Source: Gemmatimonas sp.
Lineage (GTDB): Bacteria > Gemmatimonadota > Gemmatimonadetes > Gemmatimonadales > Gemmatimonadaceae
Length of the DNA stretch: 64,000 nt
Assembly (NCBI GenBank): GCA_031414535.1
Contig: JANNVQ010000014.1
Location: 192,001 to 256,000 of the forward strand
Direction of reading: 5' to 3'
The position numbers and the translations under genes were made by a program. This document shows positions 1 through 64,000 of the stretch, piece by piece. Numbering within the stretch: the first letter of the stretch is position 1; each line of letters opens with the position of its first letter. Below the pieces are notes generated by a model that had not been told where the DNA came from, ran no database searches, and saw only the letters and a list, made by a program, of their open reading frames with translations.

Positions 1-1621
1 CCTTCTTCAACAAGTATTTGAGTTCACCGCCACGGAATTTCAGTCGTGGCAACAGCGTGGCCATGAACTCCACAAGTCGGTGATCAAGCAAGGGAACCCG
101 CGATTCTAATCCAGAGGCCATACTCGCACGATCTTCAACTTGCAGCAGCGCTGGCAAGCCGGCCGTGAGGTCGAAGTGCGTCATCTTGTTGAAGTACGAC
201 TGCGTATCGGGACGATTAAAGCGTTCGGAGAAGCGCTCGAAGGTGCGCTCCGGATCATGAGAGGCGCGCCAATCTGAACCCAGCACGCTAACGGCGCCGC
301 CGAGGCGGTCGAGCAAGCGGAAGTACCGACGATCCATCGGCTCAAACACCCCGCTGCGCCAGAACTGCTGGAGCATCGGCGCGTAGCGCTGCAAGGTCGG
401 GAGGTTCGGGAGAATCGAACGCAGGGATACGATGTGCTCGGCTTCCTCGTTGGTCTCGTAGATGGCGCCCTTGAGCGCTTGCTCGAGATAGGCCACGAGG
501 TAGCGCGTATAGCCGCCAAAGACCTCATCTCCACCTTGGCCACCGAGCGTAACCTTCACGTGGCGCGCCGCATACGCCGAGACGGCAAACTGCGGAATCA
601 CGCCAGGACCAGCGGCCGGCTCATCGAGATGCCACACCAAGCGCGGTAGCAGCGTCGAGATGTCGCCCACGTCGGGCACGATCTCGTGCAAAGCCAATCC
701 ACGCGATTCGGCTACCGCGCGCGCGTACGGCGTCTCGTCAAAGTCCGGTCCCTCACGGAACACGCCAGTGAAGGCATGCATTCCCGCTGCGAGATTCGGT
801 GCGGCCAGGCAGGCGATCATTGAAGAGTCAAGTCCACCGCTGAGATGACTTCCCACGGGCACGTCGCTGCGCAACTGAAGCCGCACGGCGTCCTCAAGCA
901 ATGCACGGAGGCGTTCGACGGCGTCCGCTTCCGTGATCGAGGAGTCCACGTTGTAGCTGGGTGACCAATAGGTCGCGCTTTGCACGCGGCCGTCAGCGAG
1001 CCCAACAAGTTGATACGTGCCGGGCTCTAGCTTGTAGATACCGCGGAACAGGGTGCGATCGCCGAGCACGAACTGATACGTCAGATAGTCTTCGAGCGCC
1101 TCAAGGTCCACCGCGCGTTCGAGGTCGGGAAGCTCCAACAGTGCCTTGATCTCCGAGGCCCACGCGAAGCGCCCGCTAACGCGCGTCCAGTAAAGCGGCT
1201 TGATGCCCAGCCGATCGCGTGCCGCGAAGATGTGCCCGCGCGCGGAATCCACCAAGACGAAAGCGAACATGCCGTTGAGCCGCGACAGCGCATCCGTGCC
1301 CCATTCGCGATACGCCTTGAGGATCACCTCCGTGTCGGAAGCGGTGCGGAACTGGTGCCCGCGACCGCGCAGTTCATCGCGCAGTTCACGATAGTTGTAG
1401 ATTTCGCCGTTGTAGGTGATGGCGAGATCACCGTCGTGCATCGGTTGTGCGCCGGTGGCGACATCGATGATGGCTAAGCGCGCGTGGAAGAGCGCCACCG
1501 CACCGGCCGTGGACACCGCAAGTCCGTCGGGACCGCGATGCTGAATGCGCTCACCTAGCCGCCGCGCGAGTTCTGGTTCCGCCGCACGCCCAGGCGCAAA
1601 GACCGCAACGATGCCGCACAT
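1..1621 (-). CDS. asnB: Asparagine synthase (glutamine-hydrolysing)-family amidotransferase, EPS-associated; 3' end runs off the window
   Basis: Manual translation from ATG at 1621: MCGIVAVF...HRGPDG...HARLAIID...YNGEIYNY...SDTEVIL...LNGMFAF...RDRLGIKPLY...LSGGLDSS. Absent from the ORF track because it has no stop inside the window. Confidence 0.93.
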   Translation of the reverse strand, partial: MCGIVAVFAPGRAAEPELARRLGERIQHRGPDGLAVSTAGAVALFHARLAIIDVATGAQPMHDGDLAITYNGEIYNYRELRDELRGRGHQFRTASDTEVILKAYREWGTDALSRLNGMFAFVLVDSARGHIFAARDRLGIKPLYWTRVSGRFAWASEIKALLELPDLERAVDLEALEDYLTYQFVLGDRTLFRGIYKLEPGTYQLVGLADGRVQSATYWSPSYNVDSSITEADAVERLRALLEDAVRLQLRSDVPVGSHLSGGLDSSMIACLAAPNLAAGMHAFTGVFREGPDFDETPYARAVAESRGLALHEIVPDVGDISTLLPRLVWHLDEPAAGPGVIPQFAVSAYAARHVKVTLGGQGGDEVFGGYTRYLVAYLEQALKGAIYETNEEAEHIVSLRSILPNLPTLQRYAPMLQQFWRSGVFEPMDRRYFRLLDRLGGAVSVLGSDWRASHDPERTFERFSERFNRPDTQSYFNKMTHFDLTAGLPALLQVEDRASMASGLESRVPLLDHRLVEFMATLLPRLKFRGGELKYLLKK

Positions 1622-1623
1622 CG

Positions 1624-2592
1624 CTAGCGTGCGCCGATGACGCGCGTCTTCAACGCCGTCGCGTCGAGTCGCGACGCAAAAGCGCCGAGCGTTTGCACAT
1701 CGAATCCGTCGCGCAGGCGCACCAAGGTCTCGCGCACGAACGCCCGCTTCTGCGCGCCAGGCAAGTCCATTCCGGGAAAGAAGCGCAGGCCTGCGACGTC
1801 GTCGCCGCCGAGGAAGTCCAGTGGATGCAACAAGAGGCTAGGCGGCGTTCCCGTGGCGCGGCAGAGGCTGAGCGCGGTGCGGAAGTACCCGCGCGCGAGC
1901 GCCGGTGAGCGGCGGGCGAGGTAGATGAGATAGCTCGGATGAAACGGTGCGCGAGTCACAGGCATGGTCGTCACCGGAATCTCCAGCAATGCGGCACCGG
2001 ACCGCAACTGCAAGCGATGCGGAGCGAGTGGGCGGAATCCGTCGGCGAAGCGCCCAAATAGCAATCGGCGCGTGTTGCGTGCCTCAGCACTCAGCTTTGC
2101 CGCGCGAAAATAGTACCAGCGAGCGAGTGGGCCGATGAAGGTCGGTAGCGTGGATGCGTCATAGCGGTAGCCGCGAGCCGCGAGCAGCTCGAGCAGGGCC
2201 GGACTCCAACTGTAGCCCGGTCCCCGGAAACCCACCGGCCGGCAACCCGTGGCCGCGATAATGGCCGCCTCGCTACGATCCAACTCCGCACTGAGTTGCT
2301 CCACGCTGTACTCGTGCAACCACGACTCATGCTCGTGCGAGTGATTGCCAATCTCGTGCCCGTCTTCCGCAAGACCACGCAGCAGAGCAGCGTTCTCGGG
2401 CCGCGCGGCATCGGCACCAACCACGAAGACCGTAAGCCGCAGGTCGAGATCACGCAGCGCGGCGCGCACGATAGGGATGAATATCGCGAGATAGCTCGGA
2501 CGAGATTCCCATCGCGGATCGCCTTGGACCTTGAGGTAGGTCCACTCGTCGTCGAGGTCGAGCGACAGCGTGGCCAGCGGGCGGGCGGGCAT
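1624..2592 (-). CDS. Polysaccharide deacetylase (NodB/CE4 family)
   Basis: LSLDLDD, HEIGNHSHEH and GFRGPGY motifs; translationally coupled within the operon. Confidence 0.88.
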   Translation of the reverse strand: MPARPLATLSLDLDDEWTYLKVQGDPRWESRPSYLAIFIPIVRAALRDLDLRLTVFVVGADAARPENAALLRGLAEDGHEIGNHSHEHESWLHEYSVEQLSAELDRSEAAIIAATGCRPVGFRGPGYSWSPALLELLAARGYRYDASTLPTFIGPLARWYYFRAAKLSAEARNTRRLLFGRFADGFRPLAPHRLQLRSGAALLEIPVTTMPVTRAPFHPSYLIYLARRSPALARGYFRTALSLCRATGTPPSLLLHPLDFLGGDDVAGLRFFPGMDLPGAQKRAFVRETLVRLRDGFDVQTLGAFASRLDATALKTRVIGAR

Positions 2593-3920
2593 CAGGCTGA
2601 GGTGGACGCGAGCGCTGCTTCCAATGCAGGCAGGGAGCGCTCGGCCAAGCCAACCGTCTCATTGGCGTTGAGCGTGCCGTTCACAATCTGCGCGGAGTTC
2701 ACGATGTAGAGCCCGGGAATTGACGTCGTCATCGCAGGACAGGCGTCGCGACTGTAGTTGAGCGTGGGCACGGCCTGCACTTCTCGCGCCCTCGACACCG
2801 ACGCATGCTTGATGGCCTCGGGGGGCAGCTTCGGGAAGAGCCGACCAACTCCGCGTTGGAATTCGTCGAGCACCTCAGCGTCGGACTTCGACCACCAGGA
2901 ATCAGACGCCGTACAGTAGCGTGGAACATAGGCCAGCGTGAGGCCACCAAACTCACTGGGCGGCACCAACGCCGTCATCTCCACCACGGTGGTGAATGGA
3001 AATCCCGGTTCTGTGATATTGGTGACGTAGTAGCCCGAGAGCGGGCGATCGAGCAGCAGGCTCGCGCAGATCACACCTTGGTACACCACGCGCCCGAGGC
3101 GCGCGTGCTCGCCTGCTTGCAGGCTCGGGCAGAGCCGCGTCACCACACCACAGGGCACCGTGAGGACCACGGAGTCAAACCGTCGCACGACACCGCCCAC
3201 CTGCAACTCGACCCCCCGCCCATTCTCGCGAACCGCTTCGACCCGCTCCACGCGCTGGCCAACTTCGATCACGCCGCTCGCAGATTCGAACGCGCTTCGC
3301 AGCGCACGAAGCGTCGTCGCGTACCCGCCTGCCAAATAACCGAAGCGCTCACGCTTAAGCCCCGAGCGCCGCGCCGCGTACATCCTCGCGATGATGGCCC
3401 AAATAAATGAAGCGCTTGCGAGCCGCCAATTCTCACCAAGCTTGGCCTCGAGCAGTGGGCGCCAGATTCGTTGGAAGGTTCGTTCACCCGACCAGCGACG
3501 CAGCCAGACATCTACCGGTTCCCGCTCAAGCGGCGCTGCATCGCGGATATTGGCGGCGCGCAGAATGGTCGCCGCGAGCCTTGCTTTGTCCACGAGCCCG
3601 AGCGGTGGGAAACGCAGGAACTCCACCGCGCTCGACATCGAGTGAAATCGACCGTCCGTGTAGAAGCCAGTGCGCGTCGTGCCCCACCGGAGTTCACCGC
3701 GCAGTCCAAGCTCGGCAAGAAGCCCGAGCAGTGCGCGGTCTGACTCCAGTGTCACGTGATAGAACCGGTCCCACGTGAAGCCGCCGAGCTCCTGCGGCGC
3801 CGCCAGTCCACCAAGCTCGGCATTTCCTTCGAGCACCCGCACGCGATGACCACGCTGCGCGAGTCGCAATCCAAGTGTGAGGCCAAGTATGCCTCCGCCG
3901 ACTACGGCGACCTCAGCCAT
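2592..3920 (-). CDS. FAD-dependent oxidoreductase (amine oxidase/protoporphyrinogen oxidase-like)
   Basis: N-terminal VVGGGILG dinucleotide-binding motif, E..LGG, DRFYH. Confidence 0.85.
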   Translation of the reverse strand: MAEVAVVGGGILGLTLGLRLAQRGHRVRVLEGNAELGGLAAPQELGGFTWDRFYHVTLESDRALLGLLAELGLRGELRWGTTRTGFYTDGRFHSMSSAVEFLRFPPLGLVDKARLAATILRAANIRDAAPLEREPVDVWLRRWSGERTFQRIWRPLLEAKLGENWRLASASFIWAIIARMYAARRSGLKRERFGYLAGGYATTLRALRSAFESASGVIEVGQRVERVEAVRENGRGVELQVGGVVRRFDSVVLTVPCGVVTRLCPSLQAGEHARLGRVVYQGVICASLLLDRPLSGYYVTNITEPGFPFTTVVEMTALVPPSEFGGLTLAYVPRYCTASDSWWSKSDAEVLDEFQRGVGRLFPKLPPEAIKHASVSRAREVQAVPTLNYSRDACPAMTTSIPGLYIVNSAQIVNGTLNANETVGLAERSLPALEAALASTSA

Positions 3921-5644
3921 CAGTTGCGCACGCGTGGGGCAAGACCCACCGAGCCCCAGACCCGCCCCAGCAACAAGCGCGCAATCATCACAAGATGACC
4001 GCCGATAATGCGAAGAATGCGGAGCTTCGAGCGACCAAGCATTCGCACTTCAAGCGTCGTCGGGAACTCAACAATGCGGTGCCCCGCCAAGTCGAGACGG
4101 CATAGCATCTCCGTCACACCCAAGAATCCCGTACGGTCGAGAGTCATCCCAGCCATTGCCTCGCGGCGGTATACACGGAAGCAACTGGTGTAGGTCGCGA
4201 GTTGGTTGCGCAGCACCAAGCGATACAGACGCGAAAGATTCCTGGAGAGCGCGAGCCGCCAAGTGGGGACGTTCCGCACCGCGCCACGCGGATGGTAGGG
4301 CGATGCCGTGACCAGCGCGACACCCGACGTCAGCAGCGGAATCATTTCGGCGAGGCGATGCGGATCGTAAGTACAGTCGCAGTCAATCGAGCAGATGACG
4401 TCCGTCCCCGCCTCCGCGATGCCCCGCAGAATGGCACCCGCTGGACCCTCATTCGCTCGCAGCCGTAGAATCCTGCAGTTGGCGTGCGTTCCAAAGAGCC
4501 TTTCGAGAGACGCCGCCGTGCCGTCCGTGCTACAATCATCCACGAAGATGAAGCGCAGATCGTAGGACCGACTGAGTTCAGCCTCCACGGAGCGCAGCGT
4601 GTTTGCCAGGTAGGGGAGAATCAACTCCTCGTTATAACAAGGCACCACCACCGTAACGGCCTGCTGCGTCGTAGGCTCTCGCGAACTCTCGCTCACAGCA
4701 GGAGCGGCCAACGCCGCCGCTAGAGAAGCATCGCTCGCACGCGGCGAGACGAGTTGTGCCGTTTCGCCGCGATCTAGCCCGAGATAATCACTGATCGAGG
4801 TGAATGGAACCTCGCGAAGGAACCACCCCAGCCGCTCGGGCATCATTTCGAGATTGCGATAATGACGCAAGCGCTGCGCTGCCCGCGCCGCGCTGATGCG
4901 CGGTTGGTCGGCATCCAACTCCCACGTGTGGAAGTAGAGCACTAGGGGAGCACTTTCACCCGCTAGCCACTGCCGTGCGCCGAGACGCACGAGCCACTGC
5001 GGAAGTTGCCTGAGGTAGTTGCCACCGAGCGGCACGTTCCGCCCCAACACACGCATGCTCGCGACCGGAAACTCCCAAATGCTCCCGTCGCCCACCCGAT
5101 GCCGATGCGAGACGCCGCGCCAATGATGCTCGGAGTTCTGACCAAGTCGCGGGGCGAAACTCGAGTCATAGCGGTAGCCCTGTGCCGTCAGGACGTCGAG
5201 CGCCCAAAGGTCGGCCTCTTGAAGCCACTCACCTGCCACCCGATACCCATGCACGCGTCGGCCGGAGGCTCGCTCAATGGCATCGCGTGCGCGCAGGAGA
5301 TCGTCCGCAAACTCCCCGGGCGTCATCCCGCCGATGTTGCGGTGGTAGTACCCCTTACTCGCCACCTCGTGGCCGCGGTCCGCTACCTCACGCACCAGCT
5401 CGGGCACCTGCTCCGCCACCCAGCCGAGCACGAAGAAGGTGGCGCGCACTTTGTGTTCGTCGAGCAGGTCAAGCGTCCGGCGAGTGCCATGCTCCACCCG
5501 CGACTCAAAGCGATACCACTCACCCCGCTGCACCAGTTGGTTGAAGGCCCCAACCTGGAAGTAGTCCTCCATCGCAACTGTGAGCAGGTGCTGCCCCGAG
5601 GTTATGCTCTGGGGAGCGCCTTGTGCATTCGGTGATTGAGGCAA
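3920..5644 (-). CDS. XrtA-system polysaccharide deacetylase fused to a GT2 glycosyltransferase
   Basis: N-half TVAMEDYFQV, ATFFVLGWVAE, YFHTWELDADQP; C-half VVVPCYNEE, FVDDCSTD, IDCD. Start (TTG) uncertain. Confidence 0.85.
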   Translation of the reverse strand: MPQSPNAQGAPQSITSGQHLLTVAMEDYFQVGAFNQLVQRGEWYRFESRVEHGTRRTLDLLDEHKVRATFFVLGWVAEQVPELVREVADRGHEVASKGYYHRNIGGMTPGEFADDLLRARDAIERASGRRVHGYRVAGEWLQEADLWALDVLTAQGYRYDSSFAPRLGQNSEHHWRGVSHRHRVGDGSIWEFPVASMRVLGRNVPLGGNYLRQLPQWLVRLGARQWLAGESAPLVLYFHTWELDADQPRISAARAAQRLRHYRNLEMMPERLGWFLREVPFTSISDYLGLDRGETAQLVSPRASDASLAAALAAPAVSESSREPTTQQAVTVVVPCYNEELILPYLANTLRSVEAELSRSYDLRFIFVDDCSTDGTAASLERLFGTHANCRILRLRANEGPAGAILRGIAEAGTDVICSIDCDCTYDPHRLAEMIPLLTSGVALVTASPYHPRGAVRNVPTWRLALSRNLSRLYRLVLRNQLATYTSCFRVYRREAMAGMTLDRTGFLGVTEMLCRLDLAGHRIVEFPTTLEVRMLGRSKLRILRIIGGHLVMIARLLLGRVWGSVGLAPRVRN

Positions 5645-5759
5645 TGCCGGTGAAGCGATTTGTGGGTCCGACTAGAGGAGGATGCGCAATATCTCAATGA
5701 TTGCGCCTCGCGCAACCGAGTGGGCCATCGCGCCGGAGATGCCCCAACCTGCTTCCATC

Positions 5760-5940
5760 TGTTGCACATACGCCACACTTTCCGCAGATTCGCTTCGTGG
5801 CCTCTACACTCATGCTCCGTGATGAGCATTGAGGCGGCCGACAAGCAGGCACGGCTCTGGCGTAATGCGTTGTCCTGTTTAAACTTACACTGCCTTCCGA
5901 TTCGGTCCAAAACGCTTCGGATTGCGGCCCTACTCCTGCT
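5760..5940 (+). promoter_or_regulatory. Putative sigma54-dependent promoter of the NRPS-PKS operon (enhancer box, IHF-like site, -24/-12)
   Basis: TGTTGC-ACATAC-GCCACA at 5760-5777; TAA-TGCG-TTG at 5863; CGGCCCTACTCCTGCT with GG-N10-GC at 5926-5939. Confidence 0.5.
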
Positions 5941-5995
5941 GTAGTTCACTGCGTTAGTGGACCGCCGTCAAGATTTCGACTTCCCGAGTTGCGTA

Positions 5996-8900
5996 ATGCC
6001 GAACCGCCCCTTCTCCTGCTTCTTGATTGGCACCGAGTCTCTGCTGATTGGCTGCGCCGAAACCCTGCGCGAAACCGGCCAGCAGATTCTCGGCGTCATC
6101 ACAGACGAGCCATCAATCGTCGCATGGTGCAATGAGCGCGGCCTTCGCGTGATTCCCAGCGCGGATGACTACACGGCAATCTTAGCCGAGCAGCCCTTCG
6201 ACTTCCTGCTATCCATCACCAATCTCACAATCATCCCCGCCGGAGCACTGAAGTTGCCGCGGCGTGGGGCGGTGAACTTCCACGACGGCCCACTGCCCCG
6301 TTTTGGTGGCTTGTACGCACCGGCGTGGGCACTGATGGCGGGCGAAGCCGAGTACGGCATCACTTGGCACCAGTTGACGGGGGCCGTGGACGAGGGCGAC
6401 ATCGTCTTGCAGCGTCGCTTTGCAATCAGCGACGGCGAGACTTCGCTCAGCTTGAACACCAAGTGCTTTGAAGCGGGGCTCGAGTCGTTCCCGGAGCTGG
6501 TAGAAATTCTCTCCGGCACCGGCACACCGCCCCTGAAGCACGCGCTCGACAGGTCCACCTATCACGGTCTCTCGGATCGCCCGCGTGCGCTTGCCTCGCT
6601 CGACTGGTCGCGCCCTGCGGAGGAACTCGCCTCGCTGGTGCGGGCGCTCGACTTCGGCACGTATACCAATCCACTCGGCATCGCACGGATCCTCGGCAGC
6701 AAAGCCTGCGTGATCGTGGGCCGGCTTGAGGCTCTCGACAACGCAGTAGACTCCGCCCCCGGAACGGTACTCGCGGCAGAAGGCGACTCGCTCCGCGTTG
6801 CAGCAATGGGCGGCGTGTTGGTGCTCACGCGCTTGCTGAGCGCTGACGGCGCCCCGCTCTCGGCACGGGACGCACTCGGCGCACTGGGCGTAGCAGTTGG
6901 CAGCACGCTCCCATCGCCGGATGCTACGCTCGCGGATGCCTTGGATAGCTGGGCGGGAAAGTACGCTCGCTTCGAAGGCGCGTGGGCTTCGCGTCTCGCG
7001 GCGGTTGATCCCGTCGAGCTGCCCTTTGCCGAACGGGCGAGCGACCGGAGCGCACGCCGCGAGCGCGTACCGGTGGGCCGCACTGAGCAGCGCGAACGCG
7101 CGGCCGCGACATTCGCCGCGCTGACCGCTCGTTTGGCAGGCCGCGCGCGTTTTGACCTCGCGTTCCGCGAGTCAGGCAGTGTCGGCGCTGATGCCGCACT
7201 CGGGGCCGTGATTTCTGCGGCCGTTCCGCTGCGCATCTCGCTCCCAGAGCAGGGCTCGCTCGCCGATGCGCGTGCTTCGGTTGACGCATCGCTCGCGTGG
7301 GTACGGAAGCGGGGTGGCTTCTCGCGCGACATCGCCGCGCGCCGCCCGGCGCTCCGCGCCTCGCTTGGCCGCCCCTTCACCCTCGCCGTCGGCATTGAAC
7401 TCGTCGAGACCCTCAGCGATGCCGCGATGATTGGCAGCGACCTCACACTGGTTTTGGCACGCGACGGAAGCGCGGCATTCGACTTCGATGCCGCGGTGCT
7501 CGACCCCGCTCGCGTGAACGCGATGGTGGCGCAATGGCAGGCCCTGCTTGGTGCCACCGACGAGACGCGCTGGCTGGAAATCTCGCTGATGTCTGCCGAG
7601 GAGCGCACTCGTTTGCTCGAAACCTGGGGCACGGCACCCCGCGAGCTACGGCAGGGCCAAACAATTCACGAGATGATTGCCGCGCAGGCAGCGCGCACGC
7701 CCGAAGCCGTGGCGGTAGCGTTTGAAGACCGGCAGATGACGTATCGCGAACTCGATGTCGCGGCCAATCGGCTCGCGCACAAGTTGCGTAGCCTTGGCGC
7801 CGGCGCCGACACGCTAGTGGCGCTTTGCTGCGAACGCTCCTTGGATATGCTCGTCGGCATGCTCGGCGTCCTCAAGTCGGGCGCCGCGTATGTGCCTATC
7901 GACGCGGCCTACCCTGGCGATCGCATCGAATACATGCTCGAGGATTCGCAGGCCAAGATCCTCGTGACGCAAGAAGCGGTGCTCGGCGAACTGCCCGACA
8001 CGCGCGCCGACATCGTCTGTCTTGATCGCGATGCGGCGGCGCTCGCCAAGGAGCCCGAGACGCTCCCCGTCGAGGGCGCCACGAGCGCCAACCTCGCGTA
8101 CTGCATCTATACCTCGGGCTCCACCGGCCGCCCCAAGGGCGTGATGGTAGAGCACCGCAACGTTGTGAACTTCTTTGGCGCGATGGACGAGCGCCTTGGC
8201 ACGGAGCCCGGCGTGTGGCTTGCGGTCACGAGCCTGTCCTTTGACATCTCGGTGCTCGAGCTGCTGTGGTCGCTCACGCGCGGCTACAAGGTCGTGGTGT
8301 ACGCTGACGAGAATCGCGCCGCTGGTGCAACGGCCGGACTCGCCAACGCCCACAAGGCCGTCGGCTTCTCGCTCTTCTACTTCTCGGCGGACGAGAACGC
8401 CAACGCCGGTGATCGCTACCGCGTGTTGATGGAGGGTGCGCGCTTCGGCGACAAGCACGGGTTCACGGCAGTGTGGACACCCGAGCGCCACTTCCACGCA
8501 TTTGGCGGCTTGTATCCTAATCCGGCTGTGACTGGTGCGGCCGTCGCCGCCGTGACCTCGAGGATCGGCGTGCGTGCTGGCAGTTGCGTCCTGCCGCTGC
8601 ATCATCCGGTACGCGTCGTCGAAGAGTGGTCGGTGGTGGACAATCTCTCCAACGGCCGCGTCGGCATCTCCTTCGCCGCCGGTTGGCAGCCCAATGATTT
8701 TATCTTCCAACCGCAGAACTATGCGGACGCGAAGAACAAGACGATTGAGATGATCGAGACTGTACGCCAGCTGTGGCGTGGCGAGACGCTCTCGTTCCCG
8801 GGCCCGCGCGGCGACGTGCCGGTGCGCACGCTGCCACGCCCGGTGCAGAGTGAGTTGCCGATCTGGTATACCACGGCCGGCAATCCTGAGTCCTACGAGC

Positions 8901-10633
8901 TCGCGGGAACGCTGGGCGTGAACGTGCTCACGCATCTGCTCGGGCAGAGCGTGGACGAACTCGCCGACAAGATCACGCTCTACCGCAAGGCGTGGAAGGC
9001 CGCTGGCCACAAGGGCCAAGGGCAAATCTCCTTGATGTTACACACCTTCGTCGGCGACAGCGATGCCGAAGTGAAGGAAGTGGTGCGTGCACCGATGAAG
9101 GCCTACCTCGGCACCTCCATCTCGCTCATCAAGGGGTTCGCCTCGGCGTTCCCGACATTCAAGAAGAGCAAGGACGGCAAGGCTCCAGAACTCGATTTCG
9201 CCAGCCTCACGCCCGACGAGATGGACGCGCTGCTCGAGTACTCGTTCGAACGCTACTACGAGACCAGCGGACTGTTTGGCACCGTTGAGACCTGCGCCAA
9301 GATCGTGGACCGCCTGAAGGGCATCGGCGTGGACGACATCGCCGCCTTGATCGACTTCGGCGTGGACACGGATCTCGTGCTGCGCCATCTGCGGCAGTTG
9401 AACCGCCTGCGCGCGCAGACCAGCCGTCCGCGTGCGGCCTTTGCCGACTACTCCGTGGCGGCGCTCATCGCGCGGCACCGGGTGACGCACCTGCAGTGCA
9501 CGCCTTCAATGGCCGCGATGTTGGTTGCCGAGGACCGCAGCCGCGACGCGCTCCGCAACCTGCGCACGATGTGCGTGGGTGGCGAGGCATTCCCGCCCTC
9601 GCTTGCTGCCGATCTGCAGCGTCTCATTCCTGGCGACGTGCACAATATGTACGGCCCCACGGAGACGACGATTTGGTCGTCGATGTTCACGCTGGGCGGC
9701 AAGCTCGACGCCGTTCCGCTGGGGACGCCGCTGGCCAACAACGAACTCTACGTACTCGACGCCTTCCGCCAGCCAGTGCCGCCAGGCGTCGCCGGCGAGC
9801 TCTACATCGGCGGCGCGCAGGTGGTGCGCGGCTACTGGCGTCGTGCCGAACTGACGGCCGAGCGCTTTACGGCGCATCCGTTCAAGCGCGACCCAGCGGC
9901 GCGCGTCTATCGCACGGGCGATCTTGTGCGCTGGCGTGAGGACGGGCGTTTGGAATTCCTCGGGCGCGTGGACTTCCAAGTGAAGGTCCGCGGCTATCGC
10001 ATCGAACTCGGCGAGATCGAAGCCGCGCTGGCGTCGCATCCCGCCGTGCGCGAGGCCGTGGTGGTGGCGCGCAAGGACGCCGATGACGCCGACCCGCGAC
10101 TTGTTGGCTACGTGACGTGGAAGCGGGAGGCACCCGCCGACTTTGTCACGGTGCTGCGTGAGCATCTCCGCGTGGGACTGCCGGAGTTCATGATCCCCAG
10201 CCATCTGATTGCCCTGCGCGACCTCCCGCGCACACCCAATCAGAAGGTGGATCGCAAGGCGCTACCCTCGCCGGCACAGGTGGTGGAGGCGGCACCGCGG
10301 AACGAGCCGGCCATCGCACCGGCTGGCGAGTTGGAGACGGTCATCGCCGGCATTTGGCAGGAAGTGCTCAAGCTTCCCGCTGTCGGTGTCGCCGATAATT
10401 TCTTTGACCTCGGCGGCCACTCGCTGCTCGCGGTCCAGGTACACTCGCGGCTGAAGAAGGCCCTGCAGCGCGATCTCGCCATCACGGACCTCTTCCGCTT
10501 TCCCACGGTGCGTGGACTGTCGGAGTTCCTCGGCGGCGGTGGCCAAGACGACACGGCAGTAAAGAGCGGGATGGACCGCGCTGCGCAGCGGCGAGAGATG
10601 GCGGCGCGCCGGACGCGCCGCCCAACCAAGTAA
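5996..10633 (+). CDS. NRPS: formyltransferase - degenerate C-like region - A domain interrupted by a luciferase-like monooxygenase (MupA/Atu3671-type) - PCP
   Basis: NFHDGPLP (formyltransferase); YTSGSTGRPKG, FDISV; LLM WTPERHFH; NMYGPTE, YRTGDL, GYRIELGEIE, NQKVDR; PCP LGGHSLL. ATG at 5996 preferred over GTG at 5957. Confidence 0.93.
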   Translation: MPNRPFSCFLIGTESLLIGCAETLRETGQQILGVITDEPSIVAWCNERGLRVIPSADDYTAILAEQPFDFLLSITNLTIIPAGALKLPRRGAVNFHDGPLPRFGGLYAPAWALMAGEAEYGITWHQLTGAVDEGDIVLQRRFAISDGETSLSLNTKCFEAGLESFPELVEILSGTGTPPLKHALDRSTYHGLSDRPRALASLDWSRPAEELASLVRALDFGTYTNPLGIARILGSKACVIVGRLEALDNAVDSAPGTVLAAEGDSLRVAAMGGVLVLTRLLSADGAPLSARDALGALGVAVGSTLPSPDATLADALDSWAGKYARFEGAWASRLAAVDPVELPFAERASDRSARRERVPVGRTEQRERAAATFAALTARLAGRARFDLAFRESGSVGADAALGAVISAAVPLRISLPEQGSLADARASVDASLAWVRKRGGFSRDIAARRPALRASLGRPFTLAVGIELVETLSDAAMIGSDLTLVLARDGSAAFDFDAAVLDPARVNAMVAQWQALLGATDETRWLEISLMSAEERTRLLETWGTAPRELRQGQTIHEMIAAQAARTPEAVAVAFEDRQMTYRELDVAANRLAHKLRSLGAGADTLVALCCERSLDMLVGMLGVLKSGAAYVPIDAAYPGDRIEYMLEDSQAKILVTQEAVLGELPDTRADIVCLDRDAAALAKEPETLPVEGATSANLAYCIYTSGSTGRPKGVMVEHRNVVNFFGAMDERLGTEPGVWLAVTSLSFDISVLELLWSLTRGYKVVVYADENRAAGATAGLANAHKAVGFSLFYFSADENANAGDRYRVLMEGARFGDKHGFTAVWTPERHFHAFGGLYPNPAVTGAAVAAVTSRIGVRAGSCVLPLHHPVRVVEEWSVVDNLSNGRVGISFAAGWQPNDFIFQPQNYADAKNKTIEMIETVRQLWRGETLSFPGPRGDVPVRTLPRPVQSELPIWYTTAGNPESYELAGTLGVNVLTHLLGQSVDELADKITLYRKAWKAAGHKGQGQISLMLHTFVGDSDAEVKEVVRAPMKAYLGTSISLIKGFASAFPTFKKSKDGKAPELDFASLTPDEMDALLEYSFERYYETSGLFGTVETCAKIVDRLKGIGVDDIAALIDFGVDTDLVLRHLRQLNRLRAQTSRPRAAFADYSVAALIARHRVTHLQCTPSMAAMLVAEDRSRDALRNLRTMCVGGEAFPPSLAADLQRLIPGDVHNMYGPTETTIWSSMFTLGGKLDAVPLGTPLANNELYVLDAFRQPVPPGVAGELYIGGAQVVRGYWRRAELTAERFTAHPFKRDPAARVYRTGDLVRWREDGRLEFLGRVDFQVKVRGYRIELGEIEAALASHPAVREAVVVARKDADDADPRLVGYVTWKREAPADFVTVLREHLRVGLPEFMIPSHLIALRDLPRTPNQKVDRKALPSPAQVVEAAPRNEPAIAPAGELETVIAGIWQEVLKLPAVGVADNFFDLGGHSLLAVQVHSRLKKALQRDLAITDLFRFPTVRGLSEFLGGGGQDDTAVKSGMDRAAQRREMAARRTRRPTK

Positions 10634-10646
10634 GCGGATCTATTGA

Positions 10647-13600
10647 ATGTCTGAGCCACGGGAACTGCAGGGCAACGAAATCGCCATCGTCGGCATGGCG
10701 GGACGCTTTCCAGGCGCGCGCAGCTTGGCGGAGTTCTGGCGCAACCTCGAGGGCGGCGTCGAGTGCATCCGCATGCTGAGTGACGAAGAGCTGCGGGCAG
10801 CGGGAGTGTCGGAGCGTCAGCTCGCCGACCCCAACTACGTGCGCGCCGCGGCCATCCTCGACGACATGGAGAGCTGGGACGCCCCGTTCTGGGGATTCAC
10901 ACCGCTCGACGCGAGCATCATGGATCCGCAGCATCGCCTGTTCCTGGAATGCGCGTGGGAGGCATTCGAGGACGCCGGTCACGCGCCCGAACAGTTCGCT
11001 GGCGCGATTGGCGTATTCGCAGGCTGCGGCATGCAGGCCTACATGTCGTACAACCTGCTGCCCAACAAGAAGCTGATGGACAGCACGGGACTCTTTCTCG
11101 TGCGCCACACCGGCAACGAGAAGGACTTCCTCGCGACCCGCGTCTCGTACCAGATGAACCTGCGCGGCCCCAGCGTGAGCGTGCAGACGGCCTGCTCCAC
11201 CTCGCTGGTCGCGTTGCATCAAGCTTCGCAGAGCCTGCTCAGCGGCGAGTGCGACATGGCCATCGCCGGTGGCGTGACGATCGAGATGCCGCATCGCGTG
11301 GGCTACACGTACAAGGAGAACGAGATCCTCTCGCCGGACGGCCATTGCCGCGCTTTCGACGCCGAGTCCAAGGGCACGGTGTTCGGCTCTGGCGCGGGCG
11401 CCGTGGTGCTGCGTCGCCTTGAGGACGCGCTGCGTGATGGCGATCGCATTCACGCCGTGGTGCTCGGCTCGGCCATCAACAACGACGGTTCCAACAAGGT
11501 CGGATATCTCGCGCCGTCCGTGGATGGGCAGTCGGCGAGCATCGTCGAGGCGCTTGGCGTCGCGAACGTATCGCCCGACAGCATCAGCTACGTAGAGACG
11601 CACGGCACGGGCACGCCCGTCGGTGATCCCATCGAAGTCACGGCGCTCACCCAAGCCTTTCGTACGGGCACGGACCGTACGGGCTTCTGCGGCATCGGCT
11701 CGCTCAAGACCAGCATCGGGCACCTCGACACCGCCGCCGGTGTGGCGAGCCTCATCAAGACCGTGCTGGCCATGGCGCACCGCAAGCTGCCGCCGAGCCT
11801 CAACTTCACGGCGCCGAATCCCGCCATCGACTTTGCCGCGAGCCCGTTCTATGTGAACGCCTCGCTCAAGGACTGGAACGCTGAGCCGCGCCGTGCTGGC
11901 GTGAGCTCACTTGGCGTGGGTGGCACCAACGCGCATGTCATCGTCGAAGAGCCGCCAGTCGCCACGCCCTCGGGCCCTTCGCGTCCTTGGCAGCTCCTCA
12001 ACGTGTCCGCGCGCACGCGCACGGCACTGGATGTCGCGAGCGCCAATCTCGCGGACCATCTCGATGCCAATCGCGAGTTGCCGCTCGCCGATGCCGCGTT
12101 CACCCTGAGCACCGGACGTCAAGCGCTCAAGGAGCGGCGCATCGTGGCCGCCCGCACGCACGAGGAAGCACGCCGTTTGCTCGATGCGAACGAGAAGGAG
12201 CGCGTGTTCTCCGACACCGCGTCGGATCGCGCACAGGCGGCATTCCTGTTTGCCGGCGGTGGCGCGCAGTATGCGGGAATGGGCGCTGAGCTCTACGCGG
12301 CTGAGCCCGTCTACAAGCGGGCGGTGGATGAATGCCTGCAGCAGCTCGATGCGGACATCGCGCGCGAAGTACGAGCGTTGCTGCTGCCCGCCGCTGGAAC
12401 CGAAGCCGAAGGCTCGGCCCGACTCGAGCGCCCCTCGCTCGCCTTGCCGGCGCTCTTCAGCACGCAGTACGCGATGGCCAAGCTGCTGGAGTCCTGGGGC
12501 ATTGTCCCGGAATCGATGATCGGCCATTCGATGGGCGAGTACACGGCCGCGCATCTCGCGGGCGTCTTCTCGTTGAAGGACGCACTGCGTCTCGTGGCGC
12601 TCCGTGGTCGCCTGTTTGAAACGGTGCCTGCAGGTGCAATGCTCAGCGTACCGCTCTCCGAAGCTGAGTTGCGCCCCCTGCTCGGTACCGAACTCAGCAT
12701 CGCCGCCGTGAACGCGCCCCAGCTCTGCGTGGCGTCCGGACCTGTTGCAGCGATTGACGCGCTGGCCGCTGCGCTGGCGTCCAAGGAAATTGATGCCAAG
12801 AAGCTGCACATCGCCGTGGCTGCACACTCGGCGATGCTGGAGCCCATCCTGAAGGAGTTCGGCGACTTCTTCCGCACCATCAAGATGAGTGCGCCAAAGC
12901 GGCCGTTCGTCTCCAATGAGTCGGGCACTTGGATTACCAAGGAGCAGGCGACGGACCCAGAGTATTGGGTGCGCCACCTACGCAATACCGTACGCTTCGC
13001 CGACGGCGTCGCCGAACTCGTGCGCGATTCCGCGCGCGTGCTCGTGGAAGTCGGTCCGGGACGCGTACTCGCCACGCTGGCCCGTCAGCACCCCGACCGT
13101 CAGCAGTCGCAGTTAGTGATGACCACGATGCGTTCGTTCAGCGACGAAGGGGCGGACCTTCAGTTCGCACTCACCGCACTCGGTCGGCTCTGGGCGCGCG
13201 GCCTCAAGCCCGATTGGTCTGCCTACTGGAGCGATGAATCGCGTCGCCGGGTGTCGCTGCCGACCTATCCCTGGGAGCGTCAGCGGCACTGGATTGACGC
13301 ACCCGTCGCCGGCGCGAACGCCGAGCCTGACGAATCCCGCCGCACGCGCGTCGAGGATTGGCTGGCACGGCCCTCGTGGAAGCAGACACTTCCGCCATCG
13401 CCGATCACGGCCAAGGATGGGCGCGTGCTGGTGTTCGCCGACGAGACGGGCTTCAGCGATCTCTTGGCGGAACAGCTCCGCGCCGCCGGCCGTACGGTCC
13501 GCCGCGTCGTCGCGGGCAATGCGTATGGGCAGAATGCGGACGGCGGCTTCACCGTCCGTGCCGGCGCCATGGAAGACCACGGCAAGATGCTTGCGGCCCT

Positions 13601-16400
13601 CGTGGCCGAGGGCGGGACGCCTGAGCACGTGGTGTTCGCATGGGGCATCACCTCAAGCGGTGTCAGCGCTGAGCAAATCACGGAGCGTGGTTTCCACGGT
13701 CTCCTCGCCTTCGCTCAGGCACTCGCCAGCGAGGATCCCGACGCACACATCACGCTCGACCTGCTGACCAACGACTTGCAACGCGTCGGTGACAGCGACG
13801 GCCTCGAGCCGGCCAAGGCGCTCTTGCTTGGCCCCACTCGCGTGATGCCACGCGAGTACACGAATCTGCGCAGCCGTGCGATTGACCTGCGCTTGCCGCA
13901 GGCCGCGCCATCGCGCACCCGCCTTTCATCGCTTGTGGCCCGCGAAATTCTGAGCGAGCCCCTCGAGGAAACCCTAGCCTTCCGCGGTGGCGATCGCTTT
14001 GTGCAAACGCTCGAGCCCATGCCTGCAGTGGGTGAGTCGCCCGCGCTTCGCGAAGGCGGCGTGTATCTGATCACCGGTGGCTTGGGTGGCATCGGCTTCG
14101 CGCTGGCCGAGCATCTCGCCAAGTCGGTACGAGCGAAACTTGTTCTCGTAGGCCGCGGCGCAACCGGAGCGCGCAGCAAGAGCAAGATTGCCGCCCTCGA
14201 GGCCTTGGGCGCTCAGGTAGAAGTCGTGCAGGCGGACATCACGCGTGCCGATCAGGCTCGCTCTGCTGTCGAAGCTGCCGCTCGTCGCTTTGGCGCGCTC
14301 CACGGTGTCTTCCACGCAGCCGGCACGCTCGGCGATTCTCTTATTGCACTCAAGACCCAAGAAGACGCCGAGCGCGTGCTCGCACCGAAGGTGCGAGGCA
14401 CACTGAATCTCGATGCCGCGGTGGAAGGTCTCACGCTTGATGTATTCGTGTGCTTCTCGTCTATCTCGGCCGTGGCCGGACTCGCGGGCCAAGCGGACTA
14501 TGCGGCGGCGAACGCTTTTCTTGATGCGTTTGCTGCGGCGCGCAGCCTCCGCACGGGCCAGCGCACCGTGGCCATTGGATGGAGCGCCTGGAAGGACGTC
14601 GGTATGGCGGCAGCAATCGCCAGTGGCGCAGGAGCAGGCGGCGGAGTTGGCGAGCGCGTGCATCCGGTCCTTGGCACGCGCATCTGGGCCAGCGCCGAAG
14701 AGGAGCTCTTTGGCGGCGAGCTCGGCAACAACACGCACTGGATGCTCGAGGAGCATCGTCTGCGCGGCGGCCGTGCACTGATTCCCGGCACCGGCTATCT
14801 GGAAATCGCACGCGCGGCCGTCGAAGCACGCAGTGGGAGTGGCGCGGTGGAACTGCGCGACGTGGCCTTTATGTCGCCGTTCGTCGTCGAGGACAACACG
14901 CCGCGTGAGATGCGTGTGCACTTGGGCCACGGTGCCGGCAACACGCTGGTGATCGCCGGCCGCACCACCGCGGAGGACGGCAGCGTGCGTTGGCAGGAGC
15001 ATGTGACGGCGCAGGCGAGCTGGGTGGATGCGGAGGCACCGGCGCCACTGGACCTCGCCGGCATCCAATCGCGCTGCACCGCGCGCACGCAATCATTCAC
15101 GGGAAAGGAAGAGAATCCACACCTCGACTTTGGTCCGCGCTGGAAGAATCTGCGCGAGATCCGATACGGCAAGGACGAAGCCCTCGGCACGCTCGAGCTA
15201 CCGGCAGCGTTCCACGCCGACCTCGAGGAGTATCGGCTGCATCCTGCGATGATGGATATGGCCACGGCCTGCGCCGAATCACTCGTACCAGGCTTTGACG
15301 AAGCGAGCGACTTCTACGTGCCGCTTTCCTACACGCGGCTCACGATGTTCGCGCCGTTGCCCGCCCGCATCCACACGCACGTACGCTTGGCCCCGAGCGA
15401 CTTCGATCCTAAGGAGATCGTGGTGTTCGACGTCACGATCACCGACGATAGCGGTCGGGTGTTGGTGGACATCGGCGAGTTCATGATGACGCGCGTGACG
15501 GACACGGCACAGTTGCAGGATGTGGGCACGCGTACGTCTGCACGGCGCACGCATGTGCACTTGGAGCCGCCCGCGCAGGCCACTGAACAGCCAGCGCTCG
15601 TGCAAGGCCTCGAAGATGCCATTGGTACGGCCGAGGGCATGCGCGCCATTGAATGCATTCTCGCTGGACCCGATGTACCGCTGGTCTACGCCACGCCGAT
15701 GGACGTGCGGCATCTCTTGGTCGAACTGCGTAGCGCGATGATGCCTTCGCGGCCCGCGGCGACACCGGCCCTGCCGACGCCAACACTACCGCTGCACGAA
15801 ATTGAAGCGGTGCTCTCCACGCACGAGGTAGTCAGCCAGTGCGTGGTGCTGCAGCGCATGAATCGTCCGGGTGAATTGAAGCTCGTGGCCTACGTGGTCT
15901 TTGCGCCGGGCGAGAGCGCCACCGTCTCGGACCTGCGCCGCTTCCTCAAGTCGCGGTTGCCGGAGCACATGGTGCCGAGCACCTTCGTGGAGCAGGACGC
16001 CCTGCCGCTCAAGGTGGACGGCGCCGTGGACCGCGAGGCCCTGCCGGATCCCTTCGGCGCCGCCGACGACTACGTGGCGCCGCGCAGCGACACCGAGAAG
16101 CTCATCGCCGAGATCTGGAAGGAAGTGCTCGGCATCGGCCGCGTGAGTGTCTACGACAACTTCTTCGATGCCGGCGGCCACTCGTTGCTGGCCGTACGTG
16201 TGGTCACGCGCATTGACAAGAAACTTGGCGTGCGCCTCAACCAGGCCATCATGGTGCTGCAGACCCTCGAGCAGATTGCCGCGGAGTGCGACAAGCGCCG
16301 CGGCTCGCAGCCGGGATCGGCCACGCCCGACGCGCCGCCTGCACCAGAGAGCAGCGGTGGACTCGGCAAGAAGCTCTTCAACGCCCTGAGGGGTAAGTGA
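10647..16400 (+). CDS. Type I PKS: KS-AT-KR(with DH inserted)-vestigial A-subdomain-carrier protein; no TE
   Basis: KS TACSTS/ETHGTGT/IGHLD; AT GHSMG...VAAHS; KR ITGGLGGIG...YAAAN; DH HRLRGGRALIP...HPAMMD; carrier AGGHSLL. Confidence 0.93.
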   Translation: MSEPRELQGNEIAIVGMAGRFPGARSLAEFWRNLEGGVECIRMLSDEELRAAGVSERQLADPNYVRAAAILDDMESWDAPFWGFTPLDASIMDPQHRLFLECAWEAFEDAGHAPEQFAGAIGVFAGCGMQAYMSYNLLPNKKLMDSTGLFLVRHTGNEKDFLATRVSYQMNLRGPSVSVQTACSTSLVALHQASQSLLSGECDMAIAGGVTIEMPHRVGYTYKENEILSPDGHCRAFDAESKGTVFGSGAGAVVLRRLEDALRDGDRIHAVVLGSAINNDGSNKVGYLAPSVDGQSASIVEALGVANVSPDSISYVETHGTGTPVGDPIEVTALTQAFRTGTDRTGFCGIGSLKTSIGHLDTAAGVASLIKTVLAMAHRKLPPSLNFTAPNPAIDFAASPFYVNASLKDWNAEPRRAGVSSLGVGGTNAHVIVEEPPVATPSGPSRPWQLLNVSARTRTALDVASANLADHLDANRELPLADAAFTLSTGRQALKERRIVAARTHEEARRLLDANEKERVFSDTASDRAQAAFLFAGGGAQYAGMGAELYAAEPVYKRAVDECLQQLDADIAREVRALLLPAAGTEAEGSARLERPSLALPALFSTQYAMAKLLESWGIVPESMIGHSMGEYTAAHLAGVFSLKDALRLVALRGRLFETVPAGAMLSVPLSEAELRPLLGTELSIAAVNAPQLCVASGPVAAIDALAAALASKEIDAKKLHIAVAAHSAMLEPILKEFGDFFRTIKMSAPKRPFVSNESGTWITKEQATDPEYWVRHLRNTVRFADGVAELVRDSARVLVEVGPGRVLATLARQHPDRQQSQLVMTTMRSFSDEGADLQFALTALGRLWARGLKPDWSAYWSDESRRRVSLPTYPWERQRHWIDAPVAGANAEPDESRRTRVEDWLARPSWKQTLPPSPITAKDGRVLVFADETGFSDLLAEQLRAAGRTVRRVVAGNAYGQNADGGFTVRAGAMEDHGKMLAALVAEGGTPEHVVFAWGITSSGVSAEQITERGFHGLLAFAQALASEDPDAHITLDLLTNDLQRVGDSDGLEPAKALLLGPTRVMPREYTNLRSRAIDLRLPQAAPSRTRLSSLVAREILSEPLEETLAFRGGDRFVQTLEPMPAVGESPALREGGVYLITGGLGGIGFALAEHLAKSVRAKLVLVGRGATGARSKSKIAALEALGAQVEVVQADITRADQARSAVEAAARRFGALHGVFHAAGTLGDSLIALKTQEDAERVLAPKVRGTLNLDAAVEGLTLDVFVCFSSISAVAGLAGQADYAAANAFLDAFAAARSLRTGQRTVAIGWSAWKDVGMAAAIASGAGAGGGVGERVHPVLGTRIWASAEEELFGGELGNNTHWMLEEHRLRGGRALIPGTGYLEIARAAVEARSGSGAVELRDVAFMSPFVVEDNTPREMRVHLGHGAGNTLVIAGRTTAEDGSVRWQEHVTAQASWVDAEAPAPLDLAGIQSRCTARTQSFTGKEENPHLDFGPRWKNLREIRYGKDEALGTLELPAAFHADLEEYRLHPAMMDMATACAESLVPGFDEASDFYVPLSYTRLTMFAPLPARIHTHVRLAPSDFDPKEIVVFDVTITDDSGRVLVDIGEFMMTRVTDTAQLQDVGTRTSARRTHVHLEPPAQATEQPALVQGLEDAIGTAEGMRAIECILAGPDVPLVYATPMDVRHLLVELRSAMMPSRPAATPALPTPTLPLHEIEAVLSTHEVVSQCVVLQRMNRPGELKLVAYVVFAPGESATVSDLRRFLKSRLPEHMVPSTFVEQDALPLKVDGAVDREALPDPFGAADDYVAPRSDTEKLIAEIWKEVLGIGRVSVYDNFFDAGGHSLLAVRVVTRIDKKLGVRLNQAIMVLQTLEQIAAECDKRRGSQPGSATPDAPPAPESSGGLGKKLFNALRGK

Positions 16401-17179
16401 ACCCGATTTTCTTCGGCCGCGCACCGCGGTCGCTGTTTGGTGTCTACCATCCACCCAAGGCCGCGCAGGCGCGCGCTACGGGCGTGGTGCTGTGCTATCC
16501 GTTTGGGCAGGAGTACATGCGCGCGCACCGCGCATACCGGCAGATGGCGCTGCTGCTGAGCAAGGCGGGCTTCCACGTGATGCGCTTTGACTACTACGGC
16601 ACGGGTGATTCCAGTGGCGATGCCGTGGATGCCTCGCTCACGCAGTGGGTCGAAGACGCACGCAGCGCAGCGGACGAGTTGAAGGAGACCGCCGAGATCA
16701 AGCGCGTCGCCTTCGTTGGCCTGCGCTTGGGTGCTGCCGTTGCTGCACTCGCCGCAGAGGGCCGCGACGACGTGGACCAAGTGGCCCTTTGGGATCCGGC
16801 AGTCACGGGTGCAGCGTATCTCGCCGAGATTACGGAGCAGCGCACGGATTCGGTGGGCAACTCGCGGCACTCCACCAGTGAAGGCGGTTTGGTGGGCGTG
16901 CTCGGATTTCCCATTACCGACGCGCTCCGAAAGGACCTCGGGGCGATGGATTTGCGTGAGGTCGGCGCGCCAAAGGGGAGCGGGCGACTTATCGTCGCCG
17001 CACATGAGCGTGAGGAGTACAGCGCGCTCGGCAACTTGCCCGTGGACGGCGTACGAGTGAAGTATCAGGTGGTGCCCAGCGAGGGCAATTGGAATGAAGT
17101 GGACGACTACGGCGGTGCCCTGATTCCGGTGTTCCTGATTCAGGCCATCGTTGCGCACCTTTCGCAGGAGATTCGATGA
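16397..17179 (+). CDS. Alpha/beta hydrolase fold protein, exosortase-A-associated hydrolase 2-like (no catalytic Ser)
   Basis: PFGQEY, RFDYYGTGDS, nucleophile elbow GLRLG. Confidence 0.8.
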   Translation: MNPIFFGRAPRSLFGVYHPPKAAQARATGVVLCYPFGQEYMRAHRAYRQMALLLSKAGFHVMRFDYYGTGDSSGDAVDASLTQWVEDARSAADELKETAEIKRVAFVGLRLGAAVAALAAEGRDDVDQVALWDPAVTGAAYLAEITEQRTDSVGNSRHSTSEGGLVGVLGFPITDALRKDLGAMDLREVGAPKGSGRLIVAAHEREEYSALGNLPVDGVRVKYQVVPSEGNWNEVDDYGGALIPVFLIQAIVAHLSQEIR

Positions 17180-18126
17180 CCGCTGTTACGTATGGAAGAG
17201 AGAAGGCGCTGCGCTTTGGCTCGGGCTCGTCCCTCGTGGGCGTGCTCACGGAAGCGGCGGCCGGCAGCGCGGCGGCGGGCCGCCCCGGCGTCATCTTCCT
17301 GAACTCCGGCATCCTGCACCGCGTGGGCTCGTGCCGCCTCCATGTGCGTTTGGCTCGCGCCATGAGCGCGGCGGGTTTCCATGCGCTGCGCTTTGACTAT
17401 TCGGGCATCGGCGACAGCGACCAGCGTCGCGATTCGCTGCCCTTCGAGGAGAGCGCCGTGCTCGAGACGAAGGAGGCGATGGATTACCTCGCCAAAGCCA
17501 AGGGCGCGCAGAAGTTCATCCTCATTGGCCTTTGCTCCGGCGCCGACATGGCGCATGAGACCGCGCTGCGCGACGAGCGTGTGGCCGGGTTGATGCTCTT
17601 GGATGCCTGGGCGTATCGGAACCCTGGCTACTACATGCATCACTATGGCCCCAAGCTCTTCAACGTGAACGTGTGGCGGAACTCGATTGGCATTCGATTG
17701 AAGATGCTCCGCGGCAGCGACAACGACACGCGGGTCTGCATCCCGGGCTCCGAAGGTGTGGAATACGACGTGCCAAAGTACGTGCGTGTCTTTCCGCCCA
17801 AGGAGCGCATCGGTGCTGATCTGCGTGCCTTCGTCAAGCGTGGCGTCGAGATGCGCTTCGTGTGGACGGGTGGCCTCGAGGAGTACAACCACGAGGGTCA
17901 GTACGCGTCCACGTTCCGCGACGTCGGCCTGGGCAAACTGTTCGAAGAAGCGTACATGCCCGACGCCGATCATATCCTGACGGGCCTCGAGCATCAGGAC
18001 CAGGTCATTGATCGCACCCTGCGCTGGGCCACGCAGCGCTGGCCTGCGCAGAACGCTGGCAAGCCGTCGGCCGCTGCCGCAGCCGCAGTGCCATCGGCAG
18101 TCGAACGTCCAGCATCCGTCGCGTAG
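17176..18126 (+). CDS. Alpha/beta hydrolase/acyltransferase, exosortase-A-associated hydrolase 1-like (Cys nucleophile)
   Basis: RFDYSGIGDS, GLCSGA elbow, C-terminal ADH. Confidence 0.8.
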   Translation: MTAVTYGREKALRFGSGSSLVGVLTEAAAGSAAAGRPGVIFLNSGILHRVGSCRLHVRLARAMSAAGFHALRFDYSGIGDSDQRRDSLPFEESAVLETKEAMDYLAKAKGAQKFILIGLCSGADMAHETALRDERVAGLMLLDAWAYRNPGYYMHHYGPKLFNVNVWRNSIGIRLKMLRGSDNDTRVCIPGSEGVEYDVPKYVRVFPPKERIGADLRAFVKRGVEMRFVWTGGLEEYNHEGQYASTFRDVGLGKLFEEAYMPDADHILTGLEHQDQVIDRTLRWATQRWPAQNAGKPSAAAAAAVPSAVERPASVA

Positions 18127-18128
18127 CG

Positions 18129-19397
18129 TTGCGTTCCGCCCGCACGTGGCTGGTTGCACTCTTTGCCGCCGTCGTGAGTGTCGCCTGCGGTGCCGAGGCG
18201 CCGCTCGCGCCATCTGAGCAAACAGCGGTAAGCGCGGCACCGGAGTTGACTTTGCTCAGATCGGCGCTCCGCTTGCGCGTGGACACGCTGGCGCGCGGCC
18301 TGAAGGTTCCGTGGGCCGTCGTCACGCTTCCCGACGGTCGCCTGCTCATCTCGGAGCGCGGCGGGCGGATTGTCGCGCTCGACACGTCCAGTGGACAACA
18401 GACCGAATGGGCGCGCCTCTCGGTGTACGCCGAAGATCCTGACTGGGGCCCCGAATCGGGTTTGCTCGGCCTCGCGCTCGCGCCGGACTTTGAGAAGTCC
18501 AAGCAGGTGTTCGCCATGGCCACGCGCTGGAAGAGCGCTGGCGATCGGGACGGCGCGCTGTTGCGTCGCGTGCAGCGCCGCGTCGCTGGACTGATGAAGC
18601 CCGAGTGGGGACTACCCTTCGAGAATCAGATCATCCGCCTCACCGAGCGCGATGGTATCGGGACGGATTCCGTGGTGATGGTGCGTAGACTTCCCGCCAA
18701 TCATTACCACGTCGGGGGCGGATTGGCCTTCGGTCCTGATGGCATGCTCTACGCGAGCGTCGGCGATGTCCTACATCCCAAGCTCGCGCTCAAGACGCGC
18801 TCCAGCGCAGGAAAGATCCTGCGGTATCGGCCCGATGGATCTGTGCCAGACGACAATCCGGACGCCGGCTCACCCGTGTGGGCCTCCGGACTTCGCAATA
18901 CGCAGGCCTTCGATTGGTTATCCGACGGCACCATGCTCGGCACAGACCACGGGCCCACGGGCATGACGCAGGAAGCGGGTCGCGCCGGCAATGATGAGTT
19001 AAACGTGCTCATACGCGCTGCCTCATACGGCTGGCCAGACATCGCGGGCCTTCAGTCAGCTGAACCGCATCGGCAACCCATCTGGCTCTGGCGCCAAGCA
19101 ATCGCTCCGGCCGGGATGTCCGTCTACCGCGGCTTTGATGCGCGCTGGGCGTCCAGTGTATTCGTGGCCGGCCTGCGAGGCGGCGTGGAGCGCATCGCGC
19201 TTGCTCGCGATGACTCAGGTGCCTGGAGAGTTGCTGCTCGCGAGTCGTTGGCCTTGCCGAGCCTTGGTAGAGTGCGCGGTGTGCGCTCGTTGGGCGACGG
19301 GTCACTACTCGTATTCACGAGTAATCGCGACGCCCGCGGGCAGGCCGGACCCAACGACGACTTACTCCTGCGCCTTGTGCCGATGGACCTCAATTGA
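18129..19397 (+). CDS. PQQ-dependent sugar (glucose/sorbosone) dehydrogenase-family lipoprotein
   Basis: Lipobox VACG; GLKVPW, GLLGLAL.PDF, H.GGGL.FGPDG.LY, GLRNTQ, DELN. Confidence 0.85.
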   Translation: MRSARTWLVALFAAVVSVACGAEAPLAPSEQTAVSAAPELTLLRSALRLRVDTLARGLKVPWAVVTLPDGRLLISERGGRIVALDTSSGQQTEWARLSVYAEDPDWGPESGLLGLALAPDFEKSKQVFAMATRWKSAGDRDGALLRRVQRRVAGLMKPEWGLPFENQIIRLTERDGIGTDSVVMVRRLPANHYHVGGGLAFGPDGMLYASVGDVLHPKLALKTRSSAGKILRYRPDGSVPDDNPDAGSPVWASGLRNTQAFDWLSDGTMLGTDHGPTGMTQEAGRAGNDELNVLIRAASYGWPDIAGLQSAEPHRQPIWLWRQAIAPAGMSVYRGFDARWASSVFVAGLRGGVERIALARDDSGAWRVAARESLALPSLGRVRGVRSLGDGSLLVFTSNRDARGQAGPNDDLLLRLVPMDLN

Positions 19398-19981
19398 TGC
19401 GCGCATTACGGCAATTGGCGAAGTATGTGCTGCGCACGCCCCAGCGCCTCCTGCATCCGCACCGGCGTCAGGCGGCAGAAGCGATGCTTCGCGCGGCTCC
19501 CGTCAACTCGGTGCTCGTGCTCTGTTTGGGCAACATCTGCCGCAGTCCCTACGCCGCGGCCCAATTGCGAGAGGCCTTGGGTCCGGCTTGGACAGGGCGC
19601 GTGGATTCCGCAGGCTTCGTTGGCCCAGGGCGCCCGTCGCCATGGGAGGCCGTGAATGTGGCCACGGAGCACGGCGTGGATTTGAGTGCGCATCGCTCAC
19701 GTACGGTAGTCGCCGAGGACATCACGCAGTTCGACCTCATCATCGTCATGGAAGCGGGGCAACACACCCGACTAAACAAGACCCTCAGCGCGTGCGCGCC
19801 ACGCGTGTTGGTGCTCGGCGATCTCGACCCGGAGCCAATCTCGCAGCGCACGATTGTTGATCCCTTTGGTCGCGGGCTAGGCGAGTTCCATTCAAGCTAC
19901 GCGCGCATCGATCGCTGCACCGCGCGCCTCGCAGCAGCAATCAGCGCGCTTCGCAGTACCGACCCGCGTCCGGCGCGCTGA
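19397..19981 (+). CDS. Low-molecular-weight protein-tyrosine phosphatase (Wzb-like)
   Basis: CLGNICRS P-loop and DP motif. Confidence 0.9.
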   Translation: MRALRQLAKYVLRTPQRLLHPHRRQAAEAMLRAAPVNSVLVLCLGNICRSPYAAAQLREALGPAWTGRVDSAGFVGPGRPSPWEAVNVATEHGVDLSAHRSRTVVAEDITQFDLIIVMEAGQHTRLNKTLSACAPRVLVLGDLDPEPISQRTIVDPFGRGLGEFHSSYARIDRCTARLAAAISALRSTDPRPAR

Positions 19982-20993
19982 GCAACGACTCCGCGAGCAC
20001 CTTGGCGGCAAGCGCGTAGCCGCGCGCTGATGCGTGGCCGTCGCGCGGCAAAAGGTATAAGATCGTGTCCGGCAGCCCCGACGAACGCAGCGGCGTGTGC
20101 AGGTCCACGTAGTGGTCGCCGCGGTCGCGGACCATGTCCTCAAACCAGCCGAACGTCGTGCGATTGCGATCCGCCAATGCATTGTGCGAAGGATACGCCG
20201 TGACGACGAGCGGAACGCCGAACTCGGCGGCGCGGGTTGCGAGAGCAGCGTATTGGTCGGCGTAGCGGCTCCGAAGCGAGTCAATGTCCGGTAGTGCGTG
20301 CTGACTGAGTGGAGCGTCGGCGCGACGACGACGCTCCACCGCGCCCATCCGTGTACGCGCGTCACGCAACAGAGACCAGAGCGCAAGGCGGCGCAGTACG
20401 GGGTACACCATGTTCATCGGGAACGCCGACTTCAGCTCGCGCGACTTGGCGAGTTGCTCCCAAAAGGTAGGCCGTCGCAGGTCCACAACATCGTTATCGT
20501 GGTGTACGAGGATGATGGCGTCAGGCTTCAATGGCAGCGCCCGTTCGAGGATGTCGCGCTGCGCGTCTATTGTGGAGCCGGGCAAGGCGAGGTTGAGCAC
20601 GCGCGAGTTGCGGCAACCCATCGCGAACTCCGCCTCAATCCGCGCTGGCAAGGTGGCGCTGTCGTCTACGAACTGCCCCCACGCGAAGGAATCACCGAGC
20701 ACGATGATTCGCCGCTCTCCTTCCGGTTTCTGCAGCCCAATCTCGGGTCCGCGAAAGCCTTGCTGGTTGATGCTCACGGCAAAGTGCAGTCCGCTGCGGC
20801 TGCGATCCACCCTGCTTTCGGCAGGAAAATGAACGCCCGGAAACTCGTCGAATCGGTCTTGATCAAGCGTGACGGCTGTGGGAGGGCTCGCAAGTCCGAG
20901 AACGCGCACGGCGAGCTCTCCTAGAGCGAGCGCGAACACGCTACCAATCACCGCGCCCAGAAGCAGGCGAACGAATCGGGGCCACTTCTTCAC
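19941..20993 (-). CDS. Membrane-anchored SGNH/GDSL hydrolase
   Basis: N-terminal TM, INQQGFRG, LGDSFAWG, HDND, DGH; GTG start overlaps the upstream stop. Confidence 0.85.
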   Translation of the reverse strand: MKKWPRFVRLLLGAVIGSVFALALGELAVRVLGLASPPTAVTLDQDRFDEFPGVHFPAESRVDRSRSGLHFAVSINQQGFRGPEIGLQKPEGERRIIVLGDSFAWGQFVDDSATLPARIEAEFAMGCRNSRVLNLALPGSTIDAQRDILERALPLKPDAIILVHHDNDVVDLRRPTFWEQLAKSRELKSAFPMNMVYPVLRRLALWSLLRDARTRMGAVERRRRADAPLSQHALPDIDSLRSRYADQYAALATRAAEFGVPLVVTAYPSHNALADRNRTTFGWFEDMVRDRGDHYVDLHTPLRSSGLPDTILYLLPRDGHASARGYALAAKVLAESLLSAPDAGRYCEAR

Positions 20994-22099
20994 TCGCGCG
21001 GCCACTCCGGCCGTTTCGCCAACCAACTTCCCGTGGCCTCGCCAAGCATCGCGTATCCGTCCGCGTTTGGGTGCTTGTTGTACGGCAGGAAGAGTTCAGC
21101 GCCAAGGCCGCGCGATTCCCACAATGCGTGAGCATCGAGGTATGGGATGCCCAAGCTGTCGAGCATGGCGCGCGCAAGCCGCGGGTAGGGGTGACGGCTC
21201 AGGTCGGTGCCGCGCACAATCACTTCGACAGGCATGATGACGACGTAGAGTGCAAAGCCACGCTCCGCAGCCAACTCTTGGAGCTCGGCGTAGAACTTCG
21301 GGATGCGGGCGAATCCTGCCGTATCAACCACGCCGGATTCAAGCAGACCCTCCACGCGATCGTATTCCATCTCGCCTGCACGCGCTCCGCTGACGGCCGC
21401 GCGCATCGTAGCTGCGGCGCGGCGAGCGACGAACAGTAAAGCTGATCGCCGCGCCACTCTCGACGCGATGCCCACTTTGTCCATCGCAGTCTCTGCGTCA
21501 TCCCACACGAAAAGGCCATTATCCGTCAGCACGCGCAGCGCGGGCTTCTGGATGGAATCGTTGACCAGATAGTCATTCCAGTAGAGGCCGTGGACGACAA
21601 CATCTGCGTGGACCTCGCGCAGCGTCTCTTGGAGCAGGTCGAGTTCCTGATTGATCTGATAGCTGATGACTCCGGCGTTAACCACGCGAACCGCAGCGCC
21701 GCGCGCACGCAGGGCCTGCTCGAGCCTCGCCGGGAACGTGGCGCTGTCATCCACACCCATGCCGAACGTAAAGCTGTCGCCTAACGCGATGACGGTTGCC
21801 GTCTCGGTGGTGTCTGAGGGGCCTGCCGAGTGCTGCCGCAGGCCATCGAGACCGACCGTGACTGAGCCCCCGAACGAGTACGCGCGTTGGTTGGGGCGTG
21901 GGGTGAAGAGGCGCGAGGGATGCGAGTCGTAGCGCAGCTGCGGAGCGGGGCGCTCGAGCGGTAGAGTAACGAGCCGACGGGCAAGAACCTCCGCGACTGC
22001 CACCAAGCTGGCGAGGACGAGCCCAACCAGAAGGACGGCGACGACCCGGATTTTCCGGGCAGCTGAGGGAGGCGCGGCGCTGGTATTCTCGAGGCTCAT
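20990..22099 (-). CDS. Membrane-anchored SGNH/GDSL hydrolase
   Basis: TM segment, LGDSFTFGMGV, NAGV, YWND, HPN. Confidence 0.85.
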   Translation of the reverse strand: MSLENTSAAPPSAARKIRVVAVLLVGLVLASLVAVAEVLARRLVTLPLERPAPQLRYDSHPSRLFTPRPNQRAYSFGGSVTVGLDGLRQHSAGPSDTTETATVIALGDSFTFGMGVDDSATFPARLEQALRARGAAVRVVNAGVISYQINQELDLLQETLREVHADVVVHGLYWNDYLVNDSIQKPALRVLTDNGLFVWDDAETAMDKVGIASRVARRSALLFVARRAAATMRAAVSGARAGEMEYDRVEGLLESGVVDTAGFARIPKFYAELQELAAERGFALYVVIMPVEVIVRGTDLSRHPYPRLARAMLDSLGIPYLDAHALWESRGLGAELFLPYNKHPNADGYAMLGEATGSWLAKRPEWPRE

Positions 22100-22321
22100 T
22101 TGGCTTAGAGAGGAAACAGCCCGCCGAGCCTATGCGCAAGTGTCTTTCGGGGCGTTGCGCTCGCGCAACGCTATCGTACCGAATCCCTACTGGTACGCCT
22201 TCACCTCCACAGCTAAGTTCCTCTGTAGAAACAAGTTCGGGATTCGAAAGGGATTCCCCGCCTTCTGCGCGATTCTTGCGTAAGAGTGCTTGTTTCCTTC
22301 CCGCCCCCCGGAATCCCGCCA

Positions 22322-24160
22322 TTGACGCGTCCCACCGGAAAGTACGTCCTCGGCCTCTCGGCCTACTACCACGACAGCGCCGCCTGCATTGTGCGGGACG
22401 GCGAGATTATCGCCGCAGCGTCTGAAGAGCGCTTCACCCGCAAGAAGGCGGATGAGCGCTTTCCCGAGCACGCCGTTGATTACTGCTTGAAGGAAGCAGG
22501 AATCAGCATCGACCAGCTCGACGCCGTGGGTTTCTATGACAAGCCCCTGCTCAAGTTCGAGCGCATCCTCGAGACCTATCTCGGCGTCGCGCCCAAGGGA
22601 TTCCGTTCGTTCCTGATGGCCGGCCCGCTCTGGATCAAGGAGAAGCTCTACACCGACCGAGAGCTGCGCGCCGCCCTCGGTGGTTACCAGGGCCACCTCT
22701 ACTACTCCGAGCACCACGAGTCGCACGCCGCCAGCGCCTTCTTCCCGTCGCCGTTTGAAGAAGCCGCCATCCTTACCATGGACGGCGTAGGCGAGTGGGC
22801 GACGGCGTCCATCGGCATCGGACGCGGGGCAGACATCGAAATCCATGAGGAATTGCACTGGCCCGATTCGCTGGGCCTCCTCTACTCCGCGTTCACGTAC
22901 TACACCGGCTTCAAGGTGAACTCCGGTGAGTACAAGGTGATGGGCCTCGCCCCATACGGCCAGCCGAAGTACGTAGACCTCATCTTGAAGCACGTGATGG
23001 ACCTTCGCGAAGACGGGTCCTTCCGCTTCAACCAGAAGTACTTCAATTATCTCAACGGGCTCACCATGACGAGCCCGGCGTTCCATGAGCTGTTCGGTGG
23101 CCCGCCGCGCGAGCCCGAATCTCAGCTGACCCAGCGCGAGATGGACCTCGCCCGCTCGGTGCAGGACGTCTGCGAGCTGGTGATGATGAAGATGGCCACG
23201 CACGCCAAGAAGGTGACCGGCCTCGACAACCTCTGCCTCGCCGGCGGCGTCGCGCTCAATTGCGTGGGCAACGGCAAGTTGCTGCGCGACGGACCGTTTA
23301 AGAACATCTGGATTCAGCCTGCCTCCGGCGACGCCGGCGGCGCGCTTGGCGTGGCTCAGCTCATCGCGCACCGCGAGCTCAAGGTGCCACGTCGCGTCAC
23401 GCCTGGCACCGATGGCATGAAGGGCTCCTACCTCGGACCGTCCTACTCGGACGCCGAGATCCAAGCCTTCCTGGATTCGAAGAATATCCCGTACGAACAG
23501 GTGGCCGAGTCGGAACTGGCCGCCACGGTCGCCAAGGAACTCGCCGACCAGAAGATCATCGGATGGCTCCACGGCCGCATGGAATTTGGACCGCGCTCGC
23601 TCGGTGCCCGCAGCATCCTCGGCGATCCGCGCAGCCAGTCCATGCAGGCCGACATGAATCTCAAGATCAAGTTCCGCGAAAGCTTCCGCCCCTTCGCACC
23701 GAGCGTGCTGCGCGAGCGGGTGAGCGACTACTTCGAGTTGGATGGCGATTCACCGTACATGTTGCTCGTGGCACCGGTGAAGAAGGAGCGCCAGATCCCG
23801 ATGACCGACGACCAGGGCAAGCTCTTCGGCATCGACCTGCTCAACCAGCAGCGCTCCGACATCCCCGCCATCACGCACGTCGACTACTCCGCGCGCGTGC
23901 AGACCGTGCGGAAGGACGTCAACCCGATGTACCACGCGCTGCTCAGCGAGTTTGAGCGGCTCACCGGCTGCGCGGTTCTCGTGAACACCTCGTTCAACGT
24001 GCGTGGCGAACCGATCGTCATGACGCCCGAAGACGCCTACCGCTGCTTCATGCGCACGCACATCGACGTGCTGGTGCTGGGCAACCACGTTTTGCGCAAG
24101 CAAGCACAACCCAAATGGCAGGAGACCGAGCAATGGCAGGAAGAGTTTCAGCTCGACTGA
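22322..24160 (+). CDS. O-carbamoyltransferase (NodU/CmcH/SxtI family)
   Basis: YHDSAA, EERFTRKK, HHESHAASAF, EYKVMGLAPYG, GGVALNC, EFGPRSLG, KFRESFRPFAP, NTSFN. Start approximate (TTG). Confidence 0.95.
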   Translation: MTRPTGKYVLGLSAYYHDSAACIVRDGEIIAAASEERFTRKKADERFPEHAVDYCLKEAGISIDQLDAVGFYDKPLLKFERILETYLGVAPKGFRSFLMAGPLWIKEKLYTDRELRAALGGYQGHLYYSEHHESHAASAFFPSPFEEAAILTMDGVGEWATASIGIGRGADIEIHEELHWPDSLGLLYSAFTYYTGFKVNSGEYKVMGLAPYGQPKYVDLILKHVMDLREDGSFRFNQKYFNYLNGLTMTSPAFHELFGGPPREPESQLTQREMDLARSVQDVCELVMMKMATHAKKVTGLDNLCLAGGVALNCVGNGKLLRDGPFKNIWIQPASGDAGGALGVAQLIAHRELKVPRRVTPGTDGMKGSYLGPSYSDAEIQAFLDSKNIPYEQVAESELAATVAKELADQKIIGWLHGRMEFGPRSLGARSILGDPRSQSMQADMNLKIKFRESFRPFAPSVLRERVSDYFELDGDSPYMLLVAPVKKERQIPMTDDQGKLFGIDLLNQQRSDIPAITHVDYSARVQTVRKDVNPMYHALLSEFERLTGCAVLVNTSFNVRGEPIVMTPEDAYRCFMRTHIDVLVLGNHVLRKQAQPKWQETEQWQEEFQLD

Positions 24161-24555
24161 CCCCCGCCGAGGGCCGGAAGTTCGGCTTTACGGTCGGAAT
24201 CGCGTTCGGCGTCCTCGCCGCGGTCCTCTATTTCTGGCGGCACGCGACCACCGCGTCGGCGGTACTGGGCAGCCTCAGCGGATTCCTGCTCGTGGGCGGC
24301 CTCGTGGCACCGGTGCAACTCACGCCCATCGAACGGGCGTGGATGAAGCTGGCCCACATCATCTCCAAGGTCACCACTCCAATCTTCATGGCCGTGGTGT
24401 ACTTCGTGGTCATCGCGCCGGTCGGAATCGCTCGGCGCCTAATGGGCAAGAATGCGCTGGTACGCGTTGCCGGCGAGCCGCCTCAGACGCCTGCTGGCTA
24501 CTGGGTGCAGCGGCCCGTGGGCAAGCGTCAGGGCGACCTCTCGCGTCAGTTCTAA
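24133..24555 (+). CDS. SxtJ-family membrane protein
   Basis: RKFG, WMKLA..I.KV, C-terminal RQF; overlaps the carbamoyltransferase end. Confidence 0.85.
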   Translation: MAGRVSARLTPAEGRKFGFTVGIAFGVLAAVLYFWRHATTASAVLGSLSGFLLVGGLVAPVQLTPIERAWMKLAHIISKVTTPIFMAVVYFVVIAPVGIARRLMGKNALVRVAGEPPQTPAGYWVQRPVGKRQGDLSRQF

Positions 24556-24579
24556 CTTCTTTCAGTTCCGAGTCCCTAC

Positions 24580-24741
24580 GTGAGCAAGCCAACTAGCCTG
24601 ACCCAAGAAGTGTGGGCCTTTCTCAAGGCCCGCAAGAAGTTCTGGATGCTGCCCATCATCCTCGTGATGGTGCTCATTGGCGCCCTGCTGGTCTTTGCCC
24701 AGGGATCGGCGCTGGCCCCGTTCATCTATACCATCTTCTAG
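24580..24741 (+). CDS. Small membrane protein, SxtK/DUF5989-like (53 aa, below the ORF-track cutoff)
   Basis: Manual translation MSKPTSLTQEVWAFLKARKKFWMLPIILVMVLIGALLVFAQGSALAPFIYTIF. Confidence 0.85.
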   Translation: MSKPTSLTQEVWAFLKARKKFWMLPIILVMVLIGALLVFAQGSALAPFIYTIF

Positions 24742-24785
24742 GGCCAGGTCGCACCGGTTGTGGGCCGGAAGAGCTCCTCTCTCCT

Positions 24786-25499
24786 TCAGGCGCTCTTTCT
24801 GGCCGCAACGACATATTGCGCCCCCATCGGTAACCAAGCCAATACACGGTCGATGGGACGCAGGAAGGGTATTCCGGGCGGCATGAACATCAGGTAGTCG
24901 GTGTGGAGATCGTAGCGCGCGACGTCGATGAGGCCGTGCCGCACCTCGCGCGCATCTAGCAGGACGGCATTCTCGTCAATCGGCGTACGCGCGATCACAA
25001 AGCGCACCAGCGGGTTGCGCGGGTTGTGCTCGAACACGTAAATGCGGCCGCCGGGCTTCAAGACGCGGCCAAGCTCACGGTACACAGCTGCACGCTCAAC
25101 AACGGGCACGTGGTGGAGCACCGCACTGATCGTGATGACATCAAACTGTTGATTGTCGAATGGCGTCTGCGCGCCGTCCTGCGCGGCGAGCCCCGGGGCC
25201 TTGCCAAGCGAAGCGGGCCATCGCTTGCCGGCTTCGGCCAACATCCCGAGCGACACGTCGCAGCCGGTGAACGAAGCGCGCGCGCCAAGGCCTACCAGCA
25301 CGCGCATCATGTCGCCGGCACCGCAGCCGTAGTCCAAGACCGCCAATCCGTTTCCACGCAGGTCCGGTTCGCGCCGCAACAACCAGCGCGCCTTCACAGC
25401 AATGAACTGGTCGGCTGAACTCCCCATCAAGCGCTTGACCGGGTTGTCGAGGCCGCCGTCGTAGTCTGCGGCGTGGCGGTCAAACTCCGCTTCGTGCAT
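24786..25499 (-). CDS. Class I SAM-dependent methyltransferase
   Basis: VLDYGCGAG, VLHHV, LKPGG, FEHNP; ATG at 25499 with AAGGGGG RBS. Confidence 0.88.
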   Translation of the reverse strand: MHEAEFDRHAADYDGGLDNPVKRLMGSSADQFIAVKARWLLRREPDLRGNGLAVLDYGCGAGDMMRVLVGLGARASFTGCDVSLGMLAEAGKRWPASLGKAPGLAAQDGAQTPFDNQQFDVITISAVLHHVPVVERAAVYRELGRVLKPGGRIYVFEHNPRNPLVRFVIARTPIDENAVLLDAREVRHGLIDVARYDLHTDYLMFMPPGIPFLRPIDRVLAWLPMGAQYVVAARKSA

Positions 25500-25699
25500 G
25501 TGGCCCCCTTGCATGTGTTGGCGAACGTTCGCAACAGCGGTGAAGATGCCGCGTTGCATCAGGCTGCGCATCGCCCACTCGATGACGACCCGGGCTAATC
25601 GTCGTGGGCGCAATGGCCTAGGCTCGTTGCGGATACTTTGCGTGCGCAACCTAATTTGTCGAGTCATCAGCAGAGCGAATTCTTCTCACCCGCTTAACA

Positions 25700-26728
25700 G
25701 TGATTGGGGAACATCCTGTGGCCGAGCCGAATGTGACCCAGGCGGTGCCGCGTGTAGCACGCGAGCCTTCGGATCGCACAAGACAGACAGTGACAATTTC
25801 GGTCGTCGTGCCCTGCTTCAATGAGCAGGAGGTCCTCCACGAGACGCATCGTCAGCTCAGTGCCGCGCTCGAGTCGCTGGACCGTTGCAACTGCGAGATC
25901 ATCTTCGTGGATGATGGAAGCAGGGACGCAACGCCGGTCATACTTCGATCGCTCGCAGCCGCGGACCCTCGCGTCAAGGCAGTGTTTCTGTCGCGGAACT
26001 TCGGTCATCAGATCGCTGTAACGGCCGGCATCGACTTCGCGGCTGGTGATGTTGTTGTGCTCATTGATGCGGACCTCCAGGACCCGCCGGCCGTCATCGC
26101 GGAAATGCTCGATGCGTGGCGGGCCGGCGCGGACGTCGCGTACGGACAGCGGCGGACACGGTCTGGAGAGTCGACATTCAAGCTCGCCACCGCGAAGCTA
26201 TTTTATCGCCTCCTCGACCGCCTGAGCGAAGTTCGGATTCCAATGGATACCGGGGACTTCCGATTGATGGACCGGCAAGTCGTCGAGGCGCTCCGCAAGA
26301 TGCCCGAGCGGCACCGTTTCATACGCGGGATGGTCGCGTGGGTTGGCTTCAGTCAGGTCCCCATCCCCTACGACCGCGAGAGCCGCTTCGCGGGCACGAC
26401 CAAGTACCCCTTCGCGCGCATGCTGCGTTTCGCAGTGGATGGCCTCACAGCCTTCTCCGTGGTCCCGCTGCGTTTGGCCACGTGGTTTGGTTTCTCAGCA
26501 GCGTGCATCGCGCTGGTGGGCATCCTGTATGCGCTGGTGTCCAGACTGCTCACGGACCAATGGGTGCCCGGCTGGGCCGCGACCTTCATTGCCATCCTGT
26601 TCATGGCAGGCGCGCAATTGCTCTGCATCGGAGTAATCGGTGAGTATCTCGGCCGCCTCGTCACCGAGGCAAAGGGACGTCCGCTATACCTCGTCTCCCA
26701 AGTGGCTGGGCGCACGCGTGAACGCTGA
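25700..26728 (+). CDS. GT2 polyprenyl-phosphate glycosyltransferase (GtrB/ArnC-like)
   Basis: VVPCFNE, VDDGSRD, SRNFGHQ, DADLQDPP, two C-terminal TMs, IGEYLGR...RPLY. Confidence 0.93.
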   Translation: MIGEHPVAEPNVTQAVPRVAREPSDRTRQTVTISVVVPCFNEQEVLHETHRQLSAALESLDRCNCEIIFVDDGSRDATPVILRSLAAADPRVKAVFLSRNFGHQIAVTAGIDFAAGDVVVLIDADLQDPPAVIAEMLDAWRAGADVAYGQRRTRSGESTFKLATAKLFYRLLDRLSEVRIPMDTGDFRLMDRQVVEALRKMPERHRFIRGMVAWVGFSQVPIPYDRESRFAGTTKYPFARMLRFAVDGLTAFSVVPLRLATWFGFSAACIALVGILYALVSRLLTDQWVPGWAATFIAILFMAGAQLLCIGVIGEYLGRLVTEAKGRPLYLVSQVAGRTRER

Positions 26729-28478
26729 TCGCGATGCACCAGACATTTGGGTACTGCTGGTCATCGGCGTCCTCGCCGCCGGCGCGGGATGGTTCGCCGC
26801 GTCCGGGCACTCCGCGACGTTCGACGAGACATCTCATCTCGCCGCTGGGATGGAGTGGCTAGCCTCAGGAGAATTCCGCTACGAGGCGAAGCATCCGCCA
26901 CTCGGAAGGGCTACCGGAGCGCTAGGCCCCTGGATCCTCGGCGTTCGGCCTGCTGGGGAGCCGACCATCGCACGCGAGGGATGGCAACTGCTACACCAGA
27001 CAGGCGATCCAGTACGCGTCCTGTCGGTAGCGCGTGCGGGGATGGCGGTTTGGCTCGCGGCAATCGTAACGCTCGTGGGCTGGTGGGCGTGGACCCTTGG
27101 CGGGCGTGTGGCTGGCATCGCGGCAGCAGGGTTCGCCGCGACGTCTCCGTTACTCTTGGGCCATGGCGTGCTGGTGACGACCGACGCCGCCGGCACACTG
27201 GGATTGCTTCTCTCGTGCTTCCTCGCGGACCGTGCGGCGCGGGCGCCGACTCCGAAGTCGATGGCGCTTGCGGGCGTCGGCGGCGCCATCGCGCTTACCA
27301 CCAAAATGTCGGCCATTCTCCTGATGCCGGTGGGGATGGCAGTCGTTCTCCTGCTTGCGCTTGCCGATCGGCCCTCTGGCGAACGCGTCGCGCACTTCAA
27401 GCGCGGCCTGGCACTCTTGCCCATCTCGCTCCTCTCGATGGCGGGTGTGATTCTCGTCATCTATCGCTTCCGGTTCGGCTCCTTAGCCGATCCGGCATTT
27501 GCGCCGTATGAATCGATCGAATCGCGATTCGGCAGCGGGACTGCCCTGAGTGCGTGGCTCTCGTCATTGGTCTCGACCCCGTGGATACCTGCCTACGAGT
27601 TCTTCCTCGGTGTGCTCGAGGCGCTCAGGCACGGCGGTGGCGGACATCGCTCGTTCTTCCTCGGCGAGGTTGGAGAAAACGGCTGGCCGCACTTCTTTCC
27701 CGTCGTCCTCGCGGCGAAGAGCCCACTGCTGGTGCTGGCCTGCGCTGCCATCGCCGTCGCGCTTCGCCCGACCGTGCGGCAAGGCGTGGGACGCTGGCAA
27801 ACGTTCATCGTGCTCGGACTTGCCGCGGCGTGGCTTGCGGTCATGATTCCGCAAAGGGTCAACATCGGAAGCAGGCACGTGCTGGTGTTGTCCGCAACAC
27901 TTGCGATGCTCGCCGGCCTCGGCGCCGCTGCGCTCGCAGCGCGGCTACGCGACCGAACGCGGATGGGATTCATCGCCGGCGTCACCGCAGCGCAGCTGTC
28001 TTGCGTCGCGTTGGGCGCGCCCGACTTCGTCGGGTGGTTTAACGGGCTGGTGCGACATCCGGAGGACGTCGCGGTATTCAGTGACCTCGCGTGGGGCCAA
28101 GACTTCCGACGGCTGACGGACACCCTCAAGGGCCGGGGGGCTAGCAGCGTGGCGCTCGCCACGGGAATGAACGTGCCAGCCGAATGGCTCGCACGAGAAG
28201 GAATGCCGTCGCCACGGCACCTATCGCCGATGCGCCCTGATACGGGGTGGATTGCCGCCGACTGGTTTGCACTGCGAATCGGGTCCAACGCTGACCGTCG
28301 ACCCGGTCCCGCGGCATTTGCCTGGCTCCTCGCTCAACAACCCGTGGCCAGAATCGGACGTTCGATGTTGTTGTATCGCGTCGAGTCGCGCGTCGACATG
28401 CCGACGTCTTCGCCACCTCAAGACTTCATCACACCAGACAGCGCGGTCGTCTACTACATGCGGCGGCGCGCATGGTGA
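26718..28478 (+). CDS. GT-C fold membrane glycosyltransferase (ArnT/PMT-like)
   Basis: TFDE..H, HPPLG, LVTTD, multiple TMs, SDLAWGQD; adjacent to a GtrB-like gene. Confidence 0.78.
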   Translation: MNADRDAPDIWVLLVIGVLAAGAGWFAASGHSATFDETSHLAAGMEWLASGEFRYEAKHPPLGRATGALGPWILGVRPAGEPTIAREGWQLLHQTGDPVRVLSVARAGMAVWLAAIVTLVGWWAWTLGGRVAGIAAAGFAATSPLLLGHGVLVTTDAAGTLGLLLSCFLADRAARAPTPKSMALAGVGGAIALTTKMSAILLMPVGMAVVLLLALADRPSGERVAHFKRGLALLPISLLSMAGVILVIYRFRFGSLADPAFAPYESIESRFGSGTALSAWLSSLVSTPWIPAYEFFLGVLEALRHGGGGHRSFFLGEVGENGWPHFFPVVLAAKSPLLVLACAAIAVALRPTVRQGVGRWQTFIVLGLAAAWLAVMIPQRVNIGSRHVLVLSATLAMLAGLGAAALAARLRDRTRMGFIAGVTAAQLSCVALGAPDFVGWFNGLVRHPEDVAVFSDLAWGQDFRRLTDTLKGRGASSVALATGMNVPAEWLAREGMPSPRHLSPMRPDTGWIAADWFALRIGSNADRRPGPAAFAWLLAQQPVARIGRSMLLYRVESRVDMPTSSPPQDFITPDSAVVYYMRRRAW

Positions 28479-28496
28479 GCGTCCACCACAACCCCC

Positions 28497-29453
28497 TCAG
28501 GAGCGGAGGAGTCGCGCGAGGCGAGCGCGCCACTGCTGTCTCACGGTGTCGCGCGCCCAGCGCCACTGCATGCCTCGCCACTCACTCGCGCTGATTGGGG
28601 CTTCGGGGCGCTGCGTGCGCAGATGATCGAGCAGCGTGCTCACGGGCACGAACCACCCGGCACGCTTCGCCAGAGCCCGTAGCCGCTCCTCGACGCGCGG
28701 GTCCAACACGCCGGCGGGGGCGAATCGCTTGCCGATGTGCGTCGCCACGATGCAAGCGCCGCCACGGCGCTCGAGGCGATCCAGATTCGCGTCGCTCAAA
28801 AGCGTCACGAACGCGTCCACATCCTCGGCGTCCGAAGCCGAGAACCACCAGCGTGCCAAGGGCCGCTGCGGGTCGGCATAGGGCATCGAGGGATTCACGG
28901 CGAGCGTATCAATCTCCGTGAAGGTGAGATTCCGCGCGTACGTCACAGCCTCCTGCGCCACGTCGCCCCACCAATAGGGAGAACCCTCGCGATGCCCGGA
29001 GTAGAAATCCTCCGGCACACCCGTAAACGGCAGGAAGAGTCGGCGAAGAATGGCGTCGTCGAGTCGGTCTACGCCCCAGTACAGATTCTCTCGATTGTAC
29101 GCGTGGTTGGCATGAACGCGTGGCGGATAACCGACAATCTCACGGAAGCGCTCAAAGCCCTCGAGCGTGCGCTCGCGCAGACTCGACTCCATGGTAGCCG
29201 CGTGCCACGACAGCTCGAAGCCCCGGTCGCGAAGGCTCAGCACGTAGGCCCTGTACGCTGGGTCCTCCAGCGTCTCAGACTCGTGGTAGGCCACGCTGCC
29301 CTCGGGGCACGCGAGCGGCCACACGGTCTTGGTCGTCCGCATGCCGAGCTCCGCGAGCAACTCATACACGGGCCGTATGTTCTGCAGCGTCGCGACGTCG
29401 GTGTCGTCGATAATCGTGAAGGCGAACCGTCGCCCGTCTGGAAAGCGAGGCAT
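28497..29453 (-). CDS. Polysaccharide deacetylase-like protein
   Basis: FAFTIIDDTD, GFELSWH, HANHA, ATH motifs of a NodB-like barrel. Confidence 0.6.
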   Translation of the reverse strand: MPRFPDGRRFAFTIIDDTDVATLQNIRPVYELLAELGMRTTKTVWPLACPEGSVAYHESETLEDPAYRAYVLSLRDRGFELSWHAATMESSLRERTLEGFERFREIVGYPPRVHANHAYNRENLYWGVDRLDDAILRRLFLPFTGVPEDFYSGHREGSPYWWGDVAQEAVTYARNLTFTEIDTLAVNPSMPYADPQRPLARWWFSASDAEDVDAFVTLLSDANLDRLERRGGACIVATHIGKRFAPAGVLDPRVEERLRALAKRAGWFVPVSTLLDHLRTQRPEAPISASEWRGMQWRWARDTVRQQWRARLARLLRS

Positions 29454-29457
29454 GGCC

Positions 29458-30627
29458 TTAGAACGATTGGTCGGCATCACCGTCGCCGCGGGCGTGCCAC
29501 CACGCCTCGAAGCTCGGCGCCGGATCGCTCATCACTGACGGATGCACGATGAGATGCAGATTCCCGCCAATCTCCAAGTAGCCAAGCCGAGCGAGCAGCC
29601 GACGCGTCGGCGCATGCGGTGTGCTCGCAATCATCGCCTCGGCCAAACGCGTCTGCCGCAGATGCGCTTCCGCCGCGGCGAGCAAGCTTGCCGCGACTTC
29701 AAGACGGTTAGGCGGAAACAACAGATCAACGACGGGGCTCACGCGCAGGCCACCCAAACGCGGATCTCCCTCAGCGCTCGGTCGCTTGAGCACCACCCAG
29801 CCCACGAGCGCGCCAGCTTCGCGACCCTCAATCATGATGTAGCGCTCGGCCGCCACCGCGAAGCGCCAGCGCAAACGCTTGCCATCGCGCACGACGCTCG
29901 CCGCAATCTTCGCGGCACAACGCGCCCAGAGCGCATCGGCTTCGTCAAATCCATTCCAGCACGCGATGTCTGGCACGACCTGCGTCGTCACGCCGCGCGC
30001 GCGCGCGGCAGTGGCCGCCCAAAGTCGAAGCGCCCCACCGCCGAGCCAAGCGCCAAGCGTGGCCGCGCCCGTCCGCTTGGCCAAGGCGAAGTACCGTCCC
30101 GTGCGCGACGACAATCCGATGCGGGCCGGGTCAAGCCGGCGCGCCAGCGCCACCGCGTCGAGGAGGCGCAGTTGGTTGGGCACGGTGCCCACATGTCGCC
30201 AACCGAGCGCGGTGAAGATGCGCAGCGGGGCGTCGAGCACCGTGGTGCACATGGAGTTCGGCGCGACCTTCACCATCTCCTTGGCGACCATCACGCCGAG
30301 CGGACCGTTGCGATGTTCGGGAAGCACATGGAAACCCGCCGTCCACGCCACAGGCTGCGCCGCGCCCGCCATGGACAAGCGCTCCGGGATGCTCGTGAAG
30401 TGCGCGACGGGTTCGCCATCGAGCAATGCGAGAATTGTCGGGATGCGTCCATTCACCGCGCCAGGATTCACGCGAGCGATTGCAGCGCGGGACGCCTCGA
30501 CGCCTTCGGCGGTTGCGGCGGGATCCCAGACTTGCCGAATGAACGCGGCAAGAGCGGGTGCACGATCCGCGGTGTACTCCGCAATCTCGAGCGCCCTGCG
30601 CACCGGAGCGCCGTTCGGTCCGCTCAC
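29458..30627 (-). CDS. GNAT-fold acyltransferase
   Basis: FHVLPEHRNG acyl-CoA-binding-like motif; tandem GNAT-like length; coupled to the ACP gene. Confidence 0.6.
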   Translation of the reverse strand: MSGPNGAPVRRALEIAEYTADRAPALAAFIRQVWDPAATAEGVEASRAAIARVNPGAVNGRIPTILALLDGEPVAHFTSIPERLSMAGAAQPVAWTAGFHVLPEHRNGPLGVMVAKEMVKVAPNSMCTTVLDAPLRIFTALGWRHVGTVPNQLRLLDAVALARRLDPARIGLSSRTGRYFALAKRTGAATLGAWLGGGALRLWAATAARARGVTTQVVPDIACWNGFDEADALWARCAAKIAASVVRDGKRLRWRFAVAAERYIMIEGREAGALVGWVVLKRPSAEGDPRLGGLRVSPVVDLLFPPNRLEVAASLLAAAEAHLRQTRLAEAMIASTPHAPTRRLLARLGYLEIGGNLHLIVHPSVMSDPAPSFEAWWHARGDGDADQSF

Positions 30628-30854
30628 CAGCTCACGCCGTACGTCGTCAAGAGTTGCTTGACCGCGCCAACACTCTTGACGTCGAGCGCATCGGCTGGCG
30701 CGACGCTGATGCCGTATTCGCGCTCCAATTCGACAATCATCATCATGTGCGCCAGCGAATCCCAGGTCGCAATGGAGTCCGGCGACGAATCATCGCGCAG
30801 ATCCTGCGCTGGCACGTTGAACACACGGGCAAGAACCTGCTCGGGAGCGGTCAT
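30624..30854 (-). CDS. Acyl carrier protein
   Basis: WDSLAHM phosphopantetheine site; 76 aa; ATG overlaps the FkbH stop. Confidence 0.9.
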   Translation of the reverse strand: MTAPEQVLARVFNVPAQDLRDDSSPDSIATWDSLAHMMMIVELEREYGISVAPADALDVKSVGAVKQLLTTYGVSW

Positions 30855-33025
30855 TTCGATTCCTTGGTTATCCACGTCGGCCACGGCAGTGCGGCCGGCA
30901 ACGCTAGCTCATAATAGGTGCTGCCATCGGCCTCGCGCGATGCCACTTGGAAACCGTGTCCGTCGTAGAACTCGCGCACCTGCATGTTCTTCTTGGTCGG
31001 GATGAACGCGGAGAGCATGCGCTGGGCCCCGCGCAGCTCTGCCTTCTCCCGTAGCTCGGCGAGCAGCGCCGCCTCGATTCCCTGTCCAATCACGCGGCAA
31101 CTCATCAGGAAGCTGTCCACGCGGAACGTGTCATCCTCGGTCACCCCGGCGGCAAACGCCACGAGCCCGTGGTCGCCGAATCGGTCACGCGCCCGTAGGG
31201 TGACGAGATGCCAGTCCGGATTCGCCAGCTGCGCCTCGACGTCAGCCTGCGTGTAGCGGCGCGTCGTCAGGTTGAACTGATTAGTGCGATTCAACAACTG
31301 CACCACGCGGGCCAGCGATTCGGGGCCCACTGCGGCAAGCTCGACGTGAATCTCGAGCGACTGCAGGTAGCCTTCCACCGATTCAGTCGTTGTCCGCAGG
31401 GCGTCGCGCGAACGGTTGGCGCGGTATTGCTCCACCCGTTGGAGGTCTTCACTCGTCACATCCAAGGCCTCGAACCACGGCAAGGCATCGAGTGTGGCAC
31501 GATACAACGACGGGTCCCGCGGTAACTGCACCGTGAGAACTTCGGGCAAGAACTGACGGACGCGCTCGCACTCCACGGGGTTGTCGTCCATGAAGACGAG
31601 GCTATCAATGCCGATGTTGAGCTCGGCAGCGATGCCGCGGAGGTTCTCGACCTTGGATTCCCAGTTGATGCGCACCGCGCTGAACGCATTCTCACGCAAC
31701 ACCATCCACGGATGGTTGCGAATGACCTCGAGCGCATCGTCAGGATTGTTCTTGCTGTTGAGCGCCAGCAGCACGCCGCGACGCGAGAGCGCGGCGATGC
31801 CCTGCTGGAACTCGCGATACTCGATGCCGGGTGCGGTGTCGCCGAGGCGAATTCCCGTCGGACCGTCTTCTCCGACGATTCCACCCCAGAGCGTGTTGTC
31901 GAGATCGAGCACCAAGCACTTCTTGGCGATGCCTTTGGCGGCGATGGCGGTGCGCACGTACGCCTGAGCCAGGGACGGCAGCACGCCGTCACCGAGGCGC
32001 ATACCGGCGAGGTAGCGCATCTTGGGATTGTCGGCACGTCCCGCGCCGCGTCTCGCCGTCGCATGGGCCAGATCAAGCACGCGAGCGCGCGGCACCGCGC
32101 TGAGCGCCGAGGCCAAGCGCGCATTCAGCTCGCGAAGCACACTGCCGCGGCCATCGGGGGCCCAATCCAGTGGGCCAGTGCCGATGAACACCGAGTCCAA
32201 GGAATGGACGAGTACCGTAGCCGAGCTGCGCTCGGCGAGCATCCGCACGTCCGCGGCGAGTTCATCCACGGCGCGTGCGCCCGCCTCACGAAGCGCATTC
32301 CCTCGCTGGCCATCGGCGAGTTCCGGAAGCAAGTCGTCGGCTGCCACGGCTACGATCACGAGCTCCGCTCCCGAAGCGTACACGCCACTTGCTGAATTGC
32401 GCACCTCGAGCGGAACGGTGTTGAACGGCGCCACATACACACGCGGCGCAAATCCAACCGCGCGCAACTCGGCGTCCGTATAAGCCGCAAGCACGTCCAC
32501 CGTGAACGAGGCGAGGAATGCGATGGACAAGTCTCGCCCAGCGGCTGGTGCCAGCGCCTCGCGCGCGCGAAATGCGGACTGGACCGTGGCAGCCGTTCCG
32601 TCGGCGAGCGCGAGTCGCGTCAAGAAGCTATGGGCTTCCTCGTCATGGCCCAACTCGCGTGCCCAATCTGCGGCCACACGCAAAAGATCACCGTCATCTG
32701 GACTGTTCTGCAGCCACTGCAGCAGTAATTCATAGGCGCTGTGAGCACTCATACGCCGAATTAGATCTGTGCGCACTCGTCCGCGCAGCATTGATCCGTG
32801 GCGCATTAGGAAAGCCAGAATCGGCTCGCGCGCCGCGTCCTCGCGCACCCAGCTGCTCGCGGCGAGTCTCGCGAGTGCAGGCCCGAGGACAGAGGCAGAC
32901 GGGAGGGTCCCCAGCGCCGCCAGCCGCGCCACGAAGTCCGCGGGATCCAGGGCCGCAGCCACCTCCAACTGCAGCGCGTCGGGTAGCGACTGGACCATTT
33001 CCGAATTGGATTGACTCTTGAGCAT
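30851..33025 (-). CDS. FkbH-like HAD-IIIC glyceryl-transferase/phosphatase with N-terminal extension
   Basis: KCLVLDLDNTLWGG, SKN, FMDDNPVE, RTNQFNLT, DRFGDHG, MSCRV. Start uncertain. Confidence 0.92.
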   Translation of the reverse strand: MLKSQSNSEMVQSLPDALQLEVAAALDPADFVARLAALGTLPSASVLGPALARLAASSWVREDAAREPILAFLMRHGSMLRGRVRTDLIRRMSAHSAYELLLQWLQNSPDDGDLLRVAADWARELGHDEEAHSFLTRLALADGTAATVQSAFRAREALAPAAGRDLSIAFLASFTVDVLAAYTDAELRAVGFAPRVYVAPFNTVPLEVRNSASGVYASGAELVIVAVAADDLLPELADGQRGNALREAGARAVDELAADVRMLAERSSATVLVHSLDSVFIGTGPLDWAPDGRGSVLRELNARLASALSAVPRARVLDLAHATARRGAGRADNPKMRYLAGMRLGDGVLPSLAQAYVRTAIAAKGIAKKCLVLDLDNTLWGGIVGEDGPTGIRLGDTAPGIEYREFQQGIAALSRRGVLLALNSKNNPDDALEVIRNHPWMVLRENAFSAVRINWESKVENLRGIAAELNIGIDSLVFMDDNPVECERVRQFLPEVLTVQLPRDPSLYRATLDALPWFEALDVTSEDLQRVEQYRANRSRDALRTTTESVEGYLQSLEIHVELAAVGPESLARVVQLLNRTNQFNLTTRRYTQADVEAQLANPDWHLVTLRARDRFGDHGLVAFAAGVTEDDTFRVDSFLMSCRVIGQGIEAALLAELREKAELRGAQRMLSAFIPTKKNMQVREFYDGHGFQVASREADGSTYYELALPAALPWPTWITKESK

Positions 33026-33148
33026 TGTGGCGCGAGTGGTAGTCATCGGGTGCAGCGACAATCTATCGTCTGTTTACCACGATGTGCCGACCAATGCTTG
33101 CGGGGGACCCGCGCTCCTGCAAGGTTCCGCGCAACCTCTGAGGATCCA

Positions 33149-33586
33149 ATGACCCCACCCACGTCGCCCGCGCCCTTTGTCATGCCGGTCGTAGGCCATC
33201 AGGTCACGCTGCATCGCGTGCTTGCGGCCGTCGACGAGGACGCGTTCCTCACCCTCTCCGCCGACCCCAACCCTCTCCACCGGGACGACGACTTCGCGCG
33301 AAAGCACGGCCACAAGGCGCGGATTGCCCACGGCCTGCTGGTCACGTCCTTCTGCCTGCCGGCCATCGCGGCCGCTCTGGGCACGGACGGATTCCTTTGC
33401 CTCACACAGTCGGTGCGATTCAGTCGGCCCGTGAACCTAGGCGATACGCTCCAACTGCGTGCGTCCATCACCCACGTAACCCCGGCGCTTCGGCTGGCGG
33501 TTGTCTCATACGAGGCGCAGGTCGATGGCTCGACGGTGCTAACTGGTGAGGTTCATACCAAGATATTGGGAGCATCCGACAGCTAA
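33149..33586 (+). CDS. MaoC-family (R)-specific dehydratase
   Basis: SADPNPLH and IAHG hydratase-2 motif; GAGGA RBS before ATG 33149. Confidence 0.85.
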   Translation: MTPPTSPAPFVMPVVGHQVTLHRVLAAVDEDAFLTLSADPNPLHRDDDFARKHGHKARIAHGLLVTSFCLPAIAAALGTDGFLCLTQSVRFSRPVNLGDTLQLRASITHVTPALRLAVVSYEAQVDGSTVLTGEVHTKILGASDS

Positions 33587-33636
33587 CTGAATGTTGACGT
33601 ACCACCTGATGTGCTACTCACCTGCGCAACATATAG

Positions 33637-33776
33637 TGTTGCGTGCGCGACACAGGTGGTGCCGAGTGAAAAGTGCAGAGAAGTTTGCTAAGTCATTGCA
33701 GTATATGAGTTTGCTTAAAGTGCTGCATCAATATCACACAGTGATATAGGGCGGCATTAACGGCACGATTCTTCCC
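33637..33776 (+). promoter_or_regulatory. Putative sigma54-type promoter with enhancer box and IHF-like site
   Basis: TGTTGC-GTGCGC-GACACA at 33637-33654; TAA-GTCA-TTG at 33689; CGGCACGATTCTTCC at 33761 (-12 has CC instead of GC). Confidence 0.45.
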
Positions 33777-33874
33777 ATGGATGTGGCAGATCGGGCGGTT
33801 CCTGAATCTTTTAGGCAGCGGACTCCACTCGGTCGGAAATCACCAACCCCTCCTTCTGCAGGATGCCGCTTTAC

Positions 33875-34720
33875 ATGAAGAATTTGCTTCGCACTGCCGC
33901 CCTTCTCGGCGTGATTATCACCGCAGCTTGCGCGCCCTCCGCGGAGGTCCTCGGGCCATCCGCCACCAGCGCAGATCTCGTCGGCGACCGGAACAATGAG
34001 TTCTCGTTGACCCCAGGCGTGGTGAATGTCTGCGCCTTCTTCGGCGATCAGGCCGTGCCGCCAGGTGGCAACTTCTCTGCCTCCGCTCCGGCTGGTGAGA
34101 ATGTGCTTGCTGGTACCTTCAACATCACGCCAGCTCCGCATTGTATCGAGGTCTGGAACGCGTCAAACGACAACACCGTCTCGGTGAGCGCTTCCGCCCT
34201 CTCTTCGACCGCTGGGTGGCAGCTCGACCGCATCTTCGTCTCCACCGGTGACAGCCTCACCATCGCCACAAGCCAGTGGCTATACGGCGTGAGCACGGCC
34301 ACAACGACAGTGAATCGCTCCGTCGGCGGTGTGATGTGGTTCAAGTTCGTGCCGGTGGTGCTGCCGCCCCGCGGCGGCCAAGGCTGCACGCCGGGCTACT
34401 GGAAGCAGTCGCAGCACTTCGATTCGTGGACCTCGCCGTACACCCCGAGCACGCTGTTCTCGGATGTGTTCGCCAACGCGTTCCCCGGCAAGACCCTGCT
34501 CCAAGTCGCTGGGCTGGGTGGCGGTGGCTTGAACGCCCTCGGCCGTCACACGGTCGCAGCGCTCCTGAACACCGCTTCGGCTGGTGTGAGCTACGACCTC
34601 ACCACTTCGCAGGTCATCACGAGCTTCAACACTGCTTTCGCGACCCGCAACAACAAGAAGTACACCGACCAAAAGGACGTCTTCGAGTTCCTGAACGAGC
34701 AGGGCTGCCCGCTCAACTAA
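33875..34720 (+). CDS. Secreted lipoprotein of unknown function with C-terminal GCTPGYWK domain
   Basis: Lipobox TAAC; Ser/Thr-rich beta region; GCTPGYWK...ALGRHTVAALLN...GCPLN; own promoter region and terminator. Confidence 0.75.
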   Translation: MKNLLRTAALLGVIITAACAPSAEVLGPSATSADLVGDRNNEFSLTPGVVNVCAFFGDQAVPPGGNFSASAPAGENVLAGTFNITPAPHCIEVWNASNDNTVSVSASALSSTAGWQLDRIFVSTGDSLTIATSQWLYGVSTATTTVNRSVGGVMWFKFVPVVLPPRGGQGCTPGYWKQSQHFDSWTSPYTPSTLFSDVFANAFPGKTLLQVAGLGGGGLNALGRHTVAALLNTASAGVSYDLTTSQVITSFNTAFATRNNKKYTDQKDVFEFLNEQGCPLN

Positions 34721-34742
34721 TGCGAGGTACCTTAGCCCAGCG

Positions 34743-34786
34743 AACGGGGCCCGCCGGCAAATGCCGGCGGGCCCCGTTTCCTTTTT
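34743..34786 (+). terminator. Rho-independent terminator between convergent genes
   Basis: Perfect inverted repeat AACGGGGCCCGCCGGC-aaat-GCCGGCGGGCCCCGTT followed by TCCTTTTT. Confidence 0.88.
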
Positions 34787-34796
34787 GCTCCTCAGC

Positions 34797-35648
34797 TCAG
34801 CTTGGCTTCACTCCGTCGCGAATGCTGGTGAACTGAAACTGTTCAAACAGCTGCGTGATTCGGCCCAACACCCCCGCGAGTCCACCATAGTGCCGCACCC
34901 GCGTCAACGTCGGCACCGCGAGGCGGGGCTGGCCCGGATCCCACTCCCAGGGGTGCGTGTACACTGTGGCAGGCTGCCCCCGACTCTCCGCAGAGCGTAA
35001 TGCCGCACGCACCAGCCCCATCGGAAGAAGCCGCAGATAGGCGCCGCCCGCGGCCGGAAGCGTGGCACCGAGCACCGAGAGCGTAGCCGGAGGGTACTCC
35101 GCGAGCGCCCCCGCAGGACGAGAAATCACGTAGGGGTCCCGCTTACCGCCTGGGTATCCATAGCCGTTACGGCGCACGGGAAACAGAGAGGAGTCATAGC
35201 TGTGGCCCTCTTCTAAGAGGATGTCGAGGGCCCACTCTGTGCCCGGTACAATCGAGAATGACGGCGCGCGAAAGCCGCTCACGCGTTGGCCGGTTATGTC
35301 TTCGATAATCTGCTTGGTGCGCCGCACTGACAACCGAAAGGCGTCTGGGGTCTGATGCGTGATGCGCACATGGTCGTACGTATGCGATGCGACCTCATGG
35401 CCCGCATCGGCAATGCGGCGCAGCATCGCGGGGTGACGCTCGGCGACCCATCCCACCGTAAAGAAGGTGCCCGCATAGGAGAAGCGCGCCATCAACTCGA
35501 GCAGTTGATCCACACTGTTCTCCACTCGCGACTCGAAGTCGTTCCAGCGGCTCATCGGCGCGTAGGGCGCGAGCGCCACCACTTGGAAAAACTCTTCAAC
35601 ATCCACGGTGAAGTAGTGCCGCGGACGAGCTTTCGTTGCCTCAGCCAT
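34797..35648 (-). CDS. XrtA/PEP-CTERM-system polysaccharide deacetylase
   Basis: FTVDVEEFFQV, HEVASHTYDH, GFRAPSFSI, YDSSLFP, HPWEWDPGQP. Confidence 0.9.
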   Translation of the reverse strand: MAEATKARPRHYFTVDVEEFFQVVALAPYAPMSRWNDFESRVENSVDQLLELMARFSYAGTFFTVGWVAERHPAMLRRIADAGHEVASHTYDHVRITHQTPDAFRLSVRRTKQIIEDITGQRVSGFRAPSFSIVPGTEWALDILLEEGHSYDSSLFPVRRNGYGYPGGKRDPYVISRPAGALAEYPPATLSVLGATLPAAGGAYLRLLPMGLVRAALRSAESRGQPATVYTHPWEWDPGQPRLAVPTLTRVRHYGGLAGVLGRITQLFEQFQFTSIRDGVKPS

Positions 35649-35654
35649 CAGCGA

Positions 35655-36644
35655 CTAGCGCGCAACGATGTCGAGGGTGGAGCGCGGTCGGAGCGCCCAT
35701 ACACCAATCGAAAGTGGCACGAGCACGCCGATGGCATCGTAGCGGCGCCCCGTATCCCACACGCCCACAACGAACGGCGGACGGAACCCGGGGTCGGCCC
35801 GCCTATCCAACAGCATCACGAGATTGCCACTGCCGTCAGTGACGGTTACGCGAAGGCTGCCGAGCACTGTCTGCGTGTCCACCACCGCGACATTGACGAG
35901 ACGCACCAGAGCGGCATCGCGCGCGCCTCCTGCCGCAGTGGCGGCGGCGGCGCTGCTGAGGACGGGGGCTGCGGGCACATTGAGCGCGGTGCCGAGGGCG
36001 AAGACCGTGACGTCGTCGAGGACGCGTTGGCCGTCTCGTACGGCGATGCGACCCCTCAGACGCACGTGGTCGCCATTCGCGACGGTCGAGGGACGCACGC
36101 GTACGGCGCGAAGCGCCGCCGCAGTGTCCACCATATGGAGGAGCGTGTCGCTGTAGGTCGCCAGCGAGTGCAAGGCGACCCCGCGCACGAACACGCGCGC
36201 ACCGAGTGTCGCCAGGCGCGCTTGGGTCGTGGTCAGCACCGGGAACGACAGCAGCGCATCGGATTGCACCGAGTCGGATGGCAACAGCGTCACGTTGCGC
36301 TCAGGAAAACCGGCAGCGTCAATGGAATCGCCGAGGCTCGCCGCATCAACGACCAGCTTATAGCTGCCCACTGGCACCGACGAGAAGCGGAAGCGGCCCG
36401 TCGCCGACGTCGTGGCGCGTAAGACGGTATCTCGCGAAACCGGCGTCAGCAGACGCACGCGCACTCCTTCCATCGGCGAATCCGCCAGCCCCACATCGCT
36501 CGAACCGTCAGCGTCGAAGGTCACCGTACCGAACACCGTGCCCGTCGCGCTGATGCCCAAGCTGCGGCCGCCCTCGCCGCCACAGGCACCCGCAGCGACG
36601 AGCAGCGACGCCGCGAGGATCCGCGCATTGCGAATCATCGTCAT
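35655..36644 (-). CDS. Lipoprotein with CnaB/SdrD-B-like beta-sandwich and OB-like repeats (partner of the TonB-dependent receptor)
   Basis: Lipobox AGAC; GTVTFDADG, TTSATGRFRF; ATG overlaps the TBDR stop. Confidence 0.6.
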   Translation of the reverse strand: MTMIRNARILAASLLVAAGACGGEGGRSLGISATGTVFGTVTFDADGSSDVGLADSPMEGVRVRLLTPVSRDTVLRATTSATGRFRFSSVPVGSYKLVVDAASLGDSIDAAGFPERNVTLLPSDSVQSDALLSFPVLTTTQARLATLGARVFVRGVALHSLATYSDTLLHMVDTAAALRAVRVRPSTVANGDHVRLRGRIAVRDGQRVLDDVTVFALGTALNVPAAPVLSSAAAATAAGGARDAALVRLVNVAVVDTQTVLGSLRVTVTDGSGNLVMLLDRRADPGFRPPFVVGVWDTGRRYDAIGVLVPLSIGVWALRPRSTLDIVAR

Positions 36645-39490
36645 CGCGTCACCCGCAGGCCCACGCGCCATAGCACGCCAGGTGCGCGGCCATCCACCTT
36701 CTCACCGAACCCAGGATTCACCACGTAGGGAAGCGTAGTCACGCCGGTACCGGGGTTCACCGTCACAGAGCCCGTCGCATCAACCAACAACAGCGCCGCA
36801 TCTACCGGTGCGGTGTTGACGGCGAGCAGGTCCACGGCGTCCAGCACCAGATCCACGCGCCTCCCACCGATGTTCGCCACGCGGAACGCGGCGCGAACAT
36901 CCACGCTCTGCGCAAGCTCGCCGCGGCAGGCATTGCGCGCGGCAAACACACCGGACTTCAAGCAAGAATACTTGGCCAGTTGGGCGTCCATCCCCGGCAA
37001 TGCCGCATCCACGAACGCCGCGTCGTTGGTCCAATCGCCGTCGCCGTTGGCATCAACACCGCCGCGGAAGCCAGGCGTGAATGGAAGCCCCGAGCGCAGG
37101 CGATACAGACCGCCAATGCTGAACCAATCACTCAGACGCCACTCCAGCGCGACCATGGCACGGTGGGGTACATCAAGATCACTGCGGCCATCCGCCCAAT
37201 CGCGGCCGGCCAAACCATCAGGGAACGACGACTGCACGCGCCCAAGCTGCGGGAGATTGTCGTTCGTTTGGCTGTGTGTGTAGAATGCCGACAAGCTCAG
37301 GCCCGTCTCGCGCACGCGCTCCACGCCCACCGTGAGGCCCCAGTACTCGCTGCGGCCATCGTTCTCGAGCAGGTTCACGGCATCGAAGTCGGCGAAGCGT
37401 CGGTTGGACTGCGGCGTGACGACGAGCGCCGTACCGACCTGCTGCAGACTGCCAAACAGCGGCCGACCATCTTGATCTTCACCCGCCGCGAAGGCCGGCA
37501 GGTTCAGGTCGCGGCGGCGGCTCAATCCATCGGTCACGCGATACACACCAGATACCGACGCCCTCCAGTATCCGAGCGCGCGCGTGAGACCGAGCGAGAG
37601 GCGCTCGGTGCGCGTGCCACCGAACTGCGGCGACAGCATCGTGAGCGTCTGGCCCACCACTGGGGCCTGGCTCAGGCTGGGCACGGCATCCGTCGGCAGC
37701 GTGCCCACGCCGTACCGCACGCGGGCCGCACGGTCCAGCGCGAGTGCCTCGGCCATATCGCGCACGTCGGGCAGATCGCGGAAGGTGCCAGCGCCGCCCT
37801 CAAGGACCCACGCGGCCTTCTCGCCGAGCTCCCAGCGGAAGCCCAAGCGCGGCGACACCGCAGAGGTCCGCGGCGACACATCGGTGTTGTCGAGCCCGCT
37901 GAGGGCCAACCACTCTGCGTTCTCCTCGATGCGCGACACTGGCACGCCAAAGCTTTCCATCCGCAGGCCCATCGTCAGCTCTAGGCCCGACGCGAGTTGC
38001 CAATCGTCCTGCAGGATGAACGCCGTCTCGCGCAGTCGCAGCACGGCCCCTGCATCGGCGCTCTCGACGCCGCGCCACGCGGCGTTGGCCACGGGCAGCA
38101 AGCTCGGCGCTGTGCCAAACACATACTGCCCGTCACTGTCGCGCACGTACTCGGATTCAGCCCGCTGCGAGGAGGCAAGCACGCCCATCTTCAGCCGGTG
38201 GCGGCCGGCATCCATGTGCAGCAGCGCCGTCAGTCTCGGCGTGGCGCGCAACTCGCGGTGTGGCGTGCCCAGCGCGCCACCAAAGCGGGCGATGTCCGTG
38301 GTTGCGTACTCGCGTGCAAAGCCGCCCGCGCTGCCCTCGGTCCGGTTCACGTCCATCCCAAAGCGCCACTCGGCGGCCACGCGGTTCGAGAGGCGCGCCA
38401 ACACGTTCACGCTGCCCTGCCCCGCGATGCCGCTGTAGTCCGATCCGTAGTAGGAGGGAAAACCTGCGCGCTCGCCGTACCCGGTTGAGGTAAAGCGTCC
38501 GCCGCTCGCCTGCAGGCCAATCGCCAAGCGCTCGCTGCCGCGCCAATCAATGCGTCCAAACGCCGAGGCACGCTCGTCGGCGCGAGAATCCACGTTTATC
38601 GATTCGCTCCAGAAGTCGCGCTCGTTGCGCTGATAGTCGAACCCGACGATGCCCTGCGCGGTGTCGCCTTGCAGCGGGCCAGAGAGCAGGTAGCTGCCGC
38701 CGAGCGCGGCGGTGCCGCCTTCCGCGCCGACGACACTGCCCACGCGGCTGCCTCCTTGACGCGTCGAGGCGCGCACACCGACGCCTGTACCGCCGAGCTC
38801 AACGTCATAGCCCATCCCACCGACCGAAGCGGACGAGACCGCGCGCAGGGGCAGCGCGAGCCCAGCAGCATCGGCACCGCTGCCGGCCTGAGCCGCCGCG
38901 CCAGACGAACGGGCGCCATCAACGAGCATCGAAGTCATCCGCCACGGCAAACCTTCCACGCCGTACGCATCCGCGCCCACCGAGAACGCCGCAACGTCAC
39001 CACCGATGCGACGGGCTCCAGGAAGGTCGGCGTAGCCACGATCAAGCAACCACTGCCCGGGAGCGATGATGGCGCCGCGTGCTACGACGGTGTCTACGGT
39101 ACTCACCGGCGGAGTGGCCGGACGCAGCGTTGCCGCCAGGCGGACGGCCGCGCCCGCGACGACGCGCACGTCCAAGTGCACCACCGGACGGAAACCCACT
39201 TCCTCGACGGTCACGTCGTAGCGGCCACTGGGCAAAGCGTCAAAACGAAAGCGCCCGTCGTGCGACGTCAGGGTCCACTGTGTCGCTCCACCCTGACGGG
39301 ACACCACGCGCACTTCGGCCTCACCTAACGGTCGGCCATCGAGCGCGCGCACCTGCCCCTCGAATCGTCCCACGGCAAGACTCTGCGCTGGCAGCGCGAG
39401 TGGCGCGAACCAGGGCAAAAGCGTGAGAGTGGCGAGCCTAAGGCCGCGCGCAAGAACGTTCAAAACCTGCGGATGCTCGGATGGCGACAC
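36641..39490 (-). CDS. TonB-dependent receptor with N-terminal carboxypeptidase-regulatory-like domain
   Basis: Signal peptide, GRFRFDALPSGRYDVT, LQDDWQL...LTMGLR, SPRLGFRW, C-terminal beta strand VGLRV. Confidence 0.8.
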   Translation of the reverse strand: MSPSEHPQVLNVLARGLRLATLTLLPWFAPLALPAQSLAVGRFEGQVRALDGRPLGEAEVRVVSRQGGATQWTLTSHDGRFRFDALPSGRYDVTVEEVGFRPVVHLDVRVVAGAAVRLAATLRPATPPVSTVDTVVARGAIIAPGQWLLDRGYADLPGARRIGGDVAAFSVGADAYGVEGLPWRMTSMLVDGARSSGAAAQAGSGADAAGLALPLRAVSSASVGGMGYDVELGGTGVGVRASTRQGGSRVGSVVGAEGGTAALGGSYLLSGPLQGDTAQGIVGFDYQRNERDFWSESINVDSRADERASAFGRIDWRGSERLAIGLQASGGRFTSTGYGERAGFPSYYGSDYSGIAGQGSVNVLARLSNRVAAEWRFGMDVNRTEGSAGGFAREYATTDIARFGGALGTPHRELRATPRLTALLHMDAGRHRLKMGVLASSQRAESEYVRDSDGQYVFGTAPSLLPVANAAWRGVESADAGAVLRLRETAFILQDDWQLASGLELTMGLRMESFGVPVSRIEENAEWLALSGLDNTDVSPRTSAVSPRLGFRWELGEKAAWVLEGGAGTFRDLPDVRDMAEALALDRAARVRYGVGTLPTDAVPSLSQAPVVGQTLTMLSPQFGGTRTERLSLGLTRALGYWRASVSGVYRVTDGLSRRRDLNLPAFAAGEDQDGRPLFGSLQQVGTALVVTPQSNRRFADFDAVNLLENDGRSEYWGLTVGVERVRETGLSLSAFYTHSQTNDNLPQLGRVQSSFPDGLAGRDWADGRSDLDVPHRAMVALEWRLSDWFSIGGLYRLRSGLPFTPGFRGGVDANGDGDWTNDAAFVDAALPGMDAQLAKYSCLKSGVFAARNACRGELAQSVDVRAAFRVANIGGRRVDLVLDAVDLLAVNTAPVDAALLLVDATGSVTVNPGTGVTTLPYVVNPGFGEKVDGRAPGVLWRVGLRVTR

Positions 39491-39626
39491 GATGGCGAGA
39501 TGAGGACGGATCGAGAGGTACCGGCTCCAGTGCAGGAAACATACCGGCCAACAGACCTCTGTGTCATCCTGAAATCGCAGGAGCCGCCCACTGGCGATGC
39601 CTCCAAATCGGCACTAGCCTCCCCGT

Positions 39627-39926
39627 ATGCTCCCCCTTCCCTCCGCCACGGTGGTCTTCCAGCGCATTGATGACGGCGCCGTGCTCTTCGCGCCCGCCAC
39701 GGAGATCTACTTCGGCCTCAACGAAGTCGGCGCGCGCGTCTGGGAGTTGCTACCCCCCAAGAGCGACTCGCTCGACCAGCTTTGCGGCACGCTCGCTGCG
39801 GCGTACCCTGAGGTGCCCGCGACTGAGCTGAGGACAGACGTCGAGGAACTGCTCGCGCAACTCCTTCAGGAGGGACTCGTCACGCCGCCAAGCGGCGGGG
39901 CGTCTGATGGCCCGTCTGCGATCTAA
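39627..39926 (+). CDS. PqqD-family RiPP recognition element (lasso B1)
   Basis: AVLF...YFGLNEVGARVWELL...DVEELLAQLLQEGLV. Confidence 0.92.
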   Translation: MLPLPSATVVFQRIDDGAVLFAPATEIYFGLNEVGARVWELLPPKSDSLDQLCGTLAAAYPEVPATELRTDVEELLAQLLQEGLVTPPSGGASDGPSAI

Positions 39927-40356
39927 GATCGCGGACCGCCTCGCTGCACAGTTCGCGCTCCTGCGCGCCCGTCGGCTTCTGGCCACTGCGCCCATCGGCG
40001 CACTCACCACACGCCGAGTTGGAACGGCCCGAGTCGCAGACAGCGAGATTCAAGAGCCACCCCGCGCTGCACCTGAAGCGCAACTGCGCGCCGCGGCCTT
40101 GGGGGACGCGGTGCAATGGACCTCGACCCACGGACTGTTTCGTCCGTTTTGCCTCGTACAGGCGCTCGCACTGCAGGAACTCCTCTCCAAAGCGGGCATT
40201 CACGACAGTGAAATTCGCGTCGGGGTCCGGCGCGAGGGTAACTCGCTAAAAGCCCACGCTTGGGTGCGCTGGAACGGACAAGTCCTCGGCGACGACCCCA
40301 AGCACGTCAGCGAGTTCACCGAAGTGGACGACATTAGCGTCCTCGGTCTGCGATGA
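39907..40356 (+). CDS. Lasso peptide leader peptidase B2 (transglutaminase-like)
   Basis: CLVQAL, IRVGV, AHAWV and downstream D form a Cys-His-Asp triad. Confidence 0.92.
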   Translation: MARLRSKIADRLAAQFALLRARRLLATAPIGALTTRRVGTARVADSEIQEPPRAAPEAQLRAAALGDAVQWTSTHGLFRPFCLVQALALQELLSKAGIHDSEIRVGVRREGNSLKAHAWVRWNGQVLGDDPKHVSEFTEVDDISVLGLR

Positions 40357-40375
40357 TCACGCGGCAGCTCTCCTC

Positions 40376-42109
40376 ATGACCCGCATTTTCGTCCGTGCAG
40401 GCAGAGATACTCGGCCCGACGCTCCAGCAGACGCGGAGGCCTTGGGCTGGTGCGTGGTCGCAGACGCGACGCTGTACTACCAGACTGACTTGCGGTCGCG
40501 CATCGGCGGCACGGCAGGAAGTTCTGCCGAGCTCATCGCTCAAGCCATCGCGAAGGACTCACAACGTGCCCTCGACTGGCTCGAGGGTGATTTTGCGTTT
40601 GTCGCGTGGAAGCAAGACAGCGGCGAGATCATCGCCGCACGTGACTTCTCCGGCAAGCGTCCGCTCTTTTACGCCTCCGCGCCAGACGGTCTACTACTGG
40701 CAAGCGACGTCAGGGCACTACTCGCTGACCCAGCGGTCGACCGACGCATTGACCTCGCCCGGGTTGCCTCAGTGGCGGCCGGACTCTGGGCCCACGGTAG
40801 CGCCACGGGATACCAGGGTATTCACGAGCTCCCGGCCGGCTCCGTGTTGCGCTGGCGGCCCGGCAGCGCAGCGAGCATCACGCCGCACTGGAAGACACCC
40901 GAGCACATCGAAACGCGCCGCCAGCCACTCGACGAGGCCGCCGCAGAGCTGCGCGTCCTCCTCGATGCAGCTGTCCGCGAACGCCTCGCACCGAACGGGC
41001 GCACGGCAGTTTCGTTGAGCGGCGGATGGGACTCTACCGCCGTGTACGGAACCGCCAAAGCGCTCGGCGCGGACGTACACGGGGTAAGCGTCAGCTACCC
41101 TGAGGGCGATCCGGGCCGCGAAGACGAATTCATTCGCGAGGTCACGGCATTCTGGAAGACTTCGCCAGACTTTCTTGACGTTGACGACATCCCGCTCGCC
41201 AGTGATTGGAACGCTGAAGCCGTAGTGCGGCCGCTACCATTTGCACACGTGTATGAGCACTGGAACCGAGCCATCGCTACGCGTGCACGCGCCTCGGGAG
41301 CCACGGTTCTGCTCGACGGAGTCGGTGGCGACCAGCTGTTTCAGTGTGGCGACATCTTCCTCGCGGATTTGCTACGCGGCGGCCAATGGCTCGAGGCCGT
41401 ACATCAAGTGCGGCGACCAGACCGCACTCACGACTGGGCGCGTTTGAAGACTTGGGGCGTTGAGCCGCTGCTACCCGCGTGGTGGCGAGCACGGCGAGCG
41501 CGCCAGCAGAACCGCTTGTTCACTCAAGACTATCTCGAGCGCCTGCCGCCGCGATGGTTTCGGCACAGCTTTCTCCGCGAACATCAGCTCCTTGAACGTG
41601 AGCGCGCGGCACGGCCGCTGCGCCGCACGAGTTCTTTCGTGATGGCTGAAGCGCAGGCCTACATCGAGTTCGCGTACTTTCCCCGCGTGTTCGCGCTACT
41701 CAGCGGATTCGTGGCGGATGCCGGGCTAGAACTTCGCTCGCCCTTGCTCGATCAACGTCTGGTGCGGTTTGCGCTCCAGCGTCCGTGGAGCGACCGGGTG
41801 GATGGCGCTGAGACCAAGAACTTGCTCCGTCGCGCCATGCGCGGACGCCTGCCCGACAGCGTCCTCGCGCCGCGCCCACATCGCACTGGCACAACAAACG
41901 GCTATTTTCTACGCAGGCTTCGCGCGGACGCTTGGCCCGTGGCCCGCACACAGTTCAGTACGCTCCGCCTCGGCGAACTCGGGATCGTGGACCCACACGA
42001 ACTCGAGCGTGCGTGGCAGCACCTCCTCGAGCATGACGACGGCGAGCTCGCCGCACGGTTGTTCTTCACGTTCGCCACTGAACTCTGGCTTCGCTCACAT
42101 CATCCGTGA
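40376..42109 (+). CDS. Lasso peptide cyclase (asparagine-synthetase-like C protein)
   Basis: GDFAF, RDFSGKRPLFY, SLSGGWDST, GVGGDQLF, RSPLLD; no N-terminal Cys; follows B1/B2. Confidence 0.9.
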   Translation: MTRIFVRAGRDTRPDAPADAEALGWCVVADATLYYQTDLRSRIGGTAGSSAELIAQAIAKDSQRALDWLEGDFAFVAWKQDSGEIIAARDFSGKRPLFYASAPDGLLLASDVRALLADPAVDRRIDLARVASVAAGLWAHGSATGYQGIHELPAGSVLRWRPGSAASITPHWKTPEHIETRRQPLDEAAAELRVLLDAAVRERLAPNGRTAVSLSGGWDSTAVYGTAKALGADVHGVSVSYPEGDPGREDEFIREVTAFWKTSPDFLDVDDIPLASDWNAEAVVRPLPFAHVYEHWNRAIATRARASGATVLLDGVGGDQLFQCGDIFLADLLRGGQWLEAVHQVRRPDRTHDWARLKTWGVEPLLPAWWRARRARQQNRLFTQDYLERLPPRWFRHSFLREHQLLERERAARPLRRTSSFVMAEAQAYIEFAYFPRVFALLSGFVADAGLELRSPLLDQRLVRFALQRPWSDRVDGAETKNLLRRAMRGRLPDSVLAPRPHRTGTTNGYFLRRLRADAWPVARTQFSTLRLGELGIVDPHELERAWQHLLEHDDGELAARLFFTFATELWLRSHHP

Positions 42110-43041
42110 CCTCGCGTTATCTCGCCTTCGGCAGTCTGATGGAATCCGACATCGCCTTCCCCGACCTCGCGCTGGGTGGCGAGGGCGATGTACGCTGGCG
42201 AGTGTCGCACGTCGAGGCGCTCGCGCCGATGCACGAGCCGTGCGAACTTGGCCGCGAGACAATCTACGATGCCGTGGCCGCAACGCTCTACGCGCATCGT
42301 GACGGCCGTCGCATCGTGGTGGATGACACCGGCAGCTTCGACCTGCTGGCCGACGGCAGAATCCTCGTGGCTCCACTCGCCACGGCATCGGAAGCCTTCA
42401 TCAGGGCGCACATCCTTGGCCGCGTCCTTGCCACGGCTCTGCACACAGATGGCTGGTTGCCCTTGCACGCGAGCGCCGTGCTCACACGCGAGGGCGTGGT
42501 AGCGTTTCTTGGACCCAAGGGGATGGGAAAGTCCTCCTTGGCCGCGGCGATGGTCGAGGCAGGCGCACAGCTTGTCACGGATGACACGCTGCCCTGCCAA
42601 GCCAGCACGCCCCCCCGCGCTTGGCCAGGCATTCAGGCCTTGCGTGTACGAGACGATGTGCGCGAGGCCCTCCACCTACAGAACGGTAATCCGCTCGACG
42701 TCGACGCCCGACGCTTTTTGGTGTCGCTGGGCGCCGAGCGCCGCTCCCATAAGCCTGAGCCGCTGGCTGCTTTGTTTTTACTTGCGCCCGCCGAAGATGA
42801 ATTGCGTGCAGAGGCCGCCGTGCGCACGCCATTCGCACCCGTGCTTGGCGCGGCCGCCATCACCGCGCACGTGAAGTCCGGCGCAATGTTCGGCCCTGCC
42901 GCCGCTCCCGCGATGCTCGCACGCGCCGCGCAGATGGTGCACCTCGTGCCGGTGAATCAACTGTCCATCGTGCGCGACCTCGCGCGACTTCCCCAAGTCG
43001 CACAGACGGTCCTCGATTGGTACGGGGGTCCGCCGCGGTGA
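42106..43041 (+). CDS. HPr-kinase-like lasso peptide kinase (PadeK/ThcoK-type)
   Basis: LHASAV, P-loop GPKGMGKS, LVTDD. Confidence 0.85.
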   Translation: MTSRYLAFGSLMESDIAFPDLALGGEGDVRWRVSHVEALAPMHEPCELGRETIYDAVAATLYAHRDGRRIVVDDTGSFDLLADGRILVAPLATASEAFIRAHILGRVLATALHTDGWLPLHASAVLTREGVVAFLGPKGMGKSSLAAAMVEAGAQLVTDDTLPCQASTPPRAWPGIQALRVRDDVREALHLQNGNPLDVDARRFLVSLGAERRSHKPEPLAALFLLAPAEDELRAEAAVRTPFAPVLGAAAITAHVKSGAMFGPAAAPAMLARAAQMVHLVPVNQLSIVRDLARLPQVAQTVLDWYGGPPR

Positions 43042-43925
43042 TTGTCCAAGTGGACGGCATCGGCAAATCTTTTGCCGTGACGCCAGGCTGGGCCGCGCTC
43101 GTGCGAGCGCGAGCGGAGCCACGCCGTGTACTCGATGCGGTCAGCTTCTCCGTGAAGGAAGGCGAGATCTTCGGCTTGCTCGGCCCCAATGGCGCCGGCA
43201 AAACCACACTGTTCAAGATTCTCGCAACCTTGTTGGCTTCGGACGAAGGTGAGGCGCACATCGGTGGCTTCTCGGTGAGCGACGACGCGGCAAGTGCGCG
43301 AGCCTTGATTGCGCCGGTGCTGGCGAATGAGCGCTCGCTCTACTGGCGATTGTCCGCGTACGAGAACCTGCGGCTGTACGCCGTGCTCCAAGGTTTGGCG
43401 GCGCATCAGGTGGATGCGGAGATCACGCGCGTGCTCGCGGCCACTGGGCTCAGCGATACCCCGCCTGCAATGGTTGGCACTTTTTCGTCGGGCATGCGCC
43501 AGCGACTGCTTATTGCGCGCGCGCTCCTAGGACGTCCACGCGTGTTGTTACTCGACGAACCCACGCGTAGTCTCGACCCCATCTCGGCGCGCGACTTCCG
43601 TCGCTTCCTCCGTGATTCAGTAGTCCGCGCGGAAGGCTGCACAGTACTGCTCGCCACGCACGATGCCGGTGATGCCTGGGAGCTGTGCGATCGCGTGGCC
43701 GTGCTGCATCGCGGTCAACTCCTCGCCGTTGATGAGACCACCAAGCTGCGCGCGCGATTCGGCGGGCCCCAGCATGCCTTGATTGTGAACTCCGCGGAGA
43801 GAGATCACGCTCGAGCACTCTTAGAAGCCGGCGGAGTGAGCGTCATGCAGGAAGCCCCGCACGCCGCATCGCTGGCCGAACTCATTGAGCGGGCCATCGC
43901 CGATGCAGGGGCTCCGCATGCGTAA
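43038..43925 (+). CDS. ABC transporter ATP-binding protein
   Basis: GPNGAGKT, FSSGMRQR, LLLDEP, H-loop. Confidence 0.93.
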   Translation: MIVQVDGIGKSFAVTPGWAALVRARAEPRRVLDAVSFSVKEGEIFGLLGPNGAGKTTLFKILATLLASDEGEAHIGGFSVSDDAASARALIAPVLANERSLYWRLSAYENLRLYAVLQGLAAHQVDAEITRVLAATGLSDTPPAMVGTFSSGMRQRLLIARALLGRPRVLLLDEPTRSLDPISARDFRRFLRDSVVRAEGCTVLLATHDAGDAWELCDRVAVLHRGQLLAVDETTKLRARFGGPQHALIVNSAERDHARALLEAGGVSVMQEAPHAASLAELIERAIADAGAPHA

Positions 43926-44718
43926 AGCGCTCGCCCTCGCACGTGTTGGCTGGTTGAGTGCCACGAGTTATCGCGTGGCCACGTTGCTGCAGTTCGTGGG
44001 AGTACTCGCTACCATCGTGCCGGTGTATTTCGTCTCGCAAGCCATGCAGGAATTGGCTGCCTCGAGCATCCAACGAGAGGGTGGTGCGTACTTCGCGTTC
44101 ATCGTGGTCGGCATCGCGAGTACCTACATCGTCGCTGCGGCGACCACCGCCGTGTCGAGCGCGATTGCATCCAACCTCGGCTCCGGTACCTTCGAGGCCT
44201 TGCTTGGCACCCGCGCTTCTATCGTGTCTATCCTGTTTGGACTCTCGCTCCACGACTTGGCGATGTCGGCATTGCGTGCCCTCGCCTTGTTGGTAGGAGC
44301 AGCCGCGTTCGGCGCCGACATCCATTGGTTGGCACTGGTGAGCGTCCTACCAATCGTGGCGCTGGTAGTAGTTGCGTATGCTGGTGTCGGATTGGTAGCG
44401 GGGGCGCTGGTCCTCGCGTTCCGCACCGCCGGTCCGCTCGTCAGCATTACCATTGCACTCTCGGGATTGCTGGGCGGTGCGTACTACTCCACGACCGTCG
44501 TACCTGGCTGGCTGCATCCACTGACGGAGTTCGTACCGCTGACGCACGGACTGCGCGCCACGCGCGCCGTGTTGCTTGGTGGCGAAGGTCTCGCGACCAC
44601 CTGGCCAGATGTTCTGCGCTTGGCGAGTAACGCTCTGTTGCTCGTGACTGCGGGTGTGATTGCCTTCGCATTCGCCCTGCGTCGTGCGCGCGGCAACGGC
44701 TCGCTCTCTCAGTACTGA
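43918..44718 (+). CDS. ABC-2 type transporter permease
   Basis: About six TMs, GTFE.LL, P.WL...VPLTH. Confidence 0.88.
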   Translation: MRKALALARVGWLSATSYRVATLLQFVGVLATIVPVYFVSQAMQELAASSIQREGGAYFAFIVVGIASTYIVAAATTAVSSAIASNLGSGTFEALLGTRASIVSILFGLSLHDLAMSALRALALLVGAAAFGADIHWLALVSVLPIVALVVVAYAGVGLVAGALVLAFRTAGPLVSITIALSGLLGGAYYSTTVVPGWLHPLTEFVPLTHGLRATRAVLLGGEGLATTWPDVLRLASNALLLVTAGVIAFAFALRRARGNGSLSQY

Positions 44719-45902
44719 TGAGCACGCTTTCGCCGTCGCCCGAGCTACGCTTCGTTTTCCGCGCCGCCGATCCTCGCTGCGAAGCGCAGGAGCTGCTCGG
44801 CATCGCCGCGCAGATTCAGGATTGGCAGCGAGTCGCGCGCTTGGCAGAATCGGAAGGTGCGACGGCCGTGCTCTGGCGTATGCTGCGGCCAGTTGCCGCA
44901 CAACTGCCCGCGGAGTTCGTGATTTTCCTGCAGGCACGCACGATGCTCGCGGATTTTCGCATGCAGCGCCTCGCGCAGCGCGCGCAGGAAACCGTGGCTG
45001 CGCTTCGGGCTGCCGGCATTGACGTGCTGCTCCTCAAGGGAGCCGCCGTAGGCGCGCTTTGCGACCCCACGTTTCGTCTGCGACCGATGACGGACGTTGA
45101 TTTGTTGATTGCCGAAGCGGACGCGGAGCGAGCCAAGGCCTGCGTGCTGGGTTTGGATTGGATGGAAATGCCGGAGCCGCGTCTGCGCGAGCTGTTAGTG
45201 GGGCATCAACATCTGCCGCCGTTTGTGGATCCCACGCTCGAGGGCCTGCGGCTCGAACTGCACACGCGTCTACTGCCAGCGGATAGTTCGTTTGCATTGG
45301 TGGCGTCTGATCTCTGGCAACACGCGAACCTGGCACCGCCGCAGTTTGCCGGCGCAAAGGTCCCGGATCTCGCAAGGCTGGCCGTGCACACCGCCGTGCA
45401 TTTCGCATGGCAACACGAGATGCGCTTCGGTCCCTGGCGAACGTTTCGCTCGTTTGCCCTGCTCACGCAGCACGAGAGCTGGGATTGGCAGGCCTTCGTT
45501 GCGATTGGCCGCGACGCGCGGGCCAGCACCTCCTGCTACTGGACGCTGCGGATGGCTCGTACACTCAGTGGTGTCGACGTCCCCCGCGCGGTGTTGGCAG
45601 CGCTCGCGGCACCATCGCCTGAGTTTGTGCGTCGCATCTTGGACCGCCACTTCACGGCCGTCTCCGATCCGCTCGAGCGTCCGCCGTCACCGTCGGATCG
45701 TCTGGCAAGGCTGTTGTGGCGCATGGCCCTGCGCCCGCGATGGAGCGGACACCGCACGGTGAGTCGGTTCGATCCCGAACGACGTTGGGAGCGTGCGTTC
45801 AGTGAGACGGCTGAGCCGGCGAGCATGTCGCGCGTCAGGCGCCACGTCGGAGTTCGTGGAGACTGGTGGGCTTTTCTCACGCGTACGATTGCGGGGCGAT
45901 AG
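44718..45902 (+). CDS. Nucleotidyltransferase family protein (lasso-cluster type)
   Basis: LLKGAA, RPMTDVDLL, LELH; last gene of the lasso operon. Confidence 0.85.
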   Translation: MSTLSPSPELRFVFRAADPRCEAQELLGIAAQIQDWQRVARLAESEGATAVLWRMLRPVAAQLPAEFVIFLQARTMLADFRMQRLAQRAQETVAALRAAGIDVLLLKGAAVGALCDPTFRLRPMTDVDLLIAEADAERAKACVLGLDWMEMPEPRLRELLVGHQHLPPFVDPTLEGLRLELHTRLLPADSSFALVASDLWQHANLAPPQFAGAKVPDLARLAVHTAVHFAWQHEMRFGPWRTFRSFALLTQHESWDWQAFVAIGRDARASTSCYWTLRMARTLSGVDVPRAVLAALAAPSPEFVRRILDRHFTAVSDPLERPPSPSDRLARLLWRMALRPRWSGHRTVSRFDPERRWERAFSETAEPASMSRVRRHVGVRGDWWAFLTRTIAGR

Positions 45903-45913
45903 CGGCGCGAACT

Positions 45914-48262
45914 TTACGGACGGTCTACAAGACGTTCGAGTCGCTCAAGACGTGCCTTCAGGTCGTTCACTTCCGAGCGCAGTGTAGCGTTCTCGGCCTT
46001 CAAGGCATCAGAACGCAGAATGAGTTGCTGGACGGCAAAGAGATTGATGCCGTCAATGTCCACGAGCGTGATGGTGCGATCGCTGGTGCCGAGTCCGAAC
46101 GCCGCGCGAAAGTCCTGCGCGGTAGGTCCGACGTGACGCACGCTCGCGTTTTCCGTGGTGTAGCTCCACTCCTCGATTGGCATCGTGCGGATGCTTGAGA
46201 GCACCTGCTCGCCGTCGAGTGCAGTGAAGCTCTGCTTGCGATTGCGGTCGGAGAGGGAGGTCCATGAGCCGCTGCCTGGCGTGAGTTCGACACCGCTCGT
46301 CATGGCGCTGTTGGAATAGAGCGTATAGCCACCAGCTGCGCGCACGACGAACTGATTGTCTGCAGCGGCCGTCACGTTGGTGGTGGTCGAGTTGTCGCCG
46401 AAGACCAGTGCACCCTCTCGTCCGTTTGTTGAAGCCGCTGATCCGAGGGCGACGGATTGAATGCCGCTCGCGATTACATCCACGCCGATGGCCACCGCGC
46501 CAAGAGCAGATGCCTGAGGACCGAGCCCGATTGCGACGGATCCGACACCGGATGACTGGGAGGAGTTGCCGAGGGCGATGCTGCCGGTGTTAGATGCGGT
46601 GGTGAGGTATCCCACGGAGAAGGCAGCCAGTCCGCTCGCGACCGTAGTGCTTCCCATCGCAATCGAGTTTTCTCCGGTGGCCTGCGTTGAGAAGCCGAGC
46701 GAAACTGCCGACGCGGCCGTGGCGCGAGCGAGACTGCCAATCGCGAGGCTCGCCTCGCCACTGGCTAGCGTGTTGTTGCCGAACGCGGTGGAGTAGAGGC
46801 CGATGTTGGCATCGTTCCACTCGCTTAGAGTTCCAGCGTTATCGAGGCGTCCAGCGCGAATCGAGGCCTTGCGCGGATACCACAGGAAGCGCGAGCCCGT
46901 ACCAGCCGGCGCCAAATCGCCTGAGTTGATCGCGCCGCCCGTGGCCAAAATCGGGTTCGTGCCGATGGTGAGGCCGAGCGCTGAAATACGACCGGCCGCG
47001 AACGCACCATCCGCATCACGCTGCACGATTGCATCCGCGGTGTTCAGCGCCGTACCTGAGGCGTTTGTGCCGGCGGGCCCTTGTGGGCCGACGTCTCCCT
47101 GGAGTCCCTGAATTCCCTGAATCCCTTGAATTCCCTGCGGGCCAGCAGGGCCGGTTTCGCCCGTGGCTCCGGAATCACCTTGAACACCTTGAAGGCCCTG
47201 AAGGCCCTGCGGTCCCTGAGGACCTGCAGGGCCGGTGGCACCCGCTGCACCTGCAGGACCAGCGTCTCCTTGGATTCCTTGTGGGCCCTGAGGGCCGGTG
47301 GCACCGGTCAGGCCTTGAAGACCCTGAGCGCCCTGCGGGCCGGCTGGGCCCGTCGCGCCCGCGGCTCCGGAATCGCCTTGAACCCCCTGTAGGCCCTGTA
47401 GTCCTTGCGGACCCACAGGACCTGCCGGCCCTGTGGCACCTACGGCACCAGCAGGACCAGCATCTCCTTGGGCACCTTGTGGGCCCTGAGGGCCGGTAGC
47501 ACCGGTCAGGCCTTGAAGACCCTGAGCGCCCTGCGGGCCAGTCGCACCGGCAGCGCCAGCGGGACCAGCGTCGCCTTGAAGACCCTGAAGACCCTGGGGA
47601 CCAATAGCGCCAGCCGGCCCAGTCAGACCCTGCGGCCCGGCAGGACCAACCGCGCCGGCAGCTCCAGCTGGACCAACATCCCCTTGAAGACCCTGGAGAC
47701 CCTGCGGTCCCTGCGGGCCAGCGGCACCAGTCGCGCCGGCCGTGCCCGTGGGTCCGGTTAAACCCTGCGGCCCGGCAGGGCCAGCAGGACCAACTTCACC
47801 CTGCAATCCCTGCGCACCCGGAACGCCTGGAACACCCTGCGGTCCCTGCGGTCCCTGAGGTCCCTGAGGTCCAATCGCGCCCGCCGCGCCAGCCACACCC
47901 GCTGCACCAGCCACACCCTGCGGACCCGTTGCACCCTGCGCACCAGCCGGACCCTGCGGCCCCACCGGACCCTCAGACGTCCACGTAAACAGCACGTGCG
48001 TCGTCGCCACACAAGTCGTCGGCAGCCCCGCCGCGCCGACTCGATACACCGTGCCCGTCGTCGGCACGAAACACGCACGCAGAGTATCCGCCACGATCAA
48101 GGCGCCGGAGAACGCTGCACCGGCTCCTGCCATCGCAAACGAGGAGGAGGCGCTCAGGGAAACACCGAGCACCGCGGCAATTCCAAGCGCCGTGCCACGA
48201 AAGGTTGTGCGAAGTCGAGTAGACAACTGAAAGCTTCCTGCGAAAAGGGAGTTGAGCGACAT
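45914..48262 (-). CDS. Secreted collagen-like fibre protein with YadA-head-like repeats and C-terminal S74 intramolecular chaperone
   Basis: Signal peptide, Cys-pair N-domain, about 100 Gly-X-Y triplets, A.G..S.A.G repeats, SDRNRK cleavage motif, HVGPTAQDF, coiled-coil end. Confidence 0.88.
47069..47971 (-). repeat. Collagen Gly-X-Y coding repeat (about 100 triplets) with higher-order duplicated blocks
   Basis: Recurrent [10 protein letters not shown](VQG)D(A/S)G and [19 protein letters not shown] blocks, visible at DNA level. Confidence 0.9.
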
Positions 48263-48296
48263 CTCTTGGGAAACACGGCGCCACGGATCGCGAACT

Positions 48297-48689
48297 TCAG
48301 CCGTTCACAATCCAGGTCCGAGCGAACTGCAACGTGAGACGGAGCACTTCTACTTCGGGCGCCTTATCCGCGCTCGCGCCGCCAGCCAAAGTGTTGAAGG
48401 CCTGCACAGTCGCATTGAATGCCGTGCACGCAGCGGCGCGATCTGCCACGGCTACCGCCGACTCAAGCGCCGCGAGTTGGACGTCCACTGCGGGCGGCGC
48501 GGCCAGCGTCGGGAGCACACGGTCGCGCGCATCCTCTAACGCCGGACGTAGCGCCGCAGCGTTCGTGACCGTGTGCTGGAGAGGGGTGCCCAGTGCGAGA
48601 GCCGTACAATCAATTTGCGGCTCCGTTGGCGCTTCCGTACAGGCGGCGAGCCCGGCAAGCAACGCGAGGCCGAGCAGTCGACTTTTCAC
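48297..48689 (-). CDS. Small helical lipoprotein of unknown function
   Basis: [17 protein letters not shown] lipobox; directly upstream of the collagen gene. Confidence 0.7.
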
Positions 48690-48839
48690 TTAGATTTTTC
48701 TGTGATGGATTGCGGGAGAGAACCGTCTTGCTGTCCAGTATGCAATCTCCGTGCTGGAACCTAGCCGAGCCGTATCGGCCAGCACACCACGGGCTTGGGC
48801 AATCGGCAACCCATTCCTGGGCGCCAACGGGCCTCGACT

Positions 48840-49009
48840 TGTTGATGCGTGTGCACATAGTTGTTGCGAGAAAGCAACAGTCCCGTGCGTGATGTGGGTC
48901 ACGCGGGGGATCCTGGAGCCGTCACTGTCGCTTAAACTATTGTACAGCAAAGCTTTAAATATCACCGCTATAATTTCTCATCCGTGCTTGAGTCGGCATC
49001 AGTATTGCA
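48840..49009 (+). promoter_or_regulatory. Sigma54-dependent promoter of the lasso precursor with tandem enhancer boxes and IHF-like site
   Basis: TGTTGA-TGCGTG-TGCACA at 48840-48857; perfect TGTTGC-GAGAAA-GCAACA at 48862-48879; TAA-ACTA-TTG at 48933; CGGCATCAGTATTGCA (GG-N10-GC) at 48994-49009. Confidence 0.65.
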
Positions 49010-49057
49010 CTAGTCGTGTCCTGACTGGCCCCCTACTCAGAATTCCAGAGGATGTTG

Positions 49058-49234
49058 ATGTATCAGAAGCCCCAGCTCCAGAAGTTCGGTACCTTCCGCG
49101 AGCTCACACTCCTCGGTCTCAATAGCTCCACCGATGGCGCCGTCATTTTCGGCATCGGATCCCCAGGTTGCTCCACCACCATCGGGAAATGGACTTGGGA
49201 AATTGGCTGCCCTTCCGGGCCGCGCTCCTCCTGA
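49058..49234 (+). CDS. Lasso peptide precursor (58 aa)
   Basis: MYQKPQLQKFGTFRELTL matches the YxxPxLxxxGxxxxxT leader; core LGLNSSTD... has Asp8; GAGGA RBS; terminator follows. Confidence 0.9.
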   Translation: MYQKPQLQKFGTFRELTLLGLNSSTDGAVIFGIGSPGCSTTIGKWTWEIGCPSGPRSS

Positions 49235-49272
49235 ACCAGCGGCACATCGCGTAAACCTCAGTTTGCGCCACC

Positions 49273-49311
49273 ACGAGCCCCGAGCCTCTCGCTCCGGGCT
49301 CGTTTTTCTTT
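49273..49311 (+). terminator. Rho-independent terminator after the lasso precursor
   Basis: ACGAGCCC-c-GAGC/ctctc/GCTC-c-GGGCTCGT hairpin followed by TTTTCTTT. Confidence 0.8.
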
Positions 49312-49373
49312 CCCCGCCGCGACAGCATACTTCCCCAGTCGCGTTGCGCCCATAATTCCCCCGCTCCACCACG

Positions 49374-50303
49374 ATGCCGCTCTACTCGGCCTACGGCACA
49401 CGGCTCGAATCTGCCATCGAGTTTCCAGAGCTACCGCTCGCCAGCCGCGGACCGGCACGTTGGCGCTTCCGCATTGACGCCGAGCTTCCGGCAATGCGGG
49501 ATCCCGAAGAGCGCGGGTCGGAACTCATCCACGGCGACGTCTACGCGAGACTCTTCGCGCACCGCCGTGGCCTGCGTGTCTGCGTGGACGACACCGGCGA
49601 CTTCGATATCGCGCCCAACGGCAACATCGTCGCTACCACGCGCCCAGACGCGTGGGACGACTTCGTCCGGAATCATCTATTGGGCCGCGTCCTCGCCGTC
49701 GCGATGTTCGAAGCCGGCTGGCTACCGCTGCACGCGTCCGCCGTCGATACACCCGAGGGCGTCATCGCGCTCCTCGGACCCAACTCCGTAGGAAAATCTG
49801 CGCTCGCGATTGCACTCACTAATGCCGGCGCCACGCCAGTCGCTGACGATACGCTTCCCGTGGAATCGGGCACGCCACCCTGCGCTTGGCCGGGGTTACC
49901 CAACGTCCGCATTCGTGAAGACGTACGGGCTGCCCTAGACTTGCCCCGCAGCGGACTAGACACGCACGAAGGCAAGACCATCCTCGCGCCGGCGCCTAAT
50001 CACCATCCGAGCATGTCGCCTCGCCCGCTTGCTGGCATCTATTTGCTCGCGCCCAACGAGAACCTCGCGCGTAAAGCCGCCGTGGTGCGCACGCCCTTCG
50101 CACCCGTGCTCGCAGCACCGGCCATCGTTGCGCACGTTCGCGCCGGCGCGATGCTCGGCCGCGGCGCAGTCGCCACCATACTCCAGAGAGTGTCGCCAGT
50201 CGTGAGTATGGTGCCCGTGCACCAACTCTCGGTCTCCCGCGATCTGTCGCGGCTGGAGGACGCCGCCCGAGAGATCATGAGTTGGTACGCGGTCACCACC
50301 TAG
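49374..50303 (+). CDS. Second HPr-kinase-like lasso kinase (paralog of 42106..43041)
   Basis: LHASAV, GPNSVGKS, VADD; collinear similarity to the first kinase (VRTPFAPVL, VPV.QLS..RDL.RL). Confidence 0.83.
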   Translation: MPLYSAYGTRLESAIEFPELPLASRGPARWRFRIDAELPAMRDPEERGSELIHGDVYARLFAHRRGLRVCVDDTGDFDIAPNGNIVATTRPDAWDDFVRNHLLGRVLAVAMFEAGWLPLHASAVDTPEGVIALLGPNSVGKSALAIALTNAGATPVADDTLPVESGTPPCAWPGLPNVRIREDVRAALDLPRSGLDTHEGKTILAPAPNHHPSMSPRPLAGIYLLAPNENLARKAAVVRTPFAPVLAAPAIVAHVRAGAMLGRGAVATILQRVSPVVSMVPVHQLSVSRDLSRLEDAAREIMSWYAVTT

Positions 50304-50325
50304 TAGCCCTAGCACATTCATATAG

Positions 50326-50970
50326 ATGCCAGTCCCGCTTCTCGCCGCTCTCTCCGCCGCCGGATGGCTCACGGTCGGCACGCAGTTCATCCTCTCCATC
50401 CGGACCAGCCTTCTGAACGGCGGCTCGGCTTGGCACGGCATCGTGTCGTACTTCGGGTACTTCACCCTGCTCACCAACATCCTCTGTGCCGCCATCCTCA
50501 CGGCGCACGCCTTGGGTGGCAACAGCAGCCTTCAGCGGTTCCTGCGGCGGCCGGGCGTGACCACCACAGCCGCGACCTCCATCATCGTGGTCGGAGTGGT
50601 CTACCATCTCTTGCTCGCGGCACAGTGGAATCCCACGGGGATTGATCTCGTGGTGGACACCATGCTCCACACGGTGATGCCCATCCTCTTCGTGCTCGCG
50701 TGGACGCGTCTGGTACCGCGCGGCGCGGTTGCACTGGGCCACACACCGATGTGGAGCAGCTACATCTTGGCCTACGCGGTCTACATCCTCATCCGCGGCG
50801 CCATCATTGGCGTCTACCCGTATCCATTCATTGATGTCACCACCCTCGGCTACAGCATTGCCCTTCGCAATGCGGCCCTCTTGGGCGTAGCTTTTGTTGC
50901 GTTATCCGCTGGCATGGTCGGAGTGAATCGCGTGCTCGGCGCCCCCCGCAAAGAAACTTTGGAGAGCTGA
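50326..50970 (+). CDS. Pr6Pr/FAR-17a-like membrane protein
   Basis: YFTLLTN, VYHLLL, LH.VMP, YPYPFID. Confidence 0.8.
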   Translation: MPVPLLAALSAAGWLTVGTQFILSIRTSLLNGGSAWHGIVSYFGYFTLLTNILCAAILTAHALGGNSSLQRFLRRPGVTTTAATSIIVVGVVYHLLLAAQWNPTGIDLVVDTMLHTVMPILFVLAWTRLVPRGAVALGHTPMWSSYILAYAVYILIRGAIIGVYPYPFIDVTTLGYSIALRNAALLGVAFVALSAGMVGVNRVLGAPRKETLES

Positions 50971-52415
50971 TGTCGCTCGTCCCCGCAGCGTTGTTCCTGC
51001 AGGCTCAAACGGCCGCCGAGCGCCTCGCGGCGGCCCGCAATGGCCTCGACATTCCACTGGCCGAGCGCGCGATGGGACTCGTGGGCATCGCCGTCCTCAT
51101 CGGCATCGCGGTGCTGATCTCGTACGACCGCAAGAAGATTGACTGGCGCTTGGTGTTCACGGGATTCGGACTGCAAGCAGTGTTCGGCATCGTGGTGTTA
51201 AAGACGGAGATTGGGCGCACCGTCTTCCAGAAAATTGGCAATCTCATCACCTCGCTGCTCGGCTTTCAGGAGCAGGGCGCGCGTTTCGTCTTCGGCAACT
51301 TGGTGCAGTCCTCCGTACCGGTGACGAGCGCTGACGGCGTGCCAATCGAAGGCGTCTCGATGGTGGCCAACACCGGCGCGTACTTCGCCTTCAACGTGCT
51401 GCCCACCATCATCTTCTTCTCGGCGTTGATGTCGGTGCTGTACTACCTCGGCTTCATGCAGATGATTGTGAAGTCGCTGGCCTACGTGATGCAGAAGACG
51501 CTCAAGACCTCCGGTCCCGAGACGTTAAGTGCGTCCGGCAACATCTTCCTTGGCCAGACCGAAGCGCCCTTGCTCATCAAGCCCTTCGTCGGCTCAATGT
51601 CGCGCTCCGAGTTGAACACGGTGATGGTCGGCGGTTTCGCGACGGTCGCCGGCGGTGTGCTCGCCGCCTACGTCGGCATGCTGTCCGGCATGTTCCCAGG
51701 CATCGCCGCGCACTTGCTCGCCGCTAGCGTGATGAATGCGCCAGCTGGCCTCGCACTCTCGAAGATCATCCTGCCGGAGACTCCCGAGGCTCGCGCAAAG
51801 GCCACTGGCCTGCGCGAAGCAGAAGCGGCCATGAAGGCCGCCGAGCCGGTGCCGGCACGCAAGCGCCTCTTCCAGATCGGCGGGCACAGCGGCGAGAGCG
51901 GCATGATTGAAGCCGCCGCCAATGGCGCCGCACAGGGTGTGCAACTCGCCATCAACGTCGCCGCGATGCTGATGGCATTTGTCGCGCTCGTCGCGCTCAT
52001 CAACGCGATGCTCGGCTGGGGCGGCGGCGTGATTGGCGTGGAAGGCCTCTCACTGCAGAGCATCCTCGGCACGTTGCTACGTCCCCTCGCCTGGGTGATG
52101 GGTGTGCCGTGGCAGGACACCTCATATGTGGGTTCGCTGATTGGATTGAAGGCCACGCTGAACGAATTCGTGGCTTACGCGCAGTTCGGCGCGGACTTGG
52201 GTGCGGGCCAGGTGCTGGAGCCGCGTTCGGCGATCATCCTCACGTACGCGCTGTTAGGCTTCGCGAACTTCAGCTCGATTGCCATTCAGATCGGCGGCAT
52301 CGGTGGATTGGCGCCAGAGCGGCGTGGTGAAATTGCGCAGCTGGGCGTGCGCGCGATGATTGGCGGAAACTTGGCGGCGTTCATCTCGGCGTGTATTGCG
52401 GGGATGCTCGTGTAG
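50970..52415 (+). CDS. Concentrative nucleoside transporter (NupC/CNT family)
   Basis: FNVLPTIIFFS, NIFLGQTEAP, GFATVAGG, NEFVAY, GFANFSSIAIQIGG. Confidence 0.93.
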   Translation: MSLVPAALFLQAQTAAERLAAARNGLDIPLAERAMGLVGIAVLIGIAVLISYDRKKIDWRLVFTGFGLQAVFGIVVLKTEIGRTVFQKIGNLITSLLGFQEQGARFVFGNLVQSSVPVTSADGVPIEGVSMVANTGAYFAFNVLPTIIFFSALMSVLYYLGFMQMIVKSLAYVMQKTLKTSGPETLSASGNIFLGQTEAPLLIKPFVGSMSRSELNTVMVGGFATVAGGVLAAYVGMLSGMFPGIAAHLLAASVMNAPAGLALSKIILPETPEARAKATGLREAEAAMKAAEPVPARKRLFQIGGHSGESGMIEAAANGAAQGVQLAINVAAMLMAFVALVALINAMLGWGGGVIGVEGLSLQSILGTLLRPLAWVMGVPWQDTSYVGSLIGLKATLNEFVAYAQFGADLGAGQVLEPRSAIILTYALLGFANFSSIAIQIGGIGGLAPERRGEIAQLGVRAMIGGNLAAFISACIAGMLV

Positions 52416-52438
52416 GACGGATGACGGAAGACGGATGA
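52415..52438 (+). repeat. Heptamer tandem repeat GACGGA(T/A) x3
   Basis: GGACGGATGACGGAAGACGGATGA directly after the nupC-like stop; same unit as at 58350. Confidence 0.7.
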
Positions 52439-52446
52439 TGAAAGGC

Positions 52447-52489
52447 GCGCGGGGGACAGGCCAAGTGTCTGTCCCCCGTGCTATTTTTT
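52447..52489 (+). terminator. Rho-independent terminator after the nucleoside transporter
   Basis: GCGCGGGGGACAGGC/caagt/GTCTGTCCCCCGTGC stem followed by TATTTTTT. Confidence 0.82.
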
Positions 52490-52493
52490 GCCG

Positions 52494-55400
52494 ATGCCAG
52501 CCATTGGACCCGCGTTGACCCCTGCTGAAGCATCCCAACGTCTGCGCGAAATGGCGGAGCGCTGGGCTGCCAATATCGATGCCACCGAGCGCGGAGCGTT
52601 TCAGCCGTGGTTCATCGAACTGTGCGAGGCGCTCGGCGTACCCAAGCCTTCCCAGACCTCAGACTATCAGTTCGAGCTCCCCGTGCGCGTGGTGGACCGC
52701 GAGGGTGAACTCGCCACGAACTTCATTGATGCTTGGCACACGGGGCACTTTGCGATGGAAGCGAAAATGTCCGAGCCGGGGCGGCAGAACGATGCGCTGC
52801 TCCGCAAGGCATTCGGCCAGGTGCGCACCTACGTCTCGCACGTTCCCGGTACGCCGCCGCCGTATTTGATGGTGGTGGACGTGCCGCGCACGCTCATCGT
52901 CTGGGACAAGTGGTCGGGCAGCTACGGTGACTTCGGCGCAGGGCGCCGCATCGCCCTCAGCAGCCTGCACGAGCGTGCAGACGACATCGCGCTCTTGCAG
53001 GACATCTTCGCTCGGCCCGAGGCTCGCGACCCGCGCGGGAGGGCTCAGGCGGTGACGAAGGAGATTGCTTCGCGGCTCGCCGCGCTTTCCGCGGCGCTGG
53101 AAGGTCGTGGATTAGACCAGGAGCGCGTCGCGCGCTTCCTGATGCGCTGCGTGTTCTCCTGTTTTGCTGAAGATGTTGGACTTCTGCCTGAACAGTTGTT
53201 CCGCAAGACGCTTGAGGCCGCGCGCAGTTCCGGCGATGCCACACGCCTCAAGGCCGCGCTCGAGCTACTGTGGAAGACAATGGACGAGGGCGGAATGTTT
53301 GGCGCAGAGATGCTGCATCGGTTCAATGGACATTTTTTCAAGACGCGTGAGGCACTGCCGCTTGAGCCTGCCGATGTCGCGCTGCTGATCGAGGCTACGT
53401 CATATGATTGGTCTCGTGTAGAGCCGAGCATTTTTGGCACGCTGCTCGTGCGCGCGCTCGACCCAGCCGAGCGGCACAGGCTGGGCGCCGAGTACACGCC
53501 GCGCGAGTACATCGAGCGACTCGTTGAGCCAACTGTGGTGGAGCCCATCCGCGAGCGCTGGGTGGCGGTGCAGGCCAGCGTCGTGCAACTCGAGGAGAGC
53601 GGCAAGAAGAAGGACACTGAGGCCGCCGTGAAGGCGCTGCTCGAGTTTCGCGGCTGGATGCGGACGCTGCGCTTTCTCGACCCCGCCTGTGGCAGCGGCA
53701 ACTTTTTGTATGTGACGATGGCGGCGGTGAAGCGCATCGAGCACGAAGTGTTGAACGAGTTGCAGCGCTTGAGTGGGGGCCAGGGTGGACTCGTGCTCGA
53801 CGAGGTGCATCCGCGGCAGTTCTTCGGCATCGAGATTAAGCCTTGGGCGCGCGAGATTGCTGAGCTCACGCTGTGGATCGGGTATCACCAGTTCTGGCGC
53901 GAGACGCACGGCGGGCGCACGCCACCGGATCCGATTCTTGAGGATACCGGCACGATTGAGTGCCGGGATGCGATTCTCGCGTATGATGAGATTGTGCATC
54001 GGCCGGAGAAGGACCGGCCGGATCCGACGCCGCGGATTGTGCATCCGGTGACGGGAGAGTTGGTGCCGGATCCTTCGGCGAAGTTGCCGTACTATGAGTA
54101 TGTGAATGCGCGGCCGGCGGAGTGGCCCGAGGCGGATTTTATTGTGGGGAATCCGCCGTACTTGGGGTCCTAGCGGATGCGGGGCGCCTTAGGCGACGGG
54201 TACGTTGAGTCACTGCGCTCGGCTTGGTCGCCGCTGCCTGCTGCTCTCGATCTCGTCTCTTACTGGTGGCATCGGGCCGCGTCTTGTGTGGCGGCGGGCA
54301 GGACTATTCGTGCGGGACTCATCACAACGAACTCGATTACCCAAGGGCATAATCGAACGGTCATTGCCAGTGCTCGCAAGGATGGTGCGGGAGTTGTTTG
54401 GGCGGCAAAGAATCATCCATGGTCAGACGCTGCCGACTCCGCCGCGGTCGCAGTGAGCATGACTGTCGTTTCGAAAGAGAATTTGCCTCCGCGGCTTGTT
54501 TTTGTCAGTGATACCACAAGCACACCTGTTTCGAGAGTTGTCACGCATGTCAATGACGACCTGACGGCAGGAGCAGACGTGGCGGCGGCTGTTCGTGTGC
54601 GGCTACGCTCCAATGAAGGACTCACGGCTTTTGGGTTCGCCCTCCACGGCGATGGATTCTTGCTGCGTAGAGATGAGGCCGATCTGCTGCTTGCTCGCTC
54701 GGCGCAAGAAAGAGCGGTTGTAAAGCCTTACCGAGGCGGCCGCGACCTTACAGATCGCGCTCGAGACCTCTTCGTAATCGACTTTGGTTACATGACTGAG
54801 GACGAGGCACGGCGCTTCCCGCTCGCATTCCAGCGCGTCGCGGACCTTGTCAAGCCGGAGCGAGATGCGAACGCGCGCCAGTCCATCCGGGAGTTCTGGT
54901 GGAGGTTTGGGTGGCCACGTCGTGAACTTCGAGACGCACTACTGGGCATCAGCACTTACATCGCAACTACCGAGACCGCGAAGCACCGAACGTTCTCCAT
55001 GATCGATGCAGCCGTCGCACCGGATCATATGGTGGTTTCGATTGCGACCGACAGCCACTTCGTTCTGGGAATCCTGTCGTCCGAAGCTCACCGCACTTGG
55101 TCGTTGGCCGTAGGCGGCACGCTCGAGGATCGTCCACGCTACAACAAGTCCCTCTGCTTCGACCCCTTCCCATTCCCCGACCCCGCTCCGGCCCTCCGCA
55201 CCAAGATCGCCGAAGTAGCCAATCACCTCGACACCCACCGAAAAGCCGCCCTCGCCCGCGACGAACGCGTCACGATGACCGGCATGTACAACGTCGTCGA
55301 GAAACTCCGTAGCGACGAAGCGCTCACGACTAAAGAACGCGCCATCCACGAGATCGCCGCCTGCGGCATCCTCCGCGATCTCCACGACGAGCTCGACAAG

Positions 55401-55871
55401 CTCGTCGCCGAGGCCTACGGCTGGCCCTGGCCCATGGAGCGCGAAGAGATCCTCGAGCGCCTCGTCGCCCTTCACGACGAACGAGTCGAAGAAGAAAAGC
55501 GCGGCATCATCCGCTGGCTTCGCCCCGAATATCAGATTCCGCGCTTCGCGCCTGAGCAGGCCGAGGCCATCCTCGCGCTCGACGAGTCGGAGAAGCCCGC
55601 CAAGAAGCGCAGCAAGAAGTCGAAGGCCGCGGATTCTTCGGATGAAGCGCCAAAGCCGACCGCCACGCCCTGGCCGGCCACCGCTGTTGAGCAGATTTCC
55701 GCGATCAGTGCCCTCATCGCGCAGCAGTCACGCTCGGCGGCCGAGGTCGCGGCGGCGTTCGCAGGGGCACGGACTGAGCTCGTGACGCGACACCTCGACA
55801 CGCTGGCGCTCATGGGCGAGGTCACCCTTGGACCCGACGCGCGGTATCAGGCCTCGAGAAAGGCCGCGTAG
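52494..55871 (+). pseudogene. MmeI-like type IIL/IIG fused restriction-modification enzyme interrupted by one in-frame TAG (54171-54173)
   Basis: N-terminal D...EAK nuclease motif, FNGHFF, IFGTL, YTPR, LDPACGSGNFL, then GNPPYLGS*RMRGALGDGY continuing in frame into GLITTNSI, TRD and FDPFPFP...LDKLVAEAYGW. Confidence 0.85.
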
Positions 55872-55877
55872 GCGCAG

Positions 55878-55990
55878 TTTGTCGATATTTTGTCGATAAA
55901 ATCTTGATTTGTCGATAAATCAGCAACGCAGGCAAATAGTTAATATTATAATGTCTATTGACATATATTATATTATCTAATAGATAGTAC
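55878..55990 (+). promoter_or_regulatory. AT-rich promoter/operator region with direct and inverted repeats
   Basis: TTTGTCGATA x3 (55878, 55889, 55908); TTGACA at 55958; near-palindromes ATGTCTATTGACAT and TATCTAATAGATA. Confidence 0.6.
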
Positions 55991-56019
55991 TGTACTGCTC
56001 GATCAAAGGCACCGCTGGA

Positions 56020-56604
56020 ATGCTCAATAGCAACGACATCGGACGCGCCCTCGGCGCCGTTGGAGAACTCCTCGAAGCCAACGATGCCCGCTTCAGCATC
56101 GTGGTCATCGGAGGAGCCGCGCTCAACCTGCTCGGCATCGTCGAGCGCACGACACGAGACGTCGACATCGTTGCGGTCACCCGCGAACCCGGCGAGCTGG
56201 CCGTGCTTGCCCGCCCGCCCGAACCATTGCCGCCGGCACTCGAGCGCGCCATCGCGCAGGTCGCCGAAGACTTCGCGCTGCCGGAGCACTGGCTGAATCG
56301 CGGCCCAGCCGGACAGTGGGATATTGGGCTCCCGCCCGGCTTCGCGGAGCGGGTGCAATGGCGGCGCTATTTCGCGCTCGACGTAGGCATCTGCGCGCGC
56401 ATCGACCTCATCTTCTTCAAGCTCGAAGCTGCGGCCGATCAACCGGATTCCAACAACCGGCATTTCCGCGATCTCGTCGCGCTCGCCCCGAGCGACGAAG
56501 AGCTCGCACAGGCGGAAGACTGGGTCCTGTCAAAGAATGCAGGCCCAGATTATCACGAAATCCTTGACCGAGTGATTGACCATGTCACACGCAATCGTCA
56601 GTAG
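56020..56604 (+). CDS. Nucleotidyltransferase (DUF6036/AbiEii-like putative toxin)
   Basis: IVVIGGAAL...RTTRDVDI (GG-x-DxD), WLN, K...D motifs. Confidence 0.75.
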   Translation: MLNSNDIGRALGAVGELLEANDARFSIVVIGGAALNLLGIVERTTRDVDIVAVTREPGELAVLARPPEPLPPALERAIAQVAEDFALPEHWLNRGPAGQWDIGLPPGFAERVQWRRYFALDVGICARIDLIFFKLEAAADQPDSNNRHFRDLVALAPSDEELAQAEDWVLSKNAGPDYHEILDRVIDHVTRNRQ

Positions 56605-57511
56605 ATCGCTGTCTGAGCTACGCGACGTCGCTGTCGACGTGCTCTGGCGCCAGTGGCAGGCCGTGGGCGGATCTGCGGCCTCACGAGAGGATTGGCACTC
56701 GATCGTCGACCCAGAATCAATCGTGCTCGCCACATTGTTCCTCGCACCGCGTGAGCCACGGCTGACCGACATCCTATTCAGCTGGGTGAATCTGCACGCC
56801 CCCCTCCTGAGCGCGCAGCGACTCAAGAACCTACAGCGGGATTATCCGCCGGAAGTCGCCGAGCGCGTGGCGACGTTTGTTGCACAGGCTCGCACGCTAC
56901 AGAAGAATCCGCGTTGGCGCTCAATGTCTCCGCTTCAGCGCGTGCACGAGACGCGTCCCGAACCTGCCGTGCGTCGCGCGGCGGCAGAGATTCCGCACGG
57001 CAATGCGACGCTGATGCTCCGTCTGCGCACGGCACTCGGCGTGGGAGTGAAGGCAGATGTGCTCGCCGTGCTGCTGGGATGCGCGCGCCCACATACCGTC
57101 GCGGAACTCGCCGAGACGCTGGGTTACACCAAGGTCGGCGTTCGTGCCGCAGTCGAGGATCTGGACCGTGCGGCCTTCATCTTTAGTAATGAAGGGAGGC
57201 CTACCGCTTACTCGGCACCAAGCGACGCTTGGCAGACTCTGCTGCAATTCGATCGCCGCGTGGACTGGGCGCCGTGGCATCATTGGTATGCCTTGGTAGT
57301 CGACCTGGCAGTTTGGTACGGCAACGCCGAAAGAAAGAACATCAGTGACTACGCGCTCGATGTCGGGCTTCGCGACTGCCTGAAGAAACACCCGGCGTTC
57401 TTCGAGTTGACCTCACACGAACAGATTCGACTGGCACCACGTCCGGCTGTTGGATCTTGGGAGGCAACCATTACGTCCATCGTTGATTGGGCGAGACGTC
57501 ATTCGCAATAG
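56582..57511 (+). CDS. Hypothetical protein with winged-HTH (putative antitoxin/regulator)
   Basis: WRQW N-domain, LRLR..LGVGVKADV, TVAELAETLGYTK...DL helix-turn-helix; overlaps the upstream gene. Confidence 0.6.
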   Translation: MSHAIVSRSLSELRDVAVDVLWRQWQAVGGSAASREDWHSIVDPESIVLATLFLAPREPRLTDILFSWVNLHAPLLSAQRLKNLQRDYPPEVAERVATFVAQARTLQKNPRWRSMSPLQRVHETRPEPAVRRAAAEIPHGNATLMLRLRTALGVGVKADVLAVLLGCARPHTVAELAETLGYTKVGVRAAVEDLDRAAFIFSNEGRPTAYSAPSDAWQTLLQFDRRVDWAPWHHWYALVVDLAVWYGNAERKNISDYALDVGLRDCLKKHPAFFELTSHEQIRLAPRPAVGSWEATITSIVDWARRHSQ

Positions 57512-57637
57512 TGTCCGACGTCACATACTCGAGTCGCTAGCCTCTTGTCATGCAGATGTAATCCTCGCGTAATGGAACAGTCGAACCAGCCTAATCTCTC
57601 CCGTGTACCCTCTCTCAAGACCCACACGGAGAGGGAA

Positions 57638-58348
57638 ATGTTCTCGACACTGATTGCGTCAGGAGCTACCCGCACCACGGAAGAGCGCGGCACCGTACCC
57701 AGCGTGCTACTGCACCTCGGCGTCATCGTTGCGATGATTGTGGCCACACAGGCCACCGACCCGTCGCTTGATGCGCCGCGCGAAACCCGCGTCGTGCCAC
57801 TGTTCGCGCCAAGCAATCCCTCAGCCCAGCCCGCAGCACCGTCGCGTCCGCGCCCCGCACCGAGGACGCCAACCGCGGCACCGCAGGTGCCAGCCATTCC
57901 CACCGAAGCGCCCGCCGTACCAGTAGAAGTGCCCACGGGCATTCCGACTTCCGCAGCGGCCACACCCATGAGCGGCGAAGGCACGGTTGATCCGAACGCG
58001 CTGCCGAGCACTAACGCCGGCACGCCAATAGGCTCGCCGATCGGCAACGGCGTGCTCGACGCCGACGGCGTAGACGTCCCGGCGCGATTGCTGCCGAACT
58101 CGCCACTGCCGCGCTATCCGGACTTCCTGCGTCAGTCGCGCTTGGAGGGCGGCGTGCGCGTGCGCTTCATCGTGAACGAGAACGGCCGCGCGGAACTCGC
58201 GTCACTCGTAATACTCGAGAGCACGCACCCGGCTTTCGTAGAAAGCGTACGCGCCGTGCTCGGGCGCTTGCGGTTCACGCCCGCACGTGTGGGCCGCGAA
58301 CGCGTGCGGCAGATGGTGGAGATTCCGTTCGGGTTTGAGCTTCGATAA
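57638..58348 (+). CDS. tonB: Energy transducer TonB
   Basis: TM anchor S..LH, Pro-rich linker, C-terminal YP...EG.V.V.F.V...G...FTPA domain; GGAGAGG RBS. Confidence 0.85.
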   Translation: MFSTLIASGATRTTEERGTVPSVLLHLGVIVAMIVATQATDPSLDAPRETRVVPLFAPSNPSAQPAAPSRPRPAPRTPTAAPQVPAIPTEAPAVPVEVPTGIPTSAAATPMSGEGTVDPNALPSTNAGTPIGSPIGNGVLDADGVDVPARLLPNSPLPRYPDFLRQSRLEGGVRVRFIVNENGRAELASLVILESTHPAFVESVRAVLGRLRFTPARVGRERVRQMVEIPFGFELR

Positions 58349-58349
58349 A

Positions 58350-58452
58350 GGACGGAAGACGGATGACGGATGCTACGAGCAACGACAACGGCGGCACGAT
58401 CTTCGAGATCGCGCCGCCGTTGCACTTTGCATCCGTCATCCGTCTCCCGTCC
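58350..58452. repeat. Nested palindromic element: heptamer-repeat arms around an inner hairpin, between convergent genes
   Basis: GGACGGAAGACGGATGACGGATGC (58350-58373) pairs with GCATCCGTCATCCGTCTCCCGTCC (58429-58452); inner stem 58386-58422. Confidence 0.8.
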
Positions 58453-58455
58453 AGT

Positions 58456-59694
58456 TTACTTATTCGCAGCGTGGAATTCAGCTCTGAGCCGATCCATGAG
58501 AGCGCCACGCTTATCGTATAGCCTCTTAAGCTTCCGCGGCTTCTTCTTGCCCAGCGCATAGCTCGTCAACACCGGCAGCGCGATGGTTGTATCCAGATAG
58601 CACACCACCGCATCCGGCAGCTTGTCTGGGTCAATCTTGCCCCAGCTCACGGCCTCGGCCGGCGTCGCGCCGCTGAGTCCGCCCGTATCCGGACGCGCGT
58701 CTGTCACCTGCAGGAAGTAGTCGTGCCCACGCTCATCAATGCCGAGCACTTCCTGAATCTGCGGTTCGGTCTGCAGCGCGAAGTTCTTCGGTGAGCCGCC
58801 ACCCATGATGCAGATGGCGCTCTCGCCGTTCCGCTTGGCGTTGAGCACAATGCTCGCCGTTTCGTTCACATCTTGGTTGGGATCGATGACACAGGTGCCA
58901 CCTTCGAGCGCAAGCGCCGCCACGTTCATGCCGATGCTCGAGTCACCGGGGCTCGACGTATAAATCGGCACGCCGCAGCGATACGCCGCCGCGAGCAAGG
59001 ACTTCTGCGGAATACCCAGCGCCTTCTCGCGCTCCACTAAGTACTTCCCACAGAGGTAATGGAACTCGGCGCTCGACATCGACTTCTGGAATTCCGGCGC
59101 GCGAATCACCTTGCGGAAAAACGCGTCAGTGGAGAGCAGTACGTCGTAGTCGAAGAACACATCATAGATGCGCACCACGCCTTCTTCGCGCAGCACGGTG
59201 TCCGACGTGGTCGGATCTCCTCGATGCATCGAGAGCCCGAGCCCGAAGTGCGTGTCGTGATAGAGATTCGCACCAGTGGAGATAATCCAGTCCACGAAGC
59301 CCGCTTCGATGAGCGGAATGATGGAGCTCATGCCCAAGCCAGCAGGCGTCAGCGCGCCGGTGAGCGTGAGCCCCACGGTGCACTTGGGCGTCAGCATCTT
59401 GTCGGTAAAGAGCTGGCAGGCTTCGCGCAGGCGACCAGAGTTGTAGCTCTGGAAGCACTGCTCCACGAGCTGCACCACCGTCTCGGTGCCATCAATCTTG
59501 CGCGGAGCAATCTTGCGACCGCGCAGGAATGGGCTCGCCGCCTTGGTCATCACCTTGGCACTCTTGGACTCGCGCTTCTCGGCGGCCCTTTTCTGCTCAG
59601 CTTTGTTGCCGGACGCAGAAGCGCGCTTCGCCTTCCCATCGCCGTGACGCGATGCCTTGAATCCACCGCGCTTGCTCTCTTCAGCCTTCGCCAT
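58456..59694 (-). CDS. Deoxyhypusine synthase-like protein (bacterial, probably homospermidine pathway)
   Basis: [46 protein letters not shown]. Confidence 0.9.
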
Positions 59695-60700
59695 TGCTTT
59701 CCCTGGCCCGCTTGTGGGCCGTCTTGAGCTGCAGTTGATACGCCTCTTCCACGACTCTCGCGGCTTCGGCAGGATCGTCGGTCACCACCATCAAATCCAT
59801 ATCACCAATCGAAATCTTTCGCTCGGCCAACACCCGCGACTGAATCCAGCGCACTAGTCCGGCCCAGTAGTGCGTGCCAAACAACACCACGGGGAACTGC
59901 GAAATCTTGCCCGTCTGAATCAGCGTCAGCGCCTCGAACATTTCATCGAAAGTGCCGAAGCCGCCGGGGAAGATGATGAAGGCGCTCGAGTACTTGATGA
60001 ACATCGTCTTGCGCACCGCGAAATAGCGGAAGCTCACCAAGGTATCCACGTAGGGGTTGGCACCTTGTTCAAACGGCAACTCGATATTGCAGCCGTAGCT
60101 TGGTGCCTCGGCGAGGCGCGCGCCCTTGTTGGCCGCTTCCATAATACCGGGCCCAGCGCCCGTGATAATGCTGAACCCCTGCTTGCCGAGCAAACGCGCG
60201 ACCTCCACGGCCGCGAGATACTGCGGATCGTCAGGGTGCGTACGCGCCGAGCCGAAGATGCTCACGCCCTTCTCGATGCCGGCGAGCTTGTCGAAGCCTT
60301 CCACGAACTCCGAGGTAATGCGCATCACGCGCCAAGGGTCGCTTGAGCGAAAATCGTTCTTCGTTCCACCCGACTGCAGCAGGCGAGCGTCTTCCGTGAG
60401 CGACCAAGAGAAGTCACCGATGGCGTCGTCGTTGGCGGAGCGCGGAAGCACTTCGTCCTTCATCTCGGGGAATTTCCCGCTCGCGCGCATTCCCTCCTGT
60501 AGGCGCTCCTGAAGGCCAGCCACGGAATCGTGTTCCGCCGCTTTCATGCTCGCTGCGTCAACCCGCTTGCCCGAAGCGGTACGCGCCGCCGTTGGCTTCT
60601 TGGCAGGCGTGTTGGAGCGCGCCTTTTTGGCGGGCGTGTTGCTCCGCGCCTTCTTGGCGGGGGCTGACTTCTTGATGGGTGCTTTTTTCTTGGCGGCCAT
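59681..60700 (-). CDS. LOG-family (TIGR00730-type) nucleotide-binding protein with Lys/Ala-rich N-tail
   Basis: [38 protein letters not shown] at 60700. Confidence 0.9.
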
Positions 60701-60725
60701 GGCTCCGTGAAGTTTACGTTGAAGC

Positions 60726-62129
60726 GTGACCCTCGTCATCCTCGTCGCGGACGGAGCCCGCCCTGATACCTTATTCGGGGCAATGGACGCCGGACAGCTC
60801 CCAGCCCTTTCTGCACTACGGGCCAGCGGGATGTCTACGACGCTGAGCAGCGTGTTTCCCTCCGTGACGGGCTCGGCGTACACGCCATTCTTGACCGGTT
60901 TGCACCCCGGCCGAGCGGGCCTGCCGGGCCTCAGATGGTACGACCGTGACCGTAGCGCCACACTTTGGCCGGCCAACGCGCGCAGCTACGTGGGCCTAGG
61001 CGGAATGCGCGCGGATAAAGATCTGAGCCGCGACTTCCGCACCCTGTTTGAGATTGAGCCGCGCTCTATTGGCGGCTTCACCTACGTCGGCCGCGGACTC
61101 AGCACGGCCAGACGCATCGGCACGGGCTGGGGGTTCGGCGCACGGCTCGCCTGGACGCACTTTCGTGGTGATGTCGACGGCTGGATGCGCTTTGATCGTT
61201 GGCTGGGCGAGGAGTTCGTCCGTCGCATCGTGGCGCAGAATCCTCGTGTGGCATTTCTCGCGCACCCGGGCATAGACAAGCTCTCGCATCAGTTTGGCCA
61301 GGATTCCCCGCGCATTCTCTCGGCGATGCAAACGGTGGATCACACGGTCTCGCTGCTGCACGAGGCCTTCGCCAAACAGGGCCGCAGCAATGAACTCGAG
61401 ATTTGGATCGTGAGCGACCACGGCCATGCCGATGTCTCCCAGCATGAAGATCTCGCAGGACGCATCGCCGGTTGGGGCCACAGCGTGCGTGCGCACCCAT
61501 GGGTGATTGGCGGGAGCGACGTCGCCGTGATGGTGAGCGGTAATGCGATGGCGCACTTGTACCTCGAGCTCAATCGTAAGCGCCGCCCCATTTGGCCTGC
61601 TTTGCGTGATCGCTGGCAGTCGCTATTGAATCGCTTGCTTGAGTTGCCCGCCGTGGATCTTGCCATAATTCCGATGGCTGATGGCCACACGGCCGTGCAC
61701 TCACGAGAGCGCGGCAGCGCAGAGATCTTCACGGCTGGTGATGGCAGCTACTCGTACCGTCGTAGCAATGGAGATCCGCTCGGCCTCGGCGAGGATCTTC
61801 TAGGCTTGAACGCCACCGCCGCTTGGGAGCGCACGCAGGCGGGTGAGTATCCGGATGCACTGGTGCAACTCTCCGCCATCGCTGCCGCCCCACGCGCCGG
61901 CGACATCATCATCTCGGCTGCAGCAGGCTGGGACCTGCGCTCACGTTGGGAGCCAATCAATCACGTCTCGGGCCACGGGGCCTTGCTGCGTGGGCAGATG
62001 CTGGTGCCGTTTATCGCATCGAAGCCACTGCGCGAGACGCCGCTGCGCACGACGGACATTTTTCCGACCGCGCTGCAGCGGCTCGGACTAGCTCTGCCGC
62101 GCGGACTCGACGGGGTGGGACGCGCGTAG
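60726..62129 (+). CDS. Alkaline phosphatase superfamily (nucleotide pyrophosphatase/phosphodiesterase)
   Basis: ADGAR, FPSVT, DKLSH, SDHG, SGHG metal-binding motifs. Confidence 0.85.
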   Translation: MTLVILVADGARPDTLFGAMDAGQLPALSALRASGMSTTLSSVFPSVTGSAYTPFLTGLHPGRAGLPGLRWYDRDRSATLWPANARSYVGLGGMRADKDLSRDFRTLFEIEPRSIGGFTYVGRGLSTARRIGTGWGFGARLAWTHFRGDVDGWMRFDRWLGEEFVRRIVAQNPRVAFLAHPGIDKLSHQFGQDSPRILSAMQTVDHTVSLLHEAFAKQGRSNELEIWIVSDHGHADVSQHEDLAGRIAGWGHSVRAHPWVIGGSDVAVMVSGNAMAHLYLELNRKRRPIWPALRDRWQSLLNRLLELPAVDLAIIPMADGHTAVHSRERGSAEIFTAGDGSYSYRRSNGDPLGLGEDLLGLNATAAWERTQAGEYPDALVQLSAIAAAPRAGDIIISAAAGWDLRSRWEPINHVSGHGALLRGQMLVPFIASKPLRETPLRTTDIFPTALQRLGLALPRGLDGVGRA

Positions 62130-62161
62130 CATCAGCAACGAAGGAAGTTGCAGATCTCTTG

Positions 62162-64000
62162 TCATCGCGGCGACTTGGCTTTCAGTTCGGCCGCGAAGTT
62201 TTGCACCAGCACCAGTTCGTCGGCATTTTCACCCGGCGCGCTCCCCACATACCGCACAAGGAGGAAGCGGCGAGCATCCGGGCTCACATCAAAGAGAAAC
62301 ACGGATACTGGTAGACCCGTGACCGAGAACAGCGGCTTCGGAATCCCCGAGCGGAACGCGGCGCCGGTGCTCACATCGGCCACGTACAGCGAGTCCGGAG
62401 TGACGAAGAAGAGCTCTCGACCCGAGCGGGACCAGAGGGGAGCATATCCCACCCTCACGGAGACTTGCCGCTTCGCTGTGGCGGTCTCGGGGAAAGGTCG
62501 GACAATCACGTGCCAGCTGCCCGTCTCGTCGGAGGAGTACGCGAGCCACTTCCCATCGGGCGAAAGCGCCGGAAGTGTCTGTTGGCCGGCATCATTCACA
62601 ATCCGCCGCGGCAGGGAGTCCTCCCCGGGTCGGATGGCCCAGATGTCGCCCCGTTTCGCGTACACAATCCATCGGCCATCGGAGGAGATGGTCGGTGCGA
62701 AGGCTTCTTCTTCGCCGACAATCTCGGTGGCAGGCGTGCTGCCGTCGGCAGGAACTTGAAATAATGATCTTCCGGTGGAGAAGGCGATGCGCCGTCCGTC
62801 CGGGTACCAGGTCGGAAAAGCACCCAGGTCTGAGACACGAGACGCGGGACCAGCGTCCAGCTGCTTCACCCACACCTGCCGCGCACCAACGGTACCGATG
62901 GCAACGGCCACTGAGCCGCCGTCCGGCGAGATTTGCGGGCGGCCCGCGAGGGACGCCGAGTACGATGGATCAACAGCCGTCTTTCCTCCCGTTCGGTCAA
63001 TCCAGATTAACTCGCGTGCCCCCGACGCGGTTGCGCCGGCCGTGTACAAGGCGGAGCCGCTCCGCGAGATGACGAGGTCCACGCGCTGGTTCCCTCGCAC
63101 GAGCAGCCCCTCGGCCATCGGCACGGCCTCGCCCTTGAGTTCGAGCTTCTCGAGGTCCATTGGCGTGGCGAAGAGGGTGCCATCGTCAGTGACCACGAGC
63201 AGATGGCCACTTGGCGAATAACGCCCCACGAATCCGCGCGCCAACACACGTTTGGTTCCCGTCCGCGCGTCCATCACGCCGATGTCCGATTCCGAACCCG
63301 AACGCCGAATCGTGAAGAGAAACCCGCGGCCATCTGGGAGCGCCGAAGGAAGAAAGTGGTAGCTCTCCCCGGAGTCGGGGCGGGACGCAATCTCCGGAGG
63401 CGCTCCCCCGTTCTCTCGGATGCGGGCCACGCCGTCGCCCTCAAGCTTCCCGTCATAGTAGATGTAGCCGTCGTCGCCCCACGCGAGTCCGCCCAGATCA
63501 ACCAGCGAGTCGGTCAAGGTCACTGCGGGGCCACCAGCCACCGGCATCACCTTTACTGCACGAGGTTCGCGGATTGTGATGAAGGCGATGCGCTTGCCGT
63601 CGGGGGAGAATGACGGGTTGATGGCCCCCTCGCTCCCCGACAGCACACGCGGGCGTAGTTCGTCGAGCGATCGCACCAGCAGTTGCGTTGTGGGGGCATT
63701 TCCCGTGACGTAGGCGATGGTGCGGCCATCCGGGGAGATGGCCACCAGCGTCCCGTTCGCTGTGGAGAGCCCCTGACTGTCGGGAAGGAAGAGACTGTGT
63801 CGCGAGACCTCGGGTGCCGGCTCGGGGCGAAACCAGCCGGCCAGCGCGGCAACCGATGCCACTGCTGCTACCGCCAGCGCCACGTAGTAACGGCGCCGCA
63901 AACCCTGAGTGCCCACGCCAGAAGTACCGGCGGCGAATCCGATGCCATGCGTAGTAGCAAACGCCGGATTGCGCAGCGCGTCGCGGAACTCCGCCGCACT
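62162..64000 (-). CDS. Ser/Thr protein kinase with TM and TolB/PD40 beta-propeller; 5' part beyond the window
   Basis: Frame open to the window edge (SAAEFRDAL, typical of a kinase C-lobe end), TM segment, repeated SPDG..IA motifs, LVLVQNF..EL end. Confidence 0.8.
   Translation of the reverse strand, partial: SAAEFRDALRNPAFATTHGIGFAAGTSGVGTQGLRRRYYVALAVAAVASVAALAGWFRPEPAPEVSRHSLFLPDSQGLSTANGTLVAISPDGRTIAYVTGNAPTTQLLVRSLDELRPRVLSGSEGAINPSFSPDGKRIAFITIREPRAVKVMPVAGGPAVTLTDSLVDLGGLAWGDDGYIYYDGKLEGDGVARIRENGGAPPEIASRPDSGESYHFLPSALPDGRGFLFTIRRSGSESDIGVMDARTGTKRVLARGFVGRYSPSGHLLVVTDDGTLFATPMDLEKLELKGEAVPMAEGLLVRGNQRVDLVISRSGSALYTAGATASGARELIWIDRTGGKTAVDPSYSASLAGRPQISPDGGSVAVAIGTVGARQVWVKQLDAGPASRVSDLGAFPTWYPDGRRIAFSTGRSLFQVPADGSTPATEIVGEEEAFAPTISSDGRWIVYAKRGDIWAIRPGEDSLPRRIVNDAGQQTLPALSPDGKWLAYSSDETGSWHVIVRPFPETATAKRQVSVRVGYAPLWSRSGRELFFVTPDSLYVADVSTGAAFRSGIPKPLFSVTGLPVSVFLFDVSPDARRFLLVRYVGSAPGENADELVLVQNFAAELKAKSPR

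Follow-up and report, generated by a model that had tools for sequence, protein, structure and literature searches.

The 64,000-nt stretch of a Gemmatimonas sp. contig analysed here (the window) holds a lasso peptide gene cluster whose only precursor gene stands apart from the genes for its maturation. Does such a divided cluster still work, and what would it make? The operon B1-B2-C-kinase-ABC-ABC-nucleotidyltransferase spans 39627-45902 and is tightly coupled, its successive junctions measuring -20, +19, -4, -25, -41 and -1 nt. Every gene lies where an initial annotation, made by a model from the sequence alone, had placed it, and both the profile matches and the tight junctions uphold the coupled operon described there (Table 1). 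The same annotation had noticed a single precursor about 3.1 kb past the operon, beyond an opposite-strand collagen/lipoprotein pair, with a terminator after it and a second kinase beside it. This layout is borne out: the distance is 3.16 kb, the pair intervenes, a hairpin with a T-run (z = -5.6) follows the precursor and the second kinase comes next. All nine lasso genes are intact. As a check on the assembly, contigs from run X1, possibly the source sample, cover 39000-47269 and 47510-50072, and a contig from a second sample, X2, covers 48124-48992. An MmeI-like gene in the neighbourhood carries an in-frame stop.

Table 1. Genes and sequence elements of the lasso locus, in window coordinates
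Feature	Position	Strand	Evidence and remarks
Sigma-54-type motif CGGTAT-N5-CCTGC	39531-39546	-	Upstream of OMP/CarboxypepD_reg/deacetylase operon
B1, PqqD-like leader-recognition protein	39627-39926	+	PF05402 65.5 bits (cut-off 23.4)
B2, transglutaminase-like leader peptidase	39907-40356	+	NF033537 73.6 bits (cut-off 33); PF13471 68.1 (cut-off 26)
C, Asn-synthetase-like lasso cyclase	40376-42109	+	PF00733 124.9 bits (cut-off 21); SGGWDS motif
Kinase 1 (HPrK-like), in operon	42106-43041	+	PF07475 19.4 bits, weak, below cut-off 33.3
ABC transporter ATPase (DrrA/NodI-like)	43017-43925	+	PF00005 105.6 bits; start codon uncertain
ABC-2 permease	43885-44718	+	PF01061 45.6 bits; start codon uncertain
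Nucleotidyltransferase ('uncharacterised NTase' family)	44718-45902	+	PF14907 102.4 bits (cut-off 31.2); DVD motif at residues 126-128
Collagen-repeat/YadA-head/S74-chaperone protein	45914-48262	-	PF01391, PF05658, PF13884; signal-like N-terminus
130-aa lipobox protein, no known family	48297-48689	-	First gene of lipoprotein-collagen pair
Sigma-54-like motif	48741-48756	-	Upstream of lipoprotein gene; -24 element is AG here, not GG
Sigma-54-type -24/-12 motif CGGCAT-CAGTA-TTGCA	48994-49009	+	49 nt upstream of precursor ATG
Lasso precursor	49058-49234 (alternative ATG 49052)	+	NF033521 26.6 bits (cut-off 19)
Terminator-like GC hairpin and T-run	49273-49313	+	Between precursor and kinase 2; z = -5.64
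Kinase 2	49374-50303	+	49% identity to kinase 1; PF07475 17.6 bits, below cut-off 33.3

Because of its enzyme set, the cluster can be assigned to the pseudomycoidin/paeninodin type, a known kind, and at the level of enzyme families the initial annotation was correct in calling it a split-B lasso cluster with kinase and nucleotidyltransferase tailoring. In profile searches, B1 scores below the cut-offs of the NCBIfam lasso PqqD models and C below those of the curated lasso-cyclase models (NF033535, 173.5 bits, cut-off 525; NF033561, 133.6 bits, cut-off 300). The putative cyclase occupies the same position between B2 and the kinase in relatives, at 40-56% identity; the ABC ATPase is 57-68% identical to its counterparts in the relatives' clusters, most of which end with the nucleotidyltransferase gene. 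Both kinases fall under the Pfam and NCBIfam cut-offs. Residues H121, K142, D159 and D160 are invariant in 16/16 aligned kinases, both window kinases included, and kinase 2 retains all 33 invariant columns of the alignment. His, Lys and an Asp-Asp pair are singled out for lasso kinases in PMC9266682, and D158/D159 for PsmK in PMC6993621.

A scan of the 3.7-Mb genome with NF033521 returned the precursor as the sole lasso-leader match above the cut-off (27.1 bits), and in a profile search the B2 of the operon is the sole B2 in the genome. The precursor gene, with GAGGA placed 6 nt ahead of the ATG at 49058, encodes 58 amino acids: an 18-aa leader followed by a predicted 40-aa core with an L1-D8 ring, Cys20, Cys33 and a C-terminal Ser-Ser. 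The NF033521 leader pattern YxxPxLx3Gx5Tx is present, and Y2, P5, G11, T17, G20 and D26 are kept in 13/13 aligned precursors. Of these, D26 is the ring Asp, D8 when numbered from the residue after Thr-x, the presumed cleavage site. The C-terminal Ser is found in all 13 and in nearly all related precursors examined, two true precursors ending in Ser-Arg. No characterised lasso peptide is known to have a core as long as 40 residues, and for this reason the threading of the product is only predicted. A long C-terminal tail past ring and loop is also present in a known system that lacks kinase and nucleotidyltransferase tailoring, though the core predicted here is longer. The two cysteines in its tail presumably bring it close to the tail-bridged class of lasso peptides.

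How is a precursor gene in this position expressed? The initial annotation gave it a promoter of its own, and this holds in altered form: a sigma-70 scan ahead of the precursor detected no promoter, whereas the sigma-54-type element matches the consensus at 9/11 positions, the top score among 18 upstream regions of the window, and its GGCAT-N5-TTGC is retained in 4/4 orthologous spacers. Throughout the group, a -24/-12 motif of this type precedes 16 of 38 precursor genes, against about 0.4 expected (background rate, 0.0114 per 220 nt). The genome encodes one rpoN (205 bits) and 7 PF00158 enhancer-binding proteins. The presence of these motifs on precursor genes goes beyond what the initial annotation described. 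Its proposal that the promoter motif is shared with the EPS genes survives for the adjacent OMP operon only, where the sigma-54-type motif taken alone scores 7/11 and the same 16-mer pattern lies ahead of the OMP gene in 6/8 genomes; motif scores in the deeper EPS-locus spacers are at background. On the lipoprotein side, the block TGCAATCT is invariant in 4/4 aligned spacers, and GG-bearing versions of the motif occur in L068, L069, L041, L044 and L037. Scans of the + strand for sigma-70 and sigma-54-type elements in the 136 nt before B1 found no promoter-like site, and no RNA run contains the stretch.

The arrangement in relatives suggests how this came about. The precursor lies directly upstream of B1 in 12/12 same-genus loci with sequence ahead of B1 (L007, L008, L011, L012, L013, L015, L019, L023, L024, L032, L045 and L049), and no copy occupies that place in the window. 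With the upstream precursor went the sigma-54-type promoter that stands at the head of the relatives' operons. In other genera, 13/20 loci have the precursor immediately upstream of the kinase, so the precursor-kinase pair is the common unit. Genome G062 carries the locus of the window (OMP..precursor-B1..NTase-NucT-TonB-DHS-LDC) without the extra module. In G023 the canonical precursor adjoins the OMP gene, and an orphan precursor (79% identical), unaccompanied by a kinase, sits between the lipoprotein gene and NucT, which is the window's position. A homologous hairpin is found 3' of the G023 orphan and of the G062 precursor. Two metagenome contigs (L068 and L069) carry collagen and lipoprotein genes on the - strand, followed by precursor, kinase 2 orthologue, Pr6Pr and NucT; the precursor is 88% identical to that of the window, and the kinase 76% to kinase 2 and 50% to kinase 1.

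In the kinase tree, kinase 1 groups as sister to the G062 kinase, and kinase 2 is sister to the group of kinase 1, G062, G023 and G027 (support 98/88); on this topology kinase 2 is an old paralogue of kinase 1. The dN/dS values are 0.17 for kinase 2, 0.11 for the precursor and 0.12 for NucT, all rough at a dS of about 1. As judged by these comparisons, the displaced precursor-kinase 2 module is old and conserved. The ancestor of the lineage would have possessed two precursors: the first headed the operon, and the second, accompanied by a kinase of its own, adjoined the lipoprotein/collagen pair. Both would persist in G023, while this genome would have lost the first together with its promoter.

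It is a question whether the two halves still cooperate. They could instead be the wreckage of two former clusters, with a poorly expressed operon and a precursor-kinase 2 pair that is a remnant or has taken up a role independent of lasso synthesis. The missing canonical precursor and promoter ahead of B1 fit decay, as do the kinase-less orphan of G023 and a neighbourhood in flux (the extra module and the interrupted MmeI-like gene). Moreover, C has been lost in the relatives L048, L064 and L010, and therefore such clusters do decay. Here, however, none of the nine lasso genes is damaged, every invariant residue is present in both kinases, and precursor and kinase 2 have been under purifying selection between two lineages. 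The precursor, too, has kept the leader motif, the ring Asp and the Ser at its C-terminus, traits of consequence only where the peptide is a substrate of B1, B2, C and a kinase; the genome has no other B2. We consider decay improbable, though it is the most serious of the alternatives.

The initial annotation went further and proposed that the nucleotidyltransferase may activate the phospho-peptide and that the peptide, instead of being set free, may end up on a sugar of the adjoining polysaccharide or on a surface structure. It had rightly recognized a polysaccharide-type locus adjoining the cluster, and the linkage which it expected in relatives extends to most of the same-genus genomes examined and to six others (G365, G274, G400, G119, G111 and G057). 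Of the 21 loci examined outside the genus, 6 lie next to genes of the polysaccharide type, and the neighbours of the other 15 are unrelated (such as rpsG/fusA, ftsZ/murC and rpoC); within the genus, descent alone predicts the synteny. The polysaccharide link is therefore recurrent, not obligatory. The deacetylase gives a similar picture. It adjoins the cluster in L055, on the same strand and 114 nt ahead of B1, and in L051, where the cluster has the deacetylase on one side and a gene for an AsnB-type amidotransferase on the other. Yet among 56 kinase-bearing Gemmatimonadota genomes it lies within 12 kb in 8 (one unpublished) and has no match at E <= 1e-30 in 24; in 5 the two genes share a contig at distances of 25 kb-1.3 Mb. 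In the window, the product of 34797-35648 scores 315.1 bits with the XrtA-system deacetylase model TIGR03006 (cut-off 276.2), and that of 3920-5644 scores 269.9, just under the cut-off. Against an XrtA-type pathway, the 98.4%-complete genome has no exosortase match to PF09721 (E <= 1e-3) or to TIGR03109 (E <= 1e-5), the second model being a weak probe since it is silent in control genomes too.

Two further points argue against attachment: every complete cluster has its own ABC-2 exporter, and the characterised homologous system yields peptide forms with phosphate and hexose (PMC6993621). The chemistry of PsmN-type enzymes, which PMC6993621 and PMC8498205 present as unsolved, leaves room for the idea. 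So do the sigma-54-type motifs common to the precursor, the OMP-deacetylase operon and the lipoprotein-collagen pair. The boldest version would place these operons in one sigma-54-controlled envelope programme, in which the nucleotidyltransferase makes a nucleotide-activated donor from the phospho-Ser and a phosphodiester then fixes the peptide to a glycan of the surface in place of its release. In that case, cells would carry lasso peptides bound covalently to their surface as decorations. We hold the bold version to be quite unlikely, and give the original proposal similarly little credence. The cluster may have a functional connection with the polysaccharide genes next to it; a glycan-bound peptide is speculation.

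Homologues of the lipoprotein occur in 7/55 genus genomes, in 6 of which they are paired with the collagen gene. The least probable reading, that the precursor-kinase 2 module serves the lipoprotein/collagen-like fibre, for example as a co-regulated signal or accessory factor with the lasso enzymes used for maturation only, draws on the divergent lipoprotein and precursor genes of five sequences (the window, G023, L068, L069 and G074, the last with a lipoprotein only 30% identical) and on the conserved sigma-54-like elements flanking both sides of their spacer, but in G072, G005 and G073 no precursor lies near the pair, and most lasso clusters of the phylum lack the pair.

We thus regard it as fairly probable that this is a kinase and nucleotidyltransferase cluster of the pseudomycoidin/paeninodin type, split in two and likely still working in trans. 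A pathway can be drawn from the protein families. The 58-aa precursor would be transcribed alone from its sigma-54-type promoter, and either kinase, or both, would phosphorylate its C-terminal Ser. Once bound by B1, the precursor would be cleaved by B2 after the leader Thr-Leu, and C would close the 8-residue Leu1-Asp8 ring. The nucleotidyltransferase would then probably add a hexose to the phosphate, and the ABC-2 transporter would export the 40-residue product as a free peptide whose tail probably holds a Cys20-Cys33 bridge. Judged by its genes, the cluster likely makes a lasso peptide of 40 residues that is phosphorylated, probably capped with a sugar, and exported; such a product is of a known kind, and the layout that encodes it is unusual.

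The closest parallel is pseudomycoidin (psm) of Bacillus pseudomycoides DSM 12442, for which PMC6993621 describes a split B1/B2, a C, an ABC transporter, an HPrK-family kinase, acting on the C-terminal Ser, and an 'uncharacterised nucleotidyltransferase' needed for the hexose on the phosphate; the window shares the split B1/B2 and an ABC transporter and has putative counterparts of the other three. The peptide with phosphate and hexose is reported there from mass spectrometry of the producing E. coli. Compared by residue number, the kinase Asp pair is D158/D159 in PsmK, D159/D160 in kinase 1 and D158/D159 in kinase 2, and the nucleotidyltransferase DxD is D134/D136 in PsmN and D126/D128 in the window. 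The window enzyme would thus be PsmN-like, the placement of PsmN in PF14907 being presumed from the wording of that paper. The psm cluster differs in belonging to another phylum and in its gene order, while the window is distinguished by a two-gene ABC-2 exporter, two kinases, two cysteines in the tail of the predicted 40-aa core, and a detached precursor with its own sigma-54-type promoter.

In the paeninodin system (pade) of Paenibacillus dendritiformis, as with ThcoK and SyanK, the C-terminal Ser receives its phosphate from the kinase while the precursor is still linear and unprocessed, according to PMC9266682. Unlike the window, pade has one kinase and a precursor inside the cluster, and according to PMC6993621 it lacks a nucleotidyltransferase. 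The HPr-rel-A/HprK-related kinase systems (TIGR04352, TIGR04353, TIGR04355) resemble the window in that an HPrK-related kinase is found together with a chaperone of the PqqD family, and L010 (in G049), with B1-B2-kinase-NTase and no C, resembles them in turn. Window proteins score far below the cut-offs of these models (29 and 24 bits against 200, and 22 bits against 35), and, in contrast to such systems, the window encodes a lasso precursor along with a putative cyclase.

The operon and the detached precursor considered here lie in a genome of 3.7 Mb (58 contigs, about 64% G+C), the nearest named relatives of which are metagenome-assembled genomes labelled 'Gemmatimonas sp.' The seven plus-strand genes from B1 to the nucleotidyltransferase are closely packed into one operon; the junctions between successive genes measure -20, +19, -4, -25, -41 and -1 nt. 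The precursor gene, 362 nt from the lipoprotein gene that precedes it, is accompanied by a second kinase gene. The lasso-leader model matches nothing else above its cut-off genome-wide and B2 likewise has a single match, so the operon and the detached precursor part belong together. The initial annotation had described a split cluster, and its genes were indeed found as placed.

Features of the split lasso cluster (window coordinates)
Feature	Position	Strand	Evidence or remark
B1, PqqD	starts 39627	+	65.5 bits
B2		+	73.6 bits with NF033537 (cut-off 33)
C		+	Asn_synthase, 124.9 bits; SGGWDS motif
Kinase 1, HPrK-like	between C and ABC ATPase in the operon	+	
ABC ATPase, then ABC-2 permease	between kinase 1 and nucleotidyltransferase in the operon	+	
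Nucleotidyltransferase	ends 45902	+	PF14907, 102.4 bits
782-aa protein	45914-48262	-	collagen repeats, YadA-head repeats, S74 chaperone domain
130-aa lipobox protein (lipoprotein)	48297-48689	-	no known family
Precursor, 58-aa ORF	49058-49234 (alternative ATG 49052)	+	26.6 bits with the NCBIfam lasso-leader model (cut-off 19)
GC hairpin with T-run	49273-49313, between precursor and kinase 2		z = -5.6
Kinase 2	49374-50303		49% identity to kinase 1

In a check of the assembly, contigs of sequencing run X1, possibly the source sample, cover 39000-47269 and 47510-50072, and a contig from a second sample (run X2) covers 48124-48992. None of the listed X2 contigs bridges 45300-48124, and run X3 contributes short parts only. 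An Rfam scan of 38500-52500 returned zero matches, and a PDB sequence search with the nucleotidyltransferase found no match below E 0.4. The top score of the lipoprotein in the ESM Atlas search (0.84, to an unnamed cluster) cannot be used. No RNA run was listed that covers 48700-50400.

The search with kinase 2 gave matches in 14 of 36 same-genus genomes (the C protein alone retrieved only 4 loci), and the relatives' loci were compared by mapping the window's proteins onto each of them. Wherever DNA upstream of B1 is present (12/12 same-genus loci), the order is precursor-B1-B2-C-kinase-(ABC-ABC)-nucleotidyltransferase. The window is the exception, with just 136 nt between B1 and the divergent outer-membrane-protein (OMP) gene. 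On a 2.27-Mb contig of the related genome G062, the same locus reads OMP ... precursor-B1-B2-C-kinase-ABC-ABC-nucleotidyltransferase-NucT-TonB-DHS-LDC, and is devoid of the collagen and lipoprotein genes, of a second precursor-kinase pair and of the Pr6Pr and MmeI-like genes. The final ~60 nt before the window's B1 align with the stretch 3' of the G062 precursor hairpin. This fits a deletion at the head of the window's operon, in which the first precursor would have been lost along with the promoter and hairpin belonging to it. Genome G023 has two precursors: a canonical one, next to the OMP gene, and an orphan, 79% identical to that of the window, which occupies the window's position between the lipoprotein gene and NucT and has no kinase. 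In G074 the order is collagen(-) lipoprotein(-) / precursor-B1...nucleotidyltransferase. Directly 3' of the latter gene (locus L045, 17455-19170) lie genes for an Rce1-like membrane protein of the CAAX-protease family and a CpsB/CapC-type phosphatase. The idea that the genus harbours the cluster at two separate chromosomal sites was rejected, the OMP and NucT sides flanking a single locus in G062. Neither direct nor inverted repeats were found to flank the extra module, so that a mobile element is not indicated. Farther along the window (52488-55871), the MmeI-like restriction-modification gene consists of two ORFs of the same frame, split by one in-frame TAG (54171-54173) immediately after the NPPY methyltransferase motif; the gene is absent between NucT and TonB in G062 and in the metagenome contig L068.

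The kinase tree (40 rows, from which the two-piece kinase of locus L011 and hits of <250 aa were excluded) pairs kinase 1 with the G062 kinase (support 99/95) and places kinase 2 as sister to the group of kinase 1 and the G062, G023 and G027 kinases (98/88). From this position, kinase 2 is a paralogue that arose inside the window's own lineage; a recent foreign origin was rejected, since the gene is nested within the genus clade. True orthologues of kinase 2, 76% identical to it and 50% to kinase 1, are carried by two metagenome contigs (L068 and L069), in a setting that is also that of the window: collagen(-) lipoprotein(-) / precursor (88% identical)-kinase 2-Pr6Pr-NucT-TonB. Rough dN/dS values between the window and L068, at a dS of ~1, are 0.17 for kinase 2, 0.11 for the precursor and 0.12 for the adjacent nucleoside transporter. 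The precursor-kinase 2 module is old and constrained. All 33 columns that are invariant in an alignment of 16 kinases, H121, K142, D159 and D160 among them, are retained by both kinases of the window. Lasso kinases are characterised by a His-Lys-Asp-Asp motif, according to the review PMC9266682, and the D158A/D159A mutant of PsmK is reported as inactive (PMC6993621). The term 'HprK-related kinase' was not found in the literature searched.

Kinase-bearing lasso clusters are common among Gemmatimonadota: of 401 genomes of the phylum, 84 match a profile of the kinases at E <= 1e-20, and by a count from the table 56 of those 84 do so at E <= 1e-50. In other genera the precursor lies immediately 5' of the kinase in 13 of 20 loci, chiefly as B1-B2-C-precursor-kinase-ABC-ABC-nucleotidyltransferase; adjacency of the two genes is therefore the common design, which the detached pair of the window retains. 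In genome G098 (locus L066), kinase, B1 and precursor genes are each present twice. In G412 (L059), the sole detectable precursor (at about 17197) lies ~3.2 kb downstream of the nucleotidyltransferase gene, past an opposite-strand gene, and has its own sigma-54-type motif without an adjoining kinase. Doubled kinases and detached precursors are thus not limited to the window. Folding for 27 precursor genes showed a GC hairpin (-22 to -43 kcal/mol) after every one, the shuffle control referring to that of the window only.

Several of these loci have features of their own. The double cluster of L066 (G098:C5:219000-238999) is ordered C-precursor-nucleotidyltransferase-B1-B2-kinase-B1'-precursor'-kinase', and the cores of its precursors are strongly dissimilar, one being a Gly/Phe-rich repeat. 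The cyclase gene C is absent between B2 and the kinase gene in L048 (G365), L064 (G328) and L010 (G049), where precursor, B1, B2, kinase and nucleotidyltransferase are present; such clusters are either in decay or the source of linear phosphorylated peptides. In L052 (G173) and L066 the cluster sits between rpsG and fusA of the str operon, in L054 (G279) it is near rpsG, and in L061 (G330) it is a few kb from rpoC. These positions are curious, RNA polymerase being the target of several known lasso peptides.

In the window, L068, L069 and G023, the spacer between lipoprotein and precursor genes shows little conservation outside two blocks. Block 1, GGCAT-N5-TTGC (48995-49008, 49 nt 5' of the precursor ATG), is a -24/-12 element of the sigma-54 type that agrees with TGGCAC-N5-TTGCW at 9 of 11 positions. 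When 18 upstream regions of the window were scored, it ranked first; sites with its score number 11 in 128 kb (both strands). Block 2, TGCAATCT, faces the lipoprotein gene and corresponds to the -12 half of an element of like kind, the -24 half of which reads AG, not GG, in the window. A related sequence, CGGTAT-N5-CCTGC (39531-39546), belongs to the OMP gene and is kept in 6 of 8 genomes. Among 38 precursors, the strict motif occurs 52-124 nt 5' of the conserved Tyr codon in 15 and at 174 nt in one more; with a background of 0.0114 per 220 nt, ~0.4 matches would be expected. The positive precursors are those heading a transcription unit, including the detached one of G412, and none is operon-internal. 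In a comparison of the lasso spacers with 12 others, a single 11-mer was the only exact k-mer in common, which is at chance level; this test is blind to degenerate motifs, hence the use of sigma-54 motif scans.

Genes for one sigma-54 and for seven enhancer-binding proteins are present in the genome; none of the seven is a PrsR-type regulator above the cut-off (292-389 bits against 502.6). A sigma-70 consensus scan detected no promoter 5' of the precursor or of B1, and neither a sigma-54-type motif nor a sigma-70-like site was found on the plus strand 5' of B1. The lack of a promoter-like site before B1 is the main weakness of the reading that the split cluster is functional in trans. Literature searches listed no paper on a link between lasso peptides and sigma-54/RpoN; that lasso precursor genes have a sigma-54 promoter is a testable prediction.

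Thirteen aligned precursors share the leader residues Y2, P5, G11, F13, R14, L16 and T17 and the core residues G20, D26, G27 and a late Cys, an earlier Cys being almost invariant. Cleavage after Thr-x would give an 18-aa leader and a predicted 40-aa core with Leu1, Asp8, Cys20, Cys33 and a C-terminal Ser-Ser. The monoisotopic masses predicted for this core are 3974.893 with lactam and disulfide, 4054.859 with one phosphate in addition, 4216.912 with phosphate and one hexose, and 4378.965 with phosphate and two hexoses. Among the relatives, core position 1 varies (W, L, I, V or others), while Gly2 and Asp8 are constant; an 8-residue ring is predicted on this ground. Nearly all related precursors examined end in Ser, and two true precursors in Ser-Arg. 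Typical of the family are unusually long cores in which the ring region follows a conserved x-G-x5-D-G pattern, the tail contains cysteines and the C-terminal residue is Ser. Paeninodin-type kinases are described as phosphorylating the C-terminal Ser of the linear precursor (PMC9266682). In the account given for pseudomycoidin, PsmN, an 'uncharacterised nucleotidyltransferase', is required for the addition of one or two hexoses to the phosphate (PMC6993621); the substrate stage (precursor or product) and the mechanism of PsmN-type enzymes are called unsolved in PMC8498205. The product of the window's cluster is most likely a free, exported 40-residue lasso peptide, phosphorylated and probably hexosylated.

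Upstream of the cluster are three polysaccharide deacetylase genes, GT2 and GDSL genes, genes for an AsnB-type amidotransferase and an FkbH protein, and an NRPS-PKS hybrid. The nearest deacetylase (34797-35648) passes TIGR03006, 'XrtA system polysaccharide deacetylase' (315 bits against 276); searches with TIGR03109 and PF09721 revealed no exosortase in the genome, which is 98.4% complete. The NRPS-PKS hybrid and the FkbH-domain protein (5957-16400 and 30851-33061) lie inside the polysaccharide-type locus. In the hybrid, a formyltransferase, an adenylation domain into which a luciferase-like monooxygenase is inserted, and PCP are followed by KS-AT-KR-DH-ACP. The presence of these two proteins suggests that the product of the locus is acylated or lipid-linked, not plain EPS.

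The initial annotation had expected the linkage with such a locus to recur in relatives, which is borne out in part. The cluster lies at the edge of a polysaccharide-type locus in most same-genus genomes examined, beside deacetylase-CarboxypepD_reg-OMP in G032, G019, G021, G023 and G062, beside the OMP gene as the sole visible member of that set in G029 and G026, and beside AsnB, AMP-ligase and GSDH in G028, G007 and G015. This adjacency is synteny inherited from a common ancestor. Of 21 loci in other genera, 6 have polysaccharide-type neighbours (L048, L051, L055, L056, L060 and L014), whereas at the other 15 the neighbours are unrelated, as in L052 and L066 (rpsG and fusA), in L053, beside ftsZ/ftsA/murC, and in L061, near rpoC. 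When the kinase and deacetylase tables were compared by hand (deacetylase at E <= 1e-30), the 56 genomes that match the kinase strongly divided into 32 that also have the deacetylase and 24 that do not. The two genes were within 12 kb of each other in 8 of the 32 (G000, G062, G032, G274, G400, G119, G111 and G217, the last being unpublished and bearing on no conclusion), on one contig at distances between 25 kb and 1.3 Mb in 5, and on different contigs in 19. Their adjacency is far more frequent than chance would give and occurs in two families, related genomes being non-independent samples. Clearly, the lasso cluster exists and persists without the deacetylase. It had also been proposed that the peptide is attached to a glycan or to the cell surface, which would matter if true. 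Recurrent adjacency to polysaccharide-type loci and the sigma-54-type motifs common to the precursor and neighbouring units lend this some support, of position and promoter motif, and we hold such attachment to be very improbable.

Apparently no lasso peptide from Gemmatimonadota has been characterised in the literature searched, and the one survey encountered (PMC11316326) gives no more than a count of such clusters, in 29 marine genomes. The window presents a precursor-plus-kinase mini-module kept separate from the processing operon in more than one lineage, and two diverged kinases to one precursor, both points being testable. Nothing in it overturns current knowledge of lasso biosynthesis; the cluster is a rearranged version of the known kinase/nucleotidyltransferase-tailored type of lasso peptide.

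Follow-up and report, generated by a model that had tools for sequence, protein, structure and literature searches.

The gene at positions 49058-49234 (+) of the window, the whole 64,000-nucleotide stretch of DNA that was analysed, encodes by ORF translation a 58-aa peptide with an 18-aa leader and a 40-aa core, and its sequence identifies it as the single predicted precursor gene of the only lasso-peptide pathway in its genome. The host is an uncultured sediment bacterium, whose genome (G000) is 98.4% complete. This precursor, here called A, is very probably genuine and processed. The full reading, in which the processed peptide would jointly carry a Leu1-Asp8 ring, a Cys20-Cys33 disulphide and a phosphate on the terminal Ser, is one that we lean towards; each part of this structural proposal, made in a preliminary description of the DNA, came out as proposed wherever it could be compared with other sequences.

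The precursor gene and the lasso machinery

The translation of A consists of the leader MYQKPQLQKFGTFRELTL and the core LGLNSSTDGAVIFGIGSPGCSTTIGKWTWEIGCPSGPRSS. The features of the gene are as follows.

49047-49052, +: Shine-Dalgarno-like AGAGGA (contains GAGG), about 5 nt before the ATG at 49058, read from the sequence
49058, +: start ATG of A; the stop TGA is at 49232-49234
49058-49111, +: leader peptide, 18 aa, MYQKPQLQKFGTFRELTL, with Tyr-17, Pro-14, Leu-12, Gly-8 and Thr-2
49112-49231, +: core peptide, 40 aa, with Leu1, Gly2, Asp8, Cys20, Cys33 and Ser39-Ser40
49133-49135, 49169-49171, 49208-49210 and 49229-49231, +: codons of Asp8, Cys20, Cys33 and Ser40, respectively
49249-49312, +: two hairpins behind A, the second of which (49273-49303) is followed by a T-run and resembles an intrinsic terminator

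Homologues of A begin M/V-Y-x-K-P, and 49058 was therefore taken as the start, while the in-frame ATG at 49052, which would prepend ML, was ruled out. The DNA likeness of A to its closest relative (genome G010) also starts at the start codon, and over 52 codons the two genes differ by 21 synonymous and 9 non-synonymous changes. Behind the gene, a terminator scan gave a match at 49281-49302, with 0.9 matches expected by chance in the region, and the folded RNA reached -39.4 kcal/mol (z -7.1), with none of 200 shuffles equally stable. A consensus scan for sigma-70-like promoters, which covers one promoter type only, found none in 48250-49450.

The enzymes and the other genes around A are listed below.

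39627-39926, +: B1, PqqD-type RiPP recognition element (PF05402, E 5.7e-18)
39907-40356, +: B2, transglutaminase-like leader peptidase (PF13471, E 8.3e-19; NF033537, 73.6 bits, cut-off 33)
40376-42109, +: C, asparagine-synthetase-like lasso cyclase (PF00733, E 7.8e-36; NF033535, 173.5 bits, below the cut-off of 525)
42106-43041, +: K1, HPr-kinase-like tailoring kinase (weak HPrK matches; orthologue of the closest relative's single kinase)
43017-43925, +: ABC exporter ATPase (PF00005)
43885-44718, +: ABC exporter ABC-2 permease (PF01061)
44718-45902, +: nucleotidyltransferase (PF14907, E 4e-29, 102.4 bits, cut-off 31.2)
45914-48262, -: collagen-repeat / YadA-head / Peptidase_S74 protein, 782 aa
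48297-48689, -: lipoprotein-like ORF, 130 aa
49374-50303, +: K2, a further HPr-kinase-like lasso tailoring kinase, immediately behind A
50326-50970: Pr6Pr family membrane protein, 214 aa, after K2; a nucleoside transporter gene comes next

B1, B2 and C lie 7-9 kb upstream of A, not adjacent to it, and form the only B2-containing set in the genome. They are intact and share one stretch of 11 kb with A, the two kinases, the exporter and the nucleotidyltransferase. The genome holds one B2, one precursor and two kinases (both within the window), so that A alone qualifies as a candidate substrate of the sole lasso machinery. The peptide also passes the NCBIfam model NF033521, 'lasso RiPP family leader peptide-containing protein', with 26.6 bits at a cut-off of 19, and so both the score and the sole B1/B2/C set bear out its initial identification as a lasso precursor. 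The PF14907 annotation of the nucleotidyltransferase is also used in the literature for PsmN/BsfN-type genes of lasso clusters; compared with PDB sequences, this protein gave only matches at E>0.4, to unrelated small proteins. The 214-aa ORF after K2 was rejected as a cluster gene, being a Pr6Pr family membrane protein with no counterpart in the loci of 16 relatives.

A structure prediction of the complex between B1 and the leader of A scored 0.51 against 0.02 for the best control, its runs agreeing in at least 96% of contacts with a partner pLDDT of at least 57. Of 157 solved complexes, 116 attained the mark applied to such predictions, as against 2 of 215 mismatched pairs; only 18 of the 157 attained it with a score of 0.60 or less, and the two passing mismatches both fall in this range. 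Complexes of RiPP recognition elements with leaders have already been solved, so the pass may reflect likeness to these alone, and we take the modelled complex as weak support.

Distribution of the family

Among 401 genomes of the phylum, 56 contain homologues of A (E<=0.01), the host included; two of the matching genomes (G157 and G182) are unpublished, and the count becomes 54 of 399 without them. They are spread over the families f1 (30/93), f2 (16/166), f7 (7/70), f4 (1/7) and f8 (1/4), with none in seven smaller families. When a species-level genome collection was scanned with the leader pattern, 189 of 207 matches were confirmed, and the best 80 of these 189 are titled Gemmatimonas, Gemmatimonadaceae, Gemmatimonadales, Longimicrobiales or Gemmatimonadota, except for one 'uncultured bacterium'. 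The phylum guessed in the preliminary description, Gemmatimonadota, was thus right.

Regions of 20 kb were compared for 16 relatives. A occurs together with B1, B2, C and K in 13 of these loci, K is present in 15, and a PF14907 gene lies beside the cluster in 15 when extended regions are included. Among the less complete loci, L041 has two precursor genes and, under the filter used, no machinery within 10 kb either side, no B1 or B2 was seen at L039, and L035 has only a 30%-identity Asn-synthase match 5 kb away. The family counts given below refer to 97 distinct leader-pattern peptides from 110 loci (L001, L004-L032, L052-L131); L002, L003 and context loci were left out of this set. A 20-sequence alignment represents the subfamily of A.

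The two kinases and the terminal serine

Both K1 and K2 match the Pfam and NCBIfam HPr-kinase models below their cut-offs, and K2 alone gave no match to PDB sequences in a phmmer search. A profile built from 25 Gemmatimonadota kinases matches HPrK/P structures over the P-loop region (1ko7, E 4.8e-6; 1jb1, 2qmh and 3tqf; E range 4.8e-6 to 2.3e-4), and the AF2 model of K2 (pLDDT 92.5) retrieves PEPCK and HprK/P in Foldseek. Residues H120, K141, D158 and D159 are invariant in the 25 kinases and correspond in sequence to the His-Lys-Asp-Asp motif, which is essential in lasso kinases according to the accessible part of PMC9266682. K1 and K2 are 49% identical. A tree of the 25 kinases groups K1 with the G010 kinase (100/99) and places K2 as the sister of this pair (100/98), indicating that K2 is either an older paralogue or came from an unsampled close lineage. 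The best match of K2 outside its own genome is 51% identical, in a search that matched 44 of 101 family genomes (G157 and G418 of the 44 are unpublished).

In the systems described in the available sections of PMC8498205 and PMC9266682, lasso kinases act on the precursor while it is linear and phosphorylate its last residue, a Ser, and the rest of the peptide matters little. Ser is the C-terminal residue in 69 of the 97 family peptides (Thr in 7, other residues in 21), and it occurs among the last four residues in 94. In the subfamily of A, conservation of the terminal Ser is close to complete (at least 90%), and on reading the alignment blocks all 20 peptides end in Ser. The pairing of a terminal Ser with kinases, proposed at the outset, thus finds two HPr-kinase homologues with the His-Lys-Asp-Asp motif and a last Ser that is kept, and a phosphate on Ser40 is on these sequence grounds fairly probable. 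The initial emphasis on a Ser-Ser end has to be narrowed: the penultimate residue varies in the subfamily (S, T or A), and only the last Ser is conserved.

It is also conceivable, if rather unlikely, that the kinases act elsewhere than on the terminal Ser or in addition to it, for example on the ring residues Ser5, Ser6 or Thr7, and that the sites of K1 and K2 differ. BsfK, the exception among lasso kinases in the part of PMC10368454 available, modifies Ser3 in the ring of the core and not the terminus, and its cluster likewise contains K and N genes. The divergence of the two kinases, the abundance of Ser and Thr at ring positions in the subfamily, and the 28 of 97 family peptides that lack a terminal Ser despite adjoining kinases (L013 beside the G111 kinase, for instance) would all agree with such a choice of site. 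However, none of the Ser residues in the ring is invariant across the family, whereas the terminal Ser is retained as described above, and all the other characterised lasso kinases covered by the consulted sections of PMC9266682 and PMC8498205 act on a C-terminal Ser. Phosphorylation of Ser40 is therefore the assignment that we keep.

Register of the leader and the ring

The leader of A fits the pattern YxxPxLxxxGxxxxxT, with Y2, P5, L7 and T17 of the leader, so that YxxPxL covers -17 to -12 and the Thr is residue -2. Lasso leaders carry YxxPxL over precisely this span, a rule used to place Gly1 and Asp8 of BsfA, and have Thr, rarely Ile or Val, at -2 (both from the accessible text of PMC10368454). 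Applied to A, the rule puts Thr at -2, makes Leu19 core position 1 and leads to a Leu1-Asp8 ring. The Asp at position 8 agrees with what lasso rings require for closure, an acidic residue (Asp or Glu) at one of the core positions 7 to 9. Residues Y2, P5, G11, R14, T17 and D26 are invariant in 32 relatives of A, and the spacing from the Thr to the Asp (Asp at T+9, i.e., Asp8) is the same in 97 of 97 family peptides. The LassoPred table, as far as it was accessible, divides P0006, a peptide 80% identical to A, into the leader MYEKPTLQRFGTFRELTL and a 41-aa core with ring length 8 and the isopeptide at 8, and splits other relatives of A alike. The proposed Thr-2 register and the Leu1-Asp8 ring are thus supported by the -17 to -12 rule, the uniform spacing and the split of a close relative, and we predict this ring for the product of A with good confidence.

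The competing placement of the cut, one residue later, after Leu19, would give a core starting with Gly and a seven-residue Gly1-Asp7 ring. The second core position is Gly in 96 of 97 family peptides, and the first is V in 32, I in 27, A in 14, L in 12, W in 7, Q in 2 and F, T or G in one each. Most characterised lasso peptides begin with Gly, and huascopeptin reportedly has a Gly1-Asp7 ring; cores with another first residue are represented by fusilassin (Trp), paeninodin (Ala) and citrulassin (Leu). L028, whose core begins GNLGGFGD, is the sole family peptide without Gly2, and yet its Thr and Asp are spaced as in all the others, with a Gly at position 1, which argues against a cut before the conserved Gly. 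Such a cut would moreover shift Thr to -3 and YxxPxL to -18 to -13, contrary to the rule of PMC10368454 as far as that text was available, and the consulted LassoPred rows assign ring length 8 to the relatives. A ring starting at the Gly is thus improbable, and the Leu1-Asp8 register is used below.

Tail cysteines and length of the core

The core of A contains exactly two cysteines, Cys20 and Cys33, both beyond the ring. In the family, 53 peptides have two cysteines, 37 have three, 6 have none and one has five, while a single cysteine never occurs among the 97; one peptide with the leader type of A and a single Cys is found in the accessible LassoPred table (row 935). In 44 of the 53 two-Cys peptides both cysteines are beyond position 9, and a Cys falls inside the ring region in 9 of 97. 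In the subfamily, both cysteines are invariant (20/20), in agreement with the earlier emphasis on a pair of tail cysteines, as are G20 (core Gly2), D26 (Asp8), G27, S35-P36-G37-C38 and C51, among others. Conservation in homologues, on which the first interpretation of A had been made to depend, has thus been found for the leader (Y, P, G, R and T in 32 relatives), for Asp8 and for the cysteines.

A Cys20-Cys33 disulphide is, judged from this conservation, likely in the product of A. Class IV lasso clusters contain no extra enzyme according to the part of PMC9266682 available, and so the tail disulphide would probably form non-enzymatically. The segment between the cysteines spans 8 to 16 residues in the subfamily and shows an alternating pattern, e.g. 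STTI-GK-WTWEI. The AF2 model of the precursor, made with the 20-row alignment, is of low confidence (pLDDT 51.3, pTM 0.18) and only hints at a hairpin, with short strands at precursor residues 39-42 and 45-48 (core 21-24 and 27-30). As to the plug, the three guesses that the consulted LassoPred rows give for the 80%-identical relative disagree (positions 29, 18 and 13).

The preliminary description had called the core unusually long, and the answer depends on what it is measured against. At 40 aa it exceeds the 33 residues that characterised lasso peptides reach at most in the available text of a 2026 review (PMC13352647), in which the size records belong to pandonodin, a class IV peptide of 33 aa with an 18-aa tail, and to achromonodin-1, with 30 aa; within its own family, where cores range from 23 to 49 aa with a median of 37 and exceed 33 aa in 71 of 97 peptides, it is ordinary.

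Displacement of the precursor gene

In the four closest relatives the gene order is A-B1-B2-C-K-ABC-ABC-NTase, and in the closest of them (G010) a nucleoside transporter gene directly follows the cluster. In the window, the likeness to G010 reaches no further than 36 nt upstream of B1, and A is missing from this site. A and K2 are located within a 5-kb block (45914-50970) between the nucleotidyltransferase and the transporter, with 3.1 kb and two genes of the opposite strand separating A from the end of the cluster. Around A, the DNA likeness to G010 is confined to 49057-49185 (75%). The 4 kb between an outer-membrane-protein gene and A in the closest relative hold an acyltransferase and an Ig/LRR protein, with no relation to the block inserted in the window. 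The sequence comparison indicates that A has moved from its ancestral site before B1, now empty, into a 5-kb block inserted after the cluster. This displaced precursor, accompanied by a second kinase, is the one trait peculiar to this genome.

The window was compared with contigs of three DNA runs. In run X1, which may be the source sample, one contig (39000-47269) joins the nucleotidyltransferase (NTP5) to the collagen-like gene, and another (47510-50072) runs from the collagen-like gene through A into K2. In a second sample, X2, the pieces are covered identically and none of those listed bridges these junctions, so that independent support for the rearranged order is incomplete.

The displacement raises the possibility that A is a stranded relic, neither expressed with the cluster nor processed by it after the rearrangement, and that the pathway is silent. 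The two opposite-strand genes between A and the cluster and the lack of a sigma-70-like promoter in the consensus scan would fit, and precursor genes without machinery occur elsewhere (L041, within 10 kb either side). Against this, the promoter scan was restricted to one promoter type, the ORF is intact, with a Shine-Dalgarno-like site and a terminator, and synonymous changes outnumber non-synonymous ones in its comparison with the closest relative (21 vs 9). A is also the only precursor for an otherwise intact machinery and is followed by an intact kinase gene. We consider a relic to be quite improbable and treat A as a functional precursor. A chance ORF resembling a lasso leader, conceivable in high-GC DNA, 15 kb of which hold 158 ORFs of 40 aa or more, is refuted by conservation in 56 of 401 genomes beside lasso enzymes, by the NF033521 score, and by a DNA likeness confined to the ORF with mostly synonymous changes.

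Proposed biosynthesis and its meaning

By analogy with the paeninodin-, pseudomycoidin- and Bsf-type pathways, B1 would bind the leader of A, and the still linear precursor would receive a phosphate from one kinase or both, the likeliest site being the side chain of Ser40 at the terminus. B2 would then cleave after Leu-1, and C would adenylate Asp8 and join it to the amine of Leu1, forming an eight-residue ring with the tail threaded through it. The nucleotidyltransferase may add a hexose to the phosphate, as it does in pseudomycoidin according to the consulted sections of PMC8498205 and PMC9266682, and the ABC pump would export the product. Cys20 and Cys33 would oxidise, probably without an enzyme, to a tail-tail disulphide of the class IV type, closing a 12-residue segment that may be a beta-hairpin. 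The calculated monoisotopic mass of the 40-aa product is 4054.859 with the phosphate and 4216.912 with the phosphate and the hexose.

A broader and tentative proposal, which we hold to be possible rather than probable, is that this family makes the largest natural lassos (40 aa here, up to 49), that the mechanical stopper is no single bulky residue but a small folded unit, a beta-hairpin stapled by Cys20-Cys33 below the eight-residue ring, and that the terminal Ser is phosphorylated and possibly glycosylated by means of two diverged kinases and the nucleotidyltransferase. If the predicted structure is true, A would yield the first lasso peptide combining a tail disulphide with phosphorylation, and the first from Gemmatimonadota; with 40 residues, an eight-residue ring, a disulphide-closed tail and a phospho(glyco)sylated end, the product would widen the range of known lasso sizes, put the threading of so long a tail by the cyclase to the test and show whether tailoring kinases tolerate long, Cys-rich substrates. 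The family itself, with 189 loci and forms with no, two or three cysteines or with a ring Cys, provides a ready natural series for such tests.

Comparison with known lasso peptides

Close relatives of A are already on record, and the first impression of an unrecognised combination overstated its novelty. NCBI names P0006 'lasso RiPP family leader peptide-containing protein', and supplement file 3 of LassoPred (PMC12214591), in its accessible part, contains 28 Gemmatimonadota entries, 16 of which belong to the family of A by their leaders; cores of 41, 44 and 49 aa showing the GIGSPGC...GCP pattern are among them. The same source, in the sections available, gives 12 to 160 aa for predicted lasso sequences and 14-33 aa for those in solved structures. 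In a study of 29 marine Gemmatimonadota MAGs (PMC11316326), the part consulted counts lasso clusters only. Title-level listings of the literature on lasso peptides and Gemmatimonadota contained no isolated lasso product, and three family motifs were absent from the readable LassoESM supplements. A is thus a member of a catalogued, experimentally untouched Gemmatimonadota family and, as a genomic finding, an expected one. Beyond the characterised lasso peptides would be its predicted core, longer than any of theirs (33 aa at most), and the predicted combination of phosphorylation with a tail disulphide.

Nearest to A are the predicted Gemmatimonadota precursors of public catalogues, with P0006 the nearest of all and with LassoPred rows such as LP_MBX3173942_1, LP_MBK7905640_1 and LP_MBL8998680_1, which have the leader family, the Thr-2 split and the Asp8 ring of length 8 in common with A, as well as GIGSPGC...GCP, two cysteines and a terminal Ser, in cores of 34-49 aa. 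In the accessible listing they are sequences only, with no product, modification or cluster commentary, whereas A has a different sequence, is displaced and stands beside a second kinase.

Citrulassin A closes its ring on the residue predicted for A, Asp8, as the D8E variant in the available part of PMC8498205 indicates. Likened to A by description, it is actinobacterial and has a short core with citrulline, no kinase and no Cys. The BsfA pathway of the Gram-negative Bradymonas sediminis (A, B1, B2, C, D, K, N) has YxxPxL at -17 to -12, as does A, and an eight-residue ring on Asp8, as predicted for A; according to the sections of PMC10368454 consulted, it differs in having Ile at -2, Gly1, a phosphate on ring Ser3 and a 21-aa core ending in Asp, in contrast to Thr at -2, a 40-aa core and a terminal Ser in A.

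Paeninodin and pseudomycoidin, both from Bacillota, resemble A in the split B1/B2, the HPr-kinase homologue with the His-Lys-Asp-Asp motif and a precursor ending in Ser, and the pseudomycoidin cluster also contains a nucleotidyltransferase gene (PMC8498205, PMC9266682, accessible parts). As described there, paeninodin is phosphorylated and pseudomycoidin phospho-glycosylated, and both are class II peptides without Cys, whereas A has a 40-aa core with two conserved cysteines in its tail and is accompanied by two kinases; the likeness is one of description. Pandonodin shares with A a long C-terminal tail, and its tail-tail disulphide matches the bond predicted for A. It comes from a proteobacterium, and the available part of PMC13352647 reports neither a kinase nor a nucleotidyltransferase for it; the core of A is seven residues longer.

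Genes flanking the precursor

The lasso cluster and the precursor are separated by two genes on the opposite strand, and the precursor and its adjoining HPr-kinase-like gene (K2) are followed by two further genes considered here:

45914-48689, minus strand: 782-aa secreted-looking protein and 130-aa lipoprotein-like ORF, between the lasso cluster and the precursor
50326-50970, plus strand: Pr6Pr family membrane protein (NF038065, E = 1.6e-38), directly after K2
52488-55871, plus strand: MmeI-family restriction-modification gene, split by a stop codon at 54171-54173

The 782-aa protein combines repeats of two kinds, collagen triple-helix and YadA-head, with a Peptidase_S74 domain (tail-spike chaperone), and its gene is followed by the lipoprotein-like ORF. 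The closest relative (genome G010) lacks the entire block 45914-50970 at the corresponding syntenic position. Because no counterpart of the Pr6Pr family protein was found in any of the 16 relatives' loci, this membrane protein probably lies outside the lasso pathway. The stretch lying between the nucleoside transporter and about 57.5 kb is likewise without counterpart in G010. The MmeI-family gene is interrupted by a single in-frame TAG immediately 3' of the NPPY methyltransferase motif, so that the N-terminal, helicase-spacer and first methyltransferase parts precede the stop, and the remainder of the methyltransferase and the TRD follow it.

Kinases and machinery in related genomes

Two kinase homologues, 1-3 kb apart, were also found in each of two genomes from the same family as the window genome:

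G029:C5:228582-231374, two kinase homologues
G449:C16:12978-17025, two kinase homologues

Judged from these homologues, the pairing of putative kinases is therefore not unique to the window.

Locus L041 (G356:C1:3755000-3774999) carries two tandem precursor genes, at about 9788 and 10175 of the locus, and filtered tblastn detected neither B1, B2, C nor kinase within 10 kb on either side of them; its genome has four precursor matches in total. At locus L035 (G308:C55), B2 (12323-12709) is followed by the kinase (12742-13656) with no cyclase gene between them, and the sole Asn-synthase-like match, 30% identical, lies 5 kb upstream.

Cysteine patterns in the precursor family

A large clade with three cysteines and the pattern DG[FY]TICG...C...C comprises 37 of the 97 distinct peptides (loci L008-L010, L013, L017 and L065-L130), and its members often terminate in ...GSPV[ST/G/A] instead of Ser. 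Such an odd number of cysteines does not match a simple single-disulphide model. Nine peptides of the family (L011, L012, L021, L024, L027, L096, L104, L107 and L123) have one Cys in the tail and another at core position 7, which lies within the predicted ring; bonded to each other, the two would give a class III-like link from ring to tail inside the same leader family.
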